From IMG/VR virus record IMGVR_UViG_3300042569_000394: a DNA stretch of 64,000 nucleotides. One strand, written 5' to 3'. Position numbers and translations under genes: made by a program. The stretch is from an uncultured virus (IMG/VR IMGVR_UViG_3300042569_000394) (Duplodnaviria > Heunggongvirae > Uroviricota > Caudoviricetes). The notes beneath the pieces are model-generated. The model was not told the origin of the DNA. It saw nothing but the letters and a program-made list of their open reading frames with translations, and made no database searches. Positions 1 to 64,000 of the stretch are shown in pieces. Positions within the stretch are counted from its first letter, which is position 1. Each line of letters starts with the position of its first letter.

Positions 1-1462
1 AAGGATCTCCAAACAAGCCGTTATCAGCAGAGAATGTAGCGGTGGTTCTGCCGTTGATAATTTCATTTAGGATATCAGAAACTGTTGCACCACAAGTTGG
101 ATCTGTTGGTGACCCATACCATGCAACTGGAGTTCCAAACTTAAAGCCTTCTGGTGCACTAATGGTAACTGTTTCGCCTTCCCAGAACTGAATTTGCCAC
201 CACGGTGGTACTTCTGTGGTCACAGATGCGTATGTAGATCTATCTGAGTAGATACTTAGGGTATCGTTATCAGCACGAATAGCGAATTGAAATGTGCTTC
301 CTTGTGGTGCTGTGGAGTACAGTGTTGAGAGTGGAATTGTTATTGAGGTTGTGGTGCTTGCGACTGCCCAGCCGTTCTGAGTAAAGTTTGTTGTAGACCA
401 AAATACACCATAGCGTTCAGGTGTAACTCCAGATAGGTTAGATGCTGGTGCAGACCAAGATAGTTCTACATTGTCTCCAACGATAGTTGCAACAAGGTTG
501 GTTGGTGCGTCAAGGTGTGGGGTTAGATCGGCAACCAATTGCGTAAGTCTTATAACCTCTGCATTAGCAGTAGCAAGCCTTGTTTCTGCCGAAGACTTTT
601 CTGCAGTTGCTAGGCTCAGGGATGTCTGGGCCAATCCTAATACCTGATAGGCAGAGTTCTTTGCTGTTGTCTCTGCCTCGCCATAAGAGTATGTTTCTGG
701 TGATGTAGTTGTCACCTGAGTTACAAGGGATACGTTATCAATGCTTCCTGCAAAGTTGCCGTTCCAAAATCCGTTGTCTACCATTCGGAAGCCAATGTCC
801 CAACGAACTGCGTCGTCAGTAAGGTTGTATGTAGTGGTGAAGTTTGTCCAAGGAAATGTGTCGGTACGATTGCCAGTGTCATAATAGTTTAGTCTCTGAT
901 TGGATGCATTATAAGTGCGGAACTCTACACGATAGCCGTCTGCTTGTGGGCGGTTGCCATCATTAAAATTGTTGTTAGACATATCATACGAGAATGTGAC
1001 CTGTCTAGTTGGAGATGGAAAGTTTCCAGTTTGGAGTACAAAGTGGTAGATGTAAGAGCCAATCAATACGCCATTGTAAACACGAGGGATACTTGAATTT
1101 ATAATTGTGTCGTTAGATCCCATGCCAATGTTTGTCCAGTTTGATGCGTCATTGAAGTTTCCATTTAGCACAACGTTCTGGCTGCCTGTGGATGTTGTGC
1201 CAGGGATGGTTACCCTTGTGGCTTCCCATTCTGCCAGTGCTTCATTATATTCAATTTGAGCCGTATCTCTGGTCGTTGTTGCTGCTAAAACGGCTTCTGA
1301 GGCCGTCTGAAGGCTTGCTGTGGCATCTATAACTTCCTGTTGTGCCAGCACTAAAGCAGCCTGTGCTTCTTGTAGAGTCATCGTTGTTGCTGAGGCAGGC
1401 ATGGCAAAAAGCAATGGCAAGAATACCATTGAAACTGCTGTTAAAAATCTTGGGGTTTTAAT
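1..1462 (-). CDS. Secreted multi-domain surface protein (signal peptide, coiled coil, CBM-like, FN3, SUEL/Gal-lectin-like); runs off the left edge of the window
   Basis: Not in the ORF track; partly translated by hand. N-terminus (I/M)KTPRFLTAVSMVFLPLLFAMPASA, FN3-like PTNLVATIVGDNVELSWSAP...FQFAIRADN, lectin-like WYGSPTDPTCG...ADNGLFGDP. AAGGAG at 1471-1476; first ATG at 1429, likely ATT start at 1462. Confidence 0.8.
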   Translation of the reverse strand, partial: MKTPRFLTAVSMVFLPLLFAMPASATTMTLQEAQAALVLAQQEVIDATASLQTASEAVLAATTTRDTAQIEYNEALAEWEATRVTIPGTTSTGSQNVVLNGNFNDASNWTNIGMGSNDTIINSSIPRVYNGVLIGSYIYHFVLQTGNFPSPTRQVTFSYDMSNNNFNDGNRPQADGYRVEFRTYNASNQRLNYYDTGNRTDTFPWTNFTTTYNLTDDAVRWDIGFRMVDNGFWNGNFAGSIDNVSLVTQVTTTSPETYSYGEAETTAKNSAYQVLGLAQTSLSLATAEKSSAETRLATANAEVIRLTQLVADLTPHLDAPTNLVATIVGDNVELSWSAPASNLSGVTPERYGVFWSTTNFTQNGWAVASTTTSITIPLSTLYSTAPQGSTFQFAIRADNDTLSIYSDRSTYASVTTEVPPWWQIQFWEGETVTISAPEGFKFGTPVAWYGSPTDPTCGATVSDILNEIINGRTTATFSADNGLFGDP

Positions 1463-1501
1463 TTTGGGGTCTCCTTGTTAGGGTTTAATGCTAACAAAAC
1501 T

Positions 1502-1510
1502 ATTATAACA
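1502..1510 (-). promoter_or_regulatory. Extended -10 promoter (TGTTATAAT)
   Basis: TGn-TATAAT just downstream of a terminator and upstream of the RBS of CDS 1-1462. Confidence 0.7.
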
Positions 1511-1522
1511 TTATTTAGTTAT

Positions 1523-1549
1523 AAGAAAAGGGGCATCCGAAGATGCCCC
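1523..1549 (-). terminator. Intrinsic terminator after nrdJ-thioredoxin
   Basis: GGGGCATC-TTCG-GATGCCCC followed by TTTTCTT. Confidence 0.9.
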
Positions 1550-1562
1550 CATTCAAAATAAA

Positions 1563-1814
1563 CTAATTAAATAGCGATCCTAGTGTCTCTTCTGTTGCAA
1601 CGCCTTTGTGAGAAGCAATAACTTCCCCATCTTTAATTGCAATAAAAGCAGGTACTCCAGTTATGTTATACTCCTGAAACATATCTATGTTAATATCTAC
1701 ATCAAGTTTACGATAGTTAACATTAACGTTATTAGAAATAAACTTAGCAATGGTTGGTTCCATTACCTTGCATGGCTGGCACCAGGTTGCTGAGAAGTGA
1801 AGAAGTTCTTTCAT
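1563..1814 (-). CDS. Thioredoxin
   Basis: FSATWCQPC active site, GVP cis-Pro motif; coupled to the RNR stop codon. Confidence 0.92.
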   Translation of the reverse strand: MKELLHFSATWCQPCKVMEPTIAKFISNNVNVNYRKLDVDINIDMFQEYNITGVPAFIAIKDGEVIASHKGVATEETLGSLFN

Positions 1815-3859
1815 TACTTTACATCCTTATCTTGAATCTTGATCTCACAGTAGTCAGTGGTGCAGTATGCCTCACCCTGTGCCTCAAGGTTGTCTACCCC
1901 ATCATAGATTGCAGAGAAGTCAATCTTTGCAATGCGACCGATGTAGTAGTCGTATTCGTTTTCTGTAATCTCTGTATAAGGCTGCTGTGGATATACCGTG
2001 TTGCCCATAGGCAAGAACGATACGGCCTTCAACTGACCTTCATACATGTTTAGAACAGATGCTACGTGCTGTGTTTCAGTTTCCTTATCGAATGATAGTG
2101 TCACTGATACACCATTGTCTGACCAATACTTCTGTGCTGTAGCAGCAAGAGCCATCTTCTCAAACAATGTTACACCCTTTTCTGCTCTCTTCTGTCCAGA
2201 TGCAATCGGGAAGTATACTACTGAAGTTCCTGCTGATACTAGGTCGTCTTCAATCTTATACCCTGCTGCTCTAAACAAGTGTAGCATTGGGTCTGAGTTC
2301 CCAAAGCGGATTGCACGTAGGTAGAACTTTCCACCTGGTCCCCAGTGAACGCCAGGAGTAGCACCAGATAGAATAGATACTGATCCAGATGGCTTGACTG
2401 TGGTTACACGGATTGACTCACGAACACATAGCCACTCTGAATACTTCTTGTCATAGAAACGGATCTTGTTGTATCCCTCGTCCATCCACTCACGAGTAGT
2501 TGGTAGACCATGCTCGTCAGAGAATGATGCAATGCCTGTTAGAGATGTTCCAATACGGCGATTACGCTGCATGATACCGTTGGTCTGTTGCCAGTGCGTA
2601 GGAAGAAGTGTAACAGTCTTACCATACAAGTAGGCAAACTTTAGAGTGCGTAGGAAGTCTTCCTTGCTCTCGTGACGGTTTAGGTGAACCTCAACTAGAG
2701 TACATAGTTCGTATGACTCTAGTGGCTGCTCTGCACATGGGTTGAAGCCTACAACACGGTAGTCTGCTCCATCTGCTGGGTCTGCCAAGCGACCATACTG
2801 ACGAGCAACATCTAGCCAGATAAAGCCTGGCTCTCCGTTATCTGCAATGCGGTCAACATACTTTGAGTAGTCCATTCCAACTGTTGCTGAAATAGAGTTG
2901 TTAGACATCCAGGCCCAACCTGGATTCTTTGGGTCGTACGAGTTACGCTCTGGGAATGCCTCTGCGTTCTTAAGGTTAAGGAAGTCCTCGTCCCCATCTA
3001 CACCCAAAGCAAGCGTAGCAGAACGTCTGACGTTTCCTGCAACTACACAGGTACCGATTAGGTTAATGATATCTACGATGGCACGTGAGTCAAACTTCTC
3101 TCCTGCACGTGAACCAATAGCCTCACGGATAGTGTCGTGCATCTTGATTAGTGGGTCTGGGCCAGAAGCAGTTCCACCAAAGCCCTTAATTGGTGCACCG
3201 TAAGGTCTGATCAAAGAGTAGTCAAATTCCTGTACAGGCTGGTTAGGTCTTAGGAATGAGTTGATCAATAGACGAGTAGATTCTACCCATCCCTCACGGT
3301 CGTCTGGGATTTGGAAAGACACTGCTGGCTCTGTAGGGGCATAGATTTGAAAATTCTTATCCTGTCCTAGTGTGTCAAAGCCAACGCCAATGCCAAGCAT
3401 TAGGGCATCCATAACCCAAGCAAACAATGCACCTGGATCATTCTTGTCTAGGTCCTTAGTAGATACTACTGCACAGTTCTGTAGTGCTGCAGAGTTTCTC
3501 TTCTCCATTGTTAGTGGTGTGCCGAATGACCACATACCTCGGCCTGGTGGTGTCCACTTTAGGTTGAACATTCTGTCGAATGCTTCCTGTGCAGACTTCT
3601 GTGCCTTGTAGTCATTCCAAGGCAAACGTGACTCTTTGGCGTGATTCTTCTGGACAGAATACATTCCTTCAATAACACGCTTTACTACTTCGTACCAGCG
3701 TTCCTTGGTACCGTCATCTTTAATTCTAGAATAGGTTCTGACAAAAGTGATCTCTCCTAGAGAGTTTCCACCTGCATCCACGAAACCAAATGGGGATTCC
3801 AGTGCCTTGTATTTTTCTACAAAGTCGTCTGGAAGTTTAAATGAGAAGAACTCAGACAT
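1814..3859 (-). CDS. nrdJ: Class II (adenosylcobalamin-dependent, monomeric RTPR-type) ribonucleotide reductase
   Basis: RTYSR, PPGRG, LQNC, GNVRRSA, NPCAEQPL thiyl loop, TTVKPSG, C-terminal CTTDYC redox pair; no beta-subunit gene nearby. Confidence 0.95.
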   Translation of the reverse strand: MSEFFSFKLPDDFVEKYKALESPFGFVDAGGNSLGEITFVRTYSRIKDDGTKERWYEVVKRVIEGMYSVQKNHAKESRLPWNDYKAQKSAQEAFDRMFNLKWTPPGRGMWSFGTPLTMEKRNSAALQNCAVVSTKDLDKNDPGALFAWVMDALMLGIGVGFDTLGQDKNFQIYAPTEPAVSFQIPDDREGWVESTRLLINSFLRPNQPVQEFDYSLIRPYGAPIKGFGGTASGPDPLIKMHDTIREAIGSRAGEKFDSRAIVDIINLIGTCVVAGNVRRSATLALGVDGDEDFLNLKNAEAFPERNSYDPKNPGWAWMSNNSISATVGMDYSKYVDRIADNGEPGFIWLDVARQYGRLADPADGADYRVVGFNPCAEQPLESYELCTLVEVHLNRHESKEDFLRTLKFAYLYGKTVTLLPTHWQQTNGIMQRNRRIGTSLTGIASFSDEHGLPTTREWMDEGYNKIRFYDKKYSEWLCVRESIRVTTVKPSGSVSILSGATPGVHWGPGGKFYLRAIRFGNSDPMLHLFRAAGYKIEDDLVSAGTSVVYFPIASGQKRAEKGVTLFEKMALAATAQKYWSDNGVSVTLSFDKETETQHVASVLNMYEGQLKAVSFLPMGNTVYPQQPYTEITENEYDYYIGRIAKIDFSAIYDGVDNLEAQGEAYCTTDYCEIKIQDKDVK

Positions 3860-3895
3860 ATAATCAACCGACCTTTCAAAGTGGGATAGGTATAA

Positions 3896-3924
3896 AGTAT
3901 ACCATAGTGTTTTAGATTTTGCAA
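3896..3924 (-). promoter_or_regulatory. Sigma70-type promoter of nrdJ
   Basis: TTGCAA-17nt-TATACT with a TG extension. Confidence 0.75.
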
Positions 3925-3976
3925 AACTCTCCTTATAAATTTTTCAAAGAGTTTGTTGTTTTATGAAACAGGCATA

Positions 3977-4007
3977 GAAAAAGGGGAGAAGTATTTCATT
4001 CTCCCCT
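3977..4007 (-). terminator. Intrinsic terminator
   Basis: AGGGGAGAA-TGAAATAC-TTCTCCCCT followed by a T-run. Confidence 0.88.
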
Positions 4008-4022
4008 AAATCTATAGTTGAG

Positions 4023-4934
4023 TTACTTGATCAACTTAACCTTTTTGTTCTTTACGTTCTTGTTGTACTGAGTTGCAAGAGCGTTGAATCGCTTTACTAG
4101 AGCAGCATACTTTGCTTCTGCCTCAGTTACCTTGCCATTTGCAACAGCAAGTTGTGCATCCTTTTCTGCAACTAGTGCAGCAAGGTCAACGATCTTCAAC
4201 TCGCCACGGACAAAGCCGAGAGGAGCAGCAAGACCAGTTACAGCAGTTGCGACAGTGGCAGTTGCAATTAGGTCATACTTGCCTACGGTTAGGCCAGTGA
4301 GTTCCTTGGTTGCAACACCAGTAGCATCTGAAGTGATTGAGTAGGTGTTGCTTGCATTTGAACTTAGAACCTGAAGTGCAACAACAGAACCCGATACAGC
4401 GTTACCAAATACGTCAGTTCCAGTAACAGATACCTTTGCGGTAGTTCCTAGAGCAGCAGTAGGTGCGTCAACCTTGATTGTGTTAAGAGCACCAGCGGTT
4501 CCCTTTACGAAGTAGGTTGTTGTAACGCCATCGGCAGTAACTGCAACAGATCCAGTCTTTGTAGTCTTAGTGAATACGAATAGGTCTGCAGTAGTTCCAG
4601 TTCCTGTGGCAATACTTACAGTCGCTGTACCAGATGCAGAAGTTGCACCAGTTAGCGAGGTTAGCAATACAGCATCAACTGCGGTTGCGGTTACGTTTGT
4701 TCCTGCAGCAACGCTTGTAAGAGCAATCTTCAAAGTATTGGTTGCATCTACAACATTGGTTGCTGGTACTGCTAGTGATACTGCGTTAGCAGCGGTGGTT
4801 GGTGCAGTAGTTACTGCAACAGCGTTAACAGTTAGTGCTGTGGTTGCAGCATTTGCTGGTAGTGCCAACAGCGAAGTGGTGGCAAGTGCTACTGCAGATA
4901 CAATAGCAATTAGTGGCTTCTTGAATGAAGTCAT
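4023..4934 (-). CDS. Secreted Ala/Thr-rich Ig-like surface protein with C-terminal coiled coil and basic tail
   Basis: Signal peptide MTSFKKPLIAIVSAVALATTSLLALPANA; Ig-like VTGTDVFGNAVSG; AAGGAG RBS. Confidence 0.8.
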   Translation of the reverse strand: MTSFKKPLIAIVSAVALATTSLLALPANAATTALTVNAVAVTTAPTTAANAVSLAVPATNVVDATNTLKIALTSVAAGTNVTATAVDAVLLTSLTGATSASGTATVSIATGTGTTADLFVFTKTTKTGSVAVTADGVTTTYFVKGTAGALNTIKVDAPTAALGTTAKVSVTGTDVFGNAVSGSVVALQVLSSNASNTYSITSDATGVATKELTGLTVGKYDLIATATVATAVTGLAAPLGFVRGELKIVDLAALVAEKDAQLAVANGKVTEAEAKYAALVKRFNALATQYNKNVKNKKVKLIK

Positions 4935-4961
4935 GGTTATTTCTCCTTATTATTTATTTTG

Positions 4962-6737
4962 TTAGATTAGATCAAATCTAGCCAAGTATTCTTTAACCTC
5001 TTTTGGCATAGGCTTATATTGTATCACATTGTCTTTGTCTGTGTCAAGGACTGTCTTTGGCCTATCCTTAAACGTGTGAACCTCTACCTCAAGGTTTTGG
5101 TTCTTTGGGGTATGTGATATTGCCCCAAATATTGCACCACACACAGCATCCGCCAAGTCCTTAGAGGATTTGCGAGGGTGGTCAACTCTATTTTGCTTAA
5201 CAATCTTAAGTTCGATAAGTTCCTCAAACAGAAGATCGATTGCTGGCATGATTAAGCGGTCTTCGTAGACAAGCATAGCCATATCTTCGTAGTGCTTCTT
5301 GGCAACAGAAACAGTCTCAGTTCTCATACCCACCTGCTTTAACTCATTCTGGATATCAAACGACTGCCAACGGTCAAACGACACCATGCCTATGTTAAAT
5401 CCTAGCCTTCTTAGGTTCTGAATCCATTGCTTTACTTCTGATAGGTTTACTGGGCCTTCCACCTTTGGCTCCCACCACGCTACCGCATCAACTACAACGA
5501 TAGGCATAACCTGCTGGTAATCTTTGCCAACCTGAATATTGACCCACTTATCTACGTGAGCAATTGCAACTGCACACTTGTCGTGCTTCTGTGCAAGGTC
5601 AGCGTGAACGTAGTAGGTCTTGTCTGGGTCTGGGCTAAATCCTGGATCAAATCTTCTGTGCTGGTCTAGTGGATTACGAATGCTCATGGCAGTGCGAATC
5701 TTATCTTCTTGTCTAAAGAATCTGTCGGACGAGAAGGTAGGCACACAGGCAAAGCGTTGCATAGCATCGCCCATGTCTGTAAAGAATGCCAACTTGAAAT
5801 CATCAATTTGACGAGTGGGGTTTACCACCCAGGTAGGACGCTTAAGGGCAAACATTCCTGGATACTTGTAGGACACAACTGTATCTTCATCCCACTCAAT
5901 GTCAAGGTAGTTTCCTTCTTGGTCTTCTGGCAACTCTGGGTTCATAACAAATCTGTGCTGTCTTGTGACTGTATCTTTTTCAGCAATCACTGCATCGTAA
6001 CGCTGAGAGATAAAGTCACCAGGGTAGCGAGGGAAGGATAGCAGGGCTACCTTGCCTAGGTCTGGGAAGCGTGAGTCTACAGAAGCACGGAAGGCCTTGT
6101 AGATATTGTCTGCCGTCTTGCCTTGGTCGTTACCAGTTGCAACCTCAGATGCAAATCCAGAAATCTCATCCAGCACCGCAAGAATAAGGTTAAGACCCTC
6201 GTGAGACTCTCGTTCTGAGTGACCAGAGTAAACTGTAATGGAGTGGTCAAACTCAACGCTGTCTGCCTTGGCATAGAACTTTCCTGCAAACCAAGGAGAC
6301 CTTTCGATCTTTGTTTTAAATCCTTTGAAGAAAACGTTCTTAGCCTGCTGGGCGTTAATAGCAACGTTGATAATATCAATAGCATCGCCAGATGGCTTGC
6401 CGAAGTATCTGGCTGGATCTTTTAGGCAGAGAAGTTTATACACAATGTAGGCACAGGCAACTGTAGATGTAAAGTCCTTGCCAGAACCTTTGCCAAGTTG
6501 TAGGATGATTTCATTCTTCGTATACTTCTTGTAATACCTACGACCCTCTGTGTCGCCAAGCAAATCAATTACATCTTCAAGTCTGTAGATTTGTGACATA
6601 GCCTCAACAATGTCATACTGAACTTGTGATAGTGGTGGCTGCCCTAGATACGCTTCGCCCTCAACAAATGTCTTAGCGTCTACAGGACGCTCTGCAAAAT
6701 TGTCGGACTTAAGTGCATCTAGAAAATCATCAAACAT
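4962..6737 (-). CDS. terL: Terminase large subunit
   Basis: LGKGSGKD Walker A, VLDE Walker B, HADLA...D and SKDLADA nuclease motifs. Confidence 0.93.
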   Translation of the reverse strand: MFDDFLDALKSDNFAERPVDAKTFVEGEAYLGQPPLSQVQYDIVEAMSQIYRLEDVIDLLGDTEGRRYYKKYTKNEIILQLGKGSGKDFTSTVACAYIVYKLLCLKDPARYFGKPSGDAIDIINVAINAQQAKNVFFKGFKTKIERSPWFAGKFYAKADSVEFDHSITVYSGHSERESHEGLNLILAVLDEISGFASEVATGNDQGKTADNIYKAFRASVDSRFPDLGKVALLSFPRYPGDFISQRYDAVIAEKDTVTRQHRFVMNPELPEDQEGNYLDIEWDEDTVVSYKYPGMFALKRPTWVVNPTRQIDDFKLAFFTDMGDAMQRFACVPTFSSDRFFRQEDKIRTAMSIRNPLDQHRRFDPGFSPDPDKTYYVHADLAQKHDKCAVAIAHVDKWVNIQVGKDYQQVMPIVVVDAVAWWEPKVEGPVNLSEVKQWIQNLRRLGFNIGMVSFDRWQSFDIQNELKQVGMRTETVSVAKKHYEDMAMLVYEDRLIMPAIDLLFEELIELKIVKQNRVDHPRKSSKDLADAVCGAIFGAISHTPKNQNLEVEVHTFKDRPKTVLDTDKDNVIQYKPMPKEVKEYLARFDLI

Positions 6738-7269
6738 CGTTATTGATCACCACGGTAATTACTTCTTTATCCTTAGACGCATCGGATAGTCTACGCATAA
6801 TCTTGTCTCTTACTTCTGGGTGCTCTGCAGCAATGTCCTTTAGGATACCGACCAAAATTTCCTGACGGTTCTCAATGGCAATCATCTCTTCGGCAAGTTC
6901 CTTGTTCTCAAGCAGTCCTGCCTTTTGTAGCATCTCAATGCGAGTCTTCTCTAGGTCCATAACCAACTTGATACCTGCGGTCTTGGCACTTAGATTAGCA
7001 ACAGTGGTTGCTTCGTCAATCACTTCGTATGCTTTACTAATTAGTTTAGTATAGTGAGTGTCTGCACCAACAAGGGCTTCTTTTGCACGAGCACGAATAG
7101 CAGCGTTGTCTGCAGCCATGGCCCTCCACTCATTGATATAGGCAACAACCTTTTGTCTTGGCATTGCCAACTCTTTAGAAATCTGAGTAGGCTCAGTTCC
7201 TGCTAGGTACTTTTCAACAACCTTGTTTACTTCATCAAGGTGTTCTACTGTTAGGTCTTCAAACGACAC
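6730..7269 (-). CDS. Probable terminase small subunit (N-terminal HTH, helical)
   Basis: HTH-like PTQISKELAMPRQKVVAYINEW; overlaps the terL start. Confidence 0.6.
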   Translation of the reverse strand: MSFEDLTVEHLDEVNKVVEKYLAGTEPTQISKELAMPRQKVVAYINEWRAMAADNAAIRARAKEALVGADTHYTKLISKAYEVIDEATTVANLSAKTAGIKLVMDLEKTRIEMLQKAGLLENKELAEEMIAIENRQEILVGILKDIAAEHPEVRDKIMRRLSDASKDKEVITVVINNDV

Positions 7270-7543
7270 GCTTTGCTCTCTTTCGTTTAACTGGCACTCT
7301 CTTTACACGCTCAAGATAGAATGAACGCATTCCTCCTGCAACGCCACGATCAAGTTCTAGGCAGTCTATCCACTGTACGCCAGTTTCTGTATTGGTTACA
7401 AAGGCCGAGAACTTGAACTTAATTCCGTGCTCGCCTTGTATCTTAATTATATCACCCTCGGCAATTTCAAAGCCATCGACAATTACCGTTGGCTCTTTGT
7501 GAAACTTGGTTGGTGGAAGGATCGAAGTTTTTCTCTGACGCAT
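7259..7543 (-). CDS. Hypothetical protein (small SH3-like beta domain)
   Basis: Tightly packed ORF; GDIIKIQGEHG motif. Confidence 0.6.
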   Translation of the reverse strand: MRQRKTSILPPTKFHKEPTVIVDGFEIAEGDIIKIQGEHGIKFKFSAFVTNTETGVQWIDCLELDRGVAGGMRSFYLERVKRVPVKRKRAKRVV

Positions 7544-7674
7544 TAGATTGCCTTCTTAGTCTTTGTGCTTTTAAAGCATTTCTTACAATAGGTATATGTC
7601 ATTTTATTGAATGGACAACTGGCTGAGTATGTCTCCTTGTGCCTGCAAAAAATTTTTCTAAGAAAATTCTTCAT
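7543..7674 (-). CDS. 43-aa small putative Zn-binding protein
   Basis: Not in track: MKNFLRKIFCRHKETYSASCPFNKMTYTYCKKCFKSTKTKKAI*; ATGA and TAATG coupling to both neighbours. Confidence 0.7.
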   Translation of the reverse strand: MKNFLRKIFCRHKETYSASCPFNKMTYTYCKKCFKSTKTKKAI

Positions 7675-7823
7675 CGTCTTGACTTCCTCAATCCAAACTT
7701 AGCAAGATAAACATAGATAGTCTCCACGCTTGTCCCACATTCTTTTGCAATTTCTTCTGGAGTTTTCTTGTCCAGGTGGTAGCGTTTCTTTAGCCACACT
7801 TCACTAGTATACAGTTTTGCCAT
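7671..7823 (-). CDS. 50-aa helix-turn-helix protein
   Basis: Not in track: MAKLYTSEVWLKKRYHLDKKTPEEIAKECGTSVETIYVYLAKFGL...; fills the gap exactly. Confidence 0.8.
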   Translation of the reverse strand: MAKLYTSEVWLKKRYHLDKKTPEEIAKECGTSVETIYVYLAKFGLRKSRR

Positions 7824-8399
7824 TTACTTGTCAATCTTTCCCCAGTTATTGATTGCGTAGTGACCAATGCCAATTGCATCTGCTACGTCATCGTCTTCGA
7901 TCGTTTTGTCATAATAAGTATTAACAAACTTGATTGTTCTCTGCTTGCGGATCTCTCTAGACTTGTTTTGATACCAGTTCTTTGACTTACCTGGAAACTC
8001 TGCCATCAAGTCTTGCTTTTCTTTAGCAGTTAGTTTGTTGTTGCCAATGTAACTTTGCCACGTAATAGGATTGATAGAGCCTGCTGTTCTAATACCTGCC
8101 AACTTAGCAGCACCCAAGAGTGCACCCTGAATCAGGGCAAGATCAGAAGCAGTCTTTGGACTGTTGATGAAGACAGTGTGCTCAATAACAATTGCGTCAA
8201 TCTCAAAGTGTTTAAGGAAAGGCAAAGTTTTGACTGCAGCGTCTCCGAGTTTTTGATATGCGTTGTTTCCATCGAATTTAATTTTTCCATATCTTACTAA
8301 GGTTTTATCAGAAAAGATAGCAAAAGCAAGGCTATTAGTGCTAGCATCAATGGCAAGAATATTTTTGGGCTTTGCATTTGTGTTACCTATCTTTACCAT
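7824..8399 (-). CDS. RuvC-like Holliday junction resolvase
   Basis: ILAIDAS, IVIE, DDDVADAIGI acidic catalytic motifs. Confidence 0.85.
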   Translation of the reverse strand: MVKIGNTNAKPKNILAIDASTNSLAFAIFSDKTLVRYGKIKFDGNNAYQKLGDAAVKTLPFLKHFEIDAIVIEHTVFINSPKTASDLALIQGALLGAAKLAGIRTAGSINPITWQSYIGNNKLTAKEKQDLMAEFPGKSKNWYQNKSREIRKQRTIKFVNTYYDKTIEDDDVADAIGIGHYAINNWGKIDK

Positions 8400-8676
8400 T
8401 CATCAATCCTTTTATTTCCTTAAGCACTTTTGAAACGTCCGTTGGGTCGCTTGAGCAAGTGTCGCAAATAGTGCTGTCGTTATATGCAGATAGTTGCTTG
8501 CTGCAAGATCTGCAGTATCTTGGCTTATCTCTACGGCGTAATCTTCTTTGAAGTTGATACCTTTCAGATATCTTTTCCTTAGTCGCCAAATCTCTGCACT
8601 CAGAAGAACAGTAAATCTGATACGAAACTTTTGCTTCAAATGTGTGGTCGCACCACTTACAGTGTTTGTTTTTCAT
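8383..8676 (-). CDS. Cys-rich zinc-finger protein
   Basis: CKWC...YCSSEC...CRSC...CDTC. Confidence 0.75.
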   Translation of the reverse strand: MKNKHCKWCDHTFEAKVSYQIYCSSECRDLATKEKISERYQLQRRLRRRDKPRYCRSCSKQLSAYNDSTICDTCSSDPTDVSKVLKEIKGLMNGKDR

Positions 8677-9466
8677 CCAATGGCTCCAAAGATCTAAGTT
8701 TTATCTCTCCAGAACCAGCATTGTCACAAGCCTCACGGATTGGACATGTCTTGCATATTTTTGAATTAGAACGATAGTTTTTGGTAGGCAAGGTCTTATC
8801 TTCCCAAGCCTTTCTAACTTCTCTCATCCATCCAAATGTGTTCTCTACCCACTCATACATGTATTGATTCAACTCAACAGGAAAGACTAGCAGTTCGTGA
8901 TTGTTTTTGTTTTCATAAATCATTACTGCCTTGCTCTTGTTAAGAATCTTCATATAGATAAGCAACTGAATCATGTGTCCAGTCTTTGGCTTACCCGAAA
9001 TCTTACGATACTCAAAGGCATCATTCGGCATTGTCTTGATTTCGCCAAGCAACTCCGTGTCATCCCAGTTGAGCATTACGTCACCAAATCCGAAGATTGG
9101 TGGATCGTTATAAGTAACTTTAAATTCTGAATCCGCTAGAAGACCTGGAACGTTGCCCATGGCTTCCTGAATTCTTTCGTGTGACTTTGTTCCTGCTGTC
9201 ATGTTAGCAGCACCATACGCATCTGCGTTGTCTGTAAAGTTAGCACCCTCAAATGCCAGGTACCAATAACGAGGGCACTCTCCATGAGAGAATGCAATCG
9301 TGCTTGGTGCAAATGAATTCTTCTTAGTAAACTTGTCTACACGGTTAACCGTATATCCAGAATTAATCTTTTGAATCAGTGCTTCTTTATCAAGAAACGA
9401 TGGCCTAGACGATGATGCCTGGTCCATCCTTTTTATCATTACATCTTGTAGAAAATTCTTAGCCAT
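8657..9466 (-). CDS. Cas4-like PD-(D/E)xK exonuclease
   Basis: CPR, GTKSHE, GD...EIKT, QLLIYM, C-terminal CKTCPIREAC (1+3 Cys Fe-S pattern). Confidence 0.85.
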   Translation of the reverse strand: MAKNFLQDVMIKRMDQASSSRPSFLDKEALIQKINSGYTVNRVDKFTKKNSFAPSTIAFSHGECPRYWYLAFEGANFTDNADAYGAANMTAGTKSHERIQEAMGNVPGLLADSEFKVTYNDPPIFGFGDVMLNWDDTELLGEIKTMPNDAFEYRKISGKPKTGHMIQLLIYMKILNKSKAVMIYENKNNHELLVFPVELNQYMYEWVENTFGWMREVRKAWEDKTLPTKNYRSNSKICKTCPIREACDNAGSGEIKLRSLEPLDEKQTL

Positions 9467-9471
9467 AATAT

Positions 9472-9777
9472 TTACCTAACAATATACTTTAGGGCAGACA
9501 CAAGATCATTGATTGCTTCGTGTGCTGTAAAGTAAATGTTTTTCTTCTCTCTATTTCCCTTGTCAACGTTTACCATCCATGTTGCTTTGAAAGCCATCTT
9601 GGCTGCAATAGCCTGCAGACGGACAATCTCCACGGTTGCTACGTTGAGTGGGATATCTGGTTTGATGATTAGTTTTGCAATAAATGTAAGGGCCTCGGTG
9701 AGTTCCTCGTCATTCATGTAGTCAGCGATCTCACTTAGACCGTTGACCATATCAATTGTTGTTTTCTGTTGCTCCAT
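9472..9777 (-). CDS. Hypothetical helical protein
   Basis: AAGGA RBS; TATAAT about 25 nt upstream. Confidence 0.7.
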   Translation of the reverse strand: MEQQKTTIDMVNGLSEIADYMNDEELTEALTFIAKLIIKPDIPLNVATVEIVRLQAIAAKMAFKATWMVNVDKGNREKKNIYFTAHEAINDLVSALKYIVR

Positions 9778-9803
9778 TATTTTCCTTAAAGGTTATACAT
9801 CTA

Positions 9804-10091
9804 TTATACATCATCAGACAGGATTTGTTCAAGTAGAGATAATTCGATCACTGCTAATCTAGTTTTTGAACCACTATCCCCAATAACCACAACGATAGCA
9901 GGATCATTGTTGTTTCGTATAGCGTCTGTAACAGCCTTAGCCCAGACATCCTTATTGAGCGTAAAACTCTTTCCGACCTCTTTGAAGTCAACCGTAAAGT
10001 TCTCCCAGGTGGCATCGCCCTTGTGTGTTCCTCTGCCTGAGTTCTTGTGCTGTTTGGCACCAAGACGTTTACTTTCGCTCTTCTCGCTCAT
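9804..10091 (-). CDS. Small PD-(D/E)xK nuclease (Hjc-like resolvase)
   Basis: E...NSGRG..KGD...VDFKE. Confidence 0.7.
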   Translation of the reverse strand: MSEKSESKRLGAKQHKNSGRGTHKGDATWENFTVDFKEVGKSFTLNKDVWAKAVTDAIRNNNDPAIVVVIGDSGSKTRLAVIELSLLEQILSDDV

Positions 10092-10254
10092 AGTCTTTCC
10101 TGTTTCTCTTTGTATTTAGGTTTACTGAAGACATGTGCTTTTCTGGACACATCCATGTTAGTTCTTTAGTTTCTGCATAGAATCTAACTGTCTTCACTTC
10201 TACCTTGCATTTGTGACAAGGAAAGGTTCCATGATAAATATCATACTTCGCCAT
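10069..10254 (-). CDS. Zinc-ribbon protein
   Basis: CHKC...CPEKH; start moved to MAKYD to minimise overlap with recA. Confidence 0.7.
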   Translation of the reverse strand: MAKYDIYHGTFPCHKCKVEVKTVRFYAETKELTWMCPEKHMSSVNLNTKRNRKDYEREERK

Positions 10255-11254
10255 TGACTTTAGCCTTAATAGCGTCTTGGAGATCAAGGTCTTCTCTCAC
10301 ACGGTTTACGAATGCTTCTCTACCCTGGACCTTAGAGCCGTCAGGAAGGATGTACCAAGCACCTGTACGCTCTACGATACCCATCATCTCTGCGGTGTCA
10401 ACTAGGTCTCCAACGCTGTCAATCCCAATGATCGGGCCTCTGAAGTAGAAGTCATATTCGCCAGACTGGAATGCAGGAGATGTCTTTGAGAACTGAACTT
10501 CCCAACGAACCTTACGCCCAACCTTTTCTTCAATGAGTTTATCTCCAACAGCAATCTTGCCCTTGATGGCCTGATTGTCTGATTCAGAACTGAATAGTTT
10601 AATTACGGTTGAACTGTAGAACTTTGTAGCCTGACCACCTGATGGCTGTTGGCTGGTGTACATAGCACTAATGTTATTACGAGACTGGCTGATCAGGACT
10701 AGCATGGTTGGCTTTACCTTGTTGTTGGCATAGTTCATCATCTTCCATGCGTTGCTAAAGTCTCTAGACTCTGCACCAATCTGCTTGGTGTTTTCTAGTT
10801 CCTTGAGTTCGTCTGTTCCCTTTTCGAAATAGATTGCAGGTAGAAGCGATGTGATGGAGTCAATAACAATAATGTCTACTCCTGCGTTCATCAGTGCTGT
10901 TCCTACGTCTACCATCTCGTTGATTGTACGAGCCTGAGATACAATTAGGTTCTCTGTATCTACCCCAAGTTTTTGTGCCCAGTCTTCTGAATACGACATC
11001 TCGGCATCAATCCAGGCACACAGTTTGCCCTCTTCTTGTGCAAGAGCAATCATCTGCAGGCATAGAGATGACTTTGCTGACGACTTAGATCCCCAGATAA
11101 GAACCTGCCTACCAAGTGGCAAGCCACCAAACAGTGCACGGTTTAGACCATGACTCGGGGTCTTCTGAAACTCTGTCTTAAATCCTACTCCATTAGAAAG
11201 TCTCTTGCGAATCTTTGGGTCTAGCAGTGCTAGGGCTTCTTCCATAGTGGTCAT
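10241..11254 (-). CDS. recA: RecA-like recombinase
   Basis: GGLPLGR, P-loop GSKSSAKSS, WIDAE, IVIDSI, GGQATKFYSS, GAWY. Confidence 0.92.
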   Translation of the reverse strand: MTTMEEALALLDPKIRKRLSNGVGFKTEFQKTPSHGLNRALFGGLPLGRQVLIWGSKSSAKSSLCLQMIALAQEEGKLCAWIDAEMSYSEDWAQKLGVDTENLIVSQARTINEMVDVGTALMNAGVDIIVIDSITSLLPAIYFEKGTDELKELENTKQIGAESRDFSNAWKMMNYANNKVKPTMLVLISQSRNNISAMYTSQQPSGGQATKFYSSTVIKLFSSESDNQAIKGKIAVGDKLIEEKVGRKVRWEVQFSKTSPAFQSGEYDFYFRGPIIGIDSVGDLVDTAEMMGIVERTGAWYILPDGSKVQGREAFVNRVREDLDLQDAIKAKVNGEV

Positions 11255-11601
11255 TAAAACTTCACCCCATTGCGTTCTGGTCGTGTGGTATTGTAATTTG
11301 TCTTTTTGTTAAAAGCCATCTGAAGATTTTCGTTTACGTATTCATGCTCACGCAAACCTGCATATAGGTCTAGCGTACGGATAATAATGTCAGCCATTTC
11401 ATCTGCTACCTCTTCTGGGCCACGTGACTTTCTGATTGCTTCCATAACCTCCACGGCCTCTGACACAATCATCATCAACTGCTTGGTGATAAAGATATCC
11501 TTTTGTTCCTGCGTAGCACCATCCATGATGGTCCAGAAACCTTTTTCTGTTGCTACTTCGTGCACTTCACGTGCCATAGTATCTAGTGTTTGACTAAACA
11601 T
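11254..11601 (-). CDS. MazG-like NTP pyrophosphohydrolase
   Basis: SEAVEVMEA...EEVADEMADIIIR (ExxE...ExxD); GGAGG RBS before ATG 11601. Confidence 0.8.
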   Translation of the reverse strand: MFSQTLDTMAREVHEVATEKGFWTIMDGATQEQKDIFITKQLMMIVSEAVEVMEAIRKSRGPEEVADEMADIIIRTLDLYAGLREHEYVNENLQMAFNKKTNYNTTRPERNGVKF

Positions 11602-14600
11602 TTTGTACATCCTCCATAATCGTTGTTCCGTCTTTTGTTTTACCAAAAGTAAATTTGTATGTCTTCCCCTCGTCGATCTTCATGTATGCCTTTGAGTAAG
11701 ACGTAGGGAAGACTGTAACTGGGTGTAGTGTTCTGCCAGCATCTGCTAGTGTTAGCGATGCCATCTTTTTTCCTGCTTTAGTAACACGTGATTTAAATGA
11801 AACTACAAACATCTCGTCATCCTTAAAGGGCAACTGGCGATAGTTTAAGAATCTAATCAGTGCTGACTCGTTTCCCTTAGTTTCATCTGCAGGAATAGCA
11901 GTAACAATTCTATTGTCGCTAGCAAGAATAATGTAAGTTCTTCCAGGCTCAATAGCGGTCTGCTCTTCATCAAAGATACCAACGCTGCCAGTCTTGTCAA
12001 GTATCTCTACACGACTCCAGCCCTTGCCACGCTTGATATCCTTAATCATTCCCATCAGGATGAACGATCCCTTTTCTTCAAACTCTTCTACCTCGTTTAT
12101 AAATGCGTGGTAGTGCTGTGGAATGGATACGTTGAACTCTGGTAGGTTGAGGTACTCATAAAGGTTCTCACGAACCTCATCGTCATTGCGTGGATTGTCT
12201 TCAAAGGTAGCAGCACCAACAAGACGAAGAGCCTGAAGAGCACGAGAGTTAACACCATTACCCTTACCAAAAGTAAACTCCTCAAGTTCTTTGTACGAAG
12301 CAAAAGGCCTAGCATCAATATACTTGCTAGCAATGTTGTCTGAAATAAACTTAATGGCTGATAGTCCAAAGCGGATACCCTTCCCCTCAATCTTAAAGTC
12401 AATGTCTGACTCGTTAATGTGTGGCAAACGAACTGGAATACCCATACGCTTTGCTTCAATCAAATACTCTGTACGAGCATCCTTGTCCTTTTCGTTCTTG
12501 AGCAATGAATACATAAACTCAATTGGGTAGTAGTACTTCAACCATGCTGTCCAGTATGATAGCGTTGAGTATGCTACGGCGTGAGACTTGTTGAATGAGT
12601 ACCCTGCGTGAGCCTCAAAGTCGTGCCACAGTTCTTCTGCTGCTTCTGGTCGCAAGAAGTTTGATGCACCCTTTACGAACTGATCTTTAAATTGGTCGAA
12701 TTCTTTTGCATCTTTCTTCTTACCAATGATCTTACGAACCTTGTCAGCCTCTGCCATTGACATACCGCCAAGTTCTGTACAAGCCTGCATAACCTGTTCC
12801 TGATACAAGATGCATCCATAGGTTTCTGCAGTAAAGGCTTTCATTACTTGGTGGTGGTAAGAGATGTTCTGCTTACCGTGCTTACGAGCAATGTAGTCTT
12901 TACCGATTGTGTTCATAGCACCTGGGCGAACTAAAGCGTTAGATGCTGCAAGTTCTGCAAAGTTCTTGACACGCATCTTTACTAGCAGGTTGGTGTAAGG
13001 AGTTGCTTCACACTGAAACACGCCCTTGGTGTATCCGTCAGAGAGCATCTCGTAGATGTTGCTATCTTCCATATTCAGTTTGTGAAGATCAACTTTTTTG
13101 CCAGTTCTTTCCTGAACAATCTTTAGGGTGTCCTGAATAACAGACAAGGTCTTTAGGCCAAGTGCGTCAATCTTAATTAGGCCAATACGCTCTGCTTCTT
13201 CCATGTCTACGGCAACTACTGGAATGCGTTCTTTGCTGCCTGGCGTTGTGCGAGTTTCTAGTGGAGCATACTTAAAGATAGGTTCCTTAGATGTAACAAC
13301 ACCTGCAGCGTGAATACCAGTACCACGGATACGACCACGCAACTGCTCACCATACATCTCAATCTCTGGATACTTCTCACGGAACTCTGCAGTCTGCTTT
13401 GAGCGTAGGTAATCGTCCCAGTCATCAACGAGTTTAAGAACTTTGTTTACGTCTGGTAGTGGAATGTTTAGCACACGAGCGATGTCACGAATCATACCCT
13501 TGCCCTTGAACTCAAGGAACGTAGCGATAGATGCAACGTGACGATACTGGCGAACTAGGTAGTCCTTTACTTCTTCACGGCGGTTGTCCTGAATATCAGT
13601 ATCAATATCTGGGAAGTCGTTACGCTCTGGATTAATAAAGCGGAAGAACAGAAGTCCGTGTTGGATAGGGTCAATGTCTGTAATGCCTAGTGCATAGCAG
13701 AGTAGCGAACCTGCAGAAGATCCACGACCTGGCCCAACCATGATGTCTTCTTTCTTTGCCCAAGCAATCATGCTACGGACAACAAGGAAGTACGGACCAA
13801 AGTTCTTGTCTTTGATGATGCCAAGTTCTTCGTTTAGTCTGTCTAGATATTCTTGCTTGTCTGCCAAGCCTTTTGCACGAAGTCCATCCAATGCTAGAGT
13901 ATATAGTTCTTCATCTGGATTCTGATACTGGACTGGGAGAAGATCAATGTGGTCTTGAATATCGTAGTCTTCAATCTTGTCTACAATCTCAAGCGTGTTG
14001 TCATACATGTCTTGACGTGTAATACCCTGAGCACCCATAGCGTTGTGCATCTCTTCATCGGAGAGTAGGTGAATCTCAAACTTGTTAAACGACATCTGGC
14101 GTTCTGCACCATAGAGGTAATCAAGTTTGTCCATAAGACCCTCGTGCTTGGTAGAACCCTCGTAGGTAGAACCCTTTTCTACCTTATTCGAATATGAGTT
14201 TAGGATTAGTTTAAGTTCCTGAATCTCTTTCTGTGACGGATCAGAGTGGTGGCAGTCTGGCGTAACAATTGGCTTAATTCCGAATTCATCTGCCAGTGCC
14301 AAAATAACGTCATTAATTTCTTTAGGGTTATGTGGCATCACTTCTATGTAGTAATCGTCTCCAAACGTCTCCTGTGCCCACTGAAGGTGGGTTTTGGCAG
14401 CAGCCAGGTTGTCCGACTCAATGGCTTTGGCTAGATATCCGCTAAGGCAGCCAGAGGTAATAACAAGACCCTCTTTATACTGCTCTAGAATCTTCCAGTC
14501 CATACGAGGCTTCTTGTAGAAACCCTCTGTCCAAGCAAGTTCATTTAGTTTGTTAAGGTTCTCTAGACCCTTTGCATTCTTAGCGAGAATGATAAGGTGG

Positions 14601-14872
14601 TTGTAGTTGAGGTCTAGTGGGTCGTTCTTATCTTTCTTATCTTCGTGGTCAAAGCGGTCATTCGCAATGTACCCCTCAATTCCTAGAATTGGTTTGATAC
14701 CTGCAGCCTTAGCAGCACGGTACATCTCACGGTGTCCAGATAGTGATCCGTGGTCAGTGATGGCGATGGCTGGCATACCTAGTGCGACAGCCCTGTCTAC
14801 ATATTCTTGCGGTGTCGCAATTCCATCGAAAAGCGAATAGTGTGTGTGAACGTGAAGTCCAGCGTAACTCAT
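11594..14872 (-). CDS. dnaE: DNA polymerase III alpha subunit (C family) with PHP domain
   Basis: HVHTHYSLFDG, TDHG, GPGRGSSAGS, PDIDTD, KIDALG, FNKSHA; start at ATG 14872 (AAGGA RBS and promoter upstream). Confidence 0.96.
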   Translation of the reverse strand: MSYAGLHVHTHYSLFDGIATPQEYVDRAVALGMPAIAITDHGSLSGHREMYRAAKAAGIKPILGIEGYIANDRFDHEDKKDKNDPLDLNYNHLIILAKNAKGLENLNKLNELAWTEGFYKKPRMDWKILEQYKEGLVITSGCLSGYLAKAIESDNLAAAKTHLQWAQETFGDDYYIEVMPHNPKEINDVILALADEFGIKPIVTPDCHHSDPSQKEIQELKLILNSYSNKVEKGSTYEGSTKHEGLMDKLDYLYGAERQMSFNKFEIHLLSDEEMHNAMGAQGITRQDMYDNTLEIVDKIEDYDIQDHIDLLPVQYQNPDEELYTLALDGLRAKGLADKQEYLDRLNEELGIIKDKNFGPYFLVVRSMIAWAKKEDIMVGPGRGSSAGSLLCYALGITDIDPIQHGLLFFRFINPERNDFPDIDTDIQDNRREEVKDYLVRQYRHVASIATFLEFKGKGMIRDIARVLNIPLPDVNKVLKLVDDWDDYLRSKQTAEFREKYPEIEMYGEQLRGRIRGTGIHAAGVVTSKEPIFKYAPLETRTTPGSKERIPVVAVDMEEAERIGLIKIDALGLKTLSVIQDTLKIVQERTGKKVDLHKLNMEDSNIYEMLSDGYTKGVFQCEATPYTNLLVKMRVKNFAELAASNALVRPGAMNTIGKDYIARKHGKQNISYHHQVMKAFTAETYGCILYQEQVMQACTELGGMSMAEADKVRKIIGKKKDAKEFDQFKDQFVKGASNFLRPEAAEELWHDFEAHAGYSFNKSHAVAYSTLSYWTAWLKYYYPIEFMYSLLKNEKDKDARTEYLIEAKRMGIPVRLPHINESDIDFKIEGKGIRFGLSAIKFISDNIASKYIDARPFASYKELEEFTFGKGNGVNSRALQALRLVGAATFEDNPRNDDEVRENLYEYLNLPEFNVSIPQHYHAFINEVEEFEEKGSFILMGMIKDIKRGKGWSRVEILDKTGSVGIFDEEQTAIEPGRTYIILASDNRIVTAIPADETKGNESALIRFLNYRQLPFKDDEMFVVSFKSRVTKAGKKMASLTLADAGRTLHPVTVFPTSYSKAYMKIDEGKTYKFTFGKTKDGTTIMEDVQNV

Positions 14873-14900
14873 AGTGTCCTTAATGTTTTGATGTGTAAAA

Positions 14901-14929
14901 ATTATGACATACTTTAGTGGCGATGTCAA
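14901..14929 (-). promoter_or_regulatory. Sigma70-type promoter of dnaE
   Basis: TTGACA-17nt-CATAAT with a TG extension. Confidence 0.8.
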
Positions 14930-14936
14930 TGCCTGT

Positions 14937-14969
14937 AAACAAATGTAGGGGTACCGAAGTACCCCCACA
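14937..14969 (-). terminator. Intrinsic terminator after SSB
   Basis: TGTGGGGGTAC-TTCG-GTACCCCTACA followed by TTTGTTT. Confidence 0.85.
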
Positions 14970-14980
14970 AGTGTTAGTTG

Positions 14981-15634
14981 TTACCAGTCCATATTTGCTG
15001 ATGTGACTGACGGAGAATCGAATCCAAGATAGAATGCTTCCTGCTCCGCATATGGCACGTGGCGAACCACAGTGTCCAAGTTGAATGGCTCAATGCCAGT
15101 CCAGTCAAACGGCTCTGAGTCTGGCTTGGTTGGTAGAAGCGTGTAGTTGGTTTCAGTTCCCTGACCATTACGCTTAATCTTCCACTCAAGGTTTGAGATC
15201 GAACCTGTCTCTAGTGCATACTCACGAAGAGTGTTGAATGCAGACTGCTTTGAGATGCCCTGCGACCATACGGCTACATATGGAGGCTCTAGTCCGTCAT
15301 CAACTAGAACGTTGCAGTAGAAACGAAGACGAGCCTTCCAGCCAGCCTTTGGATCCTTGCGGTGCATTTCTTCTGCCCAGTCACGGCCTTCGCTGTCCAT
15401 GGTGTCTACAGCCTTACGCTTGTAGTCCTTTGGGTTGGTGTGTTCCTTGACTACAATTGCAAGGCCACGGTCAGCACTGTAACTAGCCGAGTCCTGATCA
15501 AGTTCCTCAATGAAACGAATTTTTGCAGACTGTCCGTCTGCTAGTTTTACCCAACGAACCTTTGGTCCATTGCTTTCATACTTTGGCTTATCCATTAGTG
15601 CATTGATATTTGTTAGCCCTCTGATGATACTCAT
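14981..15634 (-). CDS. Single-stranded DNA-binding protein (phage gp32/OB-like)
   Basis: KLADGQSAKIRF, WKIKRNGQGTETNYTL, acidic/aromatic C-terminus; lies between primase and polymerase. Confidence 0.7.
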   Translation of the reverse strand: MSIIRGLTNINALMDKPKYESNGPKVRWVKLADGQSAKIRFIEELDQDSASYSADRGLAIVVKEHTNPKDYKRKAVDTMDSEGRDWAEEMHRKDPKAGWKARLRFYCNVLVDDGLEPPYVAVWSQGISKQSAFNTLREYALETGSISNLEWKIKRNGQGTETNYTLLPTKPDSEPFDWTGIEPFNLDTVVRHVPYAEQEAFYLGFDSPSVTSANMDW

Positions 15635-15659
15635 GTTGCTCTCCTTTTATATTGGTTTA

Positions 15660-16604
15660 TTATTGTAGCATAGCAGCGATACTCTTGTCAAACGATTCAT
15701 CAAGATTCTTGATATCTTCATCAGACATATCGCCAATATCCTTATATTGTTTATCTAGTTTAACTACGTTAACACGAGAGCCAAGTCTTTCGACTATCTT
15801 GTCTTTCATGTTACCGCCTGCTTCATCATTATCTGCAATAACTATAATGTTATTGAAGTATTTTTGTAGTAGGTCTGTTTGGAAATTAGATACGTTAGCA
15901 CCTAATGTCGCTACCGCTGGAAAGCCACACTGGTCAAGGCGGATGGCATCGAATGATGATTCGACAACATAGACCTTGCTTGATGTCTTTACACGGTGTA
16001 GGTTAAATAGGACTTTGCTCTTGGGAAGTCCTGGAGTATTTTTAAAGTCTTTGCCTTCGATTGATCTTCCAACAAAGCCAACCTCTGTGCCGTCAGGCGA
16101 GTGGACTGGGATAGTCACCATGTCCTGCTTTTCGGAGAACCCTAGACCAAACTTCTTTACGGAATCTTCTGAGACAAGTCTGCCAGAGTAGTAACGCATG
16201 GCACGTGGTGAATCTAATGCTTGTTGGTTTAAACGCTTAATTAAAACTTGATCATACTGCGTGTATTCTGGTTTAGTGACCAGAGCCTTACTAACTATCT
16301 GCTCAATGTTAGTTTCTGTTTCTTTAGACTTGATATATCGGATTGCTTCGAAATAAGATCTTCCAGATGTGTGCATGATGAACTCTGGTAGGCTAGCAAC
16401 GTGGTGGCAAGAAAAGCAAAAGAATGTTCCGTTTACCTTGTCGATTTCTCCAGCAGGCGAACGGTAATTGTTGTGGTATGGGCAAAAGATAATGTAATCA
16501 GAATCTACTTCTGATTCAATGTCGATTCCTGACCCAATAAGAATTCGCTGGATTTGCTCGGCTGTGTATAAATCACTGTTGTGCCGTCTATCCCCACTAC
16601 GCAT
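15660..16604 (-). CDS. dnaG: DNA primase (Zn finger + TOPRIM)
   Basis: CPYH...CFSC, VVESSFD, ADNDEAG, KDIGD. Confidence 0.9.
   Translation of the reverse strand: MRSGDRRHNSDLYTAEQIQRILIGSGIDIESEVDSDYIIFCPYHNNYRSPAGEIDKVNGTFFCFSCHHVASLPEFIMHTSGRSYFEAIRYIKSKETETNIEQIVSKALVTKPEYTQYDQVLIKRLNQQALDSPRAMRYYSGRLVSEDSVKKFGLGFSEKQDMVTIPVHSPDGTEVGFVGRSIEGKDFKNTPGLPKSKVLFNLHRVKTSSKVYVVESSFDAIRLDQCGFPAVATLGANVSNFQTDLLQKYFNNIIVIADNDEAGGNMKDKIVERLGSRVNVVKLDKQYKDIGDMSDEDIKNLDESFDKSIAAMLQ
15662..15691 (-). promoter_or_regulatory. Promoter of SSB embedded in the primase 3' end
   Basis: TTGACA-18nt-TACAAT with a TG extension. Confidence 0.65.
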
Positions 16605-16849
16605 TCAATCTTCTTCTTTCCTATGTATGTTCCGTATACTGATATTTTAAATATAAAGGTTTCTGTTTTTCTATTATACCTGATCGTAAAGTCTGAGTCA
16701 ATGTCAAGCCTTTCAGCATATCCAGAGTCTCGCATTTGTTGTCTCAACAACCTAGTATATTCTGTTTTTAATCTTGGAATTGCCGAATCATCGTGAATCT
16801 CTCCACTAAATGAAAACCGCTTAATAGACTTATGGTGTAAATTTTCCAC
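16505..16849 (-). CDS. Hypothetical protein, probably leaderless
   Basis: GTG start 5 nt after TATAAT; overlaps the primase 5' end by 100 nt. Confidence 0.6.
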   Translation of the reverse strand: MENLHHKSIKRFSFSGEIHDDSAIPRLKTEYTRLLRQQMRDSGYAERLDIDSDFTIRYNRKTETFIFKISVYGTYIGKKKIECVVGIDGTTVIYTQPSKSSEFLLGQESTLNQK

Positions 16850-16872
16850 ACTCTATTATAACCAATTTTCTT

Positions 16873-18093
16873 TTAGTTATCTTCAAAGTCCTTGTACTTG
16901 TACCAGCCCTTGTCAAAGTCTACCTGCACCAAGAACTCGCCCATAAAGCCATTACGGTTCTTACGGAAGACACACTCTAGAATGTCTGAGTTGGTAGCAC
17001 GGCCCAGTGCTAGAACCCAGTCAGCATCATAGGCGATCTGGCGAGACCATGCGGTCTGGCCTAGCGTAGGAACTGTGTCTAGTTTAGTAACGTCATCTGG
17101 CGTAGCAGACGAGATAGCAATGATAGGCATCTCTTCGCTAATAGCCATAAGTTTAAGTTCACGAGATAGGTTCTTCATGCGTACCGTTTCGTTATCTGAC
17201 TTCTGGTTAGGCGACATCAACTGTAGGTAGTCTACAATAACTAGGTCTGGCTTATACTGATCAATCTTTCCACGAATAACTGATGGGTTTACTTCTCCAC
17301 CAGAATCGTTTGAGATGATGTGGAACTCTGGCTTGCCAGCAAGTTCCTTAGAGTGCCAACGCTTTAGGTCTTCAATCTCAACCTGACCGTTAGACAGTTT
17401 GCGATGTGACCAAAGGCCCTCGCCCATAATTGCAAACACACGATTACGAACTTCTGTCTCGCTCATTTCAAGAGAGATAATGAGTGGCGATCTACCCTGC
17501 TTCCATGCCTGTACCGCCATGTAAAGAGCAAACCAAGACTTGCCGATACCTGGATACGCTAGGAAGACACCCAATTGTCCTGGAGTAATTCCAGCAGGTA
17601 GGTAGTTGTCAAAGCCTGGTAGGCCAGTCTTAATACCGATTGAGCCAAGTGCTTGCTGTCTTGCTAGGTTCTCAAAGTATGCCACTGCTGAATCAAGATC
17701 GGTGGCATCAATGTCACGGATAGTTGCGGTGTTCTTCTTGAGTTCTGAAGTCTTGGCAATAATTGTTTCTAGGGCTTCTGCACTGTGACCAGCCTGAACG
17801 TCAGAGGCAGCATTGCGAAGAAGTTCTTTGACGCTGTCGTTTAGGAATTCCTTTTGGAGTTCTTCTAGGTGATACTTGGTAGCACCAATGTTCTCGGCTG
17901 GGGTGAAGTCACGAAACTTTTCGATCACTAGGGATACTGGTGGCACTGAAGAGTTGGCCTCTGAATAGTTTCTGATAAACTGCCAAATGTCTTTGTGGGT
18001 ACGCAAAAGATTCTCTACGTTTGCCTGTAGCAATACGTGAACCTGCTTGTCCTGTAGGACTGCTGTTAGTAGTCTAGCCTCTGTATTACTCAT
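16873..18093 (-). CDS. dnaB: DnaB-like replicative helicase
   Basis: AYPGIGKS, ISLEM, IVDYLQLM, IAYDAD, KNRNG. Confidence 0.93.
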   Translation of the reverse strand: MSNTEARLLTAVLQDKQVHVLLQANVENLLRTHKDIWQFIRNYSEANSSVPPVSLVIEKFRDFTPAENIGATKYHLEELQKEFLNDSVKELLRNAASDVQAGHSAEALETIIAKTSELKKNTATIRDIDATDLDSAVAYFENLARQQALGSIGIKTGLPGFDNYLPAGITPGQLGVFLAYPGIGKSWFALYMAVQAWKQGRSPLIISLEMSETEVRNRVFAIMGEGLWSHRKLSNGQVEIEDLKRWHSKELAGKPEFHIISNDSGGEVNPSVIRGKIDQYKPDLVIVDYLQLMSPNQKSDNETVRMKNLSRELKLMAISEEMPIIAISSATPDDVTKLDTVPTLGQTAWSRQIAYDADWVLALGRATNSDILECVFRKNRNGFMGEFLVQVDFDKGWYKYKDFEDN

Positions 18094-18397
18094 TGTTTAA
18101 CCATTCCTTAGCCAGTCTACGGCGTTCGGCTCTCTCTTTATTGTCTAGTTCTAGTTGTTCACGTTTGGTAATTATGTCGTGAGCATAGTTTGCAAAATAT
18201 TTCCATGTTGGATTTTGTGCAACACTAAAGTAATATTCTAGCAGGTCGTAGCAGAAAGGTAAAGTGTAAGATTCGATTAGGGCATCTGATGCCCACTGCT
18301 CTACGTTTAAATTCAATAATGGCTTTGCCTCAAACTTTTGGGTATGTAGTTTAGAGTATCTTGAAAGCAAAGCCATTCGGTCTTTGCGATCTGCCAT
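18086..18397 (-). CDS. Hypothetical protein
   Basis: Coupled ORF upstream of the helicase. Confidence 0.7.
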   Translation of the reverse strand: MADRKDRMALLSRYSKLHTQKFEAKPLLNLNVEQWASDALIESYTLPFCYDLLEYYFSVAQNPTWKYFANYAHDIITKREQLELDNKERAERRRLAKEWLNNE

Positions 18398-18606
18398 TAC
18401 TTGCTTTCGATCTCGCCTTGAGCCTCGTTAACCTTTTCCTGAAGTTTGGCTTCAACAAAAGAGTATACACGATCGAATGCTTCGTTGGTGTTCTCACCAT
18501 CACGCTTGTTATCTGTAACAGATACATCAATTCTCAATGATTGAAAATTGCCTAGGTTGAGCGTATAGCCTAGCCCAACAGTTACCTTGGTGTCTTCGTT
18601 ATTCAT
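18397..18606 (-). CDS. Hypothetical small protein
   Basis: AAGGA RBS; GYTLNLGNFQSLRID beta-hairpin followed by a helix. Confidence 0.7.
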   Translation of the reverse strand: MNNEDTKVTVGLGYTLNLGNFQSLRIDVSVTDNKRDGENTNEAFDRVYSFVEAKLQEKVNEAQGEIESK

Positions 18607-18628
18607 ACCCTGTTCCTTTCAAGAACAA

Positions 18629-19171
18629 TTAAATTGATTCGGACCAGATAGGGATAAACCGTCCATCTTCAGTCCTTGTATATGTAAGTATACCATCTCC
18701 CATACGCCGTGTCAACTCTTGTCTTGTAGGCGTAATGTCGTTAGTAATTAACTTATCATTTCTTGGTCTACCAATATGGTAGGTAGCAAGTATATCACGA
18801 ATCTCTAAAACTTGCGACTCTGAATAATAACTTCTTACCTGCCATCCTGTGCTACCCCCCTTTTGAGAACCTGTGGGGTGAGGAATGATTCCTCGTTTCA
18901 TTAGTGATGGCATATACTTCTTGTGTCTGTTGACTAGGTCTGCAGTTTGACCTACAGTATAAGCACGTTCTCTATTCTTTTTAAAATCGCTAATTAGACA
19001 ACTTTCAATCTGATCTTTTACAATGTTATAAACAGACATAATTCCATTAGATTTGTTAAGGTGGTGAACACGAACAAGGTCTCCGTTTAAGAACCAGACT
19101 TTTTTATTGCCAGAAATTACTGGTTTACTATTATATCCAACAGCAGCAAGGTTGTTGTTTTTGGTTGACAC
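18629..19171 (-). CDS. DNA-binding protein with MerR-like winged HTH
   Basis: YTVGQTADLVNRH...KRGIIP...RSYYSESQVLEIRDIL; AGGAG RBS and GTG start. Confidence 0.65.
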   Translation of the reverse strand: MSTKNNNLAAVGYNSKPVISGNKKVWFLNGDLVRVHHLNKSNGIMSVYNIVKDQIESCLISDFKKNRERAYTVGQTADLVNRHKKYMPSLMKRGIIPHPTGSQKGGSTGWQVRSYYSESQVLEIRDILATYHIGRPRNDKLITNDITPTRQELTRRMGDGILTYTRTEDGRFIPIWSESI

Positions 19172-19179
19172 TATTGCTC

Positions 19180-19641
19180 CTAGGCTATGATGCCAACTGC
19201 AATAACCTGGACGTGAAGATTTCTAACTGTCCCAGGTGCAGCAAATCTAACGTTGATCTTGCAGCCTGCTTTTGTAATGTCAGAGATGGTGACAATAGCG
19301 GTCTGCGTTGCGTCTGTAACGTCTCCAAAGATAACTGGTGTTGCAGTTACAACTGGTGGTCCATCAAATGCAATCTCAGAAAACTTAACGTCTGCCTCGC
19401 CCTTGCTGTCTAGAGTAATGTTTTCTGACTCTAGTTTTACCTTAACGGTAGATGCAAAGAATGATGTATTTGATGTTGCCTTAGTTGAAACAAGAGACTC
19501 GGTATTGGTTGGCTTAATGTGCGTCTTGCCTTTTCTTTGATCGACAGCCTTGATTAGATCGTTTACTGCGTTGGTTAGTTCAAAAAGAAAGGCTGCGTCA
19601 ATAGGCTGGCCTCTAGATGGTGTCGGTAGTATTTTTGCCAT
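19180..19641 (-). CDS. Minor tail/fibre protein
   Basis: P..GQPID N-terminal anchor; C-terminal F..AFDGPPVVTAT...VIAVG domain typical of fibre tips. Confidence 0.6.
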   Translation of the reverse strand: MAKILPTPSRGQPIDAAFLFELTNAVNDLIKAVDQRKGKTHIKPTNTESLVSTKATSNTSFFASTVKVKLESENITLDSKGEADVKFSEIAFDGPPVVTATPVIFGDVTDATQTAIVTISDITKAGCKINVRFAAPGTVRNLHVQVIAVGIIA

Positions 19642-19659
19642 AGTAATACAATTATAGCA

Positions 19660-20235
19660 TTAAAGTGTAAAGTCTGTTTCTACAAGCAAAACTGATTTTG
19701 GGTATAAGGTCTCTGGCGAGACTGTTGAGGTTGTGGCTGCATCTAGTCCACGATATGTTGGGACTAGAACTGCAACATCTACCTTATTTTTGCCAGATGG
19801 GGCAACCGTTGAAAAGTTTGTGGATGTCGTCTCACCCATAAAAGACCATGGAGCAGCAGTTTCTGTTTCATTATTGTGAAATCTTACATAAACGTGAAAT
19901 CTGTTTGTAAAAATTTTTTTGTTTAGAAATAGCCTATCTACGTTCCAAGTAATAGAAAGAATCTTTGGGGATCCACTACCCTTTGTAACACTATATTCTG
20001 CAGGCTGCCCCACCACGTCTCCAGTATAAAGGGCAATCTGTGTTCCATCAATTTCTGTAGCAACTTCAAAGTTAGGAGACCATCGTGAAGAAAGTTTGCC
20101 GTCTTCTGAAACTACACGATATCTAGCAAAATAAACATTCTTTCCACCATCTTCTGGGGCGGTGATATCATCTGGAAGATAGAATAGGTCTGGCAAATCT
20201 TTGGCAGGTATCCTGACAAATTTTCTGCTTGCCAT
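19660..20235 (-). CDS. Minor tail protein (FN3-like)
   Basis: RYRVVSEDG..SRWSP; located in the tail module. Confidence 0.55.
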   Translation of the reverse strand: MASRKFVRIPAKDLPDLFYLPDDITAPEDGGKNVYFARYRVVSEDGKLSSRWSPNFEVATEIDGTQIALYTGDVVGQPAEYSVTKGSGSPKILSITWNVDRLFLNKKIFTNRFHVYVRFHNNETETAAPWSFMGETTSTNFSTVAPSGKNKVDVAVLVPTYRGLDAATTSTVSPETLYPKSVLLVETDFTL

Positions 20236-21455
20236 TATACATCCACCGCAAATCTAAACTCTACATAGTTAGTTGAGTTTGGAGATTTAATGATTGTTCG
20301 TGGCTGACCGTTTACGTTATTTGTAACAACAGTGTAACCTGTCATGCCGTATAGTGGATTTGGAGTTGACACATTTTCAAACCTAAGTCCGTCAAGGCAT
20401 ACGTAGTATAGGTCTGTTGGCTCTGCGTTATCATCCAATACGCTTACATAAACTTTTACATTCTTTACGATCTCCCAAGAAAATCCTGGAGACTTTGTGA
20501 GGTCTTCTATCTTTTTGTTAATTACAAAATATCTATTTAAAGATAGGTCAGCGACTGTTACGTTCTTTCTGGCGGTGGCATTGTTTGCAACGCCAATTGT
20601 AGTATTAGAGTCATATAGATCTACCTCAAGTCTAGCGTATTGTCCTTCGTCATAGGTATCGTTAGATGTAAACTCAACCATAATCCTTACGTTTGATGGA
20701 ATGTCATTTAGTTCTGGGTCTTCGTTTTTTGATACCACTGAAAAGGCAAGTCTGATCTCGTCTGTAACTGCATTGTTGTCGAAGTTAAGTCTTGCATTTG
20801 TTAGGTGGATGTGATTAGACTTGAAGGTGCCTCCATCTGTCCATTCTGCGTCCACAGAAAGAACTCCAGTTTGCGAAGTCACATCTAGTTTTGCAGACTT
20901 GCCAGACATAAAAATTGTATTATCTAGGAATCTTGGTTGCTCAAATCTTTTAGTTCTGTAATCGCTTAGAAATATGCTGTTACTTGCAGGTGCCTGAAAG
21001 ACAGGCTCTGTTCTTGCAATACTGTTGTTTGCACCACCTTCATCCAGCCTTCCTGCAATTGGTGGAATTACAACTGCTGAGTTGTCGGTTGCTGAGTGAT
21101 ATGCCCAGCCCTCATTTCCAGAAAATGAATACAAAGATCTGCTATCTGAACTTGTTGCCAGAGAGTTCCCCAGTGCAGAAAACAATCCAATCTCACTTAT
21201 TTCGTATCGATCTGCTGTTGGAAGTTCGGCTGTTAAAACTACTTTTGCTGTATCGTTTTCATTGACAAAGCCACGAGAGATAATTGGAACACGAAACATT
21301 TCAAAGTCTAATGACTGCTTATCTGAGTAGTCCCCAAGGTCTTCGTTAGTTGGCAAGGGTTTTGCCCCACACCCAATAGCAATGTAGGATGCATAGGCTG
21401 GTGCCTGACCAATCAGGTATTTAGCCATAATTTCTTTTCCAGTATTTGTAATCAT
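20235..21455 (-). CDS. Baseplate/tail-tip structural protein
   Basis: MITNTGK...YIAIG...ISEIGLF tail-collar-type N-terminal domain. Confidence 0.65.
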   Translation of the reverse strand: MITNTGKEIMAKYLIGQAPAYASYIAIGCGAKPLPTNEDLGDYSDKQSLDFEMFRVPIISRGFVNENDTAKVVLTAELPTADRYEISEIGLFSALGNSLATSSDSRSLYSFSGNEGWAYHSATDNSAVVIPPIAGRLDEGGANNSIARTEPVFQAPASNSIFLSDYRTKRFEQPRFLDNTIFMSGKSAKLDVTSQTGVLSVDAEWTDGGTFKSNHIHLTNARLNFDNNAVTDEIRLAFSVVSKNEDPELNDIPSNVRIMVEFTSNDTYDEGQYARLEVDLYDSNTTIGVANNATARKNVTVADLSLNRYFVINKKIEDLTKSPGFSWEIVKNVKVYVSVLDDNAEPTDLYYVCLDGLRFENVSTPNPLYGMTGYTVVTNNVNGQPRTIIKSPNSTNYVEFRFAVDV

Positions 21456-21477
21456 AAGTATCTCCTCTATTGTACCA

Positions 21478-22092
21478 TTAACTGTCTTGAATTTCTACGC
21501 CTAGGTCTTGAATTTCTCCGCCAGAAAGCATTTCAACCTGAACCACAAAACCATCTTTGATATTGTCAACGGCAACAACTAGGTCTCCTGTCGCACTGTC
21601 AAAATATACCGCTCCGTCTACCGAATACTGTCCAATGTCTAGTGCTGACGAAACGTCTACAGAAGTTCCAGATAGGGCTAGGAGTCTTTTAGGGCTGTAG
21701 ATAAAATATATGTCTGACAGGTTCTTTATTGGCTGGTAGGTTATGTTTAGTCCAAGTACCGCTTCGCTTCTGCCTAGATCCATCAATTCAAATAGGGAAA
21801 GGTCTTCGAAAAGTTCTTCGACAAGTAGTGATTCCGAGCCAGCAAGTTCTTCAGTAATAATGTTTCCTGGAACAGATATTGCAATTGGCAAATTTCTTCG
21901 ATTTTGTGATTGACTAGTGACCTTTACTACCTCTGGTGTTGCTGCTACTGGAAGTTTTCCATTAACAAGGTTGTTTGTGTCTCCATAATATTTTGTACCG
22001 TCTGCCAAAACGTTAACTCCGCTAACACCATTATAAAGTGTTCCTACGCCATATCGCCCTGTGCCTGTTGGGTCATATCCAAAATTTGCCAT
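21478..22092 (-). CDS. Hypothetical tail-module protein
   Basis: Packed ORF in the tail operon. Confidence 0.6.
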   Translation of the reverse strand: MANFGYDPTGTGRYGVGTLYNGVSGVNVLADGTKYYGDTNNLVNGKLPVAATPEVVKVTSQSQNRRNLPIAISVPGNIITEELAGSESLLVEELFEDLSLFELMDLGRSEAVLGLNITYQPIKNLSDIYFIYSPKRLLALSGTSVDVSSALDIGQYSVDGAVYFDSATGDLVVAVDNIKDGFVVQVEMLSGGEIQDLGVEIQDS

Positions 22093-22093
22093 G

Positions 22094-25000
22094 CTACACT
22101 ACCTCGCTCAAGTATACAGACATTTCTGGTCCTTGGTTGCTCTTATTGTATTCTATTTGATACACAACAAATCTTGAAGACTCTGGAGCAATCTGGTCTG
22201 TTCCATTCTCATCCTTCATGTCAATGTTTACAATATCTCCTAATTGCAATGTTGGCATAGAGAATACGTTAACTCCGATAGACTTTCTTGGTCTCATAAT
22301 CTTATTAGCAATCCAGTCCATTAGTGAGTTTGCCATGTCCTGGCTTTGAATATATCTAGACTCAAGCGTGAATTCTTTTTTACCATAGGCAGATCTACTG
22401 TTTCTAATTCTGTTATACTCCTGTGCTTCCTTTAGTGGTGATGTAACCAAAGACGATCCTGTTGGAGTCTGTGGATCTGACAGGCTTGACCTTGTTGAAA
22501 AATACTCATCTACAGTTAATTCGTGTGTTGCCTGTTGTGTAAATGTTACACCCTGAAGCCTTAAGTAGTTTCCCCCTGTTCCGTCAAGAACTAGGACTGA
22601 GTCTGTTGAGTTGAATATCATAAACTCTGCTGAGTATGGACCAGCAATAAATCCAGAAACAACATAGCCCCTATCGTTGTTGTAGGTTGGTGCAATCTGT
22701 GCTGTTAAGGCTGGATAAGACTTGTCGTATCTTACGTTAAAGTAGGCAGCCTCTCGCATGATAGTTCCAAACTCTTCGTAGTATATCGCCTTTCCTGTTG
22801 GGCTAGATGGGCTAACATCCTTTAGGAATGACTCATTGATAATACCACTTAGAGCATACTTACGCATTGACTCGTTAAAACTTATTGACCCAGACCCAAA
22901 GATACCGTTTTCTGGAACAGATGCACTAGAAACAATCTCGGTGCTTGAGGTTTGGCTAGGTGATGCAGAAATAGCAAACACGTGCTCAAACATACACTTT
23001 GCTTTTCCACGAACAAATAGGGCCATGTTGTTATAGATAATTGGCTTCTTGGTGTTTGCATCTATAAACGGTTCGGCATCTGTAACTGTTCCCACAAGAA
23101 CGTTATTTACGTAAAGGTAGAATCTTAGATTATTTTCATTAACAACCTCATACTCAACCGCTAGGTCGTAGACTGTGCTTGCCGAGTTAGTTGATGACAT
23201 TCTTGACTGACCAGTAAACAATCCGTTGTCAACAGACACATTTGTTAGACCTCCCCATAGTTTTACAGGGGTTGCTTTCTGTCCAGTTAGTACGGCATTG
23301 CTTTCGTCTAGCCCAACATTCATCTTGTAAAATAACAGGTTGTGAACTGGGTCTTCAATGATCTTGTCGTCTTGAGTATACTTTGTAACCTTTCTAGATA
23401 TGCTTGTGTCAGAAAGAGCAGCAATCTCAAAATAGTATCCGTTGTTTGTTACTGGGTTTAGCAATACTGCAATTCCTCCAGAAGAAGCCTTTAGAACAGT
23501 AGTCGTTTCATTTCCAGAAGGGGTTAGTTGTTTGCTTGTGTACCAAGAATCTTCTCCAACACCAGACTGCTCCTGACCATATCCGTATTTACCAATAAGT
23601 CTAAGTCTAGTTCCAAAGTACTTGTACTTTGCAGCATCTGCACCAAGATTTTTGTATGTGTATGAAACAAAGTCAACGCTGTTTGGATCATTAGCGTCAG
23701 TAAAGGCTGGTCCAGACATAACAAGGGCAGAAGATTGTACGCTTCCATTAGGAACTGTTTGTGGATTGGTAATTCCATTATTATTTGTAGTTGTATCAGA
23801 ACTTAGATAGTTTTTGATTACCCCAGTAATTGACGATCCCTGACCAACTGTAGAACTGTTTCTGTTTCCAGAGTCATTTGTTTTTCCACCTGCAACTTTT
23901 GTAGAATCCAAAGACAGGAATCTTTGATCTGTAAAGTTTATAGCCTGAATATCCTTTAAAAGATTTTCTGCAGAGATTCCTTTTAATGGTACAGAAGTAT
24001 CACCTTTATGCTTAATTTTAAACAGTGTGCTACTTTGAATAGACTCTACCCTAAGCATGTTTAGGTTGTCTGCATCAAACGGTTTAGTGACGGTTAAATC
24101 TGTTCCAGACTTAGACAGAGACTTTTCTATTGCGATTAAATCTACCTGCTGCCCTACCTTAATTCCGCTAGTATCTTCAACAGCAATGGTTCTGTTGTCA
24201 TATGCTAAAGATGGCACTAGGTCTTCAATTACCCCACAAACAGTTCCTGGATTAACGGTTATTGTTTTTACAATTGTGCCATTAATTACCAAAGAAATAT
24301 CTGTTGCAGTATTGTTTGTTACCGTTGCTGTAAAGGTCTGATCGATAGTGGTGGCTGTTGACGTTGCTATTGTGACTAGGCCTGTACCCTGCTTAATAAG
24401 TGTTGTGCCAACATCGTGAGTTTTTGGATTTTTCTTTGTTGGTGTTAGTGGTTTAGCGACAATGGTTCCAGAAGTTCCTCCAGAAATATTGGCCCCAACT
24501 ACTGACCAACTAAATGATGATCCAGGAGATACCCCTGCTTCAATGGTGTTTTTGTAAAAAGATCTAAAAGATGGAAAGGTTGCTTTAATGCTCAGGGTCG
24601 ATGTCGTTGATCCTGGAACAATATTTGAAATACTAATGTTGCCAAGTGATGTGACGGTGTCTATATTCTTTTTTGGCTGCAGGGATTGTGTAACAGAATA
24701 AACCGTTCTGCCAGCCATGGAAAGTGAATAGGTGTAGTCCTTTGAAGCCTTTAGATTAGTTGCAGTAACGCTTCCAACCCCTGTTCCACTTCCTGCAGAC
24801 AGTGTGCCAGGTGCAGTTATTGTCCAGGCCAAAGATCCTGTCCCAAATGTTTTAATTGGAACTGTGGCCTTGTGTGGAATGTATGCGTTTCTTAGTTGGA
24901 AGTTTCCAATAGCACTAAAGAGGTAGTCTGAATCCATAGTAACACCAGATACATTTTGTGCCCAAGATGCTGTGTCAAGTCCTGCCTTGTGTTCTACAAC

Positions 25001-27547
25001 CTTTGTGCCAAACTGACCACGACCATGAACCTCTACTACGCCTGGGATAGGTCTTCCAGTGTCTTTGTTATAGAAAGGCTTTGAGTATATGCGAACAAAT
25101 CCTGTTGGATACATCTTGCCATTAAACGGAATCTTTGAAAAGTAGTCCTCGTATTCTTCAAGGCTGCTAATCCAAACATCTGCTGTTTCTCCTAGCACCT
25201 TATACTGAACTGCATCATACTTAATTACTTCACCGTTGGCATAGAAGTACCCTGCGTATCTACCCATCCACTGAGCAGCGTCACCAAAGTCAATGATGTT
25301 GTCTTGAACAATACCCTGAGCATTTACTGATGGAACCCTATTGGGCAATGCTGTTTTAAGTGGGATTGCTGTTAGTGCATAGGTAGAAAGTGATCCATCG
25401 TTACCACCGTTTTGTGTCTTGGTGGCTTCTGATGGAGATACTTCCCAAAGAAGCGAAGGCTTGTATGTCCAGTTCTTGTCACGGTCTAGTTTGTTAGCCT
25501 GCTCTAGTGACGAGTAAGACTTTTCAATATACCGAGTTGTAAAGTTAATCTTTCCATCGTTGTAGACTTCTGTGTCCTGGCTTGCGATGCTAACAATGTT
25601 TGCTAGTTTTGGCTTAGTTGTTGAGTTTCTTTCTACACCATTCTTGGCAGAGTCTTTAGAGCCATATAGCGTAAGGTCTATCTCTCTGTCTGTTGCTTTT
25701 GGAAGCATGTAGTTTCTTGACATCAGAACAAAGTTGTTGTATTCGTCAAAGAACATTGCTGTTTGCGTAGAACGTGCTAGTTCGTTTAGGACTTCTGCAA
25801 CAGTTACATCTGGCTCAACATAGAAGAACGGTATGATTGGCTCTGGCTCTCCTGCTACCCTCTTAAAGATGTAGTTGCTAAAGCCAATGTTGTCCAAAAG
25901 AAACGACACTGCATAACTTAGAGATGCGTTTCTGACAAGTACCTGCGGTGCAGAGAACGATTCAAAGTAAGAGAACATATCTCTTAGGTTAATTCTTACA
26001 GTCCTAGAGTCTGCCGATATTTCTGGGAAGCCATCACCATACATAGTCTTGATAGGAACAAAGTAGTCATAGTATGTTCCGTTCTCAAGAACCTCTGCGA
26101 TAACATCATAGATCTTAAACTGGATTTGGTTTGGTGCATATTTTGCAATAATGCTTGTTGAATTATTGATGTTAAACGAATTGTCAAAGTCAAAGATTTC
26201 TATAGATCCTGTAGACACTAGGAGTTGTCCTACTGGCAATCCGCTTACGCCTAGATCTGATGCTGTTTTCTTTGCAGATACCGCCTTTGTTCTGTCGGTC
26301 ATGTTTACAGCAAGACGAGTAGACATTTCAATAAGGTCGAAGGTAGAGTCTAACTTGTTCATGGTTTCTACAACAATCCTGAGACCCTTAAGGTACTGCA
26401 TCTCTCTGAAGGTATTTCTAAATTGATTCGTTGTGTTGATAAAGTTATCTGGGCTTGTAGTGTCTGTAACAAAGTGAGTGAATCTGTCTACAGTTTCTTC
26501 TGCAACTATCCATCCATACTCTGGAGCAAACACCTGATATTCTTCATCTGCTTCAATCCATATGTGGTATTCTCCAATGTCTGTTGCAGAACTTTTAATT
26601 AGGTAGGCATATCCGTTTACCGCCTTAACAGGCAAAAGGGCTGTTGTTGAATATGTCTCAGCCTGAACAAAAATGTCTCTGTACATATCTGGAACAATTA
26701 GTCCATAAGATAATTCTACATATCCGTCTGCACCAATTACAGGAGAGCCATCTCTTCTTGTGGAGTTTGCGTCAAATGTTTTTAGGTCTTCCCATCCATC
26801 TCCGACGAGTCCCTGAATCTTCCATTTAACAGGAGTTGTTTTGTTTGCGTTTCCAAATAGTGGGTCTGGGATACTTCCATTTGCAGTAGCAATGCTTCCC
26901 TGATTAATTGTTCCGACATTAGTTTGCATCTTTACAACTACCCTGTTTGCTGGAACTACTTCTTTATAGACAACAAAAGGAACCGCATCGTCAATTGCGT
27001 ATTCAGATAGCCCACCGATTGTTCTGTTTGCTACACCATACTCTTTGCCAGTTTCTGTTCTAAAGGATGTCCAGTATTTAAACTTATCGTTTCTATCAGA
27101 CACGTAGTATCTTGGCCTGTTTGTGTCAAGGTATGATTGACCTAGACCGTTAATCGTTGTACCGTTTACGAAGTGTGTTCCAAATGTTGTAAAGTATCTG
27201 GCCTTGTTGATTCCAGATCTTGGTCTAAACTTGCCAAGGCAGTCGTCTAGAGAGAAGTACAGTTTTTTCTTTTCGTTTACAGTAGAGAATCTAATTGGCT
27301 CATTTGTTTCATTAAACCCATTCTCAATAGTAGTATCTGAGTTGGTGGCATTTTTGTGAAAAGGATCGTTTGGGTCAAACTGCACTGGTAGAAGTCTAAA
27401 GTCTGTAGATGTTTTACGATAGCGATAGTTTCCCACCATAGAAATGTTGTCAGGAATATTCATATTCCATTCAGCAGATATGAATGATCTGTTCTTAACG
27501 GATGAAGAAGTTTCTAGGTGCTCTTGTAGTTTTTCGTTAAAGAACAT
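22094..27547 (-). CDS. Large minor tail protein (tail tip/hub, 1817 aa)
   Basis: Second gene after the tape measure; C-terminal PTLQLGDIVNI...VYQIEY OB-type hub motif. Confidence 0.8.
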   Translation of the reverse strand: MFFNEKLQEHLETSSSVKNRSFISAEWNMNIPDNISMVGNYRYRKTSTDFRLLPVQFDPNDPFHKNATNSDTTIENGFNETNEPIRFSTVNEKKKLYFSLDDCLGKFRPRSGINKARYFTTFGTHFVNGTTINGLGQSYLDTNRPRYYVSDRNDKFKYWTSFRTETGKEYGVANRTIGGLSEYAIDDAVPFVVYKEVVPANRVVVKMQTNVGTINQGSIATANGSIPDPLFGNANKTTPVKWKIQGLVGDGWEDLKTFDANSTRRDGSPVIGADGYVELSYGLIVPDMYRDIFVQAETYSTTALLPVKAVNGYAYLIKSSATDIGEYHIWIEADEEYQVFAPEYGWIVAEETVDRFTHFVTDTTSPDNFINTTNQFRNTFREMQYLKGLRIVVETMNKLDSTFDLIEMSTRLAVNMTDRTKAVSAKKTASDLGVSGLPVGQLLVSTGSIEIFDFDNSFNINNSTSIIAKYAPNQIQFKIYDVIAEVLENGTYYDYFVPIKTMYGDGFPEISADSRTVRINLRDMFSYFESFSAPQVLVRNASLSYAVSFLLDNIGFSNYIFKRVAGEPEPIIPFFYVEPDVTVAEVLNELARSTQTAMFFDEYNNFVLMSRNYMLPKATDREIDLTLYGSKDSAKNGVERNSTTKPKLANIVSIASQDTEVYNDGKINFTTRYIEKSYSSLEQANKLDRDKNWTYKPSLLWEVSPSEATKTQNGGNDGSLSTYALTAIPLKTALPNRVPSVNAQGIVQDNIIDFGDAAQWMGRYAGYFYANGEVIKYDAVQYKVLGETADVWISSLEEYEDYFSKIPFNGKMYPTGFVRIYSKPFYNKDTGRPIPGVVEVHGRGQFGTKVVEHKAGLDTASWAQNVSGVTMDSDYLFSAIGNFQLRNAYIPHKATVPIKTFGTGSLAWTITAPGTLSAGSGTGVGSVTATNLKASKDYTYSLSMAGRTVYSVTQSLQPKKNIDTVTSLGNISISNIVPGSTTSTLSIKATFPSFRSFYKNTIEAGVSPGSSFSWSVVGANISGGTSGTIVAKPLTPTKKNPKTHDVGTTLIKQGTGLVTIATSTATTIDQTFTATVTNNTATDISLVINGTIVKTITVNPGTVCGVIEDLVPSLAYDNRTIAVEDTSGIKVGQQVDLIAIEKSLSKSGTDLTVTKPFDADNLNMLRVESIQSSTLFKIKHKGDTSVPLKGISAENLLKDIQAINFTDQRFLSLDSTKVAGGKTNDSGNRNSSTVGQGSSITGVIKNYLSSDTTTNNNGITNPQTVPNGSVQSSALVMSGPAFTDANDPNSVDFVSYTYKNLGADAAKYKYFGTRLRLIGKYGYGQEQSGVGEDSWYTSKQLTPSGNETTTVLKASSGGIAVLLNPVTNNGYYFEIAALSDTSISRKVTKYTQDDKIIEDPVHNLLFYKMNVGLDESNAVLTGQKATPVKLWGGLTNVSVDNGLFTGQSRMSSTNSASTVYDLAVEYEVVNENNLRFYLYVNNVLVGTVTDAEPFIDANTKKPIIYNNMALFVRGKAKCMFEHVFAISASPSQTSSTEIVSSASVPENGIFGSGSISFNESMRKYALSGIINESFLKDVSPSSPTGKAIYYEEFGTIMREAAYFNVRYDKSYPALTAQIAPTYNNDRGYVVSGFIAGPYSAEFMIFNSTDSVLVLDGTGGNYLRLQGVTFTQQATHELTVDEYFSTRSSLSDPQTPTGSSLVTSPLKEAQEYNRIRNSRSAYGKKEFTLESRYIQSQDMANSLMDWIANKIMRPRKSIGVNVFSMPTLQLGDIVNIDMKDENGTDQIAPESSRFVVYQIEYNKSNQGPEMSVYLSEVV

Positions 27548-27548
27548 G

Positions 27549-28205
27549 CTATACCTCTTCCAGGCTCAGAGACACACCCCAGAGGTCGTGCCCATATCCT
27601 CGTTTTTCTACTGAGTATGAAAAGTCTGAAAAGAAAACTTCTATAACATCTGAGTATTTGTGTAGATTGTTATACTTGTTTTGACCAGTAAAGTTATCGT
27701 ATCTATCGTATGATAGGAATAGCCAGAATGAACCTTTGTGGTTTTCATACCAGTCAAGCAATTCAATACCGCCAGCACCTCCGTCTGCCGTATACATCTG
27801 GCTCATGCCGTCTGATACAGTTGAGGTTGTTCTTAGAACTGCAAGACCATTCTCGTCAAACTCTGGTGATGCAGCATAGCCTCTAGATGGCAGTCTTTGC
27901 CAAGATGTAGAAATCTGTACCTTGTCTGCAATGTGATATGAACGCATACGACCATTGACCATACGCTCACGCTTTTCAATTCTTTGTGGCTTGAAAGATA
28001 TTTCTCCACGGTTGTGGTCAGATAGCACTAGGAAGGTCCCAGCCTCGTCAGGAGACTCTGCAATAATATCCCCATCTGATCCTAGTTCATAACCTACAGG
28101 GACGTAGAAGCCCTGCTCTGTGAGTGTTCCAGGGGTATCTGAAAGTAGCATGGCCTGTGGCCTGCCCCACTTCTTTCTACCTGCCATATACGCTGATGTG
28201 GTCAT
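27549..28205 (-). CDS. Distal-tail-like minor tail protein
   Basis: Directly after the tape measure; ends in SLSLEEV. Confidence 0.65.
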   Translation of the reverse strand: MTTSAYMAGRKKWGRPQAMLLSDTPGTLTEQGFYVPVGYELGSDGDIIAESPDEAGTFLVLSDHNRGEISFKPQRIEKRERMVNGRMRSYHIADKVQISTSWQRLPSRGYAASPEFDENGLAVLRTTSTVSDGMSQMYTADGGAGGIELLDWYENHKGSFWLFLSYDRYDNFTGQNKYNNLHKYSDVIEVFFSDFSYSVEKRGYGHDLWGVSLSLEEV

Positions 28206-31200
28206 TATAGAACATTGCTCCTAATTCGCTGTGAGTCAATCTGCTTAATCTGTGCCATTACGGTTCTTGCAATGTCATTAGCATTTGCACCTGAGTTGGC
28301 AACGTTTACGTTGACACTATAATTATACACTGAATCTCCGCCGTATGTTCCACTATTGATAGACTTTAGGTTGTCTACCCCAAAACTCTTTACCGCTGGC
28401 TGGCTTACAACGAACTCGCCTGGGGTAAGCATAGCAGGAATTGTATCTGTTCCTCTTGCAAATCCACCTGCCAGGAATCTTTGTGGCATAACCATACCAC
28501 CCATCTTAAAGCCCTGAACACCAAATGCTTTAAGTTCTGCTGTTCCGATTCCAGAACCTGCCAATGCAGAAACTAGTGGGTCGATGTTTGGCCCCTTATA
28601 TTTTTGATACGCATCGTGGGCAACATCACGAGCGTCACTAAGTGCTTTGAGTTCTGCTTTTTCTGAAGCCATCGGGCTTGGACCAATCGCTTTTTCTCTG
28701 GCTGCAAGACTATTGTTTGCCTGTGTGTAATTATCTTTTAAAGTTTTGTAGGTTTCGGCATTTGCTTTTAGCAGTTCAAGGCTGTCCCTAATTGCTGGTG
28801 AAAGTAGTGAGAATGCTTTAGATGTAGATTGCTGCAAGTTTTTTGATAGAAATGACAGGGATTTTTCAGCGGTTCTGTCGTAAGTTGCTTGTAAGTTTAG
28901 TAAGTTAGTTTTTTGATCTGCTGTTAGTGTTGCCCATTTTTTCTGATCCTGCAATCTTATATTTTTGTCTAGTCCTAATTTGCCAAACTCTTCGTTTCGC
29001 CTCTGATTAGCAGTTCTAAATAGATCTTCTGCGGTATTACCAGATGCATCTGGAGTTCTAGTATATCCATATAGATTTGAAAGACTAGTGTTAGGACCTT
29101 GTCTAAAGCGGTTACTAGTCTTTAATGCTGCCACTGCATCTTTAACAGTTGTTATTTTACCTGGGTCTGCTGGTGGACTACCTGGCACATCATCCACGAC
29201 ACCAGTTCCAGTACCGCTACCAGCATTAACAACTTTTCGTGTAATAGTTTGTGTTTGAGGCTTTGATGCTTCTGCATTCTTTTTAATTTGTTCCGCTGTT
29301 TGTGCTACAAGGGTATTAAGAATCTCTCTTTGCTTTGCAAGAATAACTTCGTTCTGTACAATCTCGTCTTTTCTAATCTCAAGAACTTGTAGTTGGATGT
29401 CGTACATCTTTTGCTCAAGGTCTGCCCTGCTTAGTTTTTGACCATTGATCTCTACGGTTAGTGCGTCTACTGCTCTCTTCTTTGCATCTTCCAAAGCCTT
29501 GACCTGTGCGTCTGCTGCAGCCTGGGCATTCTGTGCTCTAAGTTGTTGTGCAGCCTTAGCAGCAGCACCAATGTCACCACGAGATAGGGCATCGGCAATG
29601 TCTAGTTCGCCCTGCTTCTGTCTTGCAATGTCGTCATTGACAGACTTAACTTCTTGCAGTGCTTGAATCTGCTTGTCGTAGGTCTCATTAATCTTTTCTG
29701 CTTTTTTAGAGATAATGTCAAGTCCGTTTTGGTATACTCCATTCTCAGCCTCAAGAGTGTCTATCCTTACCTGTGCATCATCAATCTCGTTTTGAACCGT
29801 GCCCTTTGATAGTCTCTCTGCTGCAAGGTTGGCAAGTTTTGCTTTTGCTAATTCGTGTACCGCTTTTTTCTGATCCTTTAGATTACCAATTAGTTTGATT
29901 CCTGAAAGAGCAAGAACCATATCGGAGTCTGCCATTAGTTCAGATGTTAGTGCAGCATTTTGATTTCCAAGAGCCAAGGCTTTTGTTGCGTCAACTCTGT
30001 CATAAATTGATTTTGTAGCCTGTAGCCCACCAACAAATTGTCCTTCAATTTTTTGTCTTGCTGATATTTCATTAAGTTGTTTTAGGAACTTTGTGGCTTT
30101 ACCGCTGCTGTCAAAGAAACGTTTCATTTCTTTTTCTGCTTCTTCTTTTGGCATTCCAAGGATGTTATCAATAATGTCTTGGCTAACGTTAGCAGCAAAT
30201 AGGTTGTTGGTTAATCCAGAGAACATGTTCTTAAAACTTGACCCCTTCTTGGCAAATGCTTCCAAAGCCTTTTGTGATGCACTATATCCAACTGTTAGTT
30301 TCTGTGAAGCATCTGTTAGGTCTCTAACACCCTTTACGTAATCATCTAGCCATGATGCAGATGGGCCACCCCCATTATTGTTTTGATTCCCTGCCCCGAC
30401 TGTATTGTCTACAAGAATTCTATCGTTTACGGCTCTTCTGGCTACAAAGTCGGTGTACATTCCCCAACCAACAATATCAGCCTTTGCTCCGTCTTTATTC
30501 TCTGGAGAACTTAGCCAAGCCAAAAAGTTTGGATCTTCAAAGTTCATAGTTCCAGAAAAGGTAGCAACATAAGATAAATATATTTGTTGCTCCGCTTTTG
30601 TTTTAATTGTAGAAAAGTATTTTTCATTATCTCTTAAAACATCCATTGCCTGCTCGTTCAAGATGCTTGCTCTCTGAACAATATCTACAGTTAGCATCTT
30701 TGGCTTGAGGTTTTTAATCTCTTCAATATCTTCCATCAGGGCTTTTTCAACATCTGGTCGCTTAGAAACAAAATCAACTAGAACTGTTGCGTCAATCCAG
30801 TTGCTGTTCATTCTTCCAAGTTCGCTATACATCTGTAGAAGTTGTTCTGCCTTTTCTCCCTTTACGGTAGACATTTTGGTCACAAACTCTGCTTGCATCT
30901 TTTTGTTAGATTTTCCATTTTCGTCAACAAACATTCTGCTTACTTGCAAGACTTGGGCAAGTCCAGTTCCAGTAAGGTTTGTTCGAATGTCAAATGCTTT
31001 TTGCATAACATCTGCGTCATTCTTTACAAGACTTGTAAGAAGAAGCATTGAGTCTGGGTCTATAGTTGTTCCAAGATCAAGCAGTAGGTTGTATCTCTGC
31101 CCCTTATCTGTTACCGATGATCTTAGATTTTCTATTGCTATTGTCGCAAGGTCTTCCTGAGCAGTACCCTTGTATTTTTTAGTAACGACCTTTTCGGCAC

Positions 31201-34200
31201 CAGATAAGAGTTGATCTTGGTAATCGCTTGCAGCAAATGAATCGCTAATTTGTTGCTGAGTTTCGGCTGTTTTGTTTAGTAGTTTCTGTCGGGCGGTGAT
31301 GTATTCATTTTGTAGTCTTTCTGCTTTGGCTGCGTTGCCTGCTGCTTCGGCTACTTTAATTCTCTTTTCATAGTCTAGTTCTAGAGAGTCTAGTAGTTGC
31401 TTTTGTTGGTTTAGAGCAGCAGCCTGGATTGCTACGTTTGCACCTGCAAGTTTACCCAAGCGTTTTCCATACTCTTCAGAGGCTGTGAAGTATCCAGTAA
31501 TTCCTCCAGCAACTGTTCCGATAACTGCCCCAATTCCAGCACCAATTGGACCAGCAATCATCGATCCTGCAACAGCACCTGCAGCAGCACCCACACCAGC
31601 ACCAGCAGCGATACCGCCAAGCATCATTCCAGTTTCATCGCCATTCCTCATGCCACTATTTTCTATATTTGTTGCCGCAGTAGAAATCTGTTCTTGAGAT
31701 TGCTGTATGATTTTTGTTCTAATTTCTAAACCATTTTTAAGAATGTCTTCGCCGTTTGGTCCCATGAGGCTTGCTAGTTCTCCAGCAACCTTGATGCCAA
31801 GGTTTACGTTACCCATCTTTTTACCAATGCTAATGGCAATACTTCTCGCTTGCTTTGTTGTTATTGCATTAGACAAAACTGCTGTAGAAAGTTGAGCAAA
31901 TAGTGCCGATTGTTGAGAGGCCCCACCCATCGCAGCACTTGCTGATCCTAGGGCTTTGGTCGTTGCTTGACCAGTTTCAGACTCAACAAAACTTTCTCCA
32001 AATGTTGATTTTCCGCTAACAACTGTAAATGGGCTAAGTTGTCCCTGCCTACGCCTATCCATAATTTCAGAGGCAGTTACCTTGCCAGCAAAGTCAGCGA
32101 GTCCTTGAATTGCTTTCGCACCAGCACCAATTGAATCAGTGAATTCAAGAACCTTGTCAATTCCGCTAGCAATCGTGTCGTTATATTTTGTCATTGAAAG
32201 CCAAGCAACGGCGACGGCTGCTGCAAGTAGGGTAATGAAACCCATAGTTTTACCCATATTTTGAAGTAGCATCGTAAGCATTGAGAAGCCACCAAGAAGT
32301 GGTGTGATTGCTTGTGCTACTTTTCCAACTTCTCCACCCATCATCGAAAGGCTACCCATAACCATAGATGCTGTCATCATGTATCCAGAAAGGTTTCTGG
32401 TGAATTTCTCCATGCCAGCACCCTTAGTCTTGGTTCCTGGACCTGCACCATCTCCACCAGGAACTCCCTTGCCCTGCTGAATGTTATTCAAAAGTTCTTT
32501 GTCAATAGCAATTCCACGCTGTTCTGCTAGGCGTAGTCTTTCCTTAATTACCTCGGACTCAAGGCCGTTGGCTTCCATATCTTGAATAAGAGCGTTTTCT
32601 TTTTCTTGCATTATCTGCATGTCTCGTGCAGCAGCATCAAGTTCTTGTTGGGTAAACTGATATCCTTGTTGGTGCTTTGCTTGAAGAATTTCTGCCTGTG
32701 TTTGAAGTGCAAGATATTCTTCATCAGTACCGAGAAGCATTTGCTGTGCTAGCATCTGTCTCTGTTCGTGGATCATGGTCCTAGACTGAACTTCTTTATC
32801 GATATTGTTTTCGAAGTGGTTCATAATCTTAGTTCCTGCTGCAACAACCTTAGCCTTTAGTTTTTCAAAGCCGTTAGAAAGCATTGTAAGGCCCTTGTCT
32901 GCAATGGCTGATGCAGCCTGTCCTGCAAGTTTTCCACCTGCTGGCCCAAAGGCTCTTGTGCCGTAGAACTGTCCAGCAGCACCAGCAGCCATGCTTGCTA
33001 CCTTAATCTTTGCACGTTGTACTAGACCAAGTTTCTTCGCTGGCTGTTCTGCTGGCGGTACTGATTCAGCACCCTGATTATAAGACTGTTGATCTTGTGC
33101 ACCTAGGTCAAAGGCATCGTGGTGTGGACTACTACGCTTTGCTTTATCTTGAATTAATTCAAAGGGGTCGTCCTGTGGGGCAACAACACTCTCAGCACCG
33201 TCAATAAATTCACCCATATCTCCTGCACCAGTTGCTGAAGGAGGAACTGTGTTAGCCATTGGCACACGAGGTCTGTCATTCCTAATTCTTGATTCTCTAA
33301 TTGATGATGCTGGCCTTGGCAACAGTGTTCCGTCTGGTGCAATTGAGTGTTTTCCGTCTTCGGTCGTGGGGAATCCAGCAGCATCTAACTGCTCACGAGC
33401 ATTTACTCTAACATCATAAATATTGCTCTCTAGTTGTTCGATTGTTGGACTAATTCCAGCAATCTGAGGTCCTAATTTTTCTCTTGCTTTTCCAATAATA
33501 TCTGCAACCTGAGAAGATCTTATGTTTAGTTCACCAAAGTTTTCAACAGCCCTGAGAATTTCTTGATCTAATAGTTCTATTTCTGGTAAGTGTTCTTCCC
33601 AATTTAGCCCAGCATTTTCAAACGTCTGCTTCCATTTTTCGGGACCACGCCTCTTAAAGTCTGCAGCAAAGTCTGCTGTTGGTACTGGATTGTCAAACTT
33701 CATCTTATTGTTAAGTTGCGAATCTTGTGCAAAAGTAAATCCAGAGCCTGCTATAACTTCAAAGTTTGGGATATATTTAATATACTGTTCTAGTTGTTTT
33801 TTGAATGCTCCCTTTATTTGGTCTGTTCCTGATGCTAACAGTTCCGAGGCTAACATTGTGCCAGATTCTTTTACGTGAGCCTGATCTGTACTATATATCT
33901 CGCTTGGATGTAACCCTAGTGGCACTCCTGCCTGCTTTGCTGCTGGTGGATAGTAAGAAGGCCTCATGTTGACTTCTGGCCTTTGTTCTGTTCCAAGGTT
34001 TTTATTTTGAGTGAAGAATTCTGTCATACTTCTTTCAGCAACTGTTTTTGCCTGCTGTACATATATCTTAACTTGCTCTAAAAGGTCTTTTTGAAGTTCA
34101 CCCTGTGTATTTTTTACAATAAGTTGAATTTCTTGTCTAAGTTTTGCTTCAAATAGGTCTGGGTTATTGCCACCATATTTTGACATTGCTTCAGAAACAA

Positions 34201-37200
34201 CGCTTTCCTCATCAAACGGTTCTTCTCCAAGAATACCGCCTTGTGATAGTTTAAGAACCTTTCCAGAAATTAGGCTTTCTACTAGGCCTCTGTTTCTTGA
34301 TACGGAATCAGCAGGTATTACTGCTTCTCCATTTGAAAGCATTGCAGGGATTGAATCGCTTGTTCCTGTACCAGGGCCAGAAACCATACCGCCTCTGGCA
34401 TATTTTTGAACCCCATACCCAGGATTTGTTCCAATATTCCAGTTAACATATTCTGATGGACCAATTTCAAAACCTTGATATCCTTCTTTTATTAATGACT
34501 GAATAAATGGGTCACCTATCTTACCGCCAATACCAGAAGAGTATGGGTCTAAGCCACCTTCTTGTAGATCGTACAAAATTCCCTCTACAACATCAGACTT
34601 GAGACCACCATTCTTTATCCAATCCATTGCTTTTTGTTTTAGAATGCCATCGTTACCCCAGCCATTTATATAACCTTTACCACCGATAGTTTGTTTGAGT
34701 GCGTCATCAGACATAGAAATCTTATACTCATTTTTACCCCATAGATTCTTTTTACCAGTAGCAAAATCTCTTTCTCCAGTGACTGCCGAAAAGTACATTC
34801 CTTTACCAAGGTTTGAGATTCTATAGTTACTTGGCACAGTATCTGGGTGCAAAAGTTCTGATAGTTTTGGATTGTTGGTTTGGTGTACAGCAAGTTTATC
34901 CATAATTGCAGCCTTGAGTCCAGGGGCTAGAGAGTCCCAGTTTCCTCCAGATTGCTGCACCATATCATTTAGTGTTTTTAACTGTATTGCGTCTTGTCCG
35001 TTTAGTGGCTTAACCTGTTTTAAAAATTCTAGGTATGAGTTGTCAAAACTCATAGGATTTAGTCCAAGAGATTTTCTATCTGGAAGAATACCACCCTTAG
35101 CCATCTTGAGTATTCCACCCATAGCCATTTTCTTGGGGCTTTTCTTCTTTTTAGCAGTAGGGAGTGGGTTAAGCATTGGTGGTGTGCGACCTGGGAAGTA
35201 CTGTGCCCACTCTGCAGAGATCTTAGCCTGAATCTCTTCTGGGGTCATGTCATAGTACTCGTCAGTTATTTCGCTATCCATTAGGTCGTTAGCAAATAAG
35301 TATTGTTCGTAGCGTTTACGAGCAACGGTGGTTTCTGGGCTATCATATTTACCTTCTGGCAATTTTTCATAGGCTTTTTCCATAGCAACAAATGCTAGTG
35401 CGGTTTCGTAGAATCCTCTGGCTTCTGTTACGTCTGCTGGTTCTTGTTCTGGAACAACTTTACCCTTTCCAATGATTCCACCCTTAGCCATCTCAAGTAT
35501 TCCACCCATAGCCATTTTTAGAGGGTTAAATGCTGGTATGCCTAACAGGCCAACAGCACCACGTGTCTTATCCATATCGTCATAGAATTCTTCAATCTTG
35601 TGATCGCTCATCAACCTAGCAGTTTTTTCATACTTCATTCGTTCTGGTCTGCGATAGTCTCCGTCTTTTCTTGACATCAATCTAACCTTGGTTGTGTCAA
35701 TTCCAAGTTTGGCTAGAGTTTCTAGGGTAATGTTATCAGCAGACTTGGGCCTTGCTGTCATAAGAATAATCGTGTTTCCACGTGCTTGTGCTTCGTGAAG
35801 TTTGGCAATGGTTGCAGGCATTCCAACTGGGTTCTTTGCTACCTCAGTTTTCCAGTCAAGTCTTTCTTCTACTGGAAGTTTTTCATTTGCTGCTCTGTGT
35901 CCAGGCATAAACGATCTTAGATCAAGCAGGGTGTCGTCAATGTCAAAGATTGATGTTGGTTTTCTTGGGTCAACGTTTTCTCCAACAATACCGCCCTCTG
36001 CCATCTTCTTTGGTGGAGTAAGTTTAAGGTTGCTGTGAAGTGCGTGATACTTTGTCCAGTCTACACCTCTTGCAGCCTCTAGACGAGCAACCATGTTTCC
36101 GTATACTGCCTGTTCTTCTGGTGTTAGGTCTGGGAAGCCAGCAATTGTTTGTTTAAGTCTTGGAAGCGTTTGCTCAATCTCATTACGCATTCTGTCTTGG
36201 TATTCTTGTGGTGACATGCTTGCAGCAATACCCTTAGTGCTTTCAGCAAACCATTTCTTTGCACCACCCTTTACTCCAAGAAGATTAATAAGAGCCTGTT
36301 CTTCCATGGACTTCATGTTAGGTTCGTATTCTCTGAATCCAGATGCCTTTGCAAATACCCCTGCAGTTCCGACATCTGGAAGAATGTTTCCTCCGAGGTT
36401 TCCCTGTCCTAGGTCTTTATCTCCACGCAGTAGCGATGCCACTAGTTGTGTTGTATATTCTTCCTTTGAGAATGTTTGTGGAACTTCAGAGAACGTTGGG
36501 TCAAAGTCTGACTCAAGGGCATAGAACCTTCTGGTTCCAGTCTTGTCTGTAGGGTCGTTGATTGCAACAAGTCTTTGCTGTGGTGATCTCAGACCATGAG
36601 CACCTCTCGCAATCTCTGTTCCACGAATTTCTGCCATAGCAGACTGGAAGTCCATAACTGGCTTTACGAATACTTTACGACCATCAAAGGTCTCGTACAT
36701 TCCACCAACTCTAAATAGTGGGAAACTGTGTCCCTTAGATACTGAAAGTTGGTGCTTGTATTTTGTTACTGGCATGTCTGCTCGTGGTGATTCAGCAAAC
36801 TTAGCATAAACCGCCTGTGCGTCTTCTTGACTACGCTGTCTAGCCTTAAACGACTGTGGCATTCCAAGGAACTGCTTTTCTCCCTTGTTAACAATTCCAC
36901 CTTCAGCAAGTTTTAGAACCTTACCAGAAATAAGGTTTTCTACAAGCCCTCTGTTTTTCTTTACTGATTTTGCTGGAATAACGGCTTCACCATTAGACAA
37001 CATTGCTGGAACTGAATCTGAGGTTCCTGTTCCAGGTCCAGAAACCATTCCACCCCTAGCAAATTTTTGTGGAGCAATGTTGGTTGGATTAGTTCCAGCA
37101 GGACTATACGCTCTCTGGGCATCTATGTTTCTTACATAAGACTGAGTTAGTTGATCTACTGCTACCGCTTCTGAAGTAAATCTTTGTGTTAGTTGTTGGT

Positions 37201-39052
37201 GAATCTGGTCAAGAGATGCTGCTACCGCTGCTGCCTTGATCTGTGTTTCGGTCATGTATGTGGTTGATTCTCCAAGCATACCTGTTTCTTGTGTTGTTCT
37301 GTTAATGAAAGACTTGATGTTGACAAACATCTTGACAAGGTTTGCAATACCGTTCGCTACTAGACCAACAGACATAAGAAGTAGTGGACCAACACCAGCA
37401 ACCAAACCTGTAAATGTTACCCAGAAGGCTTTTGACCCTTCTGACATTTTGTTAAATCCGTCAAGGAACTTAGAAACAAAATCTAGGATTGGGGTTACTG
37501 CCTTAAGGAATGCCTCTCCAATTGGAGCAAGTTTAACCTTGATATCCTCAACAGCCTTTTGAAACTTAAACATTGGGGAACTTTCTACCCTCTTCAGTTC
37601 TCGCTCAGACAGGATTGCAAGTTCTTCTGTGGTTGCGTTACTTAGTTCTAGAACCTTTTGTGCCTGAGTTCCTTCTTGAATTACGTTTTGGAACAATGTC
37701 GATAGACGTGAAAACTGGAACTTACCGAACATTTGCTCAATGGCACGTGCTCGGTTTAGTGGGTCTAGGGTATCTAGTGCACTAGCAAAATCTAGGACAA
37801 GGCCCTTTACATCGCCCTTGTTTGCCTCAACAATGCCCTTAACATTTACACCAAAACTTGCAAGGAACTCAGATGCTTTTCCTGTTGGGTTAATCAAAGA
37901 TGCAAGACCAGACTTAAGTGCGTTAGCACCCTCAGATGCGTTAATTCCACCTTCCTTCATTGCTGTCAGGAAGAATGCTAGATCTTGTACGTCTCCACCA
38001 AGTTGTTTAACAACTGGTGCAGCCTTTGGAATAGCAATGGTGAGGTCTTCGATAGATGTAACAGTTTGGTTTTCAACTGCGTTAAGGAAGTCAATCTTTC
38101 CTGCTAGGTCTTCTGCTGCAATTCCAAAAGCGTTAGTTAGAGACATTGTTGTTTCTAGTGCTTGTGCCTGTTCTACAGATCCAAGTACCGCAAGTCTTGT
38201 AGCATTTGCTACCTGCTGCATAAGGTCTGCTCCGACCTTACCTGCTGCTGCTGCCTCGGCAGCCATTTCCATTGTGTCTGCTACCGCAACACCATACTTA
38301 GTGTATTCCTGAGCAAGAATTTTTAGGTTCTTAATCATGTCTTCTGATTCTTTTGCAGTAGTTCTAAAATCTCCGTAGACACGCTTAAACTTGATAGAAC
38401 CCTTTTCTAGTTCCATGTACATCTTTGCTGCTGCAGTACCTGCCATTGTTAGCGGTACGGTAAAACCAACCATCAACTGACGACCAGCCCACTGGGTGTT
38501 CTTACCCCAGTTGAGAAGGTTAGTTGATCCTTGCTTTAGTAGTTGGTTTAGTATCTGTTGTTTCTGGGCAGCGATGGCTGTTTTTGTTCCCAGGTCATTC
38601 ATGTCAAGAACTAGAGGTCTAACTGCGATTGCCTTCATGGCACCGCTAGCGTCACGGCCTAGTTGGATGTATTGGGTTTGAAGAGTCTTGACTCTTTCAC
38701 GAGCAACCTTATCAATGGTTGACATTTCGGACTTGAATAGTTTTCCGAAGTTCTTTGTTGCACCGCCAGCATACCTAAAGTATTGGCCCATTGAGAGTTT
38801 GTTTTTCTCAAGTGCTTCTGTAAAAGACTCTGTGGTGGTCTTGATGTTTTGAATGCTTGCATTAAACTTACCTGCAGCATTAATATCATTGATTAGATTT
38901 TGTCTAAGTTTGGCTGCTGCTGCTGCTTGTGTGGCAGAGCCACGAGCCATCTGTGTTTGGAAGGCTGATATCTGAGACTGTAACGCCTTTAAATTTGCTA
39001 AGGCCTGACTGGTATCAATATTAATATTGATATTAGTCTGAGAATCAGCCAT
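28205..39052 (-). CDS. Tape measure protein (3615 aa) with embedded enzyme-like domains
   Basis: Follows tail tube and chaperones; TP901-type core (ASEGANALKSGL...AIEQMFGK), hydrophobic segments, glycine zipper, coiled coils; internal kinase, HAD and ART motifs. Confidence 0.93.
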   Translation of the reverse strand: MADSQTNININIDTSQALANLKALQSQISAFQTQMARGSATQAAAAAKLRQNLINDINAAGKFNASIQNIKTTTESFTEALEKNKLSMGQYFRYAGGATKNFGKLFKSEMSTIDKVARERVKTLQTQYIQLGRDASGAMKAIAVRPLVLDMNDLGTKTAIAAQKQQILNQLLKQGSTNLLNWGKNTQWAGRQLMVGFTVPLTMAGTAAAKMYMELEKGSIKFKRVYGDFRTTAKESEDMIKNLKILAQEYTKYGVAVADTMEMAAEAAAAGKVGADLMQQVANATRLAVLGSVEQAQALETTMSLTNAFGIAAEDLAGKIDFLNAVENQTVTSIEDLTIAIPKAAPVVKQLGGDVQDLAFFLTAMKEGGINASEGANALKSGLASLINPTGKASEFLASFGVNVKGIVEANKGDVKGLVLDFASALDTLDPLNRARAIEQMFGKFQFSRLSTLFQNVIQEGTQAQKVLELSNATTEELAILSERELKRVESSPMFKFQKAVEDIKVKLAPIGEAFLKAVTPILDFVSKFLDGFNKMSEGSKAFWVTFTGLVAGVGPLLLMSVGLVANGIANLVKMFVNIKSFINRTTQETGMLGESTTYMTETQIKAAAVAASLDQIHQQLTQRFTSEAVAVDQLTQSYVRNIDAQRAYSPAGTNPTNIAPQKFARGGMVSGPGTGTSDSVPAMLSNGEAVIPAKSVKKNRGLVENLISGKVLKLAEGGIVNKGEKQFLGMPQSFKARQRSQEDAQAVYAKFAESPRADMPVTKYKHQLSVSKGHSFPLFRVGGMYETFDGRKVFVKPVMDFQSAMAEIRGTEIARGAHGLRSPQQRLVAINDPTDKTGTRRFYALESDFDPTFSEVPQTFSKEEYTTQLVASLLRGDKDLGQGNLGGNILPDVGTAGVFAKASGFREYEPNMKSMEEQALINLLGVKGGAKKWFAESTKGIAASMSPQEYQDRMRNEIEQTLPRLKQTIAGFPDLTPEEQAVYGNMVARLEAARGVDWTKYHALHSNLKLTPPKKMAEGGIVGENVDPRKPTSIFDIDDTLLDLRSFMPGHRAANEKLPVEERLDWKTEVAKNPVGMPATIAKLHEAQARGNTIILMTARPKSADNITLETLAKLGIDTTKVRLMSRKDGDYRRPERMKYEKTARLMSDHKIEEFYDDMDKTRGAVGLLGIPAFNPLKMAMGGILEMAKGGIIGKGKVVPEQEPADVTEARGFYETALAFVAMEKAYEKLPEGKYDSPETTVARKRYEQYLFANDLMDSEITDEYYDMTPEEIQAKISAEWAQYFPGRTPPMLNPLPTAKKKKSPKKMAMGGILKMAKGGILPDRKSLGLNPMSFDNSYLEFLKQVKPLNGQDAIQLKTLNDMVQQSGGNWDSLAPGLKAAIMDKLAVHQTNNPKLSELLHPDTVPSNYRISNLGKGMYFSAVTGERDFATGKKNLWGKNEYKISMSDDALKQTIGGKGYINGWGNDGILKQKAMDWIKNGGLKSDVVEGILYDLQEGGLDPYSSGIGGKIGDPFIQSLIKEGYQGFEIGPSEYVNWNIGTNPGYGVQKYARGGMVSGPGTGTSDSIPAMLSNGEAVIPADSVSRNRGLVESLISGKVLKLSQGGILGEEPFDEESVVSEAMSKYGGNNPDLFEAKLRQEIQLIVKNTQGELQKDLLEQVKIYVQQAKTVAERSMTEFFTQNKNLGTEQRPEVNMRPSYYPPAAKQAGVPLGLHPSEIYSTDQAHVKESGTMLASELLASGTDQIKGAFKKQLEQYIKYIPNFEVIAGSGFTFAQDSQLNNKMKFDNPVPTADFAADFKRRGPEKWKQTFENAGLNWEEHLPEIELLDQEILRAVENFGELNIRSSQVADIIGKAREKLGPQIAGISPTIEQLESNIYDVRVNAREQLDAAGFPTTEDGKHSIAPDGTLLPRPASSIRESRIRNDRPRVPMANTVPPSATGAGDMGEFIDGAESVVAPQDDPFELIQDKAKRSSPHHDAFDLGAQDQQSYNQGAESVPPAEQPAKKLGLVQRAKIKVASMAAGAAGQFYGTRAFGPAGGKLAGQAASAIADKGLTMLSNGFEKLKAKVVAAGTKIMNHFENNIDKEVQSRTMIHEQRQMLAQQMLLGTDEEYLALQTQAEILQAKHQQGYQFTQQELDAAARDMQIMQEKENALIQDMEANGLESEVIKERLRLAEQRGIAIDKELLNNIQQGKGVPGGDGAGPGTKTKGAGMEKFTRNLSGYMMTASMVMGSLSMMGGEVGKVAQAITPLLGGFSMLTMLLQNMGKTMGFITLLAAAVAVAWLSMTKYNDTIASGIDKVLEFTDSIGAGAKAIQGLADFAGKVTASEIMDRRRQGQLSPFTVVSGKSTFGESFVESETGQATTKALGSASAAMGGASQQSALFAQLSTAVLSNAITTKQARSIAISIGKKMGNVNLGIKVAGELASLMGPNGEDILKNGLEIRTKIIQQSQEQISTAATNIENSGMRNGDETGMMLGGIAAGAGVGAAAGAVAGSMIAGPIGAGIGAVIGTVAGGITGYFTASEEYGKRLGKLAGANVAIQAAALNQQKQLLDSLELDYEKRIKVAEAAGNAAKAERLQNEYITARQKLLNKTAETQQQISDSFAASDYQDQLLSGAEKVVTKKYKGTAQEDLATIAIENLRSSVTDKGQRYNLLLDLGTTIDPDSMLLLTSLVKNDADVMQKAFDIRTNLTGTGLAQVLQVSRMFVDENGKSNKKMQAEFVTKMSTVKGEKAEQLLQMYSELGRMNSNWIDATVLVDFVSKRPDVEKALMEDIEEIKNLKPKMLTVDIVQRASILNEQAMDVLRDNEKYFSTIKTKAEQQIYLSYVATFSGTMNFEDPNFLAWLSSPENKDGAKADIVGWGMYTDFVARRAVNDRILVDNTVGAGNQNNNGGGPSASWLDDYVKGVRDLTDASQKLTVGYSASQKALEAFAKKGSSFKNMFSGLTNNLFAANVSQDIIDNILGMPKEEAEKEMKRFFDSSGKATKFLKQLNEISARQKIEGQFVGGLQATKSIYDRVDATKALALGNQNAALTSELMADSDMVLALSGIKLIGNLKDQKKAVHELAKAKLANLAAERLSKGTVQNEIDDAQVRIDTLEAENGVYQNGLDIISKKAEKINETYDKQIQALQEVKSVNDDIARQKQGELDIADALSRGDIGAAAKAAQQLRAQNAQAAADAQVKALEDAKKRAVDALTVEINGQKLSRADLEQKMYDIQLQVLEIRKDEIVQNEVILAKQREILNTLVAQTAEQIKKNAEASKPQTQTITRKVVNAGSGTGTGVVDDVPGSPPADPGKITTVKDAVAALKTSNRFRQGPNTSLSNLYGYTRTPDASGNTAEDLFRTANQRRNEEFGKLGLDKNIRLQDQKKWATLTADQKTNLLNLQATYDRTAEKSLSFLSKNLQQSTSKAFSLLSPAIRDSLELLKANAETYKTLKDNYTQANNSLAAREKAIGPSPMASEKAELKALSDARDVAHDAYQKYKGPNIDPLVSALAGSGIGTAELKAFGVQGFKMGGMVMPQRFLAGGFARGTDTIPAMLTPGEFVVSQPAVKSFGVDNLKSINSGTYGGDSVYNYSVNVNVANSGANANDIARTVMAQIKQIDSQRIRSNVL
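34229..34402 (-). repeat. Copy 2 of the 58-aa xARGG...GPGTGTSDS.PAMLSNGEAVIPA...KVLKLxxGG module
   Basis: Near-identical in protein to 36890-37063. Confidence 0.9.
35084..35131 (-). repeat. Direct repeat B encoding KMAMGGILKMAKGGIL
   Basis: A 41-nt core matches 35478-35518 with 2 mismatches. Confidence 0.9.
35471..35518 (-). repeat. Direct repeat A encoding KMAMGGILEMAKGGII
   Basis: Matches 35084-35131. Confidence 0.9.
36890..37063 (-). repeat. Copy 1 of the 58-aa FARGG...GPGTGTSDSVPAMLSNGEAVIPA...LAEGG module
   Basis: Paralogous to 34229-34402 and, more distantly, to the C-terminal module starting at 28510. Confidence 0.9.
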
Positions 39053-39078
39053 CCATAAACACCTCTTTTTTTATTTTT

Positions 39079-39399
39079 TTATACTGCGAAATTTGGAGAT
39101 GCGTTTTGTGCGATCTTAAGACCTGACGCTTCCTCCACGATTTCATATACAGTCGGTAGATCTAGAAGATCCTCCAATGATTCTGGCTTTTCCGCTAGTT
39201 CTGGTTTGTATTGCTTCATAGCAATAGCCACACATTCTAGAAGAAGGTCCATCGATTTTGAATTGTTGTCAGCAACCTCTGAAATCTTTTCAAACTTGTC
39301 CATGAATGGACGAAGTAGCGAGATCTTTAGTGGTCTGATTTCAATTTTTGTTCCGTCAAGCAAGGTAACTGTTCTTGCTTCTTGTACTGTTGTTGCCAT
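39079..39399 (-). CDS. Tail assembly chaperone (G-like)
   Basis: Between tail tube and tape measure; AAGGAGG RBS; own TGCTATAAT at 39429-39437. Confidence 0.75.
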   Translation of the reverse strand: MATTVQEARTVTLLDGTKIEIRPLKISLLRPFMDKFEKISEVADNNSKSMDLLLECVAIAMKQYKPELAEKPESLEDLLDLPTVYEIVEEASGLKIAQNASPNFAV

Positions 39400-39454
39400 G
39401 TGATTTCCTCCTTTTAAGGGTATACAATATTATAGCATAAACGAATTAGATTGG

Positions 39455-40138
39455 TCAAACCTTTTCATAGGATAGGCCCATGCCGATTCCAAATCCAGCC
39501 TTTGCTGCTTTTTGTCCTCGGAGAGATGTAACATCATTGGGGTCTCCACCTTTATTGAACACCTTGTTTTTAAGTTTTTCCCAAGGATCTTCCTGTTTCT
39601 TTTGTTCGCTTTCCATATCAATGCCCTTTAAGGCTGCCATAAACTTTCTTTGATTATATATGTCTTCTCTTTTGGCGTTCAGGGTCTCTGATAGTTCTGG
39701 CATTGATAGCGAGGATTCTAGTTCTTCATAGTCTTTCCAGATACCCAGCAAGAATACTTCAGACTCCAGTTTTGCTAGGTCTATCTTTTCCCAAGAGTTA
39801 TTCTCATCGTGATTAGCCTGCTCTGGTAGGCTCTCTCCTGCCTCTTCTGGTGCCTTCATACTAATACCTCCAGCAATTTCAAGAACCTTGTAAAGTGTTG
39901 GCAGATCGAACAAGTCTTCTATCTGGCTTACTGTCTTTATTTCTGGCTGGTATTGCATCATGGCTATCAGGGCACATCTAGATACAAACTCAAATGCGTC
40001 TGAGTTGTCAATAGATTCACGCACGTTTTGAAACTCATCCATAAACAATCTAAGATATTTTATCTTGAGTGGAGTGATGTATATCGGTTCACCGTGGATG
40101 GTGAATATCATTGCCGAATTATATATTTTACTTGCCAT
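39455..40138 (-). CDS. Tail assembly chaperone, extended paralog (GT-like)
   Basis: First ~95 aa align with 39079-39399; extra C-terminal domain; ATG 6 nt after TGGTACAAT. Confidence 0.72.
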   Translation of the reverse strand: MASKIYNSAMIFTIHGEPIYITPLKIKYLRLFMDEFQNVRESIDNSDAFEFVSRCALIAMMQYQPEIKTVSQIEDLFDLPTLYKVLEIAGGISMKAPEEAGESLPEQANHDENNSWEKIDLAKLESEVFLLGIWKDYEELESSLSMPELSETLNAKREDIYNQRKFMAALKGIDMESEQKKQEDPWEKLKNKVFNKGGDPNDVTSLRGQKAAKAGFGIGMGLSYEKV

Positions 40139-40152
40139 GTATCTATTGTACC

Positions 40153-40190
40153 AAAAAGAAAACCGCCTAGTGTGAACTAGACGGCTTTCC
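40153..40190 (-). terminator. Intrinsic terminator after the major tail gene
   Basis: GAAAGCCGTCTAGT-TCAC-ACTAGGCGGTTTTC followed by TTTTT. Confidence 0.85.
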
Positions 40191-40204
40191 CCTATATTAA
40201 GTTA

Positions 40205-40873
40205 TTAAGATGCTGCTGGAATGGTGCGGTCGATGATCTTACCGTACGATGCATCGTTGTTTGGAAGCATTCTAAATGATACTTCAAACATTGTTGCCTC
40301 GTCACGCTTTGCTGATACTGTAACATTCTCAATTGAGAGTGCACGGTAACCAACGTAGATACGTTCGATTTGCTCTTCTGGAGAACAGTCACCTGTTCCT
40401 GGACCAACCGCAACGATTCCTCGTTCGATTGGGCATTCACCCAAGTTACCTGCTGACAAGTTCAAAACTGATAGGTCTGGGTCGGTGTCGCCGTTGTCCC
40501 AGTCAGTTTCTGTACCTGCAGTTGCGTAAAGAAGGTTCTCTAGAGTTGCTTCAGCGAATGATGTGTTCAGGTTAACCTGCATTCCCTGCTTGTACAACTT
40601 AGCAACGTCAAGTAGTTGGTCAACCTGTACTTCTCCGAAGTCAGGCTGGAACTGTAGTTCTAGACCATTGCTGGTGTAACCTACGTTCTTGAAGTTTGCT
40701 GCCTTTGTTGCATCTGCTGATTGCTGTCCAGAAAATCCAGACAATGAGTCACGGAATGACTTGCCATCAACATATGCTGGTAGGTCGGTGTCAGTTAGTT
40801 CTCCATCCTTGTAGACGAAGAGTGCTGCTGCACCAACGATAATGTTGGTATTGCTACCTCTGCTGTATGCCAT
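40205..40873 (-). CDS. Major tail (tube) protein
   Basis: NIIVGAA, VGYTSNG, VDQ, FAEATLENL; own promoter (40929-40937) and terminator. Confidence 0.85.
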   Translation of the reverse strand: MAYSRGSNTNIIVGAAALFVYKDGELTDTDLPAYVDGKSFRDSLSGFSGQQSADATKAANFKNVGYTSNGLELQFQPDFGEVQVDQLLDVAKLYKQGMQVNLNTSFAEATLENLLYATAGTETDWDNGDTDPDLSVLNLSAGNLGECPIERGIVAVGPGTGDCSPEEQIERIYVGYRALSIENVTVSAKRDEATMFEVSFRMLPNNDASYGKIIDRTIPAAS

Positions 40874-40943
40874 AATTTTTCACCTCTTATTTCGTTATGG
40901 AATTGTGGGGCGTGTTTCCTCAAGACCAAGTATACCAGCCTTT

Positions 40944-41474
40944 TTAAACAATTTGGTGATAGTCGTAATCAACGATTATCTTGTTACCAGCGTAGGTTCT
41001 TGCTGTGCCAAAGTCTATAATATCCCTGGTTTCTTCTAGTTGGTACATCTTCATCTTGTGGAAAAATACAGGGTAAAACTCTGTCGGATCATTACCAAAA
41101 GAAATAGTTCCATTAGGGTTTCTTGGCAAAGACCTTATCCACTCGTTAAGTTCCTGGGCTGATTCGTCTTCCCGATCTAGCAGGTCATATGCTTTTTGAG
41201 AAACCTCTACCATAAGTTCCGAGTCCCCCTGCATCTTGTAAAAGTAATAGAGCAATTGCTCTGTTTTAATGTGTGGAAATGGACTTCTGCGATACTTAAA
41301 CATTCTGTCATAGACTGCAAAGGTTCCGTTACTTAGTGGAAATGTCTCTGTTAAAGCGTCAATGTCAGTAGGTAGCGAAGGGAAGAATGGCAAGGTGAAA
41401 TTTCCGTCAAACTGCTCTGAGATGTTTTCAGCCAAATACTTGTTAATAAAAATTGGTGGGTATGACATTGCCAT
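40944..41474 (-). CDS. Probable tail terminator/completion protein
   Basis: Position just before the tail tube; size. Confidence 0.55.
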   Translation of the reverse strand: MAMSYPPIFINKYLAENISEQFDGNFTLPFFPSLPTDIDALTETFPLSNGTFAVYDRMFKYRRSPFPHIKTEQLLYYFYKMQGDSELMVEVSQKAYDLLDREDESAQELNEWIRSLPRNPNGTISFGNDPTEFYPVFFHKMKMYQLEETRDIIDFGTARTYAGNKIIVDYDYHQIV

Positions 41475-42139
41475 TAGTCTTTACCTGCTTTCAGAATCCA
41501 TTGGTATCCTGTGGCTAGTCCTAGTGCCCTACCGCCACGTTTAGCAGATGGGAACTTGGCATCGAACTCATTAACCTGATTTAACTTGCCAAAGATTCCA
41601 GTCTGATTTAATACTGATTGTCTCAAGTATACATTAAAAAATAGATTAAAAACTCTTTCATATTCTCCCTGTGTTTGACCACCTGGGTTTTGAACGGTAA
41701 CTGCGTTTGGAGTAAATACGGTTTCTCCGTTTACGTCAAAGACTAGTTTGGTTCTGGGAACAATTGTTACTGGAGTTCCCTCTTCCATAATTCTGGCCTT
41801 GTCGTAGAAAGGAACCTTTGATCCAGCCTTTATGCTTCTAGACTGTGTAAATGATGAAGATATTGACAGACCTCCGTTGGTCACAATATAGTCAATGTCA
41901 AATAGCCTTGCCTCTGGGCTTCCAGTCTTGTGCCACTCATATACGTGGTGAAGTGATTCTGGATTTACTCTAGCGTTAGAGTCAACAAATTCTCTTAGCA
42001 TCTTAGAAAATCTTTCTCCAAAGAGTGCAAGCAGTACAGGCTTTGCCCTTTCTGCTCCCTCTAGAAATCCATTGGCATATGCCATAATAGAACTCATATC
42101 TCTGTTAAAGCCTTTTAGATCGGTTGTCATTGTTAGCAT
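41474..42139 (-). CDS. Neck/tail-completion protein
   Basis: Synteny within the head-tail joining block. Confidence 0.55.
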   Translation of the reverse strand: MLTMTTDLKGFNRDMSSIMAYANGFLEGAERAKPVLLALFGERFSKMLREFVDSNARVNPESLHHVYEWHKTGSPEARLFDIDYIVTNGGLSISSSFTQSRSIKAGSKVPFYDKARIMEEGTPVTIVPRTKLVFDVNGETVFTPNAVTVQNPGGQTQGEYERVFNLFFNVYLRQSVLNQTGIFGKLNQVNEFDAKFPSAKRGGRALGLATGYQWILKAGKD

Positions 42140-42588
42140 TATACGTCAGTCCCCTGGTTTTCTGATCTTCTCAGAACTACCTTGTAGTATTCTACAGAGC
42201 CAAATGGGTTGATAAATGGCTCGTTTGTTGCAACTTCAAATAGAGTAGACTTTCCAGATCTTGGTCCAGAAGTTTCTACATAAATCTCATTTCCGTTAAC
42301 ATCTTTGATGTTGGTTATTAGGATGTTTGTTATGGCATTCCTGTTGCTTGAACTTGATATACGAATATCTGATCTAATTCTACCTAGAAGCAATAGTTCT
42401 TTTGTAATGTTTACATTTGGCTTTACGTCTTCTCCGAATGCCGAGCCTGCTGTGGTAAGGCTACAAGCCAAAGTCTTGTCGTGAACCCATTGCTTTTTAA
42501 TGCTGCCCAGTGAGGTTTGCTCAACTATAGGGTAGAAAATATCTGCAAGAAGTGGAAAGGTAAAATCAGTAGTTTCGCAGGTAGCCAT
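42139..42588 (-). CDS. Head closure/stopper-like protein
   Basis: Synteny; start at MATCE right after the upstream stop. Confidence 0.55.
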   Translation of the reverse strand: MATCETTDFTFPLLADIFYPIVEQTSLGSIKKQWVHDKTLACSLTTAGSAFGEDVKPNVNITKELLLLGRIRSDIRISSSSNRNAITNILITNIKDVNGNEIYVETSGPRSGKSTLFEVATNEPFINPFGSVEYYKVVLRRSENQGTDV

Positions 42589-42589
42589 T

Positions 42590-43501
42590 TTACAGCACCC
42601 CAACTCTAGTAATAGACTTAGTATACTTATCAAGTATCTTATCTACAACCAAATTACCTGTTCCCTCTAGCATCTTTTTGTCAAACTGAATTCTGTACTG
42701 ATCGGTGTTATATGAAGTTACAAACTTTTTGTAATAGTCTAATCTTCCACATTTTAAGTCATCTATGAGCATTGTCGCTGCATCTACAATTGGGGTTGGG
42801 AGTCTTTTATATCCACAGTCAAGAATGAATGCAAAATCGCTTCCTATTTTAAAGTTACCGTATCTTGTATTAAGATATGCGTAGTCTGTTGGTGATAGTG
42901 GGAGATAAGCACCAAACGTATCTATGACATTTTCTAATTCGGTTGACAACTTATAGATAGCAGTCTTGTCTTTTGTTACACCATAGGTAAACACATTGTT
43001 TTCGTTTGTTATGTCATAAACAATCTCATTGTTTTCATATATTCTCAAAACAGCATTTGTGTCTTTCCATACAGGCATAAGGTCTAGGCCGTTTCCTGTT
43101 ACCTCGTAGATGCTTTTCCTATTGTAGAAGTCAACGTTGTCCATTACTGAGTCTATAATTGCTCTTGCAATTCTTTCCAATTTTGTGTATTCCGTGATTT
43201 CTGAAGCAGTAGTTCCAAGTGTGTTTGGGTTCACATATGGTCTTACTACTGTATAGGTTTCTGAGAATATAACTTCATCATCTAGAAAAAGTTCTACCTC
43301 GTATTCACTATCAAAGTTCTTGTCAAGGTGGAAGGTTAGGTCTTCTCCCCCAGATGTTTCTACAGTTGTTTCTGAGATAGAGAGATCGCTGAGATCCATG
43401 ATAGAAAGAATGTGGTCTGATTCTGGGTGAGACCCAGGAACCTGAATAGTTACCGCAATACCTTCTGAAGTAATGTTCTCAGCAATTCTCAATATCTCCA
43501 T
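42590..43501 (-). CDS. Head-tail adaptor
   Basis: ARAIIDS, GY..LPTPIVDAATML, TGNLVVDKILDKY (gp15/gp6-like). Confidence 0.7.
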   Translation of the reverse strand: MEILRIAENITSEGIAVTIQVPGSHPESDHILSIMDLSDLSISETTVETSGGEDLTFHLDKNFDSEYEVELFLDDEVIFSETYTVVRPYVNPNTLGTTASEITEYTKLERIARAIIDSVMDNVDFYNRKSIYEVTGNGLDLMPVWKDTNAVLRIYENNEIVYDITNENNVFTYGVTKDKTAIYKLSTELENVIDTFGAYLPLSPTDYAYLNTRYGNFKIGSDFAFILDCGYKRLPTPIVDAATMLIDDLKCGRLDYYKKFVTSYNTDQYRIQFDKKMLEGTGNLVVDKILDKYTKSITRVGVL

Positions 43502-43870
43502 TTACAGGCCGTACCCCTTGGCTACATCCTCTGGAGTTGCTACTGTAATGTGGTTACGAGTAAGCCACTTTTCTGCTTGTTCTTCGGTAACGATGTTGTA
43601 ACCAACCTCTACCTTGCCTACGCCATTCCAACTAACGCTTCTTGTAGATAGTAGTGCTACAGTCTTTTCTGTTGGCTTCTTCTCTACTTTTGGTGTCTTT
43701 GCTGGCTTGTCTTCTACTTCTAGAACCTCTTCTTTTACAACGGCTGGTTCTTCTACCTCTTCAGAAACAGTTTCCAAAACATCTTCGTCAGTCTTTGCTG
43801 CTAGTTCTGCTGCCTCTTCTTCAAGAAGGGCTAGAAACTCTTCTTCTTCGTTAAATAGTTCATTTGACAT
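43502..43870 (-). CDS. Acidic hypothetical protein (head-associated)
   Basis: AGGAGG RBS; TGCTATAAT at 43890-43898. Confidence 0.7.
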   Translation of the reverse strand: MSNELFNEEEEFLALLEEEAAELAAKTDEDVLETVSEEVEEPAVVKEEVLEVEDKPAKTPKVEKKPTEKTVALLSTRSVSWNGVGKVEVGYNIVTEEQAEKWLTRNHITVATPEDVAKGYGL

Positions 43871-43904
43871 AATGACCTCCTAAATTACAATTATAGCAGA
43901 ATAA

Positions 43905-43940
43905 AATAAAAAGGGGGCAGGGCCTAAGCCCCACCCCCTC
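43905..43940 (-). terminator. Intrinsic terminator after the major capsid gene
   Basis: AGGGGGTGGGGC-TTAG-GCCCTGCCCCCT followed by TTTT. Confidence 0.88.
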
Positions 43941-43958
43941 TTAAGTGGTAGTTACAGA

Positions 43959-45107
43959 CTATGAGTCTGCACCAGCGTCTGCGAATGCAACTGCATCCTC
44001 TTCTTCCCACTGAACACCAAAACGAACGAATACTGTGTATTCAATTGTGTCCTTCTTTGGCTTGTATTCACGGTTTACAGTGATGTCTCGCTGGAAACCC
44101 CAGATACGGTTCTGAGGGAATGTTAGGTCAACGTAACCTGCAGGGTAGTATGGAACTTCCTGCACGTCAATTCCTAGAACACGAGTAGTACGTGCTCCAC
44201 CGAATGTCTGACCTGCACCATCTAGGTATGCCTGACGGTTTGCTGGAGTACCTGCTGGAGTACCAGCAAATGCTTCTGCGATTGCGTCTGCAAGTGTACC
44301 GTTATTCTTGATAATACCCTGGAATGCGTCAGTACCTGCGTAGAACTTAAGATTGCTCTTAAGGGCACGGTACTTACGTGGCATAGCCAAGATAATGTCT
44401 TGCATAACTTCTGGAGTCCATGCGTTGCCTGAAACAGTTACAACTGATTCGTGAGCATCGCCGTTCTCCTTGGTCTTGTTAACAAAGCCTTCCATGATAC
44501 CAAGGAATGCACCATCGCCACTGTCTCCAGTACCGTTGATTGCAAGGTCCTCAATGTCATTTGCGAATGCATTTGTCATTAGACGTACTAGGTGGTCCTC
44601 TAGAGCACCACCTTCAATACCATCTTCTAGTGCTTCAGCAGATACTTCCCAGTCAAGACGGATCTTCTTGGTGGTAAGTTCTACCTTTGTGAATGCAGCA
44701 CCTGCGTTGGTGTAGTCACCAATTGCCTGTGTTGCAGAACGGATTACACGCTCACCTACGTTAACTTTTTCAAGTTCCATAGTGTTTGCTCTCATGGTCA
44801 CACGGCGACCATCCTTGGCGAGTACAGTAGCATCCCATACGTAATCAATGAAACGTCTTGCCTGTTCTGGACGAAGGATACCGCTCCCTGCTTCTCCCGA
44901 AGGATTGACAGCGTTTGCACCGTTTGTCACACCTGTCAGTGCTGTTGGAATGTTTCCAATTGCACCGCCATCTGTGTAGTTACCTGGAATGTTGTCTGCT
45001 GCGTCAGAACCTGATGCAAATGCACCTTGCCCCTGGTATAGACCTGGAGCGGTTCCGCCGAGATTGCCGCTAGTTCCTGGCTGATTTTTAATAATTTCTT
45101 CCGACAT
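43959..45107 (-). CDS. Major capsid protein (HK97 fold)
   Basis: GILRPEQARRFI, EVSAEALEDGIEG, FANDIEDLAING; GGAGGTGA RBS. Confidence 0.92.
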   Translation of the reverse strand: MSEEIIKNQPGTSGNLGGTAPGLYQGQGAFASGSDAADNIPGNYTDGGAIGNIPTALTGVTNGANAVNPSGEAGSGILRPEQARRFIDYVWDATVLAKDGRRVTMRANTMELEKVNVGERVIRSATQAIGDYTNAGAAFTKVELTTKKIRLDWEVSAEALEDGIEGGALEDHLVRLMTNAFANDIEDLAINGTGDSGDGAFLGIMEGFVNKTKENGDAHESVVTVSGNAWTPEVMQDIILAMPRKYRALKSNLKFYAGTDAFQGIIKNNGTLADAIAEAFAGTPAGTPANRQAYLDGAGQTFGGARTTRVLGIDVQEVPYYPAGYVDLTFPQNRIWGFQRDITVNREYKPKKDTIEYTVFVRFGVQWEEEDAVAFADAGADS

Positions 45108-45142
45108 ATTGTTCACCTCCTGAGTGATTTTTTGTTTTTTTG

Positions 45143-46480
45143 TTATCTAAATAGATCGGCAGTTTTGAGGAAACGTCCGTCCCATAGGGATTTACGAACC
45201 TGTTCTGGTTCGCTTTCCTGTACGATCTCGCCTAGATCGCCAGACTTGCGGAAAGCAGTGTCAGCCTCAACAGCGTCAACTCTCTTTCCAAACTCGTTAA
45301 AAATCTGCTTTGACTCAGTTACCTCATTTTTTACTGAATCTACAGACTTACTTAGTGCATCAACTTGCTCCTGTAGGAACTTAATAGTTGATGTTAGATC
45401 GCTAAAGGCTGATGTTAGAGTGTTCTTGATTTCTGTTACTGATTCAGCAACAGCATCTGCTTTTGATACCTCTTCGGCAACTTCAGATTTCTTGTATCCT
45501 TTGTTGTCTTCCGACTCTTCGTCTTCCATGTCGTCTGATTTCTCAGTCTTCATTTCTTCTTCTTCGTCTTCCATCTTTTCCTTCATGGACTTTTCTTCTT
45601 CATCCATGTAGTTTGCTGACTTTTCTACGTCAGTTTCGATGACAGCATCTGCCTCTGGAGCGACCTGTGCTTCTTCAACTGCAACAGTTTCTTCAACTGC
45701 TACTTCGGTTGTTGTTTCATTCATAGGACTAGCCTCCTTATTCATCTTAGTATTAATGCCTTTAGCACTATCAACTAAGAACTTTATCATGTCCATCTTT
45801 TCATTATCTGATTTTTCGACAAAACCTATATTTTGCATCTGGTTTCCTGTGGCTGGGCTAACCTCAGTTTCGTTTTCTGAAATCTTTACGATCCCAGATT
45901 CTGGATCCCAGAATACATTCTCAATCTCTACATTGATTGATTCACCCTTAATGGTATCAACACCATCTACTTTTTGAACTGAAAGAATATTTGCAAATTG
46001 ATTTGCTGGAGTATCTACTAGAGAAAGTTCCATCAGGTCATACTCCTTAATAATACGGATAGGGGCATCCATCTTTTCGTCGTACGCATCTTCGTACTTG
46101 TTCATTCTACCGCCAATAGAAAAACCTGAGAGTGTTCCATCTAGAACCTTTTCCCAGGTGTCCTGTGCTCCCTTTGAAACGTATGCAGATACGTAAACGC
46201 CAGAATAAAACTTCTTTGACTCTGGGTCAAAATACTTATCTTCTTTGAACGATACCATCTTGCCTACTGCTAGTGGCTGGTGCATTTCACGGATGTTCCC
46301 ACGGAACTTTGAAAAGGCCTTTACAGAAGCCTCTGCCGTTACGATGTCTGATTGACGATCTACGTTGTCAAGAGTGGCAAATCCAGAAACGATTCTTCGT
46401 TCCTTGTCCACTTTGCTGAACGGCATTGATAGGCGAACGTTCTCGCCTTCGGTGTCCCAATGTACTTTTGAAATAGTCAT
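45143..46480 (-). CDS. Prohead protease fused to an acidic scaffold
   Basis: VDRQSD, IREMHQ, GFSIGG, ELSLVDTPAN; acidic coiled-coil C-terminal half. Confidence 0.88.
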   Translation of the reverse strand: MTISKVHWDTEGENVRLSMPFSKVDKERRIVSGFATLDNVDRQSDIVTAEASVKAFSKFRGNIREMHQPLAVGKMVSFKEDKYFDPESKKFYSGVYVSAYVSKGAQDTWEKVLDGTLSGFSIGGRMNKYEDAYDEKMDAPIRIIKEYDLMELSLVDTPANQFANILSVQKVDGVDTIKGESINVEIENVFWDPESGIVKISENETEVSPATGNQMQNIGFVEKSDNEKMDMIKFLVDSAKGINTKMNKEASPMNETTTEVAVEETVAVEEAQVAPEADAVIETDVEKSANYMDEEEKSMKEKMEDEEEEMKTEKSDDMEDEESEDNKGYKKSEVAEEVSKADAVAESVTEIKNTLTSAFSDLTSTIKFLQEQVDALSKSVDSVKNEVTESKQIFNEFGKRVDAVEADTAFRKSGDLGEIVQESEPEQVRKSLWDGRFLKTADLFR

Positions 46481-46532
46481 AGTAGTATAATTATAAGCCC
46501 TTTTTAAACTTTGTTACTCTATTGTAACATAT

Positions 46533-48176
46533 TTATTGAACAGAGCGTCCTTCACCTTTTGGATTTCTTCCAGAAACGGTTGCAGTATTGTCCGAAGAAT
46601 TTGAACTTCTTTCTGCATCTCGCTCACGAGTCTGTCCTGTATTGGCTGTGGCATCTGCTGCCTGCCTTGCGTTCAGTTCAAGAAAGTCGTCTGCCTCTTC
46701 CATCTGAGGAAGGCCTAGGCTCTCTCTTGCTTCGTTTCTGGTCATAACCTGATTACGAACATAACGCTCAATAATCTGAGATTGTGCAATCTCGTCTGTT
46801 AGGGTTAGTTCCTTAAACTTGAGTTCAACGATATCTGTCTTTTCCTTTATGATCTTGTTAATGACCTTTTCAAAGTTACGTTGGGCTGGTCTTGCTACCT
46901 GCTCTTTAAAGGTGCGGTCTTGTGAAAGTGCTGCAGCAATTTGAGCAGAATCTCCACCACCGATTTTTGACAGAGGGACCTGGTGAGCAACAAGAATATC
47001 ATCACGGTTTCTAATCCTGTATTCATTGAACGAGGCTTCCTGTGTACCACTCTCAACTGCTTCCATCTTGAACTCTACCTTGTTGGTGTCTGAGTCTGCT
47101 GGAAGTGGAATATATAGGGTTCTGTGGTTCTGACCCTTTAGGCTTGTTTGAAGGAAGCGGAACATCTTGTCTTCTGCCTCTTCTGAAAGTTTTGCACCCT
47201 TAAGAGTTACGATGTAACGAGGCACACCCTTGTTCGTAAAGTAGTCAATGTTGTATTGCGATGCGAGAAGATCTCCCTGCAATGCTCCAATGGCAGCAAG
47301 GATGTCTGGGACACCATAGAAAGAGTTCAACGGCGAATACTGTTTGATGTGAATAATTTCGTTTGGTCTTGGGTCGCTTGTAATTGGGTTAACGTTCTTT
47401 GCCCCAAAGTTTCTAAAGTAAACAACCTTGTTACCAATAATCTGAATGTATCCATCACGAAGGCGACGGACTCGCATTGTGGTTGCAGGAATGTGTCCCA
47501 CATAACCAATCTCTCCGTTTACGGTTCTACCGATTTCAAGGTATCCGTTTCCAGTTGACTCGTAGTCTGTCCAAACCTTCATAAACGTAGATGTCATTGA
47601 CTCATCTGAGTTTAGCGACTCAAACCATTCGTTAACTTCTACCTTAGCACGTTCAATACGCTTACGTGCCTTTTCTGTTGCAGACACATTATCAGATGCC
47701 TCAAGTGCCATGAGTACTCTCTGTGTGGCTTGCATTTCGTAACCTAGTCCAACGATATTCTCTACCTTGGCATCAATGGCTGCGTGGTTTGCAAAAGATC
47801 TGTCGTAGTAGTTTGACAATTCATACAAGTTCCATGGTGGAGTGATTACGTCAAATAGACCATAGCCATTACGGTATACTCTTCCAGGATTGATCTCCTT
47901 AGATGAGGCTCCGTTAATACCGCCCCTTACAGCAAGAGCACTATCCTGGTATCCCTGAGACATTACGTCAACATTGTTATATTGCAGGGTTGATTCTACA
48001 ACTGGGTCATTGTTAAGTTTTTCAATTCTGTCTGTTCTACGCTTAAAGTTTTTCTCAATACCAGAGAAGTTTTTTAGTTCGTCCCAAGAACGATTAAATG
48101 GGTCTTGTGCCTTAAAGGTGTCATCCTGCTTTTGCAGTTCGTCAAGTCCTAGGTCACGGATGTATTGCTCTGACAT
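46533..48176 (-). CDS. Portal protein
   Basis: DYESTGNGYLEI, NEIIHIK.YSP...YGVPD, ILVAHQVP, MTRNEARESLGLP. Confidence 0.92.
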   Translation of the reverse strand: MSEQYIRDLGLDELQKQDDTFKAQDPFNRSWDELKNFSGIEKNFKRRTDRIEKLNNDPVVESTLQYNNVDVMSQGYQDSALAVRGGINGASSKEINPGRVYRNGYGLFDVITPPWNLYELSNYYDRSFANHAAIDAKVENIVGLGYEMQATQRVLMALEASDNVSATEKARKRIERAKVEVNEWFESLNSDESMTSTFMKVWTDYESTGNGYLEIGRTVNGEIGYVGHIPATTMRVRRLRDGYIQIIGNKVVYFRNFGAKNVNPITSDPRPNEIIHIKQYSPLNSFYGVPDILAAIGALQGDLLASQYNIDYFTNKGVPRYIVTLKGAKLSEEAEDKMFRFLQTSLKGQNHRTLYIPLPADSDTNKVEFKMEAVESGTQEASFNEYRIRNRDDILVAHQVPLSKIGGGDSAQIAAALSQDRTFKEQVARPAQRNFEKVINKIIKEKTDIVELKFKELTLTDEIAQSQIIERYVRNQVMTRNEARESLGLPQMEEADDFLELNARQAADATANTGQTRERDAERSSNSSDNTATVSGRNPKGEGRSVQ

Positions 48177-48553
48177 TATTCTTCATCTCCATACATAGCG
48201 ATAGTATCTTTCGCTGCCTGCACAGCACCTAGATCGTTAAGGTTTGGGATAAGTCCCTGCTTCATTCTGTCTACTTGCTCAGAATACTCTTCTTCTGAAA
48301 TTCTTGCCATGCCTGGATAAAACTCTGGGCGACCATTTGGCTGCCCAAGGCCAGAGGCTTCTCTCTTTAACTTTTCCATTTGAATGACATCTCCACGGTG
48401 TGAAGGGATGTTTAGGACGTTACCCTGACCGTCAGTGAAGGGCTTTCCGTTTTCTTTAATCCAAACATAGATGCCCCAATCATACTGTTTGTCAATTACT
48501 GTTACCTTTGAGTCACCAATCTGACCAGGGAAGCGTGGTTTTTCATTATTCAT
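48176..48553 (-). CDS. Hypothetical protein, probably leaderless
   Basis: ATG 48553 lies 7 nt after TGGTATACT. Confidence 0.7.
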   Translation of the reverse strand: MNNEKPRFPGQIGDSKVTVIDKQYDWGIYVWIKENGKPFTDGQGNVLNIPSHRGDVIQMEKLKREASGLGQPNGRPEFYPGMARISEEEYSEQVDRMKQGLIPNLNDLGAVQAAKDTIAMYGDEE

Positions 48554-48571
48554 AACCAATAGTATACCATA

Positions 48572-51500
48572 TTATGATGGCTTCTTGGTAAACGTAACAG
48601 GCGTTATCCTTCTATATGTCCTAAATCGATATCCAGACAACCTAACACCATCGTCATCATCAAATATTGTTTTGTTTGTTCCAACATAGGCCTTAAATAT
48701 TTCTGGCAAATTAATGCCCAAGGTGCTAATCTGTCCAATTACAAGAACATTGTTCCATGAGAACGTTCCTAGGGATGATAGGCTGCCCTTCCAGTCGTCC
48801 CAATCTAATTGCTCATTTGTAATTGTTTCTTTAACCCTATCCCAAATTCTAAAGGTGGTAAGGATTTTTTCCTGAAGACCAGTTGACTGGTAGTATGATA
48901 GGTGATTTACCAAGATAGGTCCATTGATCCTAAATGCCCCAGAGAAACTATTTAGATTAAGTTTTGCAGGAAATGAGATGCCTAGCATTGACCACTGCTT
49001 AGTTGAGATTGTTGGACTTTTAACAAGTTTTCCGTTTATGTAGAATGCTATTCCATTTTCCTCAAGGCCAGTGTTTGAGTTGATTGCGTAGATCTTTGCT
49101 CTTTTACCATTTGGATGTGTTGCAACTAGATAAAACTTGATATACGCATCTTTAGACTGTATCTCAAAGATTGGTGTTGATGAGTATGGGAAGAAGTCTC
49201 CGCTATATTTGAGCAGCACCTGTACCGCTGCCACATCGGCTTTTGACGCTAACTTTGGGTTTAGTGGAACTGTTAGGCCTCTGTTTATTAATGGCTCGTA
49301 GTCACCCACCAACTCAATTCCAGAATTTCTGCTCAGGAATAGGTATGGTGTGCTTCTTTTGTATATCCTAAATGGATTGACCCTTTTGTAGTTAAAGTAT
49401 ATTCCGCTCTTAGTGTATGGATATAGTGGCACTCCAAACTTTGTTCCAACTGCCGTTGGCAGTTTGTTGTCCAATGCCTGAGAGGTTAGTTCTATGCTAG
49501 GAATTGATGCTGGCTTTGTTCTTACCCCATCTGAAATCATCTCTACGTGAACGACAATGGCTAGATCAGAGAACTTTACAGATCTTGGTGGGTAGATAAC
49601 GGTTCCATCAATTACTTCATACTTTGTGTTTACCCACTCGTCACCTGCCTTAATTAAGTTGTTTGTGCTAACGTTTTCGGTATTAACATAGGTTTCTATT
49701 GGGGTGTTTGCCCCAGTGCTAACATATTGAAATGTCACATAAGTTTTTGTTGAATATAAACTTGTGTCATATACATACTGGGTTTTTGTTCTATTCTTTA
49801 GATCTTCGTAAGATGGATATCCACTGAAAAGTTCATTGTCAAGTTCTGCATAGGTATACTGAGTTGGTGTGCCATACTCTGCCTGTAGTTCTCCATAGGT
49901 CCAGGTGTCCGTGTCTGTCTTTTGCTCCAGGAACTTTCCTGGTGATGGGTATCCAATATTAAACTGAATGAAGTCAAGGTCGTAATAGTCTCCGCCTTCT
50001 GCTCCCCTTACGTATTTAGCAAAGTGAGATAGCGGAACATAGTCTTCCCAGATTGAGTGTGTAGATACGTCCAAAACAAAGTTGCCAAAGAATGTCTTAG
50101 GGCTTAGTCTATAGGTTGCAACGTATGAGTAAAACACGTCAGACATTACTGATAATGGATCTCCACCATCTAGAACCGTTGTCCAGTAATCTGAGTTATT
50201 TCCAAAATAACTATTTCCTGCGTCATAGACAATATCTTCAAATTCGTTTTTGTCGATTGCTACGCCGTCTTCAGAAAACATAAAGCCTATTGCTTTTGCG
50301 TTTCTTCTCGTAGATAACGAGAAATTATACACATTTCCAAGGTAGGTGTTTTCAAATGTATTGTCTCCAGCAATGAATATCTCAAAGTTATTTCTATTAG
50401 CAAAAAATTGAATAAGTTCTTGACCATAATATGAAGAAACCTTGTCCAGATCTATGCCAGCAACGAACATTTCTGTAGCAAGGTTTACAGGAACCGTTTT
50501 TATTGTTGATTCAGATGTTCCATTGTAATACTTATATAGCACATCTTCATCCTGTGTAACAATACTGAAGTAGTTTCCAGAAGACTTGTCCCTTATCTTA
50601 ATAAGAATTTGTTCTAATGACGATGTTTGCAATGTTTTGAATATTCCATAAACTGTTTTTAGTTGATCAGATATAAAAGAAATACTGTCAAGATACAGGT
50701 AGCCATAGACGGTTTCCCAACTTGTTCCAGGCCTCATCTTGAAATATGTTTCAGCCTCGTAGTTATTTAGTGCCTGGTCTTCTAACCACAAGGTGCTAGA
50801 GCCAGAAGAAAGGACTATCTCTGGTAGCGGATGTAATGGGCTAGCAATTGAATTTTGAGTAAAACTAATATTGTCCGATATACCACTTGTCCATGGACTG
50901 TTCTTGGGGAATACAAAGTTTGCTGCATAGTTTGAACTTTGATAATCTATTGCCACAGTCTTTCCATCATATGCAGAATTTAGGTTTTCTGGATATTCAA
51001 CGTTTTGTCCATATACCCATTTTCTTTTAGCCAAGGTTTTGTCAACATCGTATGGATAAATTCCAACGCAGTCTAGGTCAATTGCTACGTCTGGTGTGCA
51101 ATAGAAACCAATCCAATCCTGATCTTTTCCTGATGCACTGAGTTTATCTGGCAAGTAGGTGTTAATCTCATCAAACTCAATGCTGATTAGTTCTTCTGTG
51201 TTTACGACTAGGGCAAGTCTGCCTGGGAAGTATTTTAGATGAACAAGCATTGGCCTTCCCCATTCTGGAACAGGTGCAGACTTAACGTTTTCAGAAATCT
51301 TTAGGTAGAATCTTTCATGGTCTACATAGATACCATCGTTAGAACCAACTGGCCCAACAACTCTTTGTGGCGTTGTTGACGAAGAATCAATTCTCATCCA
51401 TGCCTCAAGCGTGTAGGTGGTGTGCTTTCCAGTATCGTTTAGCATTCCGCTTGCTGGAATAATTACAGACGGTAGCCCAGCATTATCTATCAATCTTGTT

Positions 51501-52324
51501 ACAGACTCAGCACCAAAGACCATTGGCATTCCAGCGTTCTGTGCAAATATTTTGTTTTGGGTAGATAGGTAATATCCGTGCGTCTCTTGTAGTCCATAGG
51601 CTTTTGCCTCTACCGCTTTGTCAGCACCGTCAACTGCAATGGTACTTGGGAAGTCAATGATTGATCCAGAGCCATCTTCCTTATAAACTAATCCCAGAGA
51701 TTCTGACTGAAACTCTTCTGACCATTGGCCCAGACTAAGGCCATTAATATAAAACACATACTCTGTTGCTGGATCTTCGCTGTCAAAGTATTCTATGTCA
51801 AAAAATAGGTTTACATCACTTGTTTCGTTTGGGATGTCAAAGGTTTCTGCAAGATATAGCCAGTTATTGTATATGGTAGTTTCAAATGTTTTTGATACCC
51901 TGACGACTTGCTGGGTAATTTCTTCTATATAGGTAAAGCCTAGGGTAACTGACTTTACATATTCTGTATCTGAGTAAAAGTATGAGCCAATTGACATGGT
52001 TGCAAGGTCTATGTCCATGTCTGCAAAATTTGTTACCACTGGACTAGTTATTCTAGTTTTTCCCACAAAGTCTTCAAGCGGTCTTTTTGTGGCTGTTATC
52101 TTATAAAGGCCACCACCAAGGTATTGGCCCAGATTTGATGAGTCTTGCGTGATCTCAACATCGTCACTTATGTCTGGGTCTTCTGGGATAGTCCAGCCAT
52201 CTGTTAGGTCTCTTCCAGAGTCGCTTAGATAAGACACATAGTCTAGTTGGTCGTCGAATGCCCACATGGCAATTGGATGCTCACTGTAGGCTTTTTCAGC
52301 ATAGATATTGGATGGGTTAGACAT
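48572..52324 (-). CDS. Large virion structural protein with CBM/LamG-like beta-sandwich domains
   Basis: HPIAMWAFDD, YTLEAWMR LamG-type motifs; AGGAG RBS; TGGTAAAAT promoter. Confidence 0.65.
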   Translation of the reverse strand: MSNPSNIYAEKAYSEHPIAMWAFDDQLDYVSYLSDSGRDLTDGWTIPEDPDISDDVEITQDSSNLGQYLGGGLYKITATKRPLEDFVGKTRITSPVVTNFADMDIDLATMSIGSYFYSDTEYVKSVTLGFTYIEEITQQVVRVSKTFETTIYNNWLYLAETFDIPNETSDVNLFFDIEYFDSEDPATEYVFYINGLSLGQWSEEFQSESLGLVYKEDGSGSIIDFPSTIAVDGADKAVEAKAYGLQETHGYYLSTQNKIFAQNAGMPMVFGAESVTRLIDNAGLPSVIIPASGMLNDTGKHTTYTLEAWMRIDSSSTTPQRVVGPVGSNDGIYVDHERFYLKISENVKSAPVPEWGRPMLVHLKYFPGRLALVVNTEELISIEFDEINTYLPDKLSASGKDQDWIGFYCTPDVAIDLDCVGIYPYDVDKTLAKRKWVYGQNVEYPENLNSAYDGKTVAIDYQSSNYAANFVFPKNSPWTSGISDNISFTQNSIASPLHPLPEIVLSSGSSTLWLEDQALNNYEAETYFKMRPGTSWETVYGYLYLDSISFISDQLKTVYGIFKTLQTSSLEQILIKIRDKSSGNYFSIVTQDEDVLYKYYNGTSESTIKTVPVNLATEMFVAGIDLDKVSSYYGQELIQFFANRNNFEIFIAGDNTFENTYLGNVYNFSLSTRRNAKAIGFMFSEDGVAIDKNEFEDIVYDAGNSYFGNNSDYWTTVLDGGDPLSVMSDVFYSYVATYRLSPKTFFGNFVLDVSTHSIWEDYVPLSHFAKYVRGAEGGDYYDLDFIQFNIGYPSPGKFLEQKTDTDTWTYGELQAEYGTPTQYTYAELDNELFSGYPSYEDLKNRTKTQYVYDTSLYSTKTYVTFQYVSTGANTPIETYVNTENVSTNNLIKAGDEWVNTKYEVIDGTVIYPPRSVKFSDLAIVVHVEMISDGVRTKPASIPSIELTSQALDNKLPTAVGTKFGVPLYPYTKSGIYFNYKRVNPFRIYKRSTPYLFLSRNSGIELVGDYEPLINRGLTVPLNPKLASKADVAAVQVLLKYSGDFFPYSSTPIFEIQSKDAYIKFYLVATHPNGKRAKIYAINSNTGLEENGIAFYINGKLVKSPTISTKQWSMLGISFPAKLNLNSFSGAFRINGPILVNHLSYYQSTGLQEKILTTFRIWDRVKETITNEQLDWDDWKGSLSSLGTFSWNNVLVIGQISTLGINLPEIFKAYVGTNKTIFDDDDGVRLSGYRFRTYRRITPVTFTKKPS

Positions 52325-52376
52325 TTATTCTCCTGGTTAATTTTACCATACTTAACCAATTGTTTTGTCTATTAGT

Positions 52377-53066
52377 TTATTTTTTAAAGGACTGATAAAA
52401 ATCATGGATCAAACTGTTATATATCTTTGTTACGTTACTCAAAGATTCTCTATAAATTGGATTTTGTAGTTCTTTTAGAATTTCTGAATAAAGTGGGTGG
52501 GTGTCTCTGGGCACATGCCCCCTTTTGCTAAAAGACTCATCATTTTGATTAACCATTTTGCTTAGATCAGATGTCTTCTCAAATATGTTTTCGGGACTTA
52601 GGGGCACTCTTTTTTCTAAACCATACTTAGCCTCTATTAAGTCCAATGTACCAACTATGTCAGAGGTGACTTTTTCAAAAGGTATAACAAATACATTAGA
52701 ATTGTTCTGAGCACAATAGATCAGATCTCCGTACAGGTCTATTAACCTTGTAAAGTTTTTACCTTTTTCAGGTTCTTTTAGCGAAAGGTACACAGAACAA
52801 GACGCTATTGCGTCTAGGGGGTTCCGAATTACTGATACTACAGGAAATGAACCATCTGCAGTTGTTAGATTCTTAGAGTCGTGACTATGACTTTGCACAG
52901 CCATATTAGGCCAAGACATGTTTAAGGCTGTTACTAAGAATGTGTTCGCAGATCTTGGAAAACCTTCAACAGCAAAATCTGGACTTGTTACGAACTTACC
53001 GTCCCTGCTTTTTGTCTCTGCAAAAAGTTCTGCAATAGTTTCATAAGCATTGTTTGATGATGACAT
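52377..53066 (-). CDS. Sulfotransferase-like protein
   Basis: 5'-PSB-like GFPRSANTFL, 3'-PB-like IRNPLDAIAS, VIPFE. Confidence 0.7.
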   Translation of the reverse strand: MSSSNNAYETIAELFAETKSRDGKFVTSPDFAVEGFPRSANTFLVTALNMSWPNMAVQSHSHDSKNLTTADGSFPVVSVIRNPLDAIASCSVYLSLKEPEKGKNFTRLIDLYGDLIYCAQNNSNVFVIPFEKVTSDIVGTLDLIEAKYGLEKRVPLSPENIFEKTSDLSKMVNQNDESFSKRGHVPRDTHPLYSEILKELQNPIYRESLSNVTKIYNSLIHDFYQSFKK

Positions 53067-53797
53067 TACTTGTATGACCTTCTTGTCCAGACTTTATCTT
53101 TGTAGACTCCACCATCTGGTATTCTATATATCTCTGCAGTTTCTTTATGCTTTTCAAACATCTGCTCTACCGACTGAATAACTGGTTCAGATTCCCAGTT
53201 GTCTCGTTTAAACGGTATCATCTGAGCATAAACAGTGCCTGCTGGAATAATACCTTGAAAAGATCTGCTAACAAAGAATGGCATCATTCCAGGTTGATTT
53301 ACAGCGTCATTATCGATAATACCGCTAGTGGTCAAAAACGGAAGTTCAAACCTATTTAGTGGATGGGTGTAAAGAACGCTATATCCTTCTGGGACACCAA
53401 CGCCCCAGTCGGGGAGCCAGGCAAAGTGATGTGGGTGATATCCTAAAGGATTCTGAAACTGAGGCATAGGTGGACGTTTTGTGCAAAAGTCTTGGTATGC
53501 AGGATTTTCTATTCGTACCTGTATAACGCCTGCTTCATCTAAATAAAATTCTAGATCACATGGAGTCTTGAGTGCATACCCAGAACCCATTATGTCAAAC
53601 ACTGCTGGGCAAGACTTCCAGGTAGGGACCTTACCTCCGTCTGGGCCTTTCCAAACTTCATTAGTTACTGGGTCTACTGCAAACCTATCTGCTTTCCTAT
53701 ACCATTCTGGAATGGTTTTTATAATAGGCTCGGGCTTGGAGATGCTGTTAGCAGTTAGCCATGGACGATTAGAAAAAAACTTAATTATGTTTGTCAA
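53066..53797 (-). CDS. Hypothetical protein of a type often found next to phage 2OG oxygenases (beta-rich)
   Basis: PEWY, TWKSCP, GY...TP, HPLNR...SGIID.D, GT..AQMIPFKR; TTG start with AGGA RBS. Confidence 0.6.
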   Translation of the reverse strand: MTNIIKFFSNRPWLTANSISKPEPIIKTIPEWYRKADRFAVDPVTNEVWKGPDGGKVPTWKSCPAVFDIMGSGYALKTPCDLEFYLDEAGVIQVRIENPAYQDFCTKRPPMPQFQNPLGYHPHHFAWLPDWGVGVPEGYSVLYTHPLNRFELPFLTTSGIIDNDAVNQPGMMPFFVSRSFQGIIPAGTVYAQMIPFKRDNWESEPVIQSVEQMFEKHKETAEIYRIPDGGVYKDKVWTRRSYK

Positions 53798-53849
53798 TTG
53801 CGGTTCCTAAATTTAAGGTTATGTATAGTTGTTAAAGTTAACTAGGTTA

Positions 53850-54506
53850 CTAGTTTCCAGTTTCTTTGTACATCTCTGGAGTGTGGAACTTTGCACTGTA
53901 GTCAAGCATGGTAACAATAGAATACTTAAATCCAGATTCTACTGGCATTGCTCGGTGTGGATACATAAAGTTTGATGGAAACAAGAATAGGTCTCCAGCC
54001 TTTGCTTTTACCTTAAGGCCTTGTAGGCGGAAAAACAATTCTCCACCTTCATAGTCATCATTAGGGTAGAGTACCGCAGATAGAGTGCTGTTATATGAGA
54101 ATCCATGATCAGTGTGCTCTTGGAAGTGTTGCCCTGGTCCATACTTAATAAAGTTATTAGCCTCCCAGTACTTAAGTTCGCCAATAGGGAATCTTTGGCA
54201 ATAGTCTGCAACTGGGCCAACCATGGAGTTGTGAACTACATCCCAAATATCTCTAAGTTCATCGCCAGCAGGGGACTGATCGCTATCTATGTCTGTACGC
54301 TTATATTTGAAATCGTAGCAATCACGGTACTCAGGCATCTTTTGTGCATAACCAACCATGGCTTCAGCATATCCATAGTGGCTTGTAGGGTCTTCTAAAA
54401 CGGCTTCTAGTCTTTTGATTATTTCCATGCCGTTAGGAAGTGCATCGTGGTACACAAATATTCCTGGTGCTAGTTCTTCTTCTGATGTCCAAGTTCTTTC
54501 AGTCAT
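53850..54506 (-). CDS. 2OG-Fe(II) oxygenase, prolyl 4-hydroxylase-like
   Basis: KY..GQHF..HTD (HxD), Y.NDDYEGGE, FPS...YPH...PV.SG.KYSIV. Confidence 0.88.
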   Translation of the reverse strand: MTERTWTSEEELAPGIFVYHDALPNGMEIIKRLEAVLEDPTSHYGYAEAMVGYAQKMPEYRDCYDFKYKRTDIDSDQSPAGDELRDIWDVVHNSMVGPVADYCQRFPIGELKYWEANNFIKYGPGQHFQEHTDHGFSYNSTLSAVLYPNDDYEGGELFFRLQGLKVKAKAGDLFLFPSNFMYPHRAMPVESGFKYSIVTMLDYSAKFHTPEMYKETGN

Positions 54507-54530
54507 TCATTTCTCCTAATTGTTATCTTG

Positions 54531-55226
54531 TTATGTGCCTACAAAGCCACCAAAGTAAGGTGGGAAATATGGGCCAAAGGTGGGTGGGAAGTATGGAGGA
54601 AAATATGGAGGAAAATATGGTGGGAAGTATGGGGGTAGCGTCGTTACACTGTTAGAATTAGCAGAATACGTTCCATTACCGTTGTCATTTTCTGCACGAA
54701 CTTGATACGTCTGAGCAGTGTTTGCTTCCTGGCTAATTGTTACAGAGGTTGATGTAGTTGTTCCAGTTTTTCCATCAGATGATGTCCACCTATAAAGATT
54801 GATGGTTTTACCACCATTTGAGGGGGCGGTCCAAGATAATGTGTCTGAGTCAACTCCAGCGGTTGCAGTTGGAGTTCCAATGGTATTAGGAACAGTAGTA
54901 GCAGTGATTGCTGTAGAGGCTGAAGATGCACTAGAGGTACCTGCTGCGTTGGTAGCGGTAACAGTAAATGTATAAGAAGTGGCTGACTGCAATCCTTCAA
55001 CCGTTAGTGGTGACGATGATCCAGTCGCTGTAAAACTACCTGGGCTAGAGGTTGCGGTAAATGAGGTGGCTGCAGGAGAACCAGCAGGTAGGCTAAAGGT
55101 TACTGTGGCTGCTCCGTTGTTAAATGCTCGGTTAGTTCCTACGTCAGTAGCAGATACGCTTACTGGCGTAGAGGGCTGCAAAAAGTCGTTTTGCGACTGC
55201 GACTTTCTTCCTGCTCTTTTACTCAT
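54531..55226 (-). CDS. Two-FN3-domain protein with a C-terminal (PPYF)n tail
   Basis: GLQSATSYTFTVTATNAAGTS and WTAPSNGG...YQVRAEN FN3 signatures. Confidence 0.85.
   Translation of the reverse strand: MSKRAGRKSQSQNDFLQPSTPVSVSATDVGTNRAFNNGAATVTFSLPAGSPAATSFTATSSPGSFTATGSSSPLTVEGLQSATSYTFTVTATNAAGTSSASSASTAITATTVPNTIGTPTATAGVDSDTLSWTAPSNGGKTINLYRWTSSDGKTGTTTSTSVTISQEANTAQTYQVRAENDNGNGTYSANSNSVTTLPPYFPPYFPPYFPPYFPPTFGPYFPPYFGGFVGT
54552..54635 (-). repeat. Seven 12-nt units encoding PPYF x4, PPTF, GPYF, PPYF
   Basis: Read directly; synonymous codons differ between units. Confidence 0.95.
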
Positions 55227-55238
55227 CCGTGGTCCTTA

Positions 55239-56636
55239 CTATGCGGTTAGGTCACCAAACACAAGCCAAGTGTTTGAGGCTCTCTTTAATAGTGTAGCAG
55301 AAGACCACTGAGTACGCAACTTTAATCCAGGCGTAGCATTAACAGTAACGCCCACAGCACCTGCAATTGTTACCTGACCAGAGCCAGTCTGGATGATGTC
55401 TAGTGTAGTTCCTACTGGGTAATCTACTGTTGCATCTGTAGGAATTGTCAGGGTAGTTCCAGTTGATTTATTAATTTCAATAATTGTGTCACGCTCTGTT
55501 AAGGAGGCGAGGGTGTATGAATCGGTCTTCTGCGAGATTGTGGTGATAGACGGTACGCCAACCTTAGTCTGTGTGCCGTCAGTAAAAACAACGCCTGCTA
55601 CTTCAATGTTATTGACTGCTAGATCATCTAGAGAACCTTCACCGAAAGCAACTGTTGTTGCTGGTTCGGTTTCTACTCCTTTAAAAATTTTCCAGATGTT
55701 AGCAGATACATCTCTTACGATACCTGCATGTTGTGCTGTTCCGTCATTGTATCCAACTACTAAACCAAGATCAACGGTGTTTGCTGAATTTGTGTGAGCA
55801 ATCTGAATCATGTTGTCTTCAATTGTAATGCTGGTGGCAGATGCTATAAATTCAGTACCGTTTACGGTAAGGTTTCCGTCAACAACGAGGTCCTGATCGA
55901 TCTCAACTGAGCCTGTAAATGTTGCTCCTGAAAGTGATGCCTTTGCATCAAGTGCTGTTTGTGTTGCAGTAGAAATAGGCTTATTAGCATCCGAGGTGTT
56001 GTCTACGTTGCCAAGACCAACGTGAGTCTTTGTTACACCTGATACAGTGCCTGTAAAGGTTGGATCTGCAGTTGGGGCTTTAGCGTCTATCTGAGTCTGA
56101 ATAGCAGAGGTAACTCCGTTTACATATCCCAGTTCAGTGCTACTAACGTCTCCGATCGAAGTTGTGTTTGGTAGAACAACCGTTCCTGTAAATGTAGGTC
56201 CAGATAGTGGGGCGTAAGTAGTAGAGGCGGTAGCAGATGCTAGTTTTGCGTCTAGTTGGGTTTGTATAGCACTTGTAACACCATTTACGTATGCAAGTTC
56301 AGTAGCACTTACATCTCCAATAGAGGTTGTGTTAGGAAGGGTTACAGTACCGCTAAAAGTAGGGCCAGCAAGAGGAGCCAGAGAGGCTAGATCAGCAGTA
56401 ACAACCAAATCAGAGGTGTCTTCAATTCCATGTACGTTTGTAGTAAGGGCAGCGTGATCAGACACGGCGTTAGGTGCAGGAGCAGCATATGGACGAGAGT
56501 TCCAGGCTGTACTTCCATTACCAATCTTAAATCTACCAGTATCGGTTTCAAAACCAACCTCACCTGTTGCTAGAACTGTATTTGCAGCGGTCCACTCAGC
56601 AGCAGTTCCTCTTCTCTGTAGCATTCTTGTTGCCAT
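55239..56636 (-). CDS. Tail fibre protein (Mtd-N-like N-terminus, fibre repeats, C-terminal adaptor-like domain)
   Basis: RRGTAAEW...GEVGFETDTGRFKIGNG; GLGNVDNTSDANKPISTATQ; duplicated PTFxGTVxLPNTTSIGDVS. Confidence 0.85.
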   Translation of the reverse strand: MATRMLQRRGTAAEWTAANTVLATGEVGFETDTGRFKIGNGSTAWNSRPYAAPAPNAVSDHAALTTNVHGIEDTSDLVVTADLASLAPLAGPTFSGTVTLPNTTSIGDVSATELAYVNGVTSAIQTQLDAKLASATASTTYAPLSGPTFTGTVVLPNTTSIGDVSSTELGYVNGVTSAIQTQIDAKAPTADPTFTGTVSGVTKTHVGLGNVDNTSDANKPISTATQTALDAKASLSGATFTGSVEIDQDLVVDGNLTVNGTEFIASATSITIEDNMIQIAHTNSANTVDLGLVVGYNDGTAQHAGIVRDVSANIWKIFKGVETEPATTVAFGEGSLDDLAVNNIEVAGVVFTDGTQTKVGVPSITTISQKTDSYTLASLTERDTIIEINKSTGTTLTIPTDATVDYPVGTTLDIIQTGSGQVTIAGAVGVTVNATPGLKLRTQWSSATLLKRASNTWLVFGDLTA

Positions 56637-56692
56637 ATTTAAATTCTCCTAATGGGGTCTACCCAAGCATATATAAACTAATTATAACATAA

Positions 56693-56953
56693 TTATTCGA
56701 TGTTTCCAGCATCAATTGTTGCGTCCCAGACTTCTGTTGTTGGGGTACCGCCATCTGTATATGTTGCTCCATCGACATCTCCACCATCTAGATTACTTCC
56801 TGGGAGTGCAGATATCACTGCGTCTAAATACTCTTTTGTTACTGCATGATCTGGGTCTGTTGGACTACCAACAACGACTGGGCCACCGAATGAACCGCTG
56901 CCATTTACGGCAAGGCCATTCTTAACTTTAAAGTCTTTATTATTAGTGGTCAA
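56693..56953 (-). CDS. Small fibre-associated protein
   Basis: KDFKVKNGL, HAVTKEYLD, DGG motifs; AGGAG RBS, TTG start, TGGTATAAT. Confidence 0.7.
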   Translation of the reverse strand: MTTNNKDFKVKNGLAVNGSGSFGGPVVVGSPTDPDHAVTKEYLDAVISALPGSNLDGGDVDGATYTDGGTPTTEVWDATIDAGNIE

Positions 56954-56992
56954 GGTAGTCTCCTGTTTTTAATTATACCATTAATTAGGAAC

Positions 56993-57025
56993 AAAAATAC
57001 CCCCCAGTATTTCATGGGGGGTATT
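56993..57025 (-). terminator. Intrinsic terminator
   Basis: AATACCCCCCA-TGAAATAC-TGGGGGGTATT followed by TTT. Confidence 0.88.
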
Positions 57026-57038
57026 CTATTAATGTTTA

Positions 57039-58553
57039 TTAGACAAGTAGTGTTCCAACAACATTGATTGTTGAATCATTTACTGGGTTAACTCGTAGTC
57101 TAACGTTCGATCCAGAAATATCTGCAGTAATTGTGCCTCTAGATCCGTTTGTACCAACGATTGCATATTCTGTAATAGCAATGTTGTCTCCTGAGTCTAG
57201 TGTTAACAATACCTCACTTACTTCATTTTCTGTGCCGTTGTCAATCTTAACAAGGAACTTTGCTGTCTTGTATGATGCTTTAGGGAACTGGTATGCTGTA
57301 ACTACAACGCTTCCCAAAGATGTTGCTGTTGCTGCTACCTGCTTTGCAAGAGAGTCAATGTTTACGGCGGTAAATGCTGTAGTTCCATCCTTTAGGTCAT
57401 CTACTAGGCCAGATGCGGTTCCTGCTGCATCGTAGTTAGATGCAAGTCCATCTGCATAGTCTTCTGCATCTGAAAGTGCCTGTGCTGCTGCACCGAATGC
57501 ATCGTAGGTGTCTGCGGTTACAGAGATTGTGTCTGTAATCTGATCAATTGTAATGCCAGTGCCTGCGGTTAGTGTGTCTTGCTTTCCGCTAATCTGTGTT
57601 CCAATTGTAGTAGCAAATGATTCATCGTCATTAATTGCTGCTGCTAGTTCGTTTAGTGTGTCAAGAAGTGCTGGTGCACCGTCAACTAGATCTGATACTG
57701 CGGTAGCAATTCTGTCTGTAATTGTGTTGCCTGCAGTTCCGTCAACTGTAACGTCACCAATTAGGTCATCTGCATATGCCTTTGCGTTTGTCTCTGCTGT
57801 AGAAGCAGCACCAGATGCGTCGTATGCCGATGCGGTTGCGTCAAGTGCACGTTGATTGGTGAAGTAGAGATTGGTTACTCCTTCTTCAATGTCATCTGTG
57901 TCAAGTCCGCCAATTGCGGTATCGGTATATGAGTTTGCGTTGGTTTCGGCTGTAGATGCAGAGCCAGATGGGTCATACGCTGATGCTGTTGCATCTAGTG
58001 CACGTTGGTTAGTGAAGTAGAGGTTAGTTACACCTTCTTCAATGTCGTCTGTGTCTAGTGCATCAACAATTCCCTGTGCTGTGCCAGTTGCATCGTATGC
58101 CGAAGCAGTTGCATCTAGTGCTCTTTGGTTTGTGAAGTAAAGGTTTGTTACACCTTCGGTGAGGTCGTCAGTATCTGAGTCAGCAACGCCATTCTCAGCG
58201 GTAATTGTTAGACCATCTTCGTTTCCAGTAATAGTGATGTTTGTTAGAGTTGCGTTTGTTAGCAAGTCTGCTGCATCGCCCTTTGCTCTGGCTGTTGTGT
58301 AGTAGAGGTTGGTAACACCCTCTTCGATGTCATCTGTGTCCAGTGCATCAATTGCTGTGTTAACCTCTGTTGTAATTTCTGACGATACTGCGTCGATTGC
58401 TCTTTGTGATGTAAAATACTGATTGGTACTACCTTCGGGTAGATCATCTGTAGTGCTTCCTGTGGTGATTACATCTTCACCATTTACGGTTGCTGTAGTT
58501 CCTTCAACTACTAGGCCGTGTTTGACTCTAAAGTCCTTATCGACTGTTGCCAT
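57039..58553 (-). CDS. Repetitive acidic fibre/whisker protein
   Basis: Five TDD(I/L)xEGxTNxY(F/Y)TxxRA repeats; APALLDTLNELAAAI; AAGGAG RBS. Confidence 0.82.
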   Translation of the reverse strand: MATVDKDFRVKHGLVVEGTTATVNGEDVITTGSTTDDLPEGSTNQYFTSQRAIDAVSSEITTEVNTAIDALDTDDIEEGVTNLYYTTARAKGDAADLLTNATLTNITITGNEDGLTITAENGVADSDTDDLTEGVTNLYFTNQRALDATASAYDATGTAQGIVDALDTDDIEEGVTNLYFTNQRALDATASAYDPSGSASTAETNANSYTDTAIGGLDTDDIEEGVTNLYFTNQRALDATASAYDASGAASTAETNAKAYADDLIGDVTVDGTAGNTITDRIATAVSDLVDGAPALLDTLNELAAAINDDESFATTIGTQISGKQDTLTAGTGITIDQITDTISVTADTYDAFGAAAQALSDAEDYADGLASNYDAAGTASGLVDDLKDGTTAFTAVNIDSLAKQVAATATSLGSVVVTAYQFPKASYKTAKFLVKIDNGTENEVSEVLLTLDSGDNIAITEYAIVGTNGSRGTITADISGSNVRLRVNPVNDSTINVVGTLLV

Positions 58554-58569
58554 TTTTTATCTCCTTAGT

Positions 58570-59007
58570 TTATGCCTTAAGTCCCATACGAGCGAATCGC
58601 ACAGTGACTGGCTTTATTGCTCCAGGAGTTACAATAAGTGATACTGTATCTCCTGACTTAGAGACGCTAATGGTTCCAATATCCCCATTCGTGTCTAGTG
58701 TGCCATACTCAGTGACGTTTATATTCGTACCGTCAAAAAGTATGGAAATCTCTGTGGCGTAGAACTGATTTGAAGATGCTTTAGAAATTGTAACTAAATA
58801 CTTTACGAATCTCCAAGTAGTTGCACTGTATGAGTCTACTGTTGTCACGTTTTCAATACCATTTACGGTATTCTCGTTGTTTCCAGCGGAACCCAAATCA
58901 GTAGCCTGTTGAACAAGTGTGTCAATAAGATCTAGATAGTCAGCCTGTGTAGGTCTGTCTCCAGATTCAAATTTTTCTTTTACTTGGTTTAGGGTTACTC
59001 TAGCCAT
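58570..59007 (-). CDS. Virion protein sharing its C-terminal domain with 57039-58553; leaderless
   Basis: FESGDRPTQADYLDLIDT; KYLVTI...EI...EYG; ATG 7 nt after TGATATAAT. Confidence 0.75.
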   Translation of the reverse strand: MARVTLNQVKEKFESGDRPTQADYLDLIDTLVQQATDLGSAGNNENTVNGIENVTTVDSYSATTWRFVKYLVTISKASSNQFYATEISILFDGTNINVTEYGTLDTNGDIGTISVSKSGDTVSLIVTPGAIKPVTVRFARMGLKA

Positions 59008-59028
59008 ATAACCTATTATATCATTATC

Positions 59029-59256
59029 TTAAAGAATATAGTTATTAACACCAATAACGGCTATGCCAATAGGGGCTGGATTGTTTGGATTAAATTCCGA
59101 AATGACACCTGGCAAAAACTTGATACGAAAAGGAAGATTGTCATTAATTTTTACCTTAATTGGTTTTTGAGATATTTTGACTTTTTTAGGATAGTCTGTT
59201 TGAGTAAATCTTTTTACAACAGGATACTCTGTCTGTGTCAGAGTTATCTTTCCCAT
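59029..59256 (-). CDS. Hypothetical small basic protein
   Basis: TAATG coupling; APIGIAVIG C-terminus. Confidence 0.65.
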   Translation of the reverse strand: MGKITLTQTEYPVVKRFTQTDYPKKVKISQKPIKVKINDNLPFRIKFLPGVISEFNPNNPAPIGIAVIGVNNYIL

Positions 59257-59612
59257 TAGTCAGTTACATCCTCAATAATTGCCATTTTGCCTTGAGCAAC
59301 TGTCCACACATAAAGATCATTTGACAACTGAATATCAAACACATCTCCAGTTTCTAATTCTTCTGACTCTGAGTCAAGTAGTGAGACGGTAAACTCTCCC
59401 TCTCCGTCTGTATCTTTTTGTTCTGGTGATAGAGAAACAATTAGTTCTCCTGCTCTTTTAATATCTGCCCTAATTGTCCATTCTGAAATAAGAAGAGGTA
59501 ACTTTGCGTCGTCTGTTACGAATACCCGAAATGACGCAGTGTCTCCACGAACAACTGTCCATACAATTTGTGGAGGAATACTACCAAGGTCATATATGTT
59601 TGATCTAGCCAT
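59256..59612 (-). CDS. Small beta-sandwich virion protein (RGDT family, paralog 1); leaderless
   Basis: WTVVRGDTA...FDIQL; ATG 6 nt after TGGTATAAT. Confidence 0.7.
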   Translation of the reverse strand: MARSNIYDLGSIPPQIVWTVVRGDTASFRVFVTDDAKLPLLISEWTIRADIKRAGELIVSLSPEQKDTDGEGEFTVSLLDSESEELETGDVFDIQLSNDLYVWTVAQGKMAIIEDVTD

Positions 59613-59635
59613 AATAAAATTATACCACTAATTAC

Positions 59636-60148
59636 TTAAAGACCAGACTTAAGTGATGCCCAGGTGGGTGAGCCTTTGGCTCCAATAATTACAATTCCGT
59701 TTGCTGCGTCAGAAAGTACGTTTATAGCAACCGCTGGACTTCCTCCTGTAGGAATGCTATCGTCAAGCCCACCGTTTTGTCCAACATATAATGTTGCTCC
59801 TTCAGAAAAACCAGAAGTGTTTATGCCAGACAAAATTCCAGCGGTAACACAAATGCCAACAGCATTATTTAGCGTAGATGCCTTTGAAAGACCTAGAATT
59901 GGATTTGTAACTTCTGGTGTAAAAATATCAACTTCAATATTGGTTCCATCGTGACCAGTAACGAATACTGGTGTTCCTGCTGGTAGAGTTGATCCGCTTT
60001 TATTGATAACTGGAATTTCTACATAAGATGCAGATGGTAGGACAATGTCAAGTTTGTCAACAAGAGTTTTAATGTCTCCGTGAACGTTTACTGGATCTGA
60101 CTCCAAAGGATATGGGAGTTCTAGATTTAATGATTCGCCTGATGCCAT
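59636..60148 (-). CDS. Virion structural protein; leaderless
   Basis: LPYPLESDPVNVHGDIKTL fibre-type N-terminus; ATG 7 nt after TGATATAAT. Confidence 0.7.
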   Translation of the reverse strand: MASGESLNLELPYPLESDPVNVHGDIKTLVDKLDIVLPSASYVEIPVINKSGSTLPAGTPVFVTGHDGTNIEVDIFTPEVTNPILGLSKASTLNNAVGICVTAGILSGINTSGFSEGATLYVGQNGGLDDSIPTGGSPAVAINVLSDAANGIVIIGAKGSPTWASLKSGL

Positions 60149-60155
60149 AAGGTTA

Positions 60156-60204
60156 ATTATATCACGATTCTTTATTTTGATTTTGCTTCAAAATATGGTA
60201 TAAT
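60156..60204. promoter_or_regulatory. Divergent pair of extended -10 promoters
   Basis: TGATATAAT (minus, 60156-60164) and TGGTATAAT (plus, 60196-60204). Confidence 0.75.
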
Positions 60205-60334
60205 TTTATGACTACTTCCCCTTAAAAGGAAGTTTTTGCTTTACAAGACTCTACTTCATAAAGAATACTGTCTGCCAGAATACCGTGCTATATCGGCGGT
60301 AGAGTAACAACATAAAAAATAAGGAGGTAGCAAA

Positions 60335-60913
60335 ATGAAATTTAAAATTGCTGCAATAGGACTTGTGGTCCTAACGATAACAACCTGCTCTGTACCAGCA
60401 GGTGCTAAATTAATAGAAGACCCAAACAACGTTTATCAGAAAAAGACTAGCGTTAGTTCGGTTTTTAATGTGCAACCCCAAAGAACCATACTGAGCGATC
60501 ATTATCTAAAAAATCAAACCCTGGTTAATAATGGACTAAAAGTCAAGTCCGTGGTCAAGAAACTAAAATCAACGGTCGGTAAGACCTGGTACGTCTTTTC
60601 TGGAAGTACTCCTTCTGGATGGGACTGCTCTGGTTTAACAATGTGGTTTTATGAGCAACTTGATATCCCCCTAGAGCACAGGGCTTCTAAACAACAGATT
60701 GCTGGAAGAGCAACCAACAACCCAAAGCCTGGGGATCTCGTAATCTTTAAATACAAAGGGTATAAGACTGCGTATCACGTTGGTATCTATATTGGTGATG
60801 GACTTATGATTCATGCCCCAAGAAAAGGCGAAGTAACTAGAGTAGAGTCAGTTACCCAATTTGGTGGGAAGTATTCTAAGATTAGTTACAGAAGTTTAAT
60901 AGACGTTCTTTAG
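60335..60913 (+). CDS. Secreted NlpC/P60 (C40) peptidoglycan endopeptidase
   Basis: Signal peptide; GWDCSGL, PGDLV, HVGIYIG...IHA (Cys-His-His); AAGGAGGT RBS. Confidence 0.93.
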   Translation: MKFKIAAIGLVVLTITTCSVPAGAKLIEDPNNVYQKKTSVSSVFNVQPQRTILSDHYLKNQTLVNNGLKVKSVVKKLKSTVGKTWYVFSGSTPSGWDCSGLTMWFYEQLDIPLEHRASKQQIAGRATNNPKPGDLVIFKYKGYKTAYHVGIYIGDGLMIHAPRKGEVTRVESVTQFGGKYSKISYRSLIDVL

Positions 60914-61362
60914 TTACAGTCTGGTGCGGTTATTCCAGCCTTGTTTGGGTCATTGTCATAACCAACAGCACAACTCCAACTACTGCCAATTTCTCCAAGG
61001 TTATTTAATAGATTATATCTATCAACACAGTTTGTATTTGCTGCAAAGGTTGGCCCAGAAGGTCCAAAGTTTGGCTCACAATATGAATACCAGATACCCA
61101 AAACTCCTGGCGGTGGCTCAACATAATTATATGTTACATAAGAAACTGATGTTGATCTTTCTGCATCTGAGCCAGCAGAAAGTGATTGAGAGGCAACCGT
61201 TCCATTGTTTCCAGAGGTTGCTCCAGTTGTTGTTGTTGTGACTGTTCCCACAGATAGGTTTGCAGATGCAAGTGTTGAGTTTGCTACTGTAGAAGATAGC
61301 CCAATAATGCTTGGAACTATAACTCTAGACCAAGACGAAGCAACATATCCAATTGAACCCAA
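60910..61362 (-). CDS. PASTA-domain protein with a Cys-containing C-terminal domain
   Basis: VIVPSIIGLSSTVANSTLASANLSVG...NGTVASQSLSAGS...SVSYVTY matches the PASTA pattern; GAGGTGA RBS and TTG start. Confidence 0.7.
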   Translation of the reverse strand: MGSIGYVASSWSRVIVPSIIGLSSTVANSTLASANLSVGTVTTTTTGATSGNNGTVASQSLSAGSDAERSTSVSYVTYNYVEPPPGVLGIWYSYCEPNFGPSGPTFAANTNCVDRYNLLNNLGEIGSSWSCAVGYDNDPNKAGITAPDCN

Positions 61363-61375
61363 ACTGTCACCTCTC

Positions 61376-62026
61376 CTAAGACTTCAAATCACCAATTAGT
61401 ACCCAAGTGTTTGTATCTATTTTAATTAGGGTTGCACCAGAATATTGTGCATTAAGTTTTAGCCAAGAGTTTTTGCTATTAAGGGTTACTCCGCTAGCAA
61501 CTCCAAATGCCACGGTACCGCTGCCGAGTCCAACAAAATCAATCTTTGTGCCAATGGCAAATGGAACAGATGTGTTTGTTGGGACTGTGATTGTTACTGT
61601 TGAGCCAGAGTTTACTGTGATTGTCTTTGATGAATCTGGCAAAGCAATTGTGTAGTCTGAGGTCTTTGCAACAAATGCGGTATCTGCGTAGTTTACCCAC
61701 TTGCTTGTTACAGAAGAATAATATTGAATCTGGTTTGCGGTGTTAACTCCGTTTACAGTCTTTACGAATGCTACAGTTCCGTGATCTGGTGATGGAATTG
61801 CTGCGTCACGAGCAGACTCTGTTTCAAAATTATTGACACCGCCCTGGGCCTTTACAACTTCTTCAAAGGTTACTTGCTGGTCGTTAAATGTGTGTGTGCC
61901 AGTCCATGTGTAATCTGCGTTGGTGCTAGCGATTCCAATAATTGGGTGCCAACTTCCATTTCCTGCAGGAGTTGATTCTTTAAATACATAGGCAACTCTT
62001 GACTGGTTGCTTTTAGTTGCTGCCAT
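61376..62026 (-). CDS. Fibre protein with the same C-terminal domain as 55239-56636
   Basis: FETESARDAAIPSP..G; TITVP...FAIGT.I...GVTLN...LKL..QYS.ATLIK..TNTWVLIGDL. Confidence 0.78.
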   Translation of the reverse strand: MAATKSNQSRVAYVFKESTPAGNGSWHPIIGIASTNADYTWTGTHTFNDQQVTFEEVVKAQGGVNNFETESARDAAIPSPDHGTVAFVKTVNGVNTANQIQYYSSVTSKWVNYADTAFVAKTSDYTIALPDSSKTITVNSGSTVTITVPTNTSVPFAIGTKIDFVGLGSGTVAFGVASGVTLNSKNSWLKLNAQYSGATLIKIDTNTWVLIGDLKS

Positions 62027-62451
62027 TATACAATCACCTTCCAGGTAGTTCCATCATAGACTTTTAAAGATAGGTCGTTGGTGTCTGTGCTGTCTACCCA
62101 CAAAGATCCAAGAACTGGCGTAGATGGGGCTGTTGTTTGATATGCTGCTACAAGTCCAGGCTGTGCTCCTAGAGATTGAGTAGAATCTACCCAAATATAT
62201 CCATCTGGAATTCCAGTTGGCATAGTAGCACTATATTCGCTACCTGGCCCAGAGTCTTCTACAGAAGCAATTCTTCCATCAAGATCATTGATGTATCCAG
62301 CAATAGACTCTGCTTCAAGTTCTGCTGGGTCTGTGTTGTCTGGGTCGTACGCTGTTCCATAGTGGTACAAACGCAAGGCAGCCTGAATGTCTGCGTTCTC
62401 ATCTAGAGACGGCATTTGAGTAGGAATTAGATTTCCAATAGATTCAGCCAT
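62026..62451 (-). CDS. Fibre/appendage protein
   Basis: ADIQAALRLYHYG; P...G.IWVDS repeats; KVYDGTTW. Confidence 0.72.
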   Translation of the reverse strand: MAESIGNLIPTQMPSLDENADIQAALRLYHYGTAYDPDNTDPAELEAESIAGYINDLDGRIASVEDSGPGSEYSATMPTGIPDGYIWVDSTQSLGAQPGLVAAYQTTAPSTPVLGSLWVDSTDTNDLSLKVYDGTTWKVIV

Positions 62452-62469
62452 AATTAATCACCAATAAAA

Positions 62470-63036
62470 TTATACCACAGTAATGAAAAGGTGTACTGAT
62501 TTTGATCCAGATAGATCGCTCCATGTTGTTCCATCAAATTCGGTAGCGTAGAGGTTAATTGGTAGGTTACCGTTAGAAGGATTTGACACAGAAATAGACG
62601 ATGCAATTGGTGAGGAACCCAAGATAGAATACTGGACATTAAAGTTTGCTGCAGTTAACCCAGACACAGATCCAGAATCAACAATGCTAGTAACTGCAAT
62701 ATTAGAGATTGTTGCCTCTCCGTTAGAAAATGTAACAGTCTTGTTTACGCTGTAAGTATTTGGGATTATTGATAGGATTTCTACCCAAACAAGTGCTCCA
62801 CCGTCGCCAGGAACATACTGATACATTTTTTTATTTTGAGTGTTAATGCACATATCAAAAGCCTGAAGAACATTGCCCTCAAGTTCGTTGTTTTCTGTTA
62901 ATGATGTGGGGTCAGACGATACTACAATAAAAATTGAACCCCTGTCCCCCTCGGCCCCTAGGTCAACTTGAACAGATACCTGAGAAGGTCCTCCGAGTAC
63001 GGTAAGTTCTTCGGAATCCAATACAATGTCAACCAT
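62470..63036 (-). CDS. Virion structural protein
   Basis: GAEGDRGS collagen-like stub; packed in the appendage cluster. Confidence 0.65.
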   Translation of the reverse strand: MVDIVLDSEELTVLGGPSQVSVQVDLGAEGDRGSIFIVVSSDPTSLTENNELEGNVLQAFDMCINTQNKKMYQYVPGDGGALVWVEILSIIPNTYSVNKTVTFSNGEATISNIAVTSIVDSGSVSGLTAANFNVQYSILGSSPIASSISVSNPSNGNLPINLYATEFDGTTWSDLSGSKSVHLFITVV

Positions 63037-63037
63037 T

Positions 63038-63418
63038 TTATGGGGCCACCGTTCCAGATACGTGATCTGTTACAGAGATTGTCCCTGTCAAGAGTGTGTA
63101 GACTAGGTTATATGATGCAGGTACGGTCTTAGAAACCTCTACGTCATAAACATATACCGTTCCTGCCGTTAGAGAAAGTCCTTGCTGGTCAGTTGGTGCA
63201 ATAGCACACTGAACATATGAGAAGTCTGGAGCAATTGTAGCAACACCCTCTATTCTTGATGCATAGCCTGCATTACCTCGTTGTGTTTGAATAAAAAACT
63301 TTGCAGTGCTAAAGCCAGAAAGAGAAAACGTGTTTCCGTTTGCATCTTTCGGGTAGATACGAAATTCTAGGGTGTCTCCCCTATAGTAATTAATATTATA
63401 TGTGCCTGGAAATGCCAT
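63038..63418 (-). CDS. Small beta-sandwich virion protein (RGDT family, paralog 2)
   Basis: NYYRGDT...YVYDVEV...LLTGTISV; GGAGG RBS. Confidence 0.72.
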   Translation of the reverse strand: MAFPGTYNINYYRGDTLEFRIYPKDANGNTFSLSGFSTAKFFIQTQRGNAGYASRIEGVATIAPDFSYVQCAIAPTDQQGLSLTAGTVYVYDVEVSKTVPASYNLVYTLLTGTISVTDHVSGTVAP

Positions 63419-63451
63419 AATTCCTCCAAAGATTATTATACACTACAAAAC

Positions 63452-63538
63452 CTATTTATTTATTTTATAAACTTTTTGACCAATGCGAATGACTGGCGGT
63501 AGTTCTGGTCTTGGGGTAGAGACTCTAATAACAGCCAT
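63452..63538 (-). CDS. 28-aa small protein
   Basis: Not in track: MAVIRVSTPRPELPPVIRIGQKVYKINK*; TAATG coupling to the upstream stop. Confidence 0.6.
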   Translation of the reverse strand: MAVIRVSTPRPELPPVIRIGQKVYKINK

Positions 63539-63909
63539 TATAGACCACCAGAGACATCAGCAGCAACTACGATTGTTCCGATAATTGGTGTCCAGATTTC
63601 GTTATCAATGATTACCTCTAGATCAAACGCCAGTTCGGCTACGACTGAAGAGAAGCCTACCCCCCAGTTTTCAGTAATGTCAGAGTCTGCTATAATATCA
63701 ACGTAACCTGTGCCAACAACAACATCAAGTTCGTCAAGAGCCTCTCCCTTGGTATCATAAGAAGATGACACAAATGTCCAATCAGAGATGTCAAGGTATG
63801 TGGATTCGTCGTTCTCTAGGAATTCGATACGAAGTTTGGCTGTGTCACCACGGACAACATTCCACTTAAAATTAATAGGCTTTTGCCCAAATTGATCTTG
63901 AATAGTCAT
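63538..63909 (-). CDS. Small beta-sandwich virion protein (RGDT family, paralog 3); leaderless
   Basis: WNVVRGDTA...FDLEV...GTIVV; ATG 6 nt after TGTTATAAT. Confidence 0.72.
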   Translation of the reverse strand: MTIQDQFGQKPINFKWNVVRGDTAKLRIEFLENDESTYLDISDWTFVSSSYDTKGEALDELDVVVGTGYVDIIADSDITENWGVGFSSVVAELAFDLEVIIDNEIWTPIIGTIVVAADVSGGL

Positions 63910-63931
63910 AAACTAATTATAACAGCATAAT

Positions 63932-63983
63932 AAAAAACTAGTGCCCAAGGCGGTGGGTATGAGAGACAGCCCTGGGCACCAGT
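63932..63983 (-). ncRNA. Candidate ~52-nt hairpin small RNA
   Basis: TGATATAAT at 63990-63998 puts the start site at the 5' base of a 14-15 bp stem, which ends in a U-run. Confidence 0.5.
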
Positions 63984-64000
63984 ATATAAATTATATCACA

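Follow-up and report, generated by a model that had tools for sequence, protein, structure and literature searches.

The window (by which we mean the whole 64,000-nucleotide stretch analyzed here, from an uncultured virus of the Caudoviricetes, IMG/VR record IMGVR_UViG_3300042569_000394) carries a very long gene in which enzyme-like domains are separated by short glycine-rich motifs. The questions it raises are what such domains are doing inside a tape measure protein (TMP) and whether the motifs are sites at which the protein is cut.

The tape measure gene and its neighborhood

The gene (P0001, 28205..39052; this and all following coordinates are on the minus strand) is a single ORF of 3615 aa, and its product is, judged by sequence and setting, a TMP. 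Pfam family PF10145 (PhageMin_Tail) matches aa 250-443 (E 3.5e-24; 86.2 bits, cut-off 33.2), PHROG tape measure families match with a best E of 2e-93, and the gene order agrees with both, which bears out the identity proposed in an earlier, sequence-only reading of this DNA. Along the minus strand the order is portal, protease, capsid, a tube-like Ig protein, chaperone-like ORFs, TMP, a 218-aa ORF, and a 1817-aa minor tail protein. The TMP gene is placed as in a siphophage tail module, between two chaperone-like ORFs upstream (39079..40138, both matching phrog_10504) and, downstream (22094..28205), a distal-tail-like ORF of 218 aa and a minor tail or hub ORF of 1817 aa (phrog_10359 minor tail protein, E 4.7e-60). 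The span of 28205-37063 noted earlier covers the sequence between the stop codon and the first motif, but the gene itself reaches 39052.

The N-terminal part of the protein (aa 1-655; 37088..39052), in which hydropathy marks aa 542-577 as hydrophobic, is present in all 120 family members listed, the window's own protein included, at 49-98% identity among the matches listed. It is also 29% identical to the TMP of Streptomyces phage Comrade, over Comrade aa 19-576, and a siphophage distantly related to the large Streptomyces phages is the best explanation for the source of the window. The long ruler part (aa 2011-3505; 28538..33022) has hydrophobic or glycine-zipper stretches at aa 2245-2290 and 2476-2518, and weak matches to glycine-zipper Pfam families. 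A protein of 3615 aa would correspond, taking 0.15 nm per residue, to a tail of ~540 nm.

The uncultured source and the unusual length of the protein might suggest an artifact, either a chimeric assembly or a gene fusion through sequencing error. We find this barely credible, since the same architecture occurs in 424 proteins and in 293 IMG/VR stretches, the identical TMP sequence is recorded on 3 contigs, and L001 and L002 match at 100%.

Motifs and module copies

The presence of an enzyme-bearing motif array in the TMP, described in the sequence-only reading, is confirmed. The strict motif, [FMLY][AS].GG, occurs nine times (aa 664, 715, 1017, 1180, 1188, 1309, 1317, 1551, and 1602), compared with a mean of 0.84 and a maximum of 4 when the protein was shuffled 1000 times; two looser variants near the C terminus, FKMGG (3515) and FLAGG (3526), complete the eleven counted previously. 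A module of ~60 aa is present in three copies, the first two of which bracket the array as had been claimed, with GPGTGTSDS.PAMLSNGEAV at aa 672 and 1559. Copy 1 (aa 656-722; 36887..37087) reads QK-FARGG ... GPGTGTSDSVPAMLSNGEAVIPAKSV ... LK-LAEGG and includes the motifs at 664 and 715, and copy 2 (aa 1543-1609; 34226..34426) reads QK-YARGG ... GPGTGTSDSIPAMLSNGEAV ... LK-LSQGG; protein identity between these two is 81%, and DNA identity 73%. The third, the C-terminal module (aa 3506-3575; 28328..28537), contains FKMGG, FLAGG, and the diverged sequence GTDTIPAMLTPGEFV (aa 3533-3547). Between copies 1 and 2, KK-MAEGG (aa 1017; 35990..36004) marks the border of the kinase-like and HAD domains, followed by two double motifs, LK-MAMGG-ILE-MAKGG (aa 1180 and 1188; 35477..35515) and KK-MAMGG-ILK-MAKGG (aa 1309 and 1317; 35090..35128).

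Across the 120 relatives there are 478 strict motifs, compared with 91 expected from shuffles, and conservation is position specific, as K-Phi-A-x-G-G-Phi-V. The second G is V or T in many relatives, where the form Y-A-x-G-V is found, so GG is not essential. Relatives also have tandem arrays of an 11-residue unit, KPSYYAKGGIV, in four to five copies ahead of the C-terminal module; as sequences, these are more suggestive of a structural repeat than of redundant cut sites.

In 33 aligned module copies the residues G, G, D, G, E, and V are invariant. A prediction of the module as a trimer (three 75-aa copies, 33-row alignment) scored 0.03 against a mark of 0.42, which makes no call either way. 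The stretch SDS-x-PA-x-L-x-x-GE-x-V resembles the signal/LexA peptidase motif GxSM-x-P-x-L-x-x-GD. The module as an S24/LexA-like self-cleaving unit was rejected: it is too short (~60 aa), and the Ser is missing in lambda and T5.

Ordinary TMPs also have the module, in conserved form: tblastn locates it in the TMP gene in 292 deposited phage records, and copy 1 has a match to the Douge TMP (8zdo; E 4e-12). This breadth, together with the position of the tandem arrays next to the hub-binding C terminus in relatives, would suit a structural role in tail assembly, in which module and motifs set the register of the chain or bind a chaperone, the tube, or the hub, and the inserts lengthen or tune the ruler or aid penetration, and are not injected effectors. 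We consider such a role improbable. Against it, in the solved tails examined the resolved parts are Douge residues 1658-1699 only and lambda residues 817-853 only, and the module lies outside them; further points for and against come from the cassettes themselves.

Enzyme cassettes

The intervals between motifs match the sizes given in the sequence-only reading and hold self-contained domains, two of which have enzyme folds that retain catalytic-type motifs. The first (aa 723-1012; 36017..36886) is confirmed, in an AlphaFold2 model from a 47-row alignment (pLDDT 87.9, pTM 0.86), as a predicted bilobal protein-kinase-like fold. A VIA wide structure search with this model gave CotH as the best neighbor (Z 11.8, rmsd 4.0, 214 aligned), followed by MavQ (10.8), CtkA (9.9), PI4KIIalpha (9.6), and HipA (9.4), with kinases or kinase-fold proteins making up 49 of 50 among the matches listed. 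Foldseek returned protein kinases or pseudokinases in 45 of 47 among the matches listed, but at E of at least 1.4e-3. The best structural neighbors span protein, lipid, and small-molecule kinases, and sequence searches with the segment found no match in the PDB (single sequence or profile), Pfam, or PHROGs. Residues K797, E808, D878, D880, N885, and D893, whose kinase roles were assigned by eye, are invariant in 47 sequences.

The second domain (aa 1022-1178; 35519..35989) had been called a HAD phosphatase and is confirmed from its family matches as class IIIB acid phosphatase-like. The isolated segment matches PF03767 above threshold (E 4e-12; 46.6 bits, cut-off 27) and phrog_415 (E 3.4e-11), and the nucleophile motif I, DxDx[TV], is intact as DIDDT (aa 1037-1041). 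The invariant catalytic-type residues of the kinase-like domain and the intact HAD motif I point to selection for enzyme activity, which argues against a purely structural role for the inserts.

The two enzymes differ in distribution: the HAD domain occurs in 34 of the 120 relatives listed and the kinase-like domain in 119. Searches that covered deposited phage records (tblastn), PHROGs, and homologous proteins encountered the latter only inside TMPs. Twelve short proteins, mostly on contigs of 0.7-3 kb, were candidates for stand-alone homologues, and the four of them inspected (P0131, P0132, P0134, and P0137) proved to be TMP pieces. A domain so nearly universal and confined to TMPs could be taken as part of the tail structure; it also means that the kinase is core equipment, and here the earlier description of it as polymorphic cargo fails. 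A part in the entry machinery or in a general host-modifying step is more likely for it than a variable anti-defense effector.

The remaining segments are less well classified. A small domain (aa 1195-1305; 35138..35470) has no match in Pfam or PHROG and is found in 5 of the 120 relatives listed, duplicated in P0002. The next domain (aa 1323-1548; 34409..35086) is rare, with 11 matches, itself included, among 1.84 billion representatives, and is possibly ART-PolyVal-like. The earlier ADP-ribosyltransferase (ART) assignment is only a lead, since its signals are sub-threshold. Comparison of Atlas features placed the domain nearest to PF18760-bearing clusters (score 0.90, 160 shared), three weak BFVD rows for its model were ART-PolyVal proteins (E 0.16-5), and 1 relative among 12 gave PARP (PF00644) below threshold, at E 0.066. 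The segment itself had no Pfam match at E <= 5, a PF18760 search of the nearest record, G001, found nothing, and a second Atlas comparison, with homologue P0126, gave a best score of 0.87 and no family. The model has a pLDDT of 68.8, falling below 50 in the putative core, and gave no significant fold match, with PDB searches catching the N-terminal helices alone. An alignment of 12 sequences has conserved H69, Y99, and G-x-G-x-Y-F-[AS], with no conserved Glu seen. The segment after module copy 2 (aa 1610-2010; 33023..34225), of unassigned family, occurs in 7 of the 120 relatives listed and has no Pfam, PHROG, or PDB sequence match. PDB sequence searches with these last two segments found nothing apart from the module, which the profile of the ART-like segment caught in Douge gp16 through flanking residues.

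Cassette gain, loss, and exchange

The comparison of homologous TMPs proposed in the sequence-only reading did reveal swapping of cargo at the motifs. Relative L002 is identical to the window at 3944/3944 nt before a junction and at 6903/6904 nt after it (1 difference in 10,848 aligned bases), and has 507 additional nt, which code for a GNAT domain (PF00583; 21.5 bits, cut-off 20.7). The junction is inside the double motif at 35090..35128, in a 12-nt direct repeat encoding G-G-I-L, within which the exact breakpoint is ambiguous. In P0002 and P0003, relatives of ~90%, a GNAT domain replaces the ART-like cassette exactly at the motifs, and in P0031 the ART-like cassette occupies the kinase slot. 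Other cargo includes an OmpA domain in L037 and PF00459 in P0031; in the precomputed domain columns of the relatives, PF01471 and PF08230 are what we take to be PG_binding_1 and CW_7, respectively.

The ends of 744 BLAST alignments cluster at motif positions, with a pile-up at aa 1010-1029, the kinase/HAD border. When domain borders were set by homology instead of by regular expression, the form Phi-[AS]-x-G-[GVT] followed the kinase at a distance of up to 45 aa in 74 of 119 relatives; around the HAD domain it lay no more than 40 aa away, on the upstream side in 27 of 34 relatives and on the downstream side in 25 of 34. The background was 10.9% of 6000 random 50-aa windows. Clustering of motif-bounded segments was dropped in favor of these end-point and boundary analyses, because the loose pattern cut inside domains. 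The aligned relatives show the motifs to be points of cassette gain, loss, and exchange, and the junctions, as read from the aligned genes, show exchange to run via recombination in short motif-coding repeats. The array had been described as polymorphic; cassettes are indeed gained, lost, and swapped at motifs, but the kinase is near-universal. That near-identical phages tolerate a 169-aa difference also speaks against inserts that tune the length of the ruler.

The 12-nt microhomology shows that the repeats matter for recombination, which could explain the cassette borders without any role at the protein level. It is quite possible, though well short of an even chance, that the array is delivered with the TMP uncut, the motifs being linkers or recombination junctions and the enzymes acting while tethered at the envelope or channel. 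Peptidoglycan-binding cargo in some relatives (OmpA in L037, as well as PF01471 and PF08230) would act in the envelope, as that would require, and the change of GG to GV or GT in many relatives is in keeping with it. A plain linker, however, needs no position-specific conservation of the kind seen in K-Phi-A-x-G-G-Phi-V. Codons differ between motif copies, so selection acts on the peptide, and the kinase, HAD, and GNAT domains are cytoplasmic-type enzymes, presumably with different targets.

Are the motifs cleavage sites?

Like the window protein, T5 pb2 and lambda gpH are TMPs, and both are matured by proteolysis near the C terminus. Only one TMP cleavage site is known to have been mapped to the residue, that of T5 pb2, which lies after R1127 according to the available text of PMC10038345. 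It reads VPR/AEGGMM, a Phi/R-A-x-G-G-Phi motif at the cut that parts the muralytic part from the ruler, and A.GG[MILVFY] occurs only once in the 1219 aa of pb2, at residue 1128. The link is a six-residue motif spotted by eye; the residue before the Ala is Arg, not hydrophobic, and the module HMM found no domain in pb2 at E <= 10. The presence of the same motif at this mapped cut argues against uncut delivery.

In lambda gpH, ~14 kDa is lost from the glycine-rich C-terminal region, and the cut site, mechanism, and protease are described as still unknown in the available text (PMC12617516). The lambda motifs that the sequence-only reading had named are present in this processed region, with FATGG at 733, YATGG at 778, and HRGEFV between them, and the link to gpH holds in alignment as well: the C-terminal module (aa 3506-3575) is 32% identical to gpH 704-777 over 74 aa (E 0.002 in a single comparison), and the module HMM matches gpH weakly (E 0.007, one target). 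By computation, a cut before A734 would give 79.8 + 12.5 kDa. T5 and lambda have one or two C-terminal motifs, whereas the window TMP has 9-11 and two extra internal modules; gpH is without enzyme cargo, whereas the window TMP holds about 950 aa of enzymes between modules.

No candidate protease emerged, which favors the uncut alternative. Pfam scans of the whole TMP and nine segments found no peptidase family and no MPTase, a Pfam scan of the 1817-aa and 218-aa ORFs downstream found no peptidase domain, and a scan of 29 neighboring ORFs found no peptidase domain and no JAB/MPN, so a lambda gpK-like JAB/MPN protein was rejected as the GG-cutting protease. The only peptidase-type match, an NlpC/P60 protein of 192 aa encoded on the opposite strand at a distance of 21 kb, is probably a lysin. 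T5 and lambda TMPs are also the only ones named as cleaved in the available text of PMC12617516. In a literature search with most subscription journals outside its reach, we found no paper on TMPs with kinase, HAD, or GNAT cassettes and no description of the motif as a cleavage consensus.

The reading that we prefer, and to which we give a little less than an even chance, is that the TMP is a ruler with a cassette array carried extended, delivered ahead of the DNA, and cut at the motifs. The ~950 residues of aa 656-1609 are an enzyme cassette array built into the ruler, in the order protein-kinase-like, HAD phosphatase, small unassigned domain, and a rare domain that is possibly ADP-ribosyltransferase-like; the array is flanked by copies of the conserved TMP C-terminal module, and K-[FMLY]-A-x-G-G-[IML] motifs part the cassettes. 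The TMP, which fills the tail tube and exits first at infection, would carry the cassettes in an extended form and bring them into the host envelope or cell before the DNA. We assume that the cargo is unfolded there, since three (or six) folded 33-kDa domains cannot sit side by side. An extended state also fits with the TM4 gp17 motif mt3, an embedded TMP motif that counts toward tail length according to the available text of Piuri and Hatfull 2006 (PMC1796659), although the same contribution to length would be expected of purely structural inserts. The motifs would be TMP maturation cuts like that of T5 pb2 (R1127/AEGGMM) and probably, by inference, lambda gpH, and the products would be an N-terminal fragment of 71 kDa, enzymes of ~33, 18, 14, and 25 kDa, and a C-terminal ruler/channel of 217 kDa.

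A broader proposal, which we hold as rather doubtful, is that the Phi-A-x-G-G-Phi motif and P-A-x-L-x-x-G-E-x-V module form a general siphophage TMP maturation site (T5, lambda), multiplied up to eleven-fold in a large clade of phages that are uncultured and probably actinobacterial. The result would be a true polyprotein that releases kinase, phosphatase, acetyltransferase, and ADP-ribosyltransferase-like enzyme ahead of the DNA, with cargo acquired via motif-repeat recombination.

Relation to known systems

Mycobacteriophage TMPs (TM4, Aegeus, Douge) also have an enzyme domain inside the TMP. In the TMP of the cultured Mycobacterium phage Aegeus two module copies bracket an NlpC/P60 domain, and Douge gp16 also has two. 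Their cargo is a single cell-wall enzyme, whereas the window family has serial cytoplasmic-type enzymes with rapid cassette turnover. The Tal proteins of lactococcal phages Tuc2009 and TP901-1 are cut at a glycine-rich site that frees an enzyme domain; Tal is a tail tip lysin, not a TMP, and its motif differs, the likeness being cleavage at a Gly-rich site.

A further parallel is with polyvalent proteins, single polypeptides that combine many unrelated enzyme domains, are delivered with the DNA, and are thought to be processed into units (Iyer et al. 2017, PMC5512222). They are packaged in the head or delivered by conjugation and have their own MPTase peptidase, which is pervasive in that class, with a repertoire that includes kinases, ART-PolyVal, and inositol phosphatase (PMC5512222); the word "tape" occurs 0 times in that paper. 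The window TMP resembles them in having kinase-like, HAD, and other domains in one ORF, with virion delivery suggested by its identity as a TMP, and relative P0031 carries PF00459. It differs in that its chassis is a TMP, no MPTase was detected, and a short motif and a module mark the junctions.

Cell-wall hydrolase motifs are already familiar in TMPs, as are polyvalent proteins in phage heads and plasmids. The window TMP is a real further form of both TMP-embedded enzymes and polyvalent proteins, and it is common in uncultured phages, given the 424 proteins and 293 IMG/VR stretches noted above. The motif offers a concrete proposal for where lambda gpH is cut, and it marks natural insertion points at which a TMP tolerates foreign domains, which is useful for phage engineering. 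If the preferred reading is true, a TMP with exchangeable cytoplasmic-type enzymes would be a further route by which these phages deliver enzymes to the host before any gene expression.

Tape measure gene and its neighborhood

The tape measure protein (TMP) of the window is encoded by one uninterrupted frame of 3615 aa (28205..39052, minus strand), which matches the PHROG tape measure families (best E 2e-93) and carries PF10145 PhageMin_Tail at residues 250-443 (E 3.5e-24). Nearly the whole window is coded on this strand and includes a siphophage structural module comprising, in minus-strand order, the portal (46533-48176), a head protease, the major capsid protein (43959-45116), an Ig-domain tube-like protein, two chaperone-like ORFs (39079-40138) directly before the TMP gene and, after it, a 218-aa ORF and then the gene of an 1817-aa minor tail protein; beyond these come replication genes. 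The two chaperone-like ORFs (39079-39399 and 39455-40138, minus strand) share a phrog_10504 domain at their start, and they resemble paralogous chaperones more than the customary G/GT frameshift pair. Adjoining the portal gene is a 1250-aa ORF (48572-52324, minus strand) for which neither PHROGs nor Pfam gave a family above threshold; its product may be associated with the head or ejected. A 2OG-Fe(II) oxygenase (53850-54506, minus strand; PF13640, E 6e-13) lies within the structural region. A DNA polymerase of 1124 aa (11594-14968, minus strand; phrog_405, E 0), with a primase, a DnaB-like helicase and an SSB nearby, shows that the phage is large and encodes a replisome of its own.

Compared by capsid protein, the window comes closest, among deposited phages, to Streptomyces phages of 128-133 kb (39% identity), and an actinobacterial host is a reasonable guess. 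The TMP of one of these, Comrade (2107 aa), shares only the N-terminal 560 aa and a weak 195-aa stretch with that of the window; the motifs and the modules described below are both missing from it.

Motifs and modules

The window TMP is punctuated by nine strict [FMLY][AS]xGG motifs (residues 664, 715, 1017, 1180, 1188, 1309, 1317, 1551, and 1602), as a sequence-only reading had reported, whereas 1000 shuffles of the same protein gave a mean of 0.84 and a maximum of 4. FKMGG (3515) and FLAGG (3526) are likewise present, as are the two reported copies, at 672 and 1559, of a module of ~60 aa, GPGTGTSDS.PAMLSNGEAV; a third, diverged copy sits at the C terminus. Each internal module (656-722 and 1543-1609) has one motif at its start and another at its end. 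These two copies are 81% identical in protein and 73% in DNA, and codons vary among the motif copies; the peptide, not only the DNA, has therefore been kept.

By tblastn, 292 deposited phage records also carry the module in their TMP genes (88 from Mycobacterium phages, 56 from Vibrio, 37 from Gordonia, 30 from Arthrobacter, and the rest from others). It is internal in Arthrobacter phage Bridgette and lies 65 aa from the C terminus in Pseudanabaena phage Pan1, as in lambda. Residues 704-777 of lambda gpH align with the C-terminal module of the window TMP (32% identity; E 0.002 as a single comparison), and the gpH sequence (NC_001416) does contain the motifs that the sequence-only reading named, FATGG at 733 and YATGG at 778 (in RGYATGGYV). 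The TMP of mycobacteriophage Douge, gp16 (PDB 8zdo), has two module copies (E 4e-12); according to the available part of its report, residues 1658-1699 alone are resolved in the structure (PMC13033339).

Cassette exchange at the motifs

The sequence-only reading had proposed a polymorphic array of injected enzyme cargos delimited by the motifs. Exchange of cassettes at the motifs is the strongest new result of our analysis. At locus L002 the TMP gene matches that of the window in all 3944 nt leading up to one point and in 6903 of the 6904 nt that follow it, a single difference in 10,848 aligned bases, and at that point it has 507 extra nt (in the region L002:5249-5806; window counterpart, 35090-35128, a double motif). 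The junction is ambiguous inside a 12-nt direct repeat coding for G-G-I-L of the motif, and the 169 additional residues make up a GNAT acetyltransferase (PF00583, 21.5 bits; cut-off, 20.7). In two relatives with 89-90% similarity to the window by the cassette-array search, P0002 and P0003, GNAT substitutes for the ART-like cassette, with breaks exactly at motifs, and P0002 has the small domain (aa 1195-1305) in two copies. Counting L002, P0002, and P0003, the cargo states known in this close group number four.

When the window TMP is aligned by BLAST with 119 relatives, the ends of the 744 alignments cluster at aa 660-669, 710-729, 1010-1029, 1180-1209, 1540-1559, and 1590-1609. With domain edges set by homology and not by motif pattern, a motif of the form Phi-[AS]-x-G-[GVT] follows the kinase by no more than 45 aa in 74 of 119 relatives; of the 34 with HAD, 27 have one within 40 aa upstream of that domain and 25 have one within 40 aa downstream. 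The background is 10.9% of 6000 random 50-aa windows.

The family search with aa 650-1620 returned 424 proteins of 2000-6300 aa, and the 120 listed served as our sample. BLAST of the window's segments against these 120, the window's own protein included, found the N-terminal part and the module in all 120, the kinase in 119, HAD in 34, the ART-like domain in 9, aa 1610-2010 in 7, and the small domain in 5. None has fewer than two module copies (74 have three and 43 have four), and together they hold 478 strict motifs, compared to 91 expected, with the consensus K-[FYLM]-A-x-G-G-[MILV]-[VI]. Other cargo in relatives includes GNAT, an OmpA peptidoglycan-binding domain (aa 2714-2807 of the TMP at L037:5506-17517) and, from the precomputed Pfam column of the search, PF09329 (zf-primase) along with PF01471 and PF08230, which we take to be PG_binding_1 and CW_7, respectively. 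In the sole protein without the kinase, P0031 (2129 aa), the ART-like cassette occupies the kinase's place, and an inositol-monophosphatase domain lies close to the C terminus.

Enzyme domains

The kinase-like domain (aa 723-1012) went unrecognized by every sequence method tried (Pfam, PDB, and PHROGs). It was modeled with a 47-row alignment from IMG/VR loci (pLDDT 87.9, pTM 0.86), and 45 of the 47 Foldseek matches listed are protein kinases or pseudokinases, all weak (best E 1.4e-3; CtkA TM 0.42). A Foldseek-independent search gave CotH as the best match (Z 11.8, rmsd 4.0, 214 aligned), with MavQ at 10.8, CtkA at 9.9, PI4KIIalpha at 9.6, HipA at 9.4, and Fam20 at 8.9; 49 of the best 50 rows are kinases or kinase-fold proteins. 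Model and structure searches bear out the kinase-like fold of the sequence-only reading, and residues K797, E808, D878, D880, N885, and D893 are invariant across all 47 kinase sequences. PHROGs lack the kinase, as do 50,697 deposited phage records, in which matches stopped at or before residue 112 of the 361-residue query. A search for stand-alone kinases gave 12 short proteins, most of them on contigs of 0.7-3 kb, and the four inspected are TMP fragments. On these results the kinase is a conserved, TMP-specific component and not the polymorphic cargo it had been taken for; the polymorphic part comes after it.

The assignment of aa 1022-1178 as a HAD phosphatase is borne out by PF03767 (46.6 bits; cut-off, 27) and by motif I, DIDDT; the domain also matches phrog_415, "polynucleotide kinase" (E 3.4e-11). 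No match was found for the small domain in Pfam or PHROGs, or for aa 1610-2010 in Pfam, PHROGs, or PDB sequences.

The ART-like domain (aa 1323-1548) has only 11 relatives, itself included, among 1.84 billion representatives, several being C-terminal parts of other TMPs with the same flanking motifs. Three weak signals all point to ART: the nearest clusters by Atlas features are those with ART-PolyVal PF18760 (score 0.90; 160 shared, against 170 typical of true members), a PARP match occurs among the relatives (E 0.066, 1/12), and the BFVD rows include three ART-PolyVal proteins (E 0.16-5). A conserved LHP...G-x-G-x-Y-F-[AS] stretch resembles what we take to be the PARP signature. The model of the domain is mediocre (pLDDT 68.8, putative core <50) and gave no significant fold match; ART is a lead, at roughly even odds.

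Possible processing of the tape measure protein

According to the available text of PMC12617516, T5 and lambda are the only phages whose TMPs are known to be cut, and lambda gpH loses ~14 kDa from its glycine-rich C-terminal region at an exact site, and by a protease, that are not known. A hypothetical cut before A734 would give 79.8 and 12.5 kDa. The T5 cut was placed by MS after R1127 of pb2, splitting the muralytic part from the rest, in the portion of PMC10038345 available. The T5 record reads VPR|AEGGMMYPGVSYQMGEHGTEVVTP there, and the 1219 residues of pb2 contain a single A.GG[MILVFY], at 1128; the chance of a unique motif falling on the cut is roughly 1 in 1200. The cut-site reading of the motifs rests chiefly on this coincidence, the likeness being short and judged by eye. 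The module HMM did not match pb2, which has Arg where the window TMP family has a hydrophobic residue.

We regard the architecture of the array, its folds, the turnover of its cassettes, and the kinship of its module with ordinary TMPs as established. We favor, at slightly under even chances, the reading that the enzyme units are freed by cleavage; cutting at all nine strict sites would give calculated pieces of 71.5, 5.1, 33.5, 18.3, 0.8, 13.7, 0.8, 25.5, 5.1, and 217 kDa. The relatives, too, give cause for caution on the cut-site reading. The GG is not universal in the family, its second G being replaced by V or T in many relatives (Y-A-N-G-V-x-S-V-P-G), and the tandem arrays seen in P0065, P0063, and P0054, four to five 11-residue repeats (KPSYYAKGGIV) immediately before the C-terminal module, look structural. 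That the units work tethered to an uncut TMP is a distinct, if somewhat less probable, prospect. A protease was sought in the window TMP (Pfam) and in 29 neighboring ORFs, and none was found, which is a further caution on cleavage. The only peptidase-fold protein seen in the window, a 192-aa NlpC/P60 protein (60335-60913; PF00877, E 3e-22) that is among the few plus-strand genes, is probably a lysin; no link to TMP processing was found.

Discussion

TMPs are first out of the tail and then form a channel. In the parts of the reports available, their C termini are located in the hub in T5 (PMC10038345), lambda (PMC12617516), and Douge (PMC13033339). Hydrophobic stretches of the window TMP (aa 542-577 and 2245-2518) lie on either side of the array (aa 656-1609), which would occupy the head-proximal third of the tail lumen, would be unfolded or extended there, and would leave the tail just before the DNA. 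In TM4, tails measured 180 nm instead of 200 nm once the embedded TMP motif was deleted, as given in the available part of PMC1796659.

The nearest known parallels are the processed TMPs of T5 (pb2) and lambda (gpH), hydrolase-bearing mycobacteriophage TMPs, and polyvalent proteins. Polyvalent proteins carry their own MPTase, whereas none was detected in the window TMP, and TMPs are not mentioned in the part of the polyvalent-protein paper available (PMC5512222). In the literature covered, which was incomplete, we found neither a TMP described as carrying kinase, HAD, or GNAT cassettes nor a mention of the motif as a cleavage consensus.

In the TMP of Mycobacterium phage Aegeus (L083:2187-7091), module copies at 939-998 and 1330-1388 flank an NlpC/P60 domain; the module-bracketed cassette therefore has the same architecture as known TMP-embedded wall hydrolases, which the window TMP extends to other enzymes. 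Both Aegeus and Douge are cultured phages, so cleavage is open to testing in them. Because the structural neighbors of the predicted kinase include lipid kinases (MavQ and PI4K) and secreted protein kinases (CotH, Fam20, and CtkA), modification of the host membrane or envelope would be as plausible a role for it as host takeover.

Follow-up and report, generated by a model that had tools for sequence, protein, structure and literature searches.

What the enzymes encoded directly behind a proline-rich phage repeat act upon is the question raised by five ORFs of an uncultured lake phage, located at positions 52377-56636 of the window, that is, the whole 64,000-nucleotide stretch of DNA that was analysed. 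The ORFs, like all features described here, lie on the minus strand, confirming the co-directional run described in an initial sequence-only reading. They encode, in order, a 465-aa tail-fibre-like protein (55239..56636), a 231-aa carrier protein with two FN3 stretches (54531..55226), a 218-aa Fe(II)/2-oxoglutarate (2OG) oxygenase of the prolyl-4-hydroxylase (P4H) type (53850..54506), a 243-aa dUTPase-fold protein with an invariant cysteine (53066..53797), and a 229-aa PAPS-type sulfotransferase-like protein at the module's end (52377..53066). Intergenic gaps from the fibre gene to the 243-aa gene measure 12, 24 and 52 nt, followed by a 1-nt stop/start overlap with the sulfotransferase-like gene. 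That no obvious internal terminator is present, as had also been stated, holds for the spaces between the five genes, where no terminator-like hairpin was found, although three of the ORFs contain such hairpins, in numbers expected by chance (7 versus 4.3 +/- 2.2 in shuffles). A promoter-like site upstream of the fibre gene (56681..56708) consists of a sigma-70 consensus match only (10/12, extended -10), and sigma-70-like sites occur in the region at chance frequency (10 observed versus 12.0 expected). Because the minus-strand run extends past 52377 into a 1250-aa gene and the portal gene, the lower edge of the module was set by comparative genomics rather than by transcription signals.

The candidate substrate is a (PPYF)n tract of 13 Pro, 6 Tyr and 7 Phe at the C-terminus of the FN3 protein (residues 198-225, 54552..54635; fn3 E 3e-9 for the carrier). 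The tract is encoded by mixed synonymous codons, and comparison with three diverged relatives gives a pS of 0.62-0.77 versus a pN of 0-0.017, meaning that the peptide is near-invariant at synonymous divergence approaching saturation. The peptide is thus under selection, as the earlier reading had supposed from codon variety. Contigs from sequencing runs other than those flagged as the source match the repeat with 0 differences, and a diverged 9.9-kb contig aligns without gaps across the entire stretch, with 313 differences; slippage or assembly artefact as the origin of the repeat was rejected on the mixed codons, the pN/pS values and this gap-free contig. In all six frames, the 75-kb contig contains no other tract of this type, and none was found in 666,981 nt from 73 cellular FN3 loci, 0/73 of which contained any cassette gene. 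Homologues of the FN3 protein bear Pro-Pro/aromatic, FSPFG-type or Gly-rich tails at one common junction, the tail being in effect a swappable payload.

The fibre protein carries an N-terminal Mtd_N domain (PF18454, E 7e-14) and matches phrog_8780, a minor tail protein (E 5e-23), along with several tail-fibre PHROGs. Its C-terminal domain (residues 359-465, 55242..55562) is taken as the start of a mobile module from the edge of shared DNA and from its adjacency to FN3 genes. DNA in common with two sheath-encoding phages (L083 and L084) runs from 55595-55597 to 52457-52502, from the fibre C-terminal domain to the end of the sulfotransferase gene, and since the backbones of these phages are unlike, the shared DNA shows that the block moves as a unit. 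The FN3 gene lies directly after an ORF ending in this fibre domain in 118 of 142 FN3 matches with upstream room (not de-replicated), a gene order from which the domain is likely the docking site for the FN3 protein; a profile of the domain gave no useful match in the PDB.

The oxygenase scores 50 bits against PF13640 (cut-off 27, E 6e-13) and is the only PF13640 match on the contig. Residues H131, D133 and H184 of the HxD...H iron triad are invariant in nine aligned rows, as is K194. This lysine, at His+10, aligns to Arg in LH3 and PiuC, and DdPhyA likewise has Arg; in collagen and algal P4Hs a Lys, Lys511 in C-P4H, is described as binding 2OG (PMC9676403), and by its position K194 may be the ligand of the 2OG carboxylate. 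A profile search of the PDB returned a bacterial prolyl 4-hydroxylase, 5hv0, as its top match, albeit a weak one (E 6e-6), and a single-sequence search ranked PiuC and LH3 first (E 0.002-0.006). The enzyme appears to be P4H-like and of the Lys type, and is a putative prolyl 4-hydroxylase.

The 243-aa protein (phrog_7084, E 4e-30) gave no match when its profile was searched against PDB sequences, and its fold came from an alignment-based AF2 model (pLDDT 94.7, versus 32 for a single-sequence fold). The top matches of this model in Foldseek and VIA-align, including the top 14 VIA rows, are all dUTPases or dCTP deaminases (Z 9.2, rmsd 2.5 over 118 residues for the dUTPase fold). The protein itself has no Pfam match to DUF6065 (PF19541), which is matched by 8 of 73 homologues at E <= 0.1; profile comparison by hhalign with DUF6065 neighbours (96.7%, E 3e-10) identifies its family as a sister, if distantly related, to DUF6065. 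Trimeric dUTPases possess five catalytic motifs. The full set was not found in the 243-aa family when its alignment was inspected by eye: the family retains a G-I-I-D-x-D motif and one Gln but lacks the Tyr of motif III, the Arg-Ser pair and the Gly-rich loop at the C-terminus, and PF00692 is matched by only 1/73 members (E 0.075). Residue C63 is kept in 73/73 homologues. The protein may help the oxygenase, for instance as reductant or scaffold; relatives are also present in haloviruses, where the 12.7 kb inspected contains no gene annotated as an oxygenase.

The 229-aa protein itself has no Pfam, PHROG or NCBIfam match, and is called sulfotransferase-like because of the PF00685 matches of its homologues, its Atlas feature neighbours and its invariant motifs. 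Among 41 aligned homologues, PF00685 is matched by 12 (E <= 0.1, best 6e-7) and PF13469 by 11, and R38-S39-A40-N41 as well as R81, P83, D85 and S89 are present in 41/41. These conserved motifs are presumably the 5'-phosphosulfate loop and the 3'-phosphate binding motif, and the protein is best described as PAPS-type sulfotransferase-like, probably of the PF00685 clan. A single-sequence PDB search gave no match, and the best sulfotransferase matches of the profile were weak (E about 1), with no tyrosylprotein sulfotransferase of the TPST/RaxST type among the PDB matches.

Taken together, the gene identities (by homology and fold), the selection on the repeat, the movement of the block and the co-occurrence of tail and enzymes are best explained by a portable self-tailoring module in which the prolines of the tail would be hydroxylated and the tail then sulfated, a reading whose chances are about even. 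The FN3 protein would dock on the fibre C-terminal domain and display the tail on the virion. The oxygenase would convert prolines within the (PPYF)n tract to hydroxyproline, perhaps assisted in some way by the dUTPase-fold cysteine protein, and the sulfotransferase-like enzyme would use host PAPS to sulfate the tail, most probably at the newly formed hydroxyproline. The fibre tip would become anionic, and more soluble or differently adhesive. The parts of this scheme differ in strength: proline hydroxylation of the tail is probable, sulfation of the tail overall could equally be right or wrong, and hydroxyproline as the sulfate acceptor is a tentative assignment, slightly favoured over Tyr. 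More broadly, freshwater actinophages may sulfate fibre-tip hydroxyproline, each tail repeat travelling together with a dedicated hydroxylase family and a swappable capping enzyme (sulfate or GlcNAc) and the four-gene block representing the minimal unit, but this generalization is possible rather than probable.

Bacterial operons with a similar logic have been predicted, in which hydroxylases and sulfotransferases accompany co-encoded substrates of collagen-like or tail-collar type (Iyer, Abhiman, de Souza and Aravind 2010, PMC2938197). In those operons, as in the phage block, a 2OG oxygenase and a sulfotransferase adjoin a repeat or fibre-like protein and suggest hydroxylation followed by sulfation, a prediction in both cases. 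The bacterial examples involve beta-hydroxylase/PhyH families, often PAPS synthesis, and Gly-rich or tail-collar substrates, whereas the present block is a lytic-type phage module that pairs a P4H-like PF13640 enzyme with a Pro-Pro-Tyr-Phe tail poor in Gly. No APS kinase match occurs on the contig, which is about 70% complete so that absence is not implied. With neither a beta-hydroxylase/PhyH enzyme nor a Gly-rich or tail-collar substrate, the phage block stands outside that operon type, and the parallel is one of how the system works. Literature searches for sulfated hydroxyproline, phage sulfotransferases, PPFF/PPYF repeats and DUF6065 returned no relevant paper; further phage neighbourhoods may be listed in the supplement of Iyer et al. 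2010.

The sequence-only reading had held the repeat to be the substrate of the adjoining enzymes, and a gene-neighbourhood survey supports this view, although linkage alone could give the pattern. Among 97 de-replicated FN3 rows, the oxygenase family of the window lies behind 68 of 69 Pro-Pro tails, and behind none of the FSPFG-type (0/11), Gly-rich (0/15) or other (0/2) tails; in a subset of 63 rows from an FN3-anchored scan the corresponding counts are 34/35, 0/11, 0/15 and 0/2. FSPFG-type tails are accompanied by another 2OG family in 10/11 cases, and two Pro-Pro tails inside the FSPFG-type FN3 clade (L048 and L057, on an unstarred branch) are found with the P4H-like set. In the reverse direction, with the 243-aa protein as anchor, a Pro/aromatic tract was present upstream in 47/47 loci that had 4 kb or more of upstream sequence (not de-replicated), and loci anchored on a (PPYF)3 DNA pattern alone have a related oxygenase within 4 kb in 30/34 (de-replicated). 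The main competing explanation, though rather unlikely, is that the tail goes unmodified and serves as a hydrophobic adhesin, and that the enzymes hitch-hike in a recombining tail-fibre island, their target being a small molecule, nucleotides or a protein of the host. Independent switches of tail and enzyme are few (6 label changes on a quick tree, of which starred branches force 2 for Pro-Pro, 1 and 1), and joint recombination of adjacent genes would yield the same pattern; 5/102 tracts have no related oxygenase within 4 kb, and a 53-residue PPFF tract (L055) has no enzyme behind it. Related arrays contain up to about ten oxygenases, beyond the apparent need of a four-letter repeat, and the dUTPase fold could point to nucleotide chemistry. 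In the Synechococcus phage Syn9 array, too, 2OG oxygenases stand alongside a protein of dUTPase fold that has a conserved cysteine, a match to the 243-aa protein, and small-molecule halogen chemistry has been suggested for the array's ten oxygenases and halogenases, with no substrate gene named in the sections relied on here (Iyer et al., PMC2938197); unlike Syn9, the present block combines a single oxygenase with a sulfotransferase-like enzyme and has a candidate substrate encoded alongside. Chlorovirus PBCV-1 provides a further precedent, since its P4H hydroxylates Pro-containing peptides (Eriksson et al. 1999, as cited in PMC7019647 and PMC9301287) and hydroxyproline was nonetheless not detected in purified virions (PMC7019647). 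PBCV-1 shares with the lake phage a viral P4H-type enzyme, but is a eukaryotic virus with no sulfotransferase partner reported in the excerpts of these sources used here, and no PBCV-1 chain is among the 12 PDB matches of the oxygenase profile. Against mere linkage, the slot behind FSPFG-type and Gly-rich tails lacks this oxygenase family in 26/26 cases, the enzyme genes begin directly behind the repeat gene in unlike phage backbones, and the oxygenase is of a peptide-hydroxylase type, and the tail is the sole Pro-rich tract found on the contig (about 70% complete).

If the tail is modified as proposed, the nature of the second step is less certain than that of the first. Sulfotransferases of two families occur in 12/102 cassettes, and 90/102 have none within 4 kb. 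Two apparent fusions in opposite order, sulfotransferase-oxygenase in L275 and oxygenase-sulfotransferase in L024, make the suggested sulfation plausible; their sulfotransferase domains score 45.5 and 22 bits on a custom profile built from 4 sequences, and Pfam does not call them. Another possible cap is found in 5/102 cassettes, which encode GlcNAc transferases of PF11397, assumed here to be the family of Gnt1 (Gnt1/GT60); a PF11397 protein had no informative match in the PDB, and PF11397 has no match on the contig, where the control too was without a match and incompleteness (about 70% complete) means that absence is not implied. No cassette (0/102) has both cap types, but as about 0.6 would be expected by chance this is no evidence. 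Capping of a hydroxyl that was introduced by prolyl hydroxylation has a precedent in the Skp1 PhyA/Gnt1 pathway of Dictyostelium and Toxoplasma (PMC6939170), which differs in modifying one Pro of a folded eukaryotic protein, with an Arg-type hydroxylase and a sugar instead of sulfate.

Tyrosine as acceptor, independent of hydroxylation and giving a sulfotyrosine-rich tip, is an unlikely variant falling within the overall estimate for the self-tailoring module. The lineage of the window has the highest Tyr share among the 69 Pro-Pro rows (0.46-0.47 of aromatics, next 0.37), its tail tyrosines are kept under both codons at near-saturated pS though Phe is one base away, and the sole other cassette with a PF00685-like enzyme (L312; custom profile, 30 bits) is Tyr-rich too (0.38). 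Sulfotransferases accompany 6/16 tracts with a Tyr share of at least 0.3 versus 6/86 below, an association (Fisher p 0.03 with the window's lineage collapsed, 0.09 with it left out) drawn from a sample anchored on those very features and counting that lineage as one event. Within 4 kb, 10 of the 16 Tyr-rich tracts have no sulfotransferase, and two Tyr-free tracts (L048 and L136) adjoin one, favouring a non-Tyr acceptor. Together with the absence of tyrosylprotein sulfotransferases from the PDB matches, these counts leave Tyr weakly supported, and the strong form, that a Tyr-rich repeat implies a sulfotransferase, was rejected on 80 pattern-anchored loci. In Xanthomonas RaxST/RaxX and plant PSY peptides, too, a Tyr-containing peptide stands beside a sulfotransferase, but RaxX/PSY is a secreted signal mimic with its own exporter, and the phage block gives no indication of Tyr specificity, of secretion or of a receptor to mimic; the receptor mimicry once suggested for the repeat thus obtained no support.

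That the oxygenase hydroxylates the tail and the sulfotransferase is a later passenger, whose acceptor is a glycan or some other host or phage molecule, is quite improbable. Its nearest outside relatives do reside in glycan loci, one adjoining a GDP-mannose dehydratase and a glycosyltransferase (L167) and another behind Wzc, flanked by a flippase and a further sulfotransferase (L173); it evolves faster than its neighbours (dN 0.24-0.32 versus 0.04-0.11); and its exact family is confined to one lineage among the viral loci fetched, a metagenome scan (7 loci) adding no new cassette lineage. The gene nevertheless lies inside the block common to phages with unlike backbones, overlaps the upstream stop codon, and is under purifying selection (dN/dS about 0.1-0.2), and the block contains no glycosyltransferase gene, while other cassettes contain apparent fusions with an oxygenase. 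The RiPP-like product also raised by the sequence-only reading, a small released peptide with the FN3 pair as leader, fits the logic of precursor and tailoring-enzyme genes and the Cys-rich variable ends of 14/102 tracts, but is very unlikely given that the block has no peptidase or exporter (contig about 70% complete), that tracts range from 16 to >160 residues, that in relatives they are followed by Hint or S74 fibre-chaperone domains, which are associated with fibre and spike maturation, and that the same carrier accepts a folded Gly-rich domain (PF21722).

Were the self-tailoring reading true, hydroxylation and sulfation would join phage virion chemistry as a means by which a phage decorates its own virion, and enzymes for Pro/aromatic peptides would be gained. 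On the broader reading, the DUF6065-like dUTPase fold would acquire a job, and a substrate would be named for the abundant phage P4H-like oxygenases, whose genes rank with the most frequent auxiliary genes in aquatic phages and were found at 62% of the water stations of a Baltic survey that terms their use 'cryptic' (PMC9301287). Related arrays, with a median of 3 oxygenases within 4 kb, are hard to dissect. What is new here is a minimal version with one oxygenase, a Tyr-rich tail and a sulfotransferase-like enzyme, and it is the cleanest test case, a tractable block in which a single oxygenase, a putative helper and a transferase accompany a candidate substrate of 28 residues.

The (PPYF)n tail gene and the enzyme genes behind it form a cassette that is real, selected and mobile. 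Five closely spaced open reading frames on the minus strand encode a fibre (55239-56636), a 231-aa carrier with two FN3 domains (54531-55226) whose C-terminal repeat occupies 54552-54635, an oxygenase (53850-54506), a 243-aa protein (53066-53797) and a sulfotransferase-like protein (52377-53066), and the frames, tail sequence and spacing all match the description in the sequence-only reading. The varied synonymous codons described there were also seen, and comparison of the repeat with three relative loci (L168, L003 and L045) gave pS of 0.62-0.77 and pN of 0-0.017; for the close relative L001 the values were 0.16 and 0. One sub-lineage has shifted register to (PYF)n with the tyrosine retained, and the identical repeat was recovered in contigs of runs without the source flag. 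As for the supposed lack of internal terminators, none of the terminator-like hairpins lies between block genes, but such hairpins do exist, at chance frequency. All block genes are under purifying selection, the sulfotransferase changing fastest (dN 0.24-0.32 versus 0.04-0.11 for the rest, with dS about 0.9-2.6).

The window represents bases 1-64000 of a viral contig of 75,143 bases that is about 70% complete. Its portal shares 47% identity with the portals of large Streptomyces phages, it encodes an HK97-type capsid, a prohead protease and a 3615-aa tape-measure-like protein, and its DNA finds its best matches in lake-water metagenomes; the source is likely a phage of freshwater Actinobacteria, labelled siphovirus-like because the contig has no recognisable sheath gene. 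Two relative loci, L083 and L084, have a capsid family that differs from the window's, and L083 has genes for a contractile sheath and a T4-gp19-like tube. DNA common to these loci and the window covers the stretch between 55595-55597 and 52457-52502, reaching from the fibre C-terminal domain through to the sulfotransferase end; part of the fibre 5' region is shared as well, as a separate piece. Since the shared DNA spans them, the fibre domain, carrier, oxygenase, 243-aa protein and sulfotransferase have moved jointly between unlike phages. Elsewhere in the window, the tape-measure-like protein (28205-39052, minus strand) contains a HAD acid-phosphatase-like domain (residues 1030-1154, E 4e-10), and a lone plus-strand NlpC/P60 gene (60335-60913) with a signal-peptide-like start sits amid minus-strand structural genes.

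The enzymes behind the carrier follow the type of tail. A scan of viral contigs confirmed at least 441 carrier relatives, with 79 loci returned; the FN3 pair is constant, and the tail behind it is a Pro-Pro/aromatic repeat, an FSPFG-type tract or a Gly-rich domain. Removing rows with less than 1.5 kb downstream and 95% near-copies reduced 149 FN3 rows to 97, some of which came from anchors on the sulfotransferase or the 243-aa protein. Of the 69 Pro-Pro tails in this set, 68 have an oxygenase of the window's family no more than 3.5 kb downstream; none of the 11 FSPFG-type, 15 Gly-rich or two other tails does. The FN3-anchored scan alone (63 rows) gave 34 of 35, 0 of 11, 0 of 15 and 0 of 2, respectively, and in the reverse test a tract was present in all 47 loci with at least 4 kb upstream, among 80 anchored on the 243-aa protein. 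The co-occurrence of PPxF-type tails and oxygenases that the sequence-only reading anticipated is thus borne out. Ten of the 11 FSPFG-type tails are accompanied by a different oxygenase family, with an H-D-H..H..R pattern, PF13759-like Atlas neighbours and no Pfam match.

Joint recombination of linked genes could yield the same pattern with no enzyme-substrate relation between tail and enzymes, and phylogeny limits the count, the tail classes needing only six changes on a quick tree (87 rows, with 10 short ones excluded). Within the FSPFG clade of that tree, on an unstarred branch, two loci (L048 and L057) carry Pro-Pro tails together with the P4H-like set. Linkage alone seems rather unlikely. 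Tracts also occur in other company: at L055 (5983-6762) a PPFF tract has no enzymes behind it, at L033 (1895-3043) a Tyr-rich FSPF-type tract has a 243-aa-like gene alone and no oxygenase, and at L285 (4867-8110) and L286 (6028-7407) PPxF tracts precede a wax-ester/DGAT acyltransferase, a P450 and an Anp1-like protein in place of 2OG oxygenases. A sister cassette, consisting of an FSPFG-type tail and then one to three copies of a Pfam-negative 2OG-oxygenase-like family, is found at L013, L014, L027, L028, L030, L034, L039, L041, L053 and L054.

The 218-aa oxygenase belongs to PF13640 and possesses H131-x-D133, H184 and K194. Among solved structures its profile matches a bacterial prolyl 4-hydroxylase best (E 6e-6); the sequence by itself puts PiuC and LH3 on top, as weak matches. 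Lysine at the K194-equivalent position is a feature of collagen and algal P4Hs (PMC9676403), and DdPhyA has arginine there (PMC7864055). Hydroxylation of the tail prolines is probable, with a real caution from PBCV-1, which has an active P4H although hydroxyproline was not detected in its virions (PMC7019647). The block would be expressed late, together with the fibre; the oxygenase would hydroxylate the tail prolines in the cytoplasm, using Fe(II), 2-oxoglutarate and oxygen; the tail would be sulfated from host PAPS (no APS kinase was found on the contig, itself about 70% complete); and the FN3 protein would dock onto the fibre end.

The 243-aa protein, an unknown in the sequence-only reading, now has a fold, that of trimeric dUTPases (model pLDDT 94.7); its role, as reductant or scaffold for the oxygenase, is a guess. 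Its profile matches DUF6065 proteins of related arrays, Cys63 is invariant in the family and, judged by eye, the dUTPase motif set is incomplete. The Syn9 oxygenase array described by Iyer et al. 2010 includes a similar protein, according to that paper (PMC2938197). Relatives of the fold at about 26-28% identity number some 50 records, mainly haloviruses, and in halovirus HF2 (L370:5905-6789) the gene is flanked by ribonucleotide reductase and tail genes, and the annotation shows no oxygenase nearby. Glutathione-peroxidase-like genes are common in oxygenase arrays (L282:825-1469, about 20 related loci, and L031:9727-10500) and may hint at redox demands of these enzymes.

The 229-aa protein is a predicted sulfotransferase, assigned through transitive homology and motifs, with no match of its own. 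Sulfation of the tail on any acceptor is an even prospect; as acceptor, hydroxyproline, itself a tentative choice, is placed slightly ahead of tyrosine. Because the highest Tyr shares in the 97-row set belong to four cassettes of a single lineage (the window's own), 80 loci, of at least 122 matches, were fetched by the (PPYF)3 DNA pattern alone. All anchors together gave 196 tracts, or 102 after removal of near-copies and those with less than 3 kb downstream. In this non-random sample, and with a 4-kb limit that under-counts long arrays, a related oxygenase lies near 97 of the 102 tracts and a sulfotransferase near 12 (four PF00685-like, three of them of the window's lineage, and eight PF03567-like); five tracts have a PF11397 GlcNAc transferase. 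Sulfotransferases stand beside six of 16 tracts with a Tyr share of at least 0.3 versus six of 86 below it, an association that favours the Tyr sulfation proposed earlier, but p is 0.03 with the lineage collapsed and 0.09 with it left out, and two Tyr-free tracts have a sulfotransferase. Tyrosine is an unlikely site.

The nearest outside relatives of the window sulfotransferase sit in glycan loci, which suggests an aliphatic hydroxyl acceptor or an enzyme that is a mere passenger. Apparent sulfotransferase-oxygenase fusions of opposite domain order occur in Pro-Pro cassettes (L275:5291-6766 and L024:9626-11068), their sulfotransferase parts called by a purpose-built profile and visible motifs rather than by Pfam, and a passenger is decidedly improbable. 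The place behind the hydroxylase is read as a capping slot, occupied by sulfate or sugar transferases; Gnt1, a GT60 enzyme, caps Skp1 hydroxyproline, according to two papers (PMC6939170, PMC3797821). PF11397 GlcNAc transferases were seen at L010, L102, L106, L273/L305, L327 and L027, mostly a short way downstream of the repeat gene. A phage cluster at L167 (515-6591) has a GDP-mannose dehydratase, a glycosyltransferase, a Stealth-like gene and up to three sulfotransferase-like genes, and glycan sulfation is possible there.

For bacterial operons whose substrates are collagen-like or tail-collar proteins, Iyer et al. 2010 predicted hydroxylate-then-sulfate chemistry (PMC2938197). The window cassette would be a phage version of the same logic and adds a variant to a predicted kind of system. 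Searches of a library with few subscription papers yielded nothing on PPYF-type repeats, phage sulfotransferases, DUF6065 or sulfated hydroxyproline, and as far as searched the cassette family is an odd one with no published explanation; the window holds its smallest, most testable form.

A gene ending in the same C-terminal domain as the 465-aa fibre (residues 359-465) directly precedes 118 of 142 FN3 hits in a redundant set, and pattern searches of 102 tracts found 14 Cys-rich ends, 11 Hint-like starts and six S74-like starts, examples of which have Pfam support. Because of this neighbour and these caps, the carrier looks more like an adhesin associated with the fibre than like a released peptide, and a RiPP-like product is highly improbable. 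Tracts continue into an S74 fibre-chaperone domain that is intact at L255 and split over two ORFs at L029, L060, L061 and L073. Another pair built in the same way lies at 60910-62026 on the minus strand, consisting of a 216-aa protein, whose C-terminal part matches the PHROGs of the fibre C-terminal domain (phrog_8780 and phrog_21978), and then a 150-aa PASTA-domain protein with a Cys-rich end.
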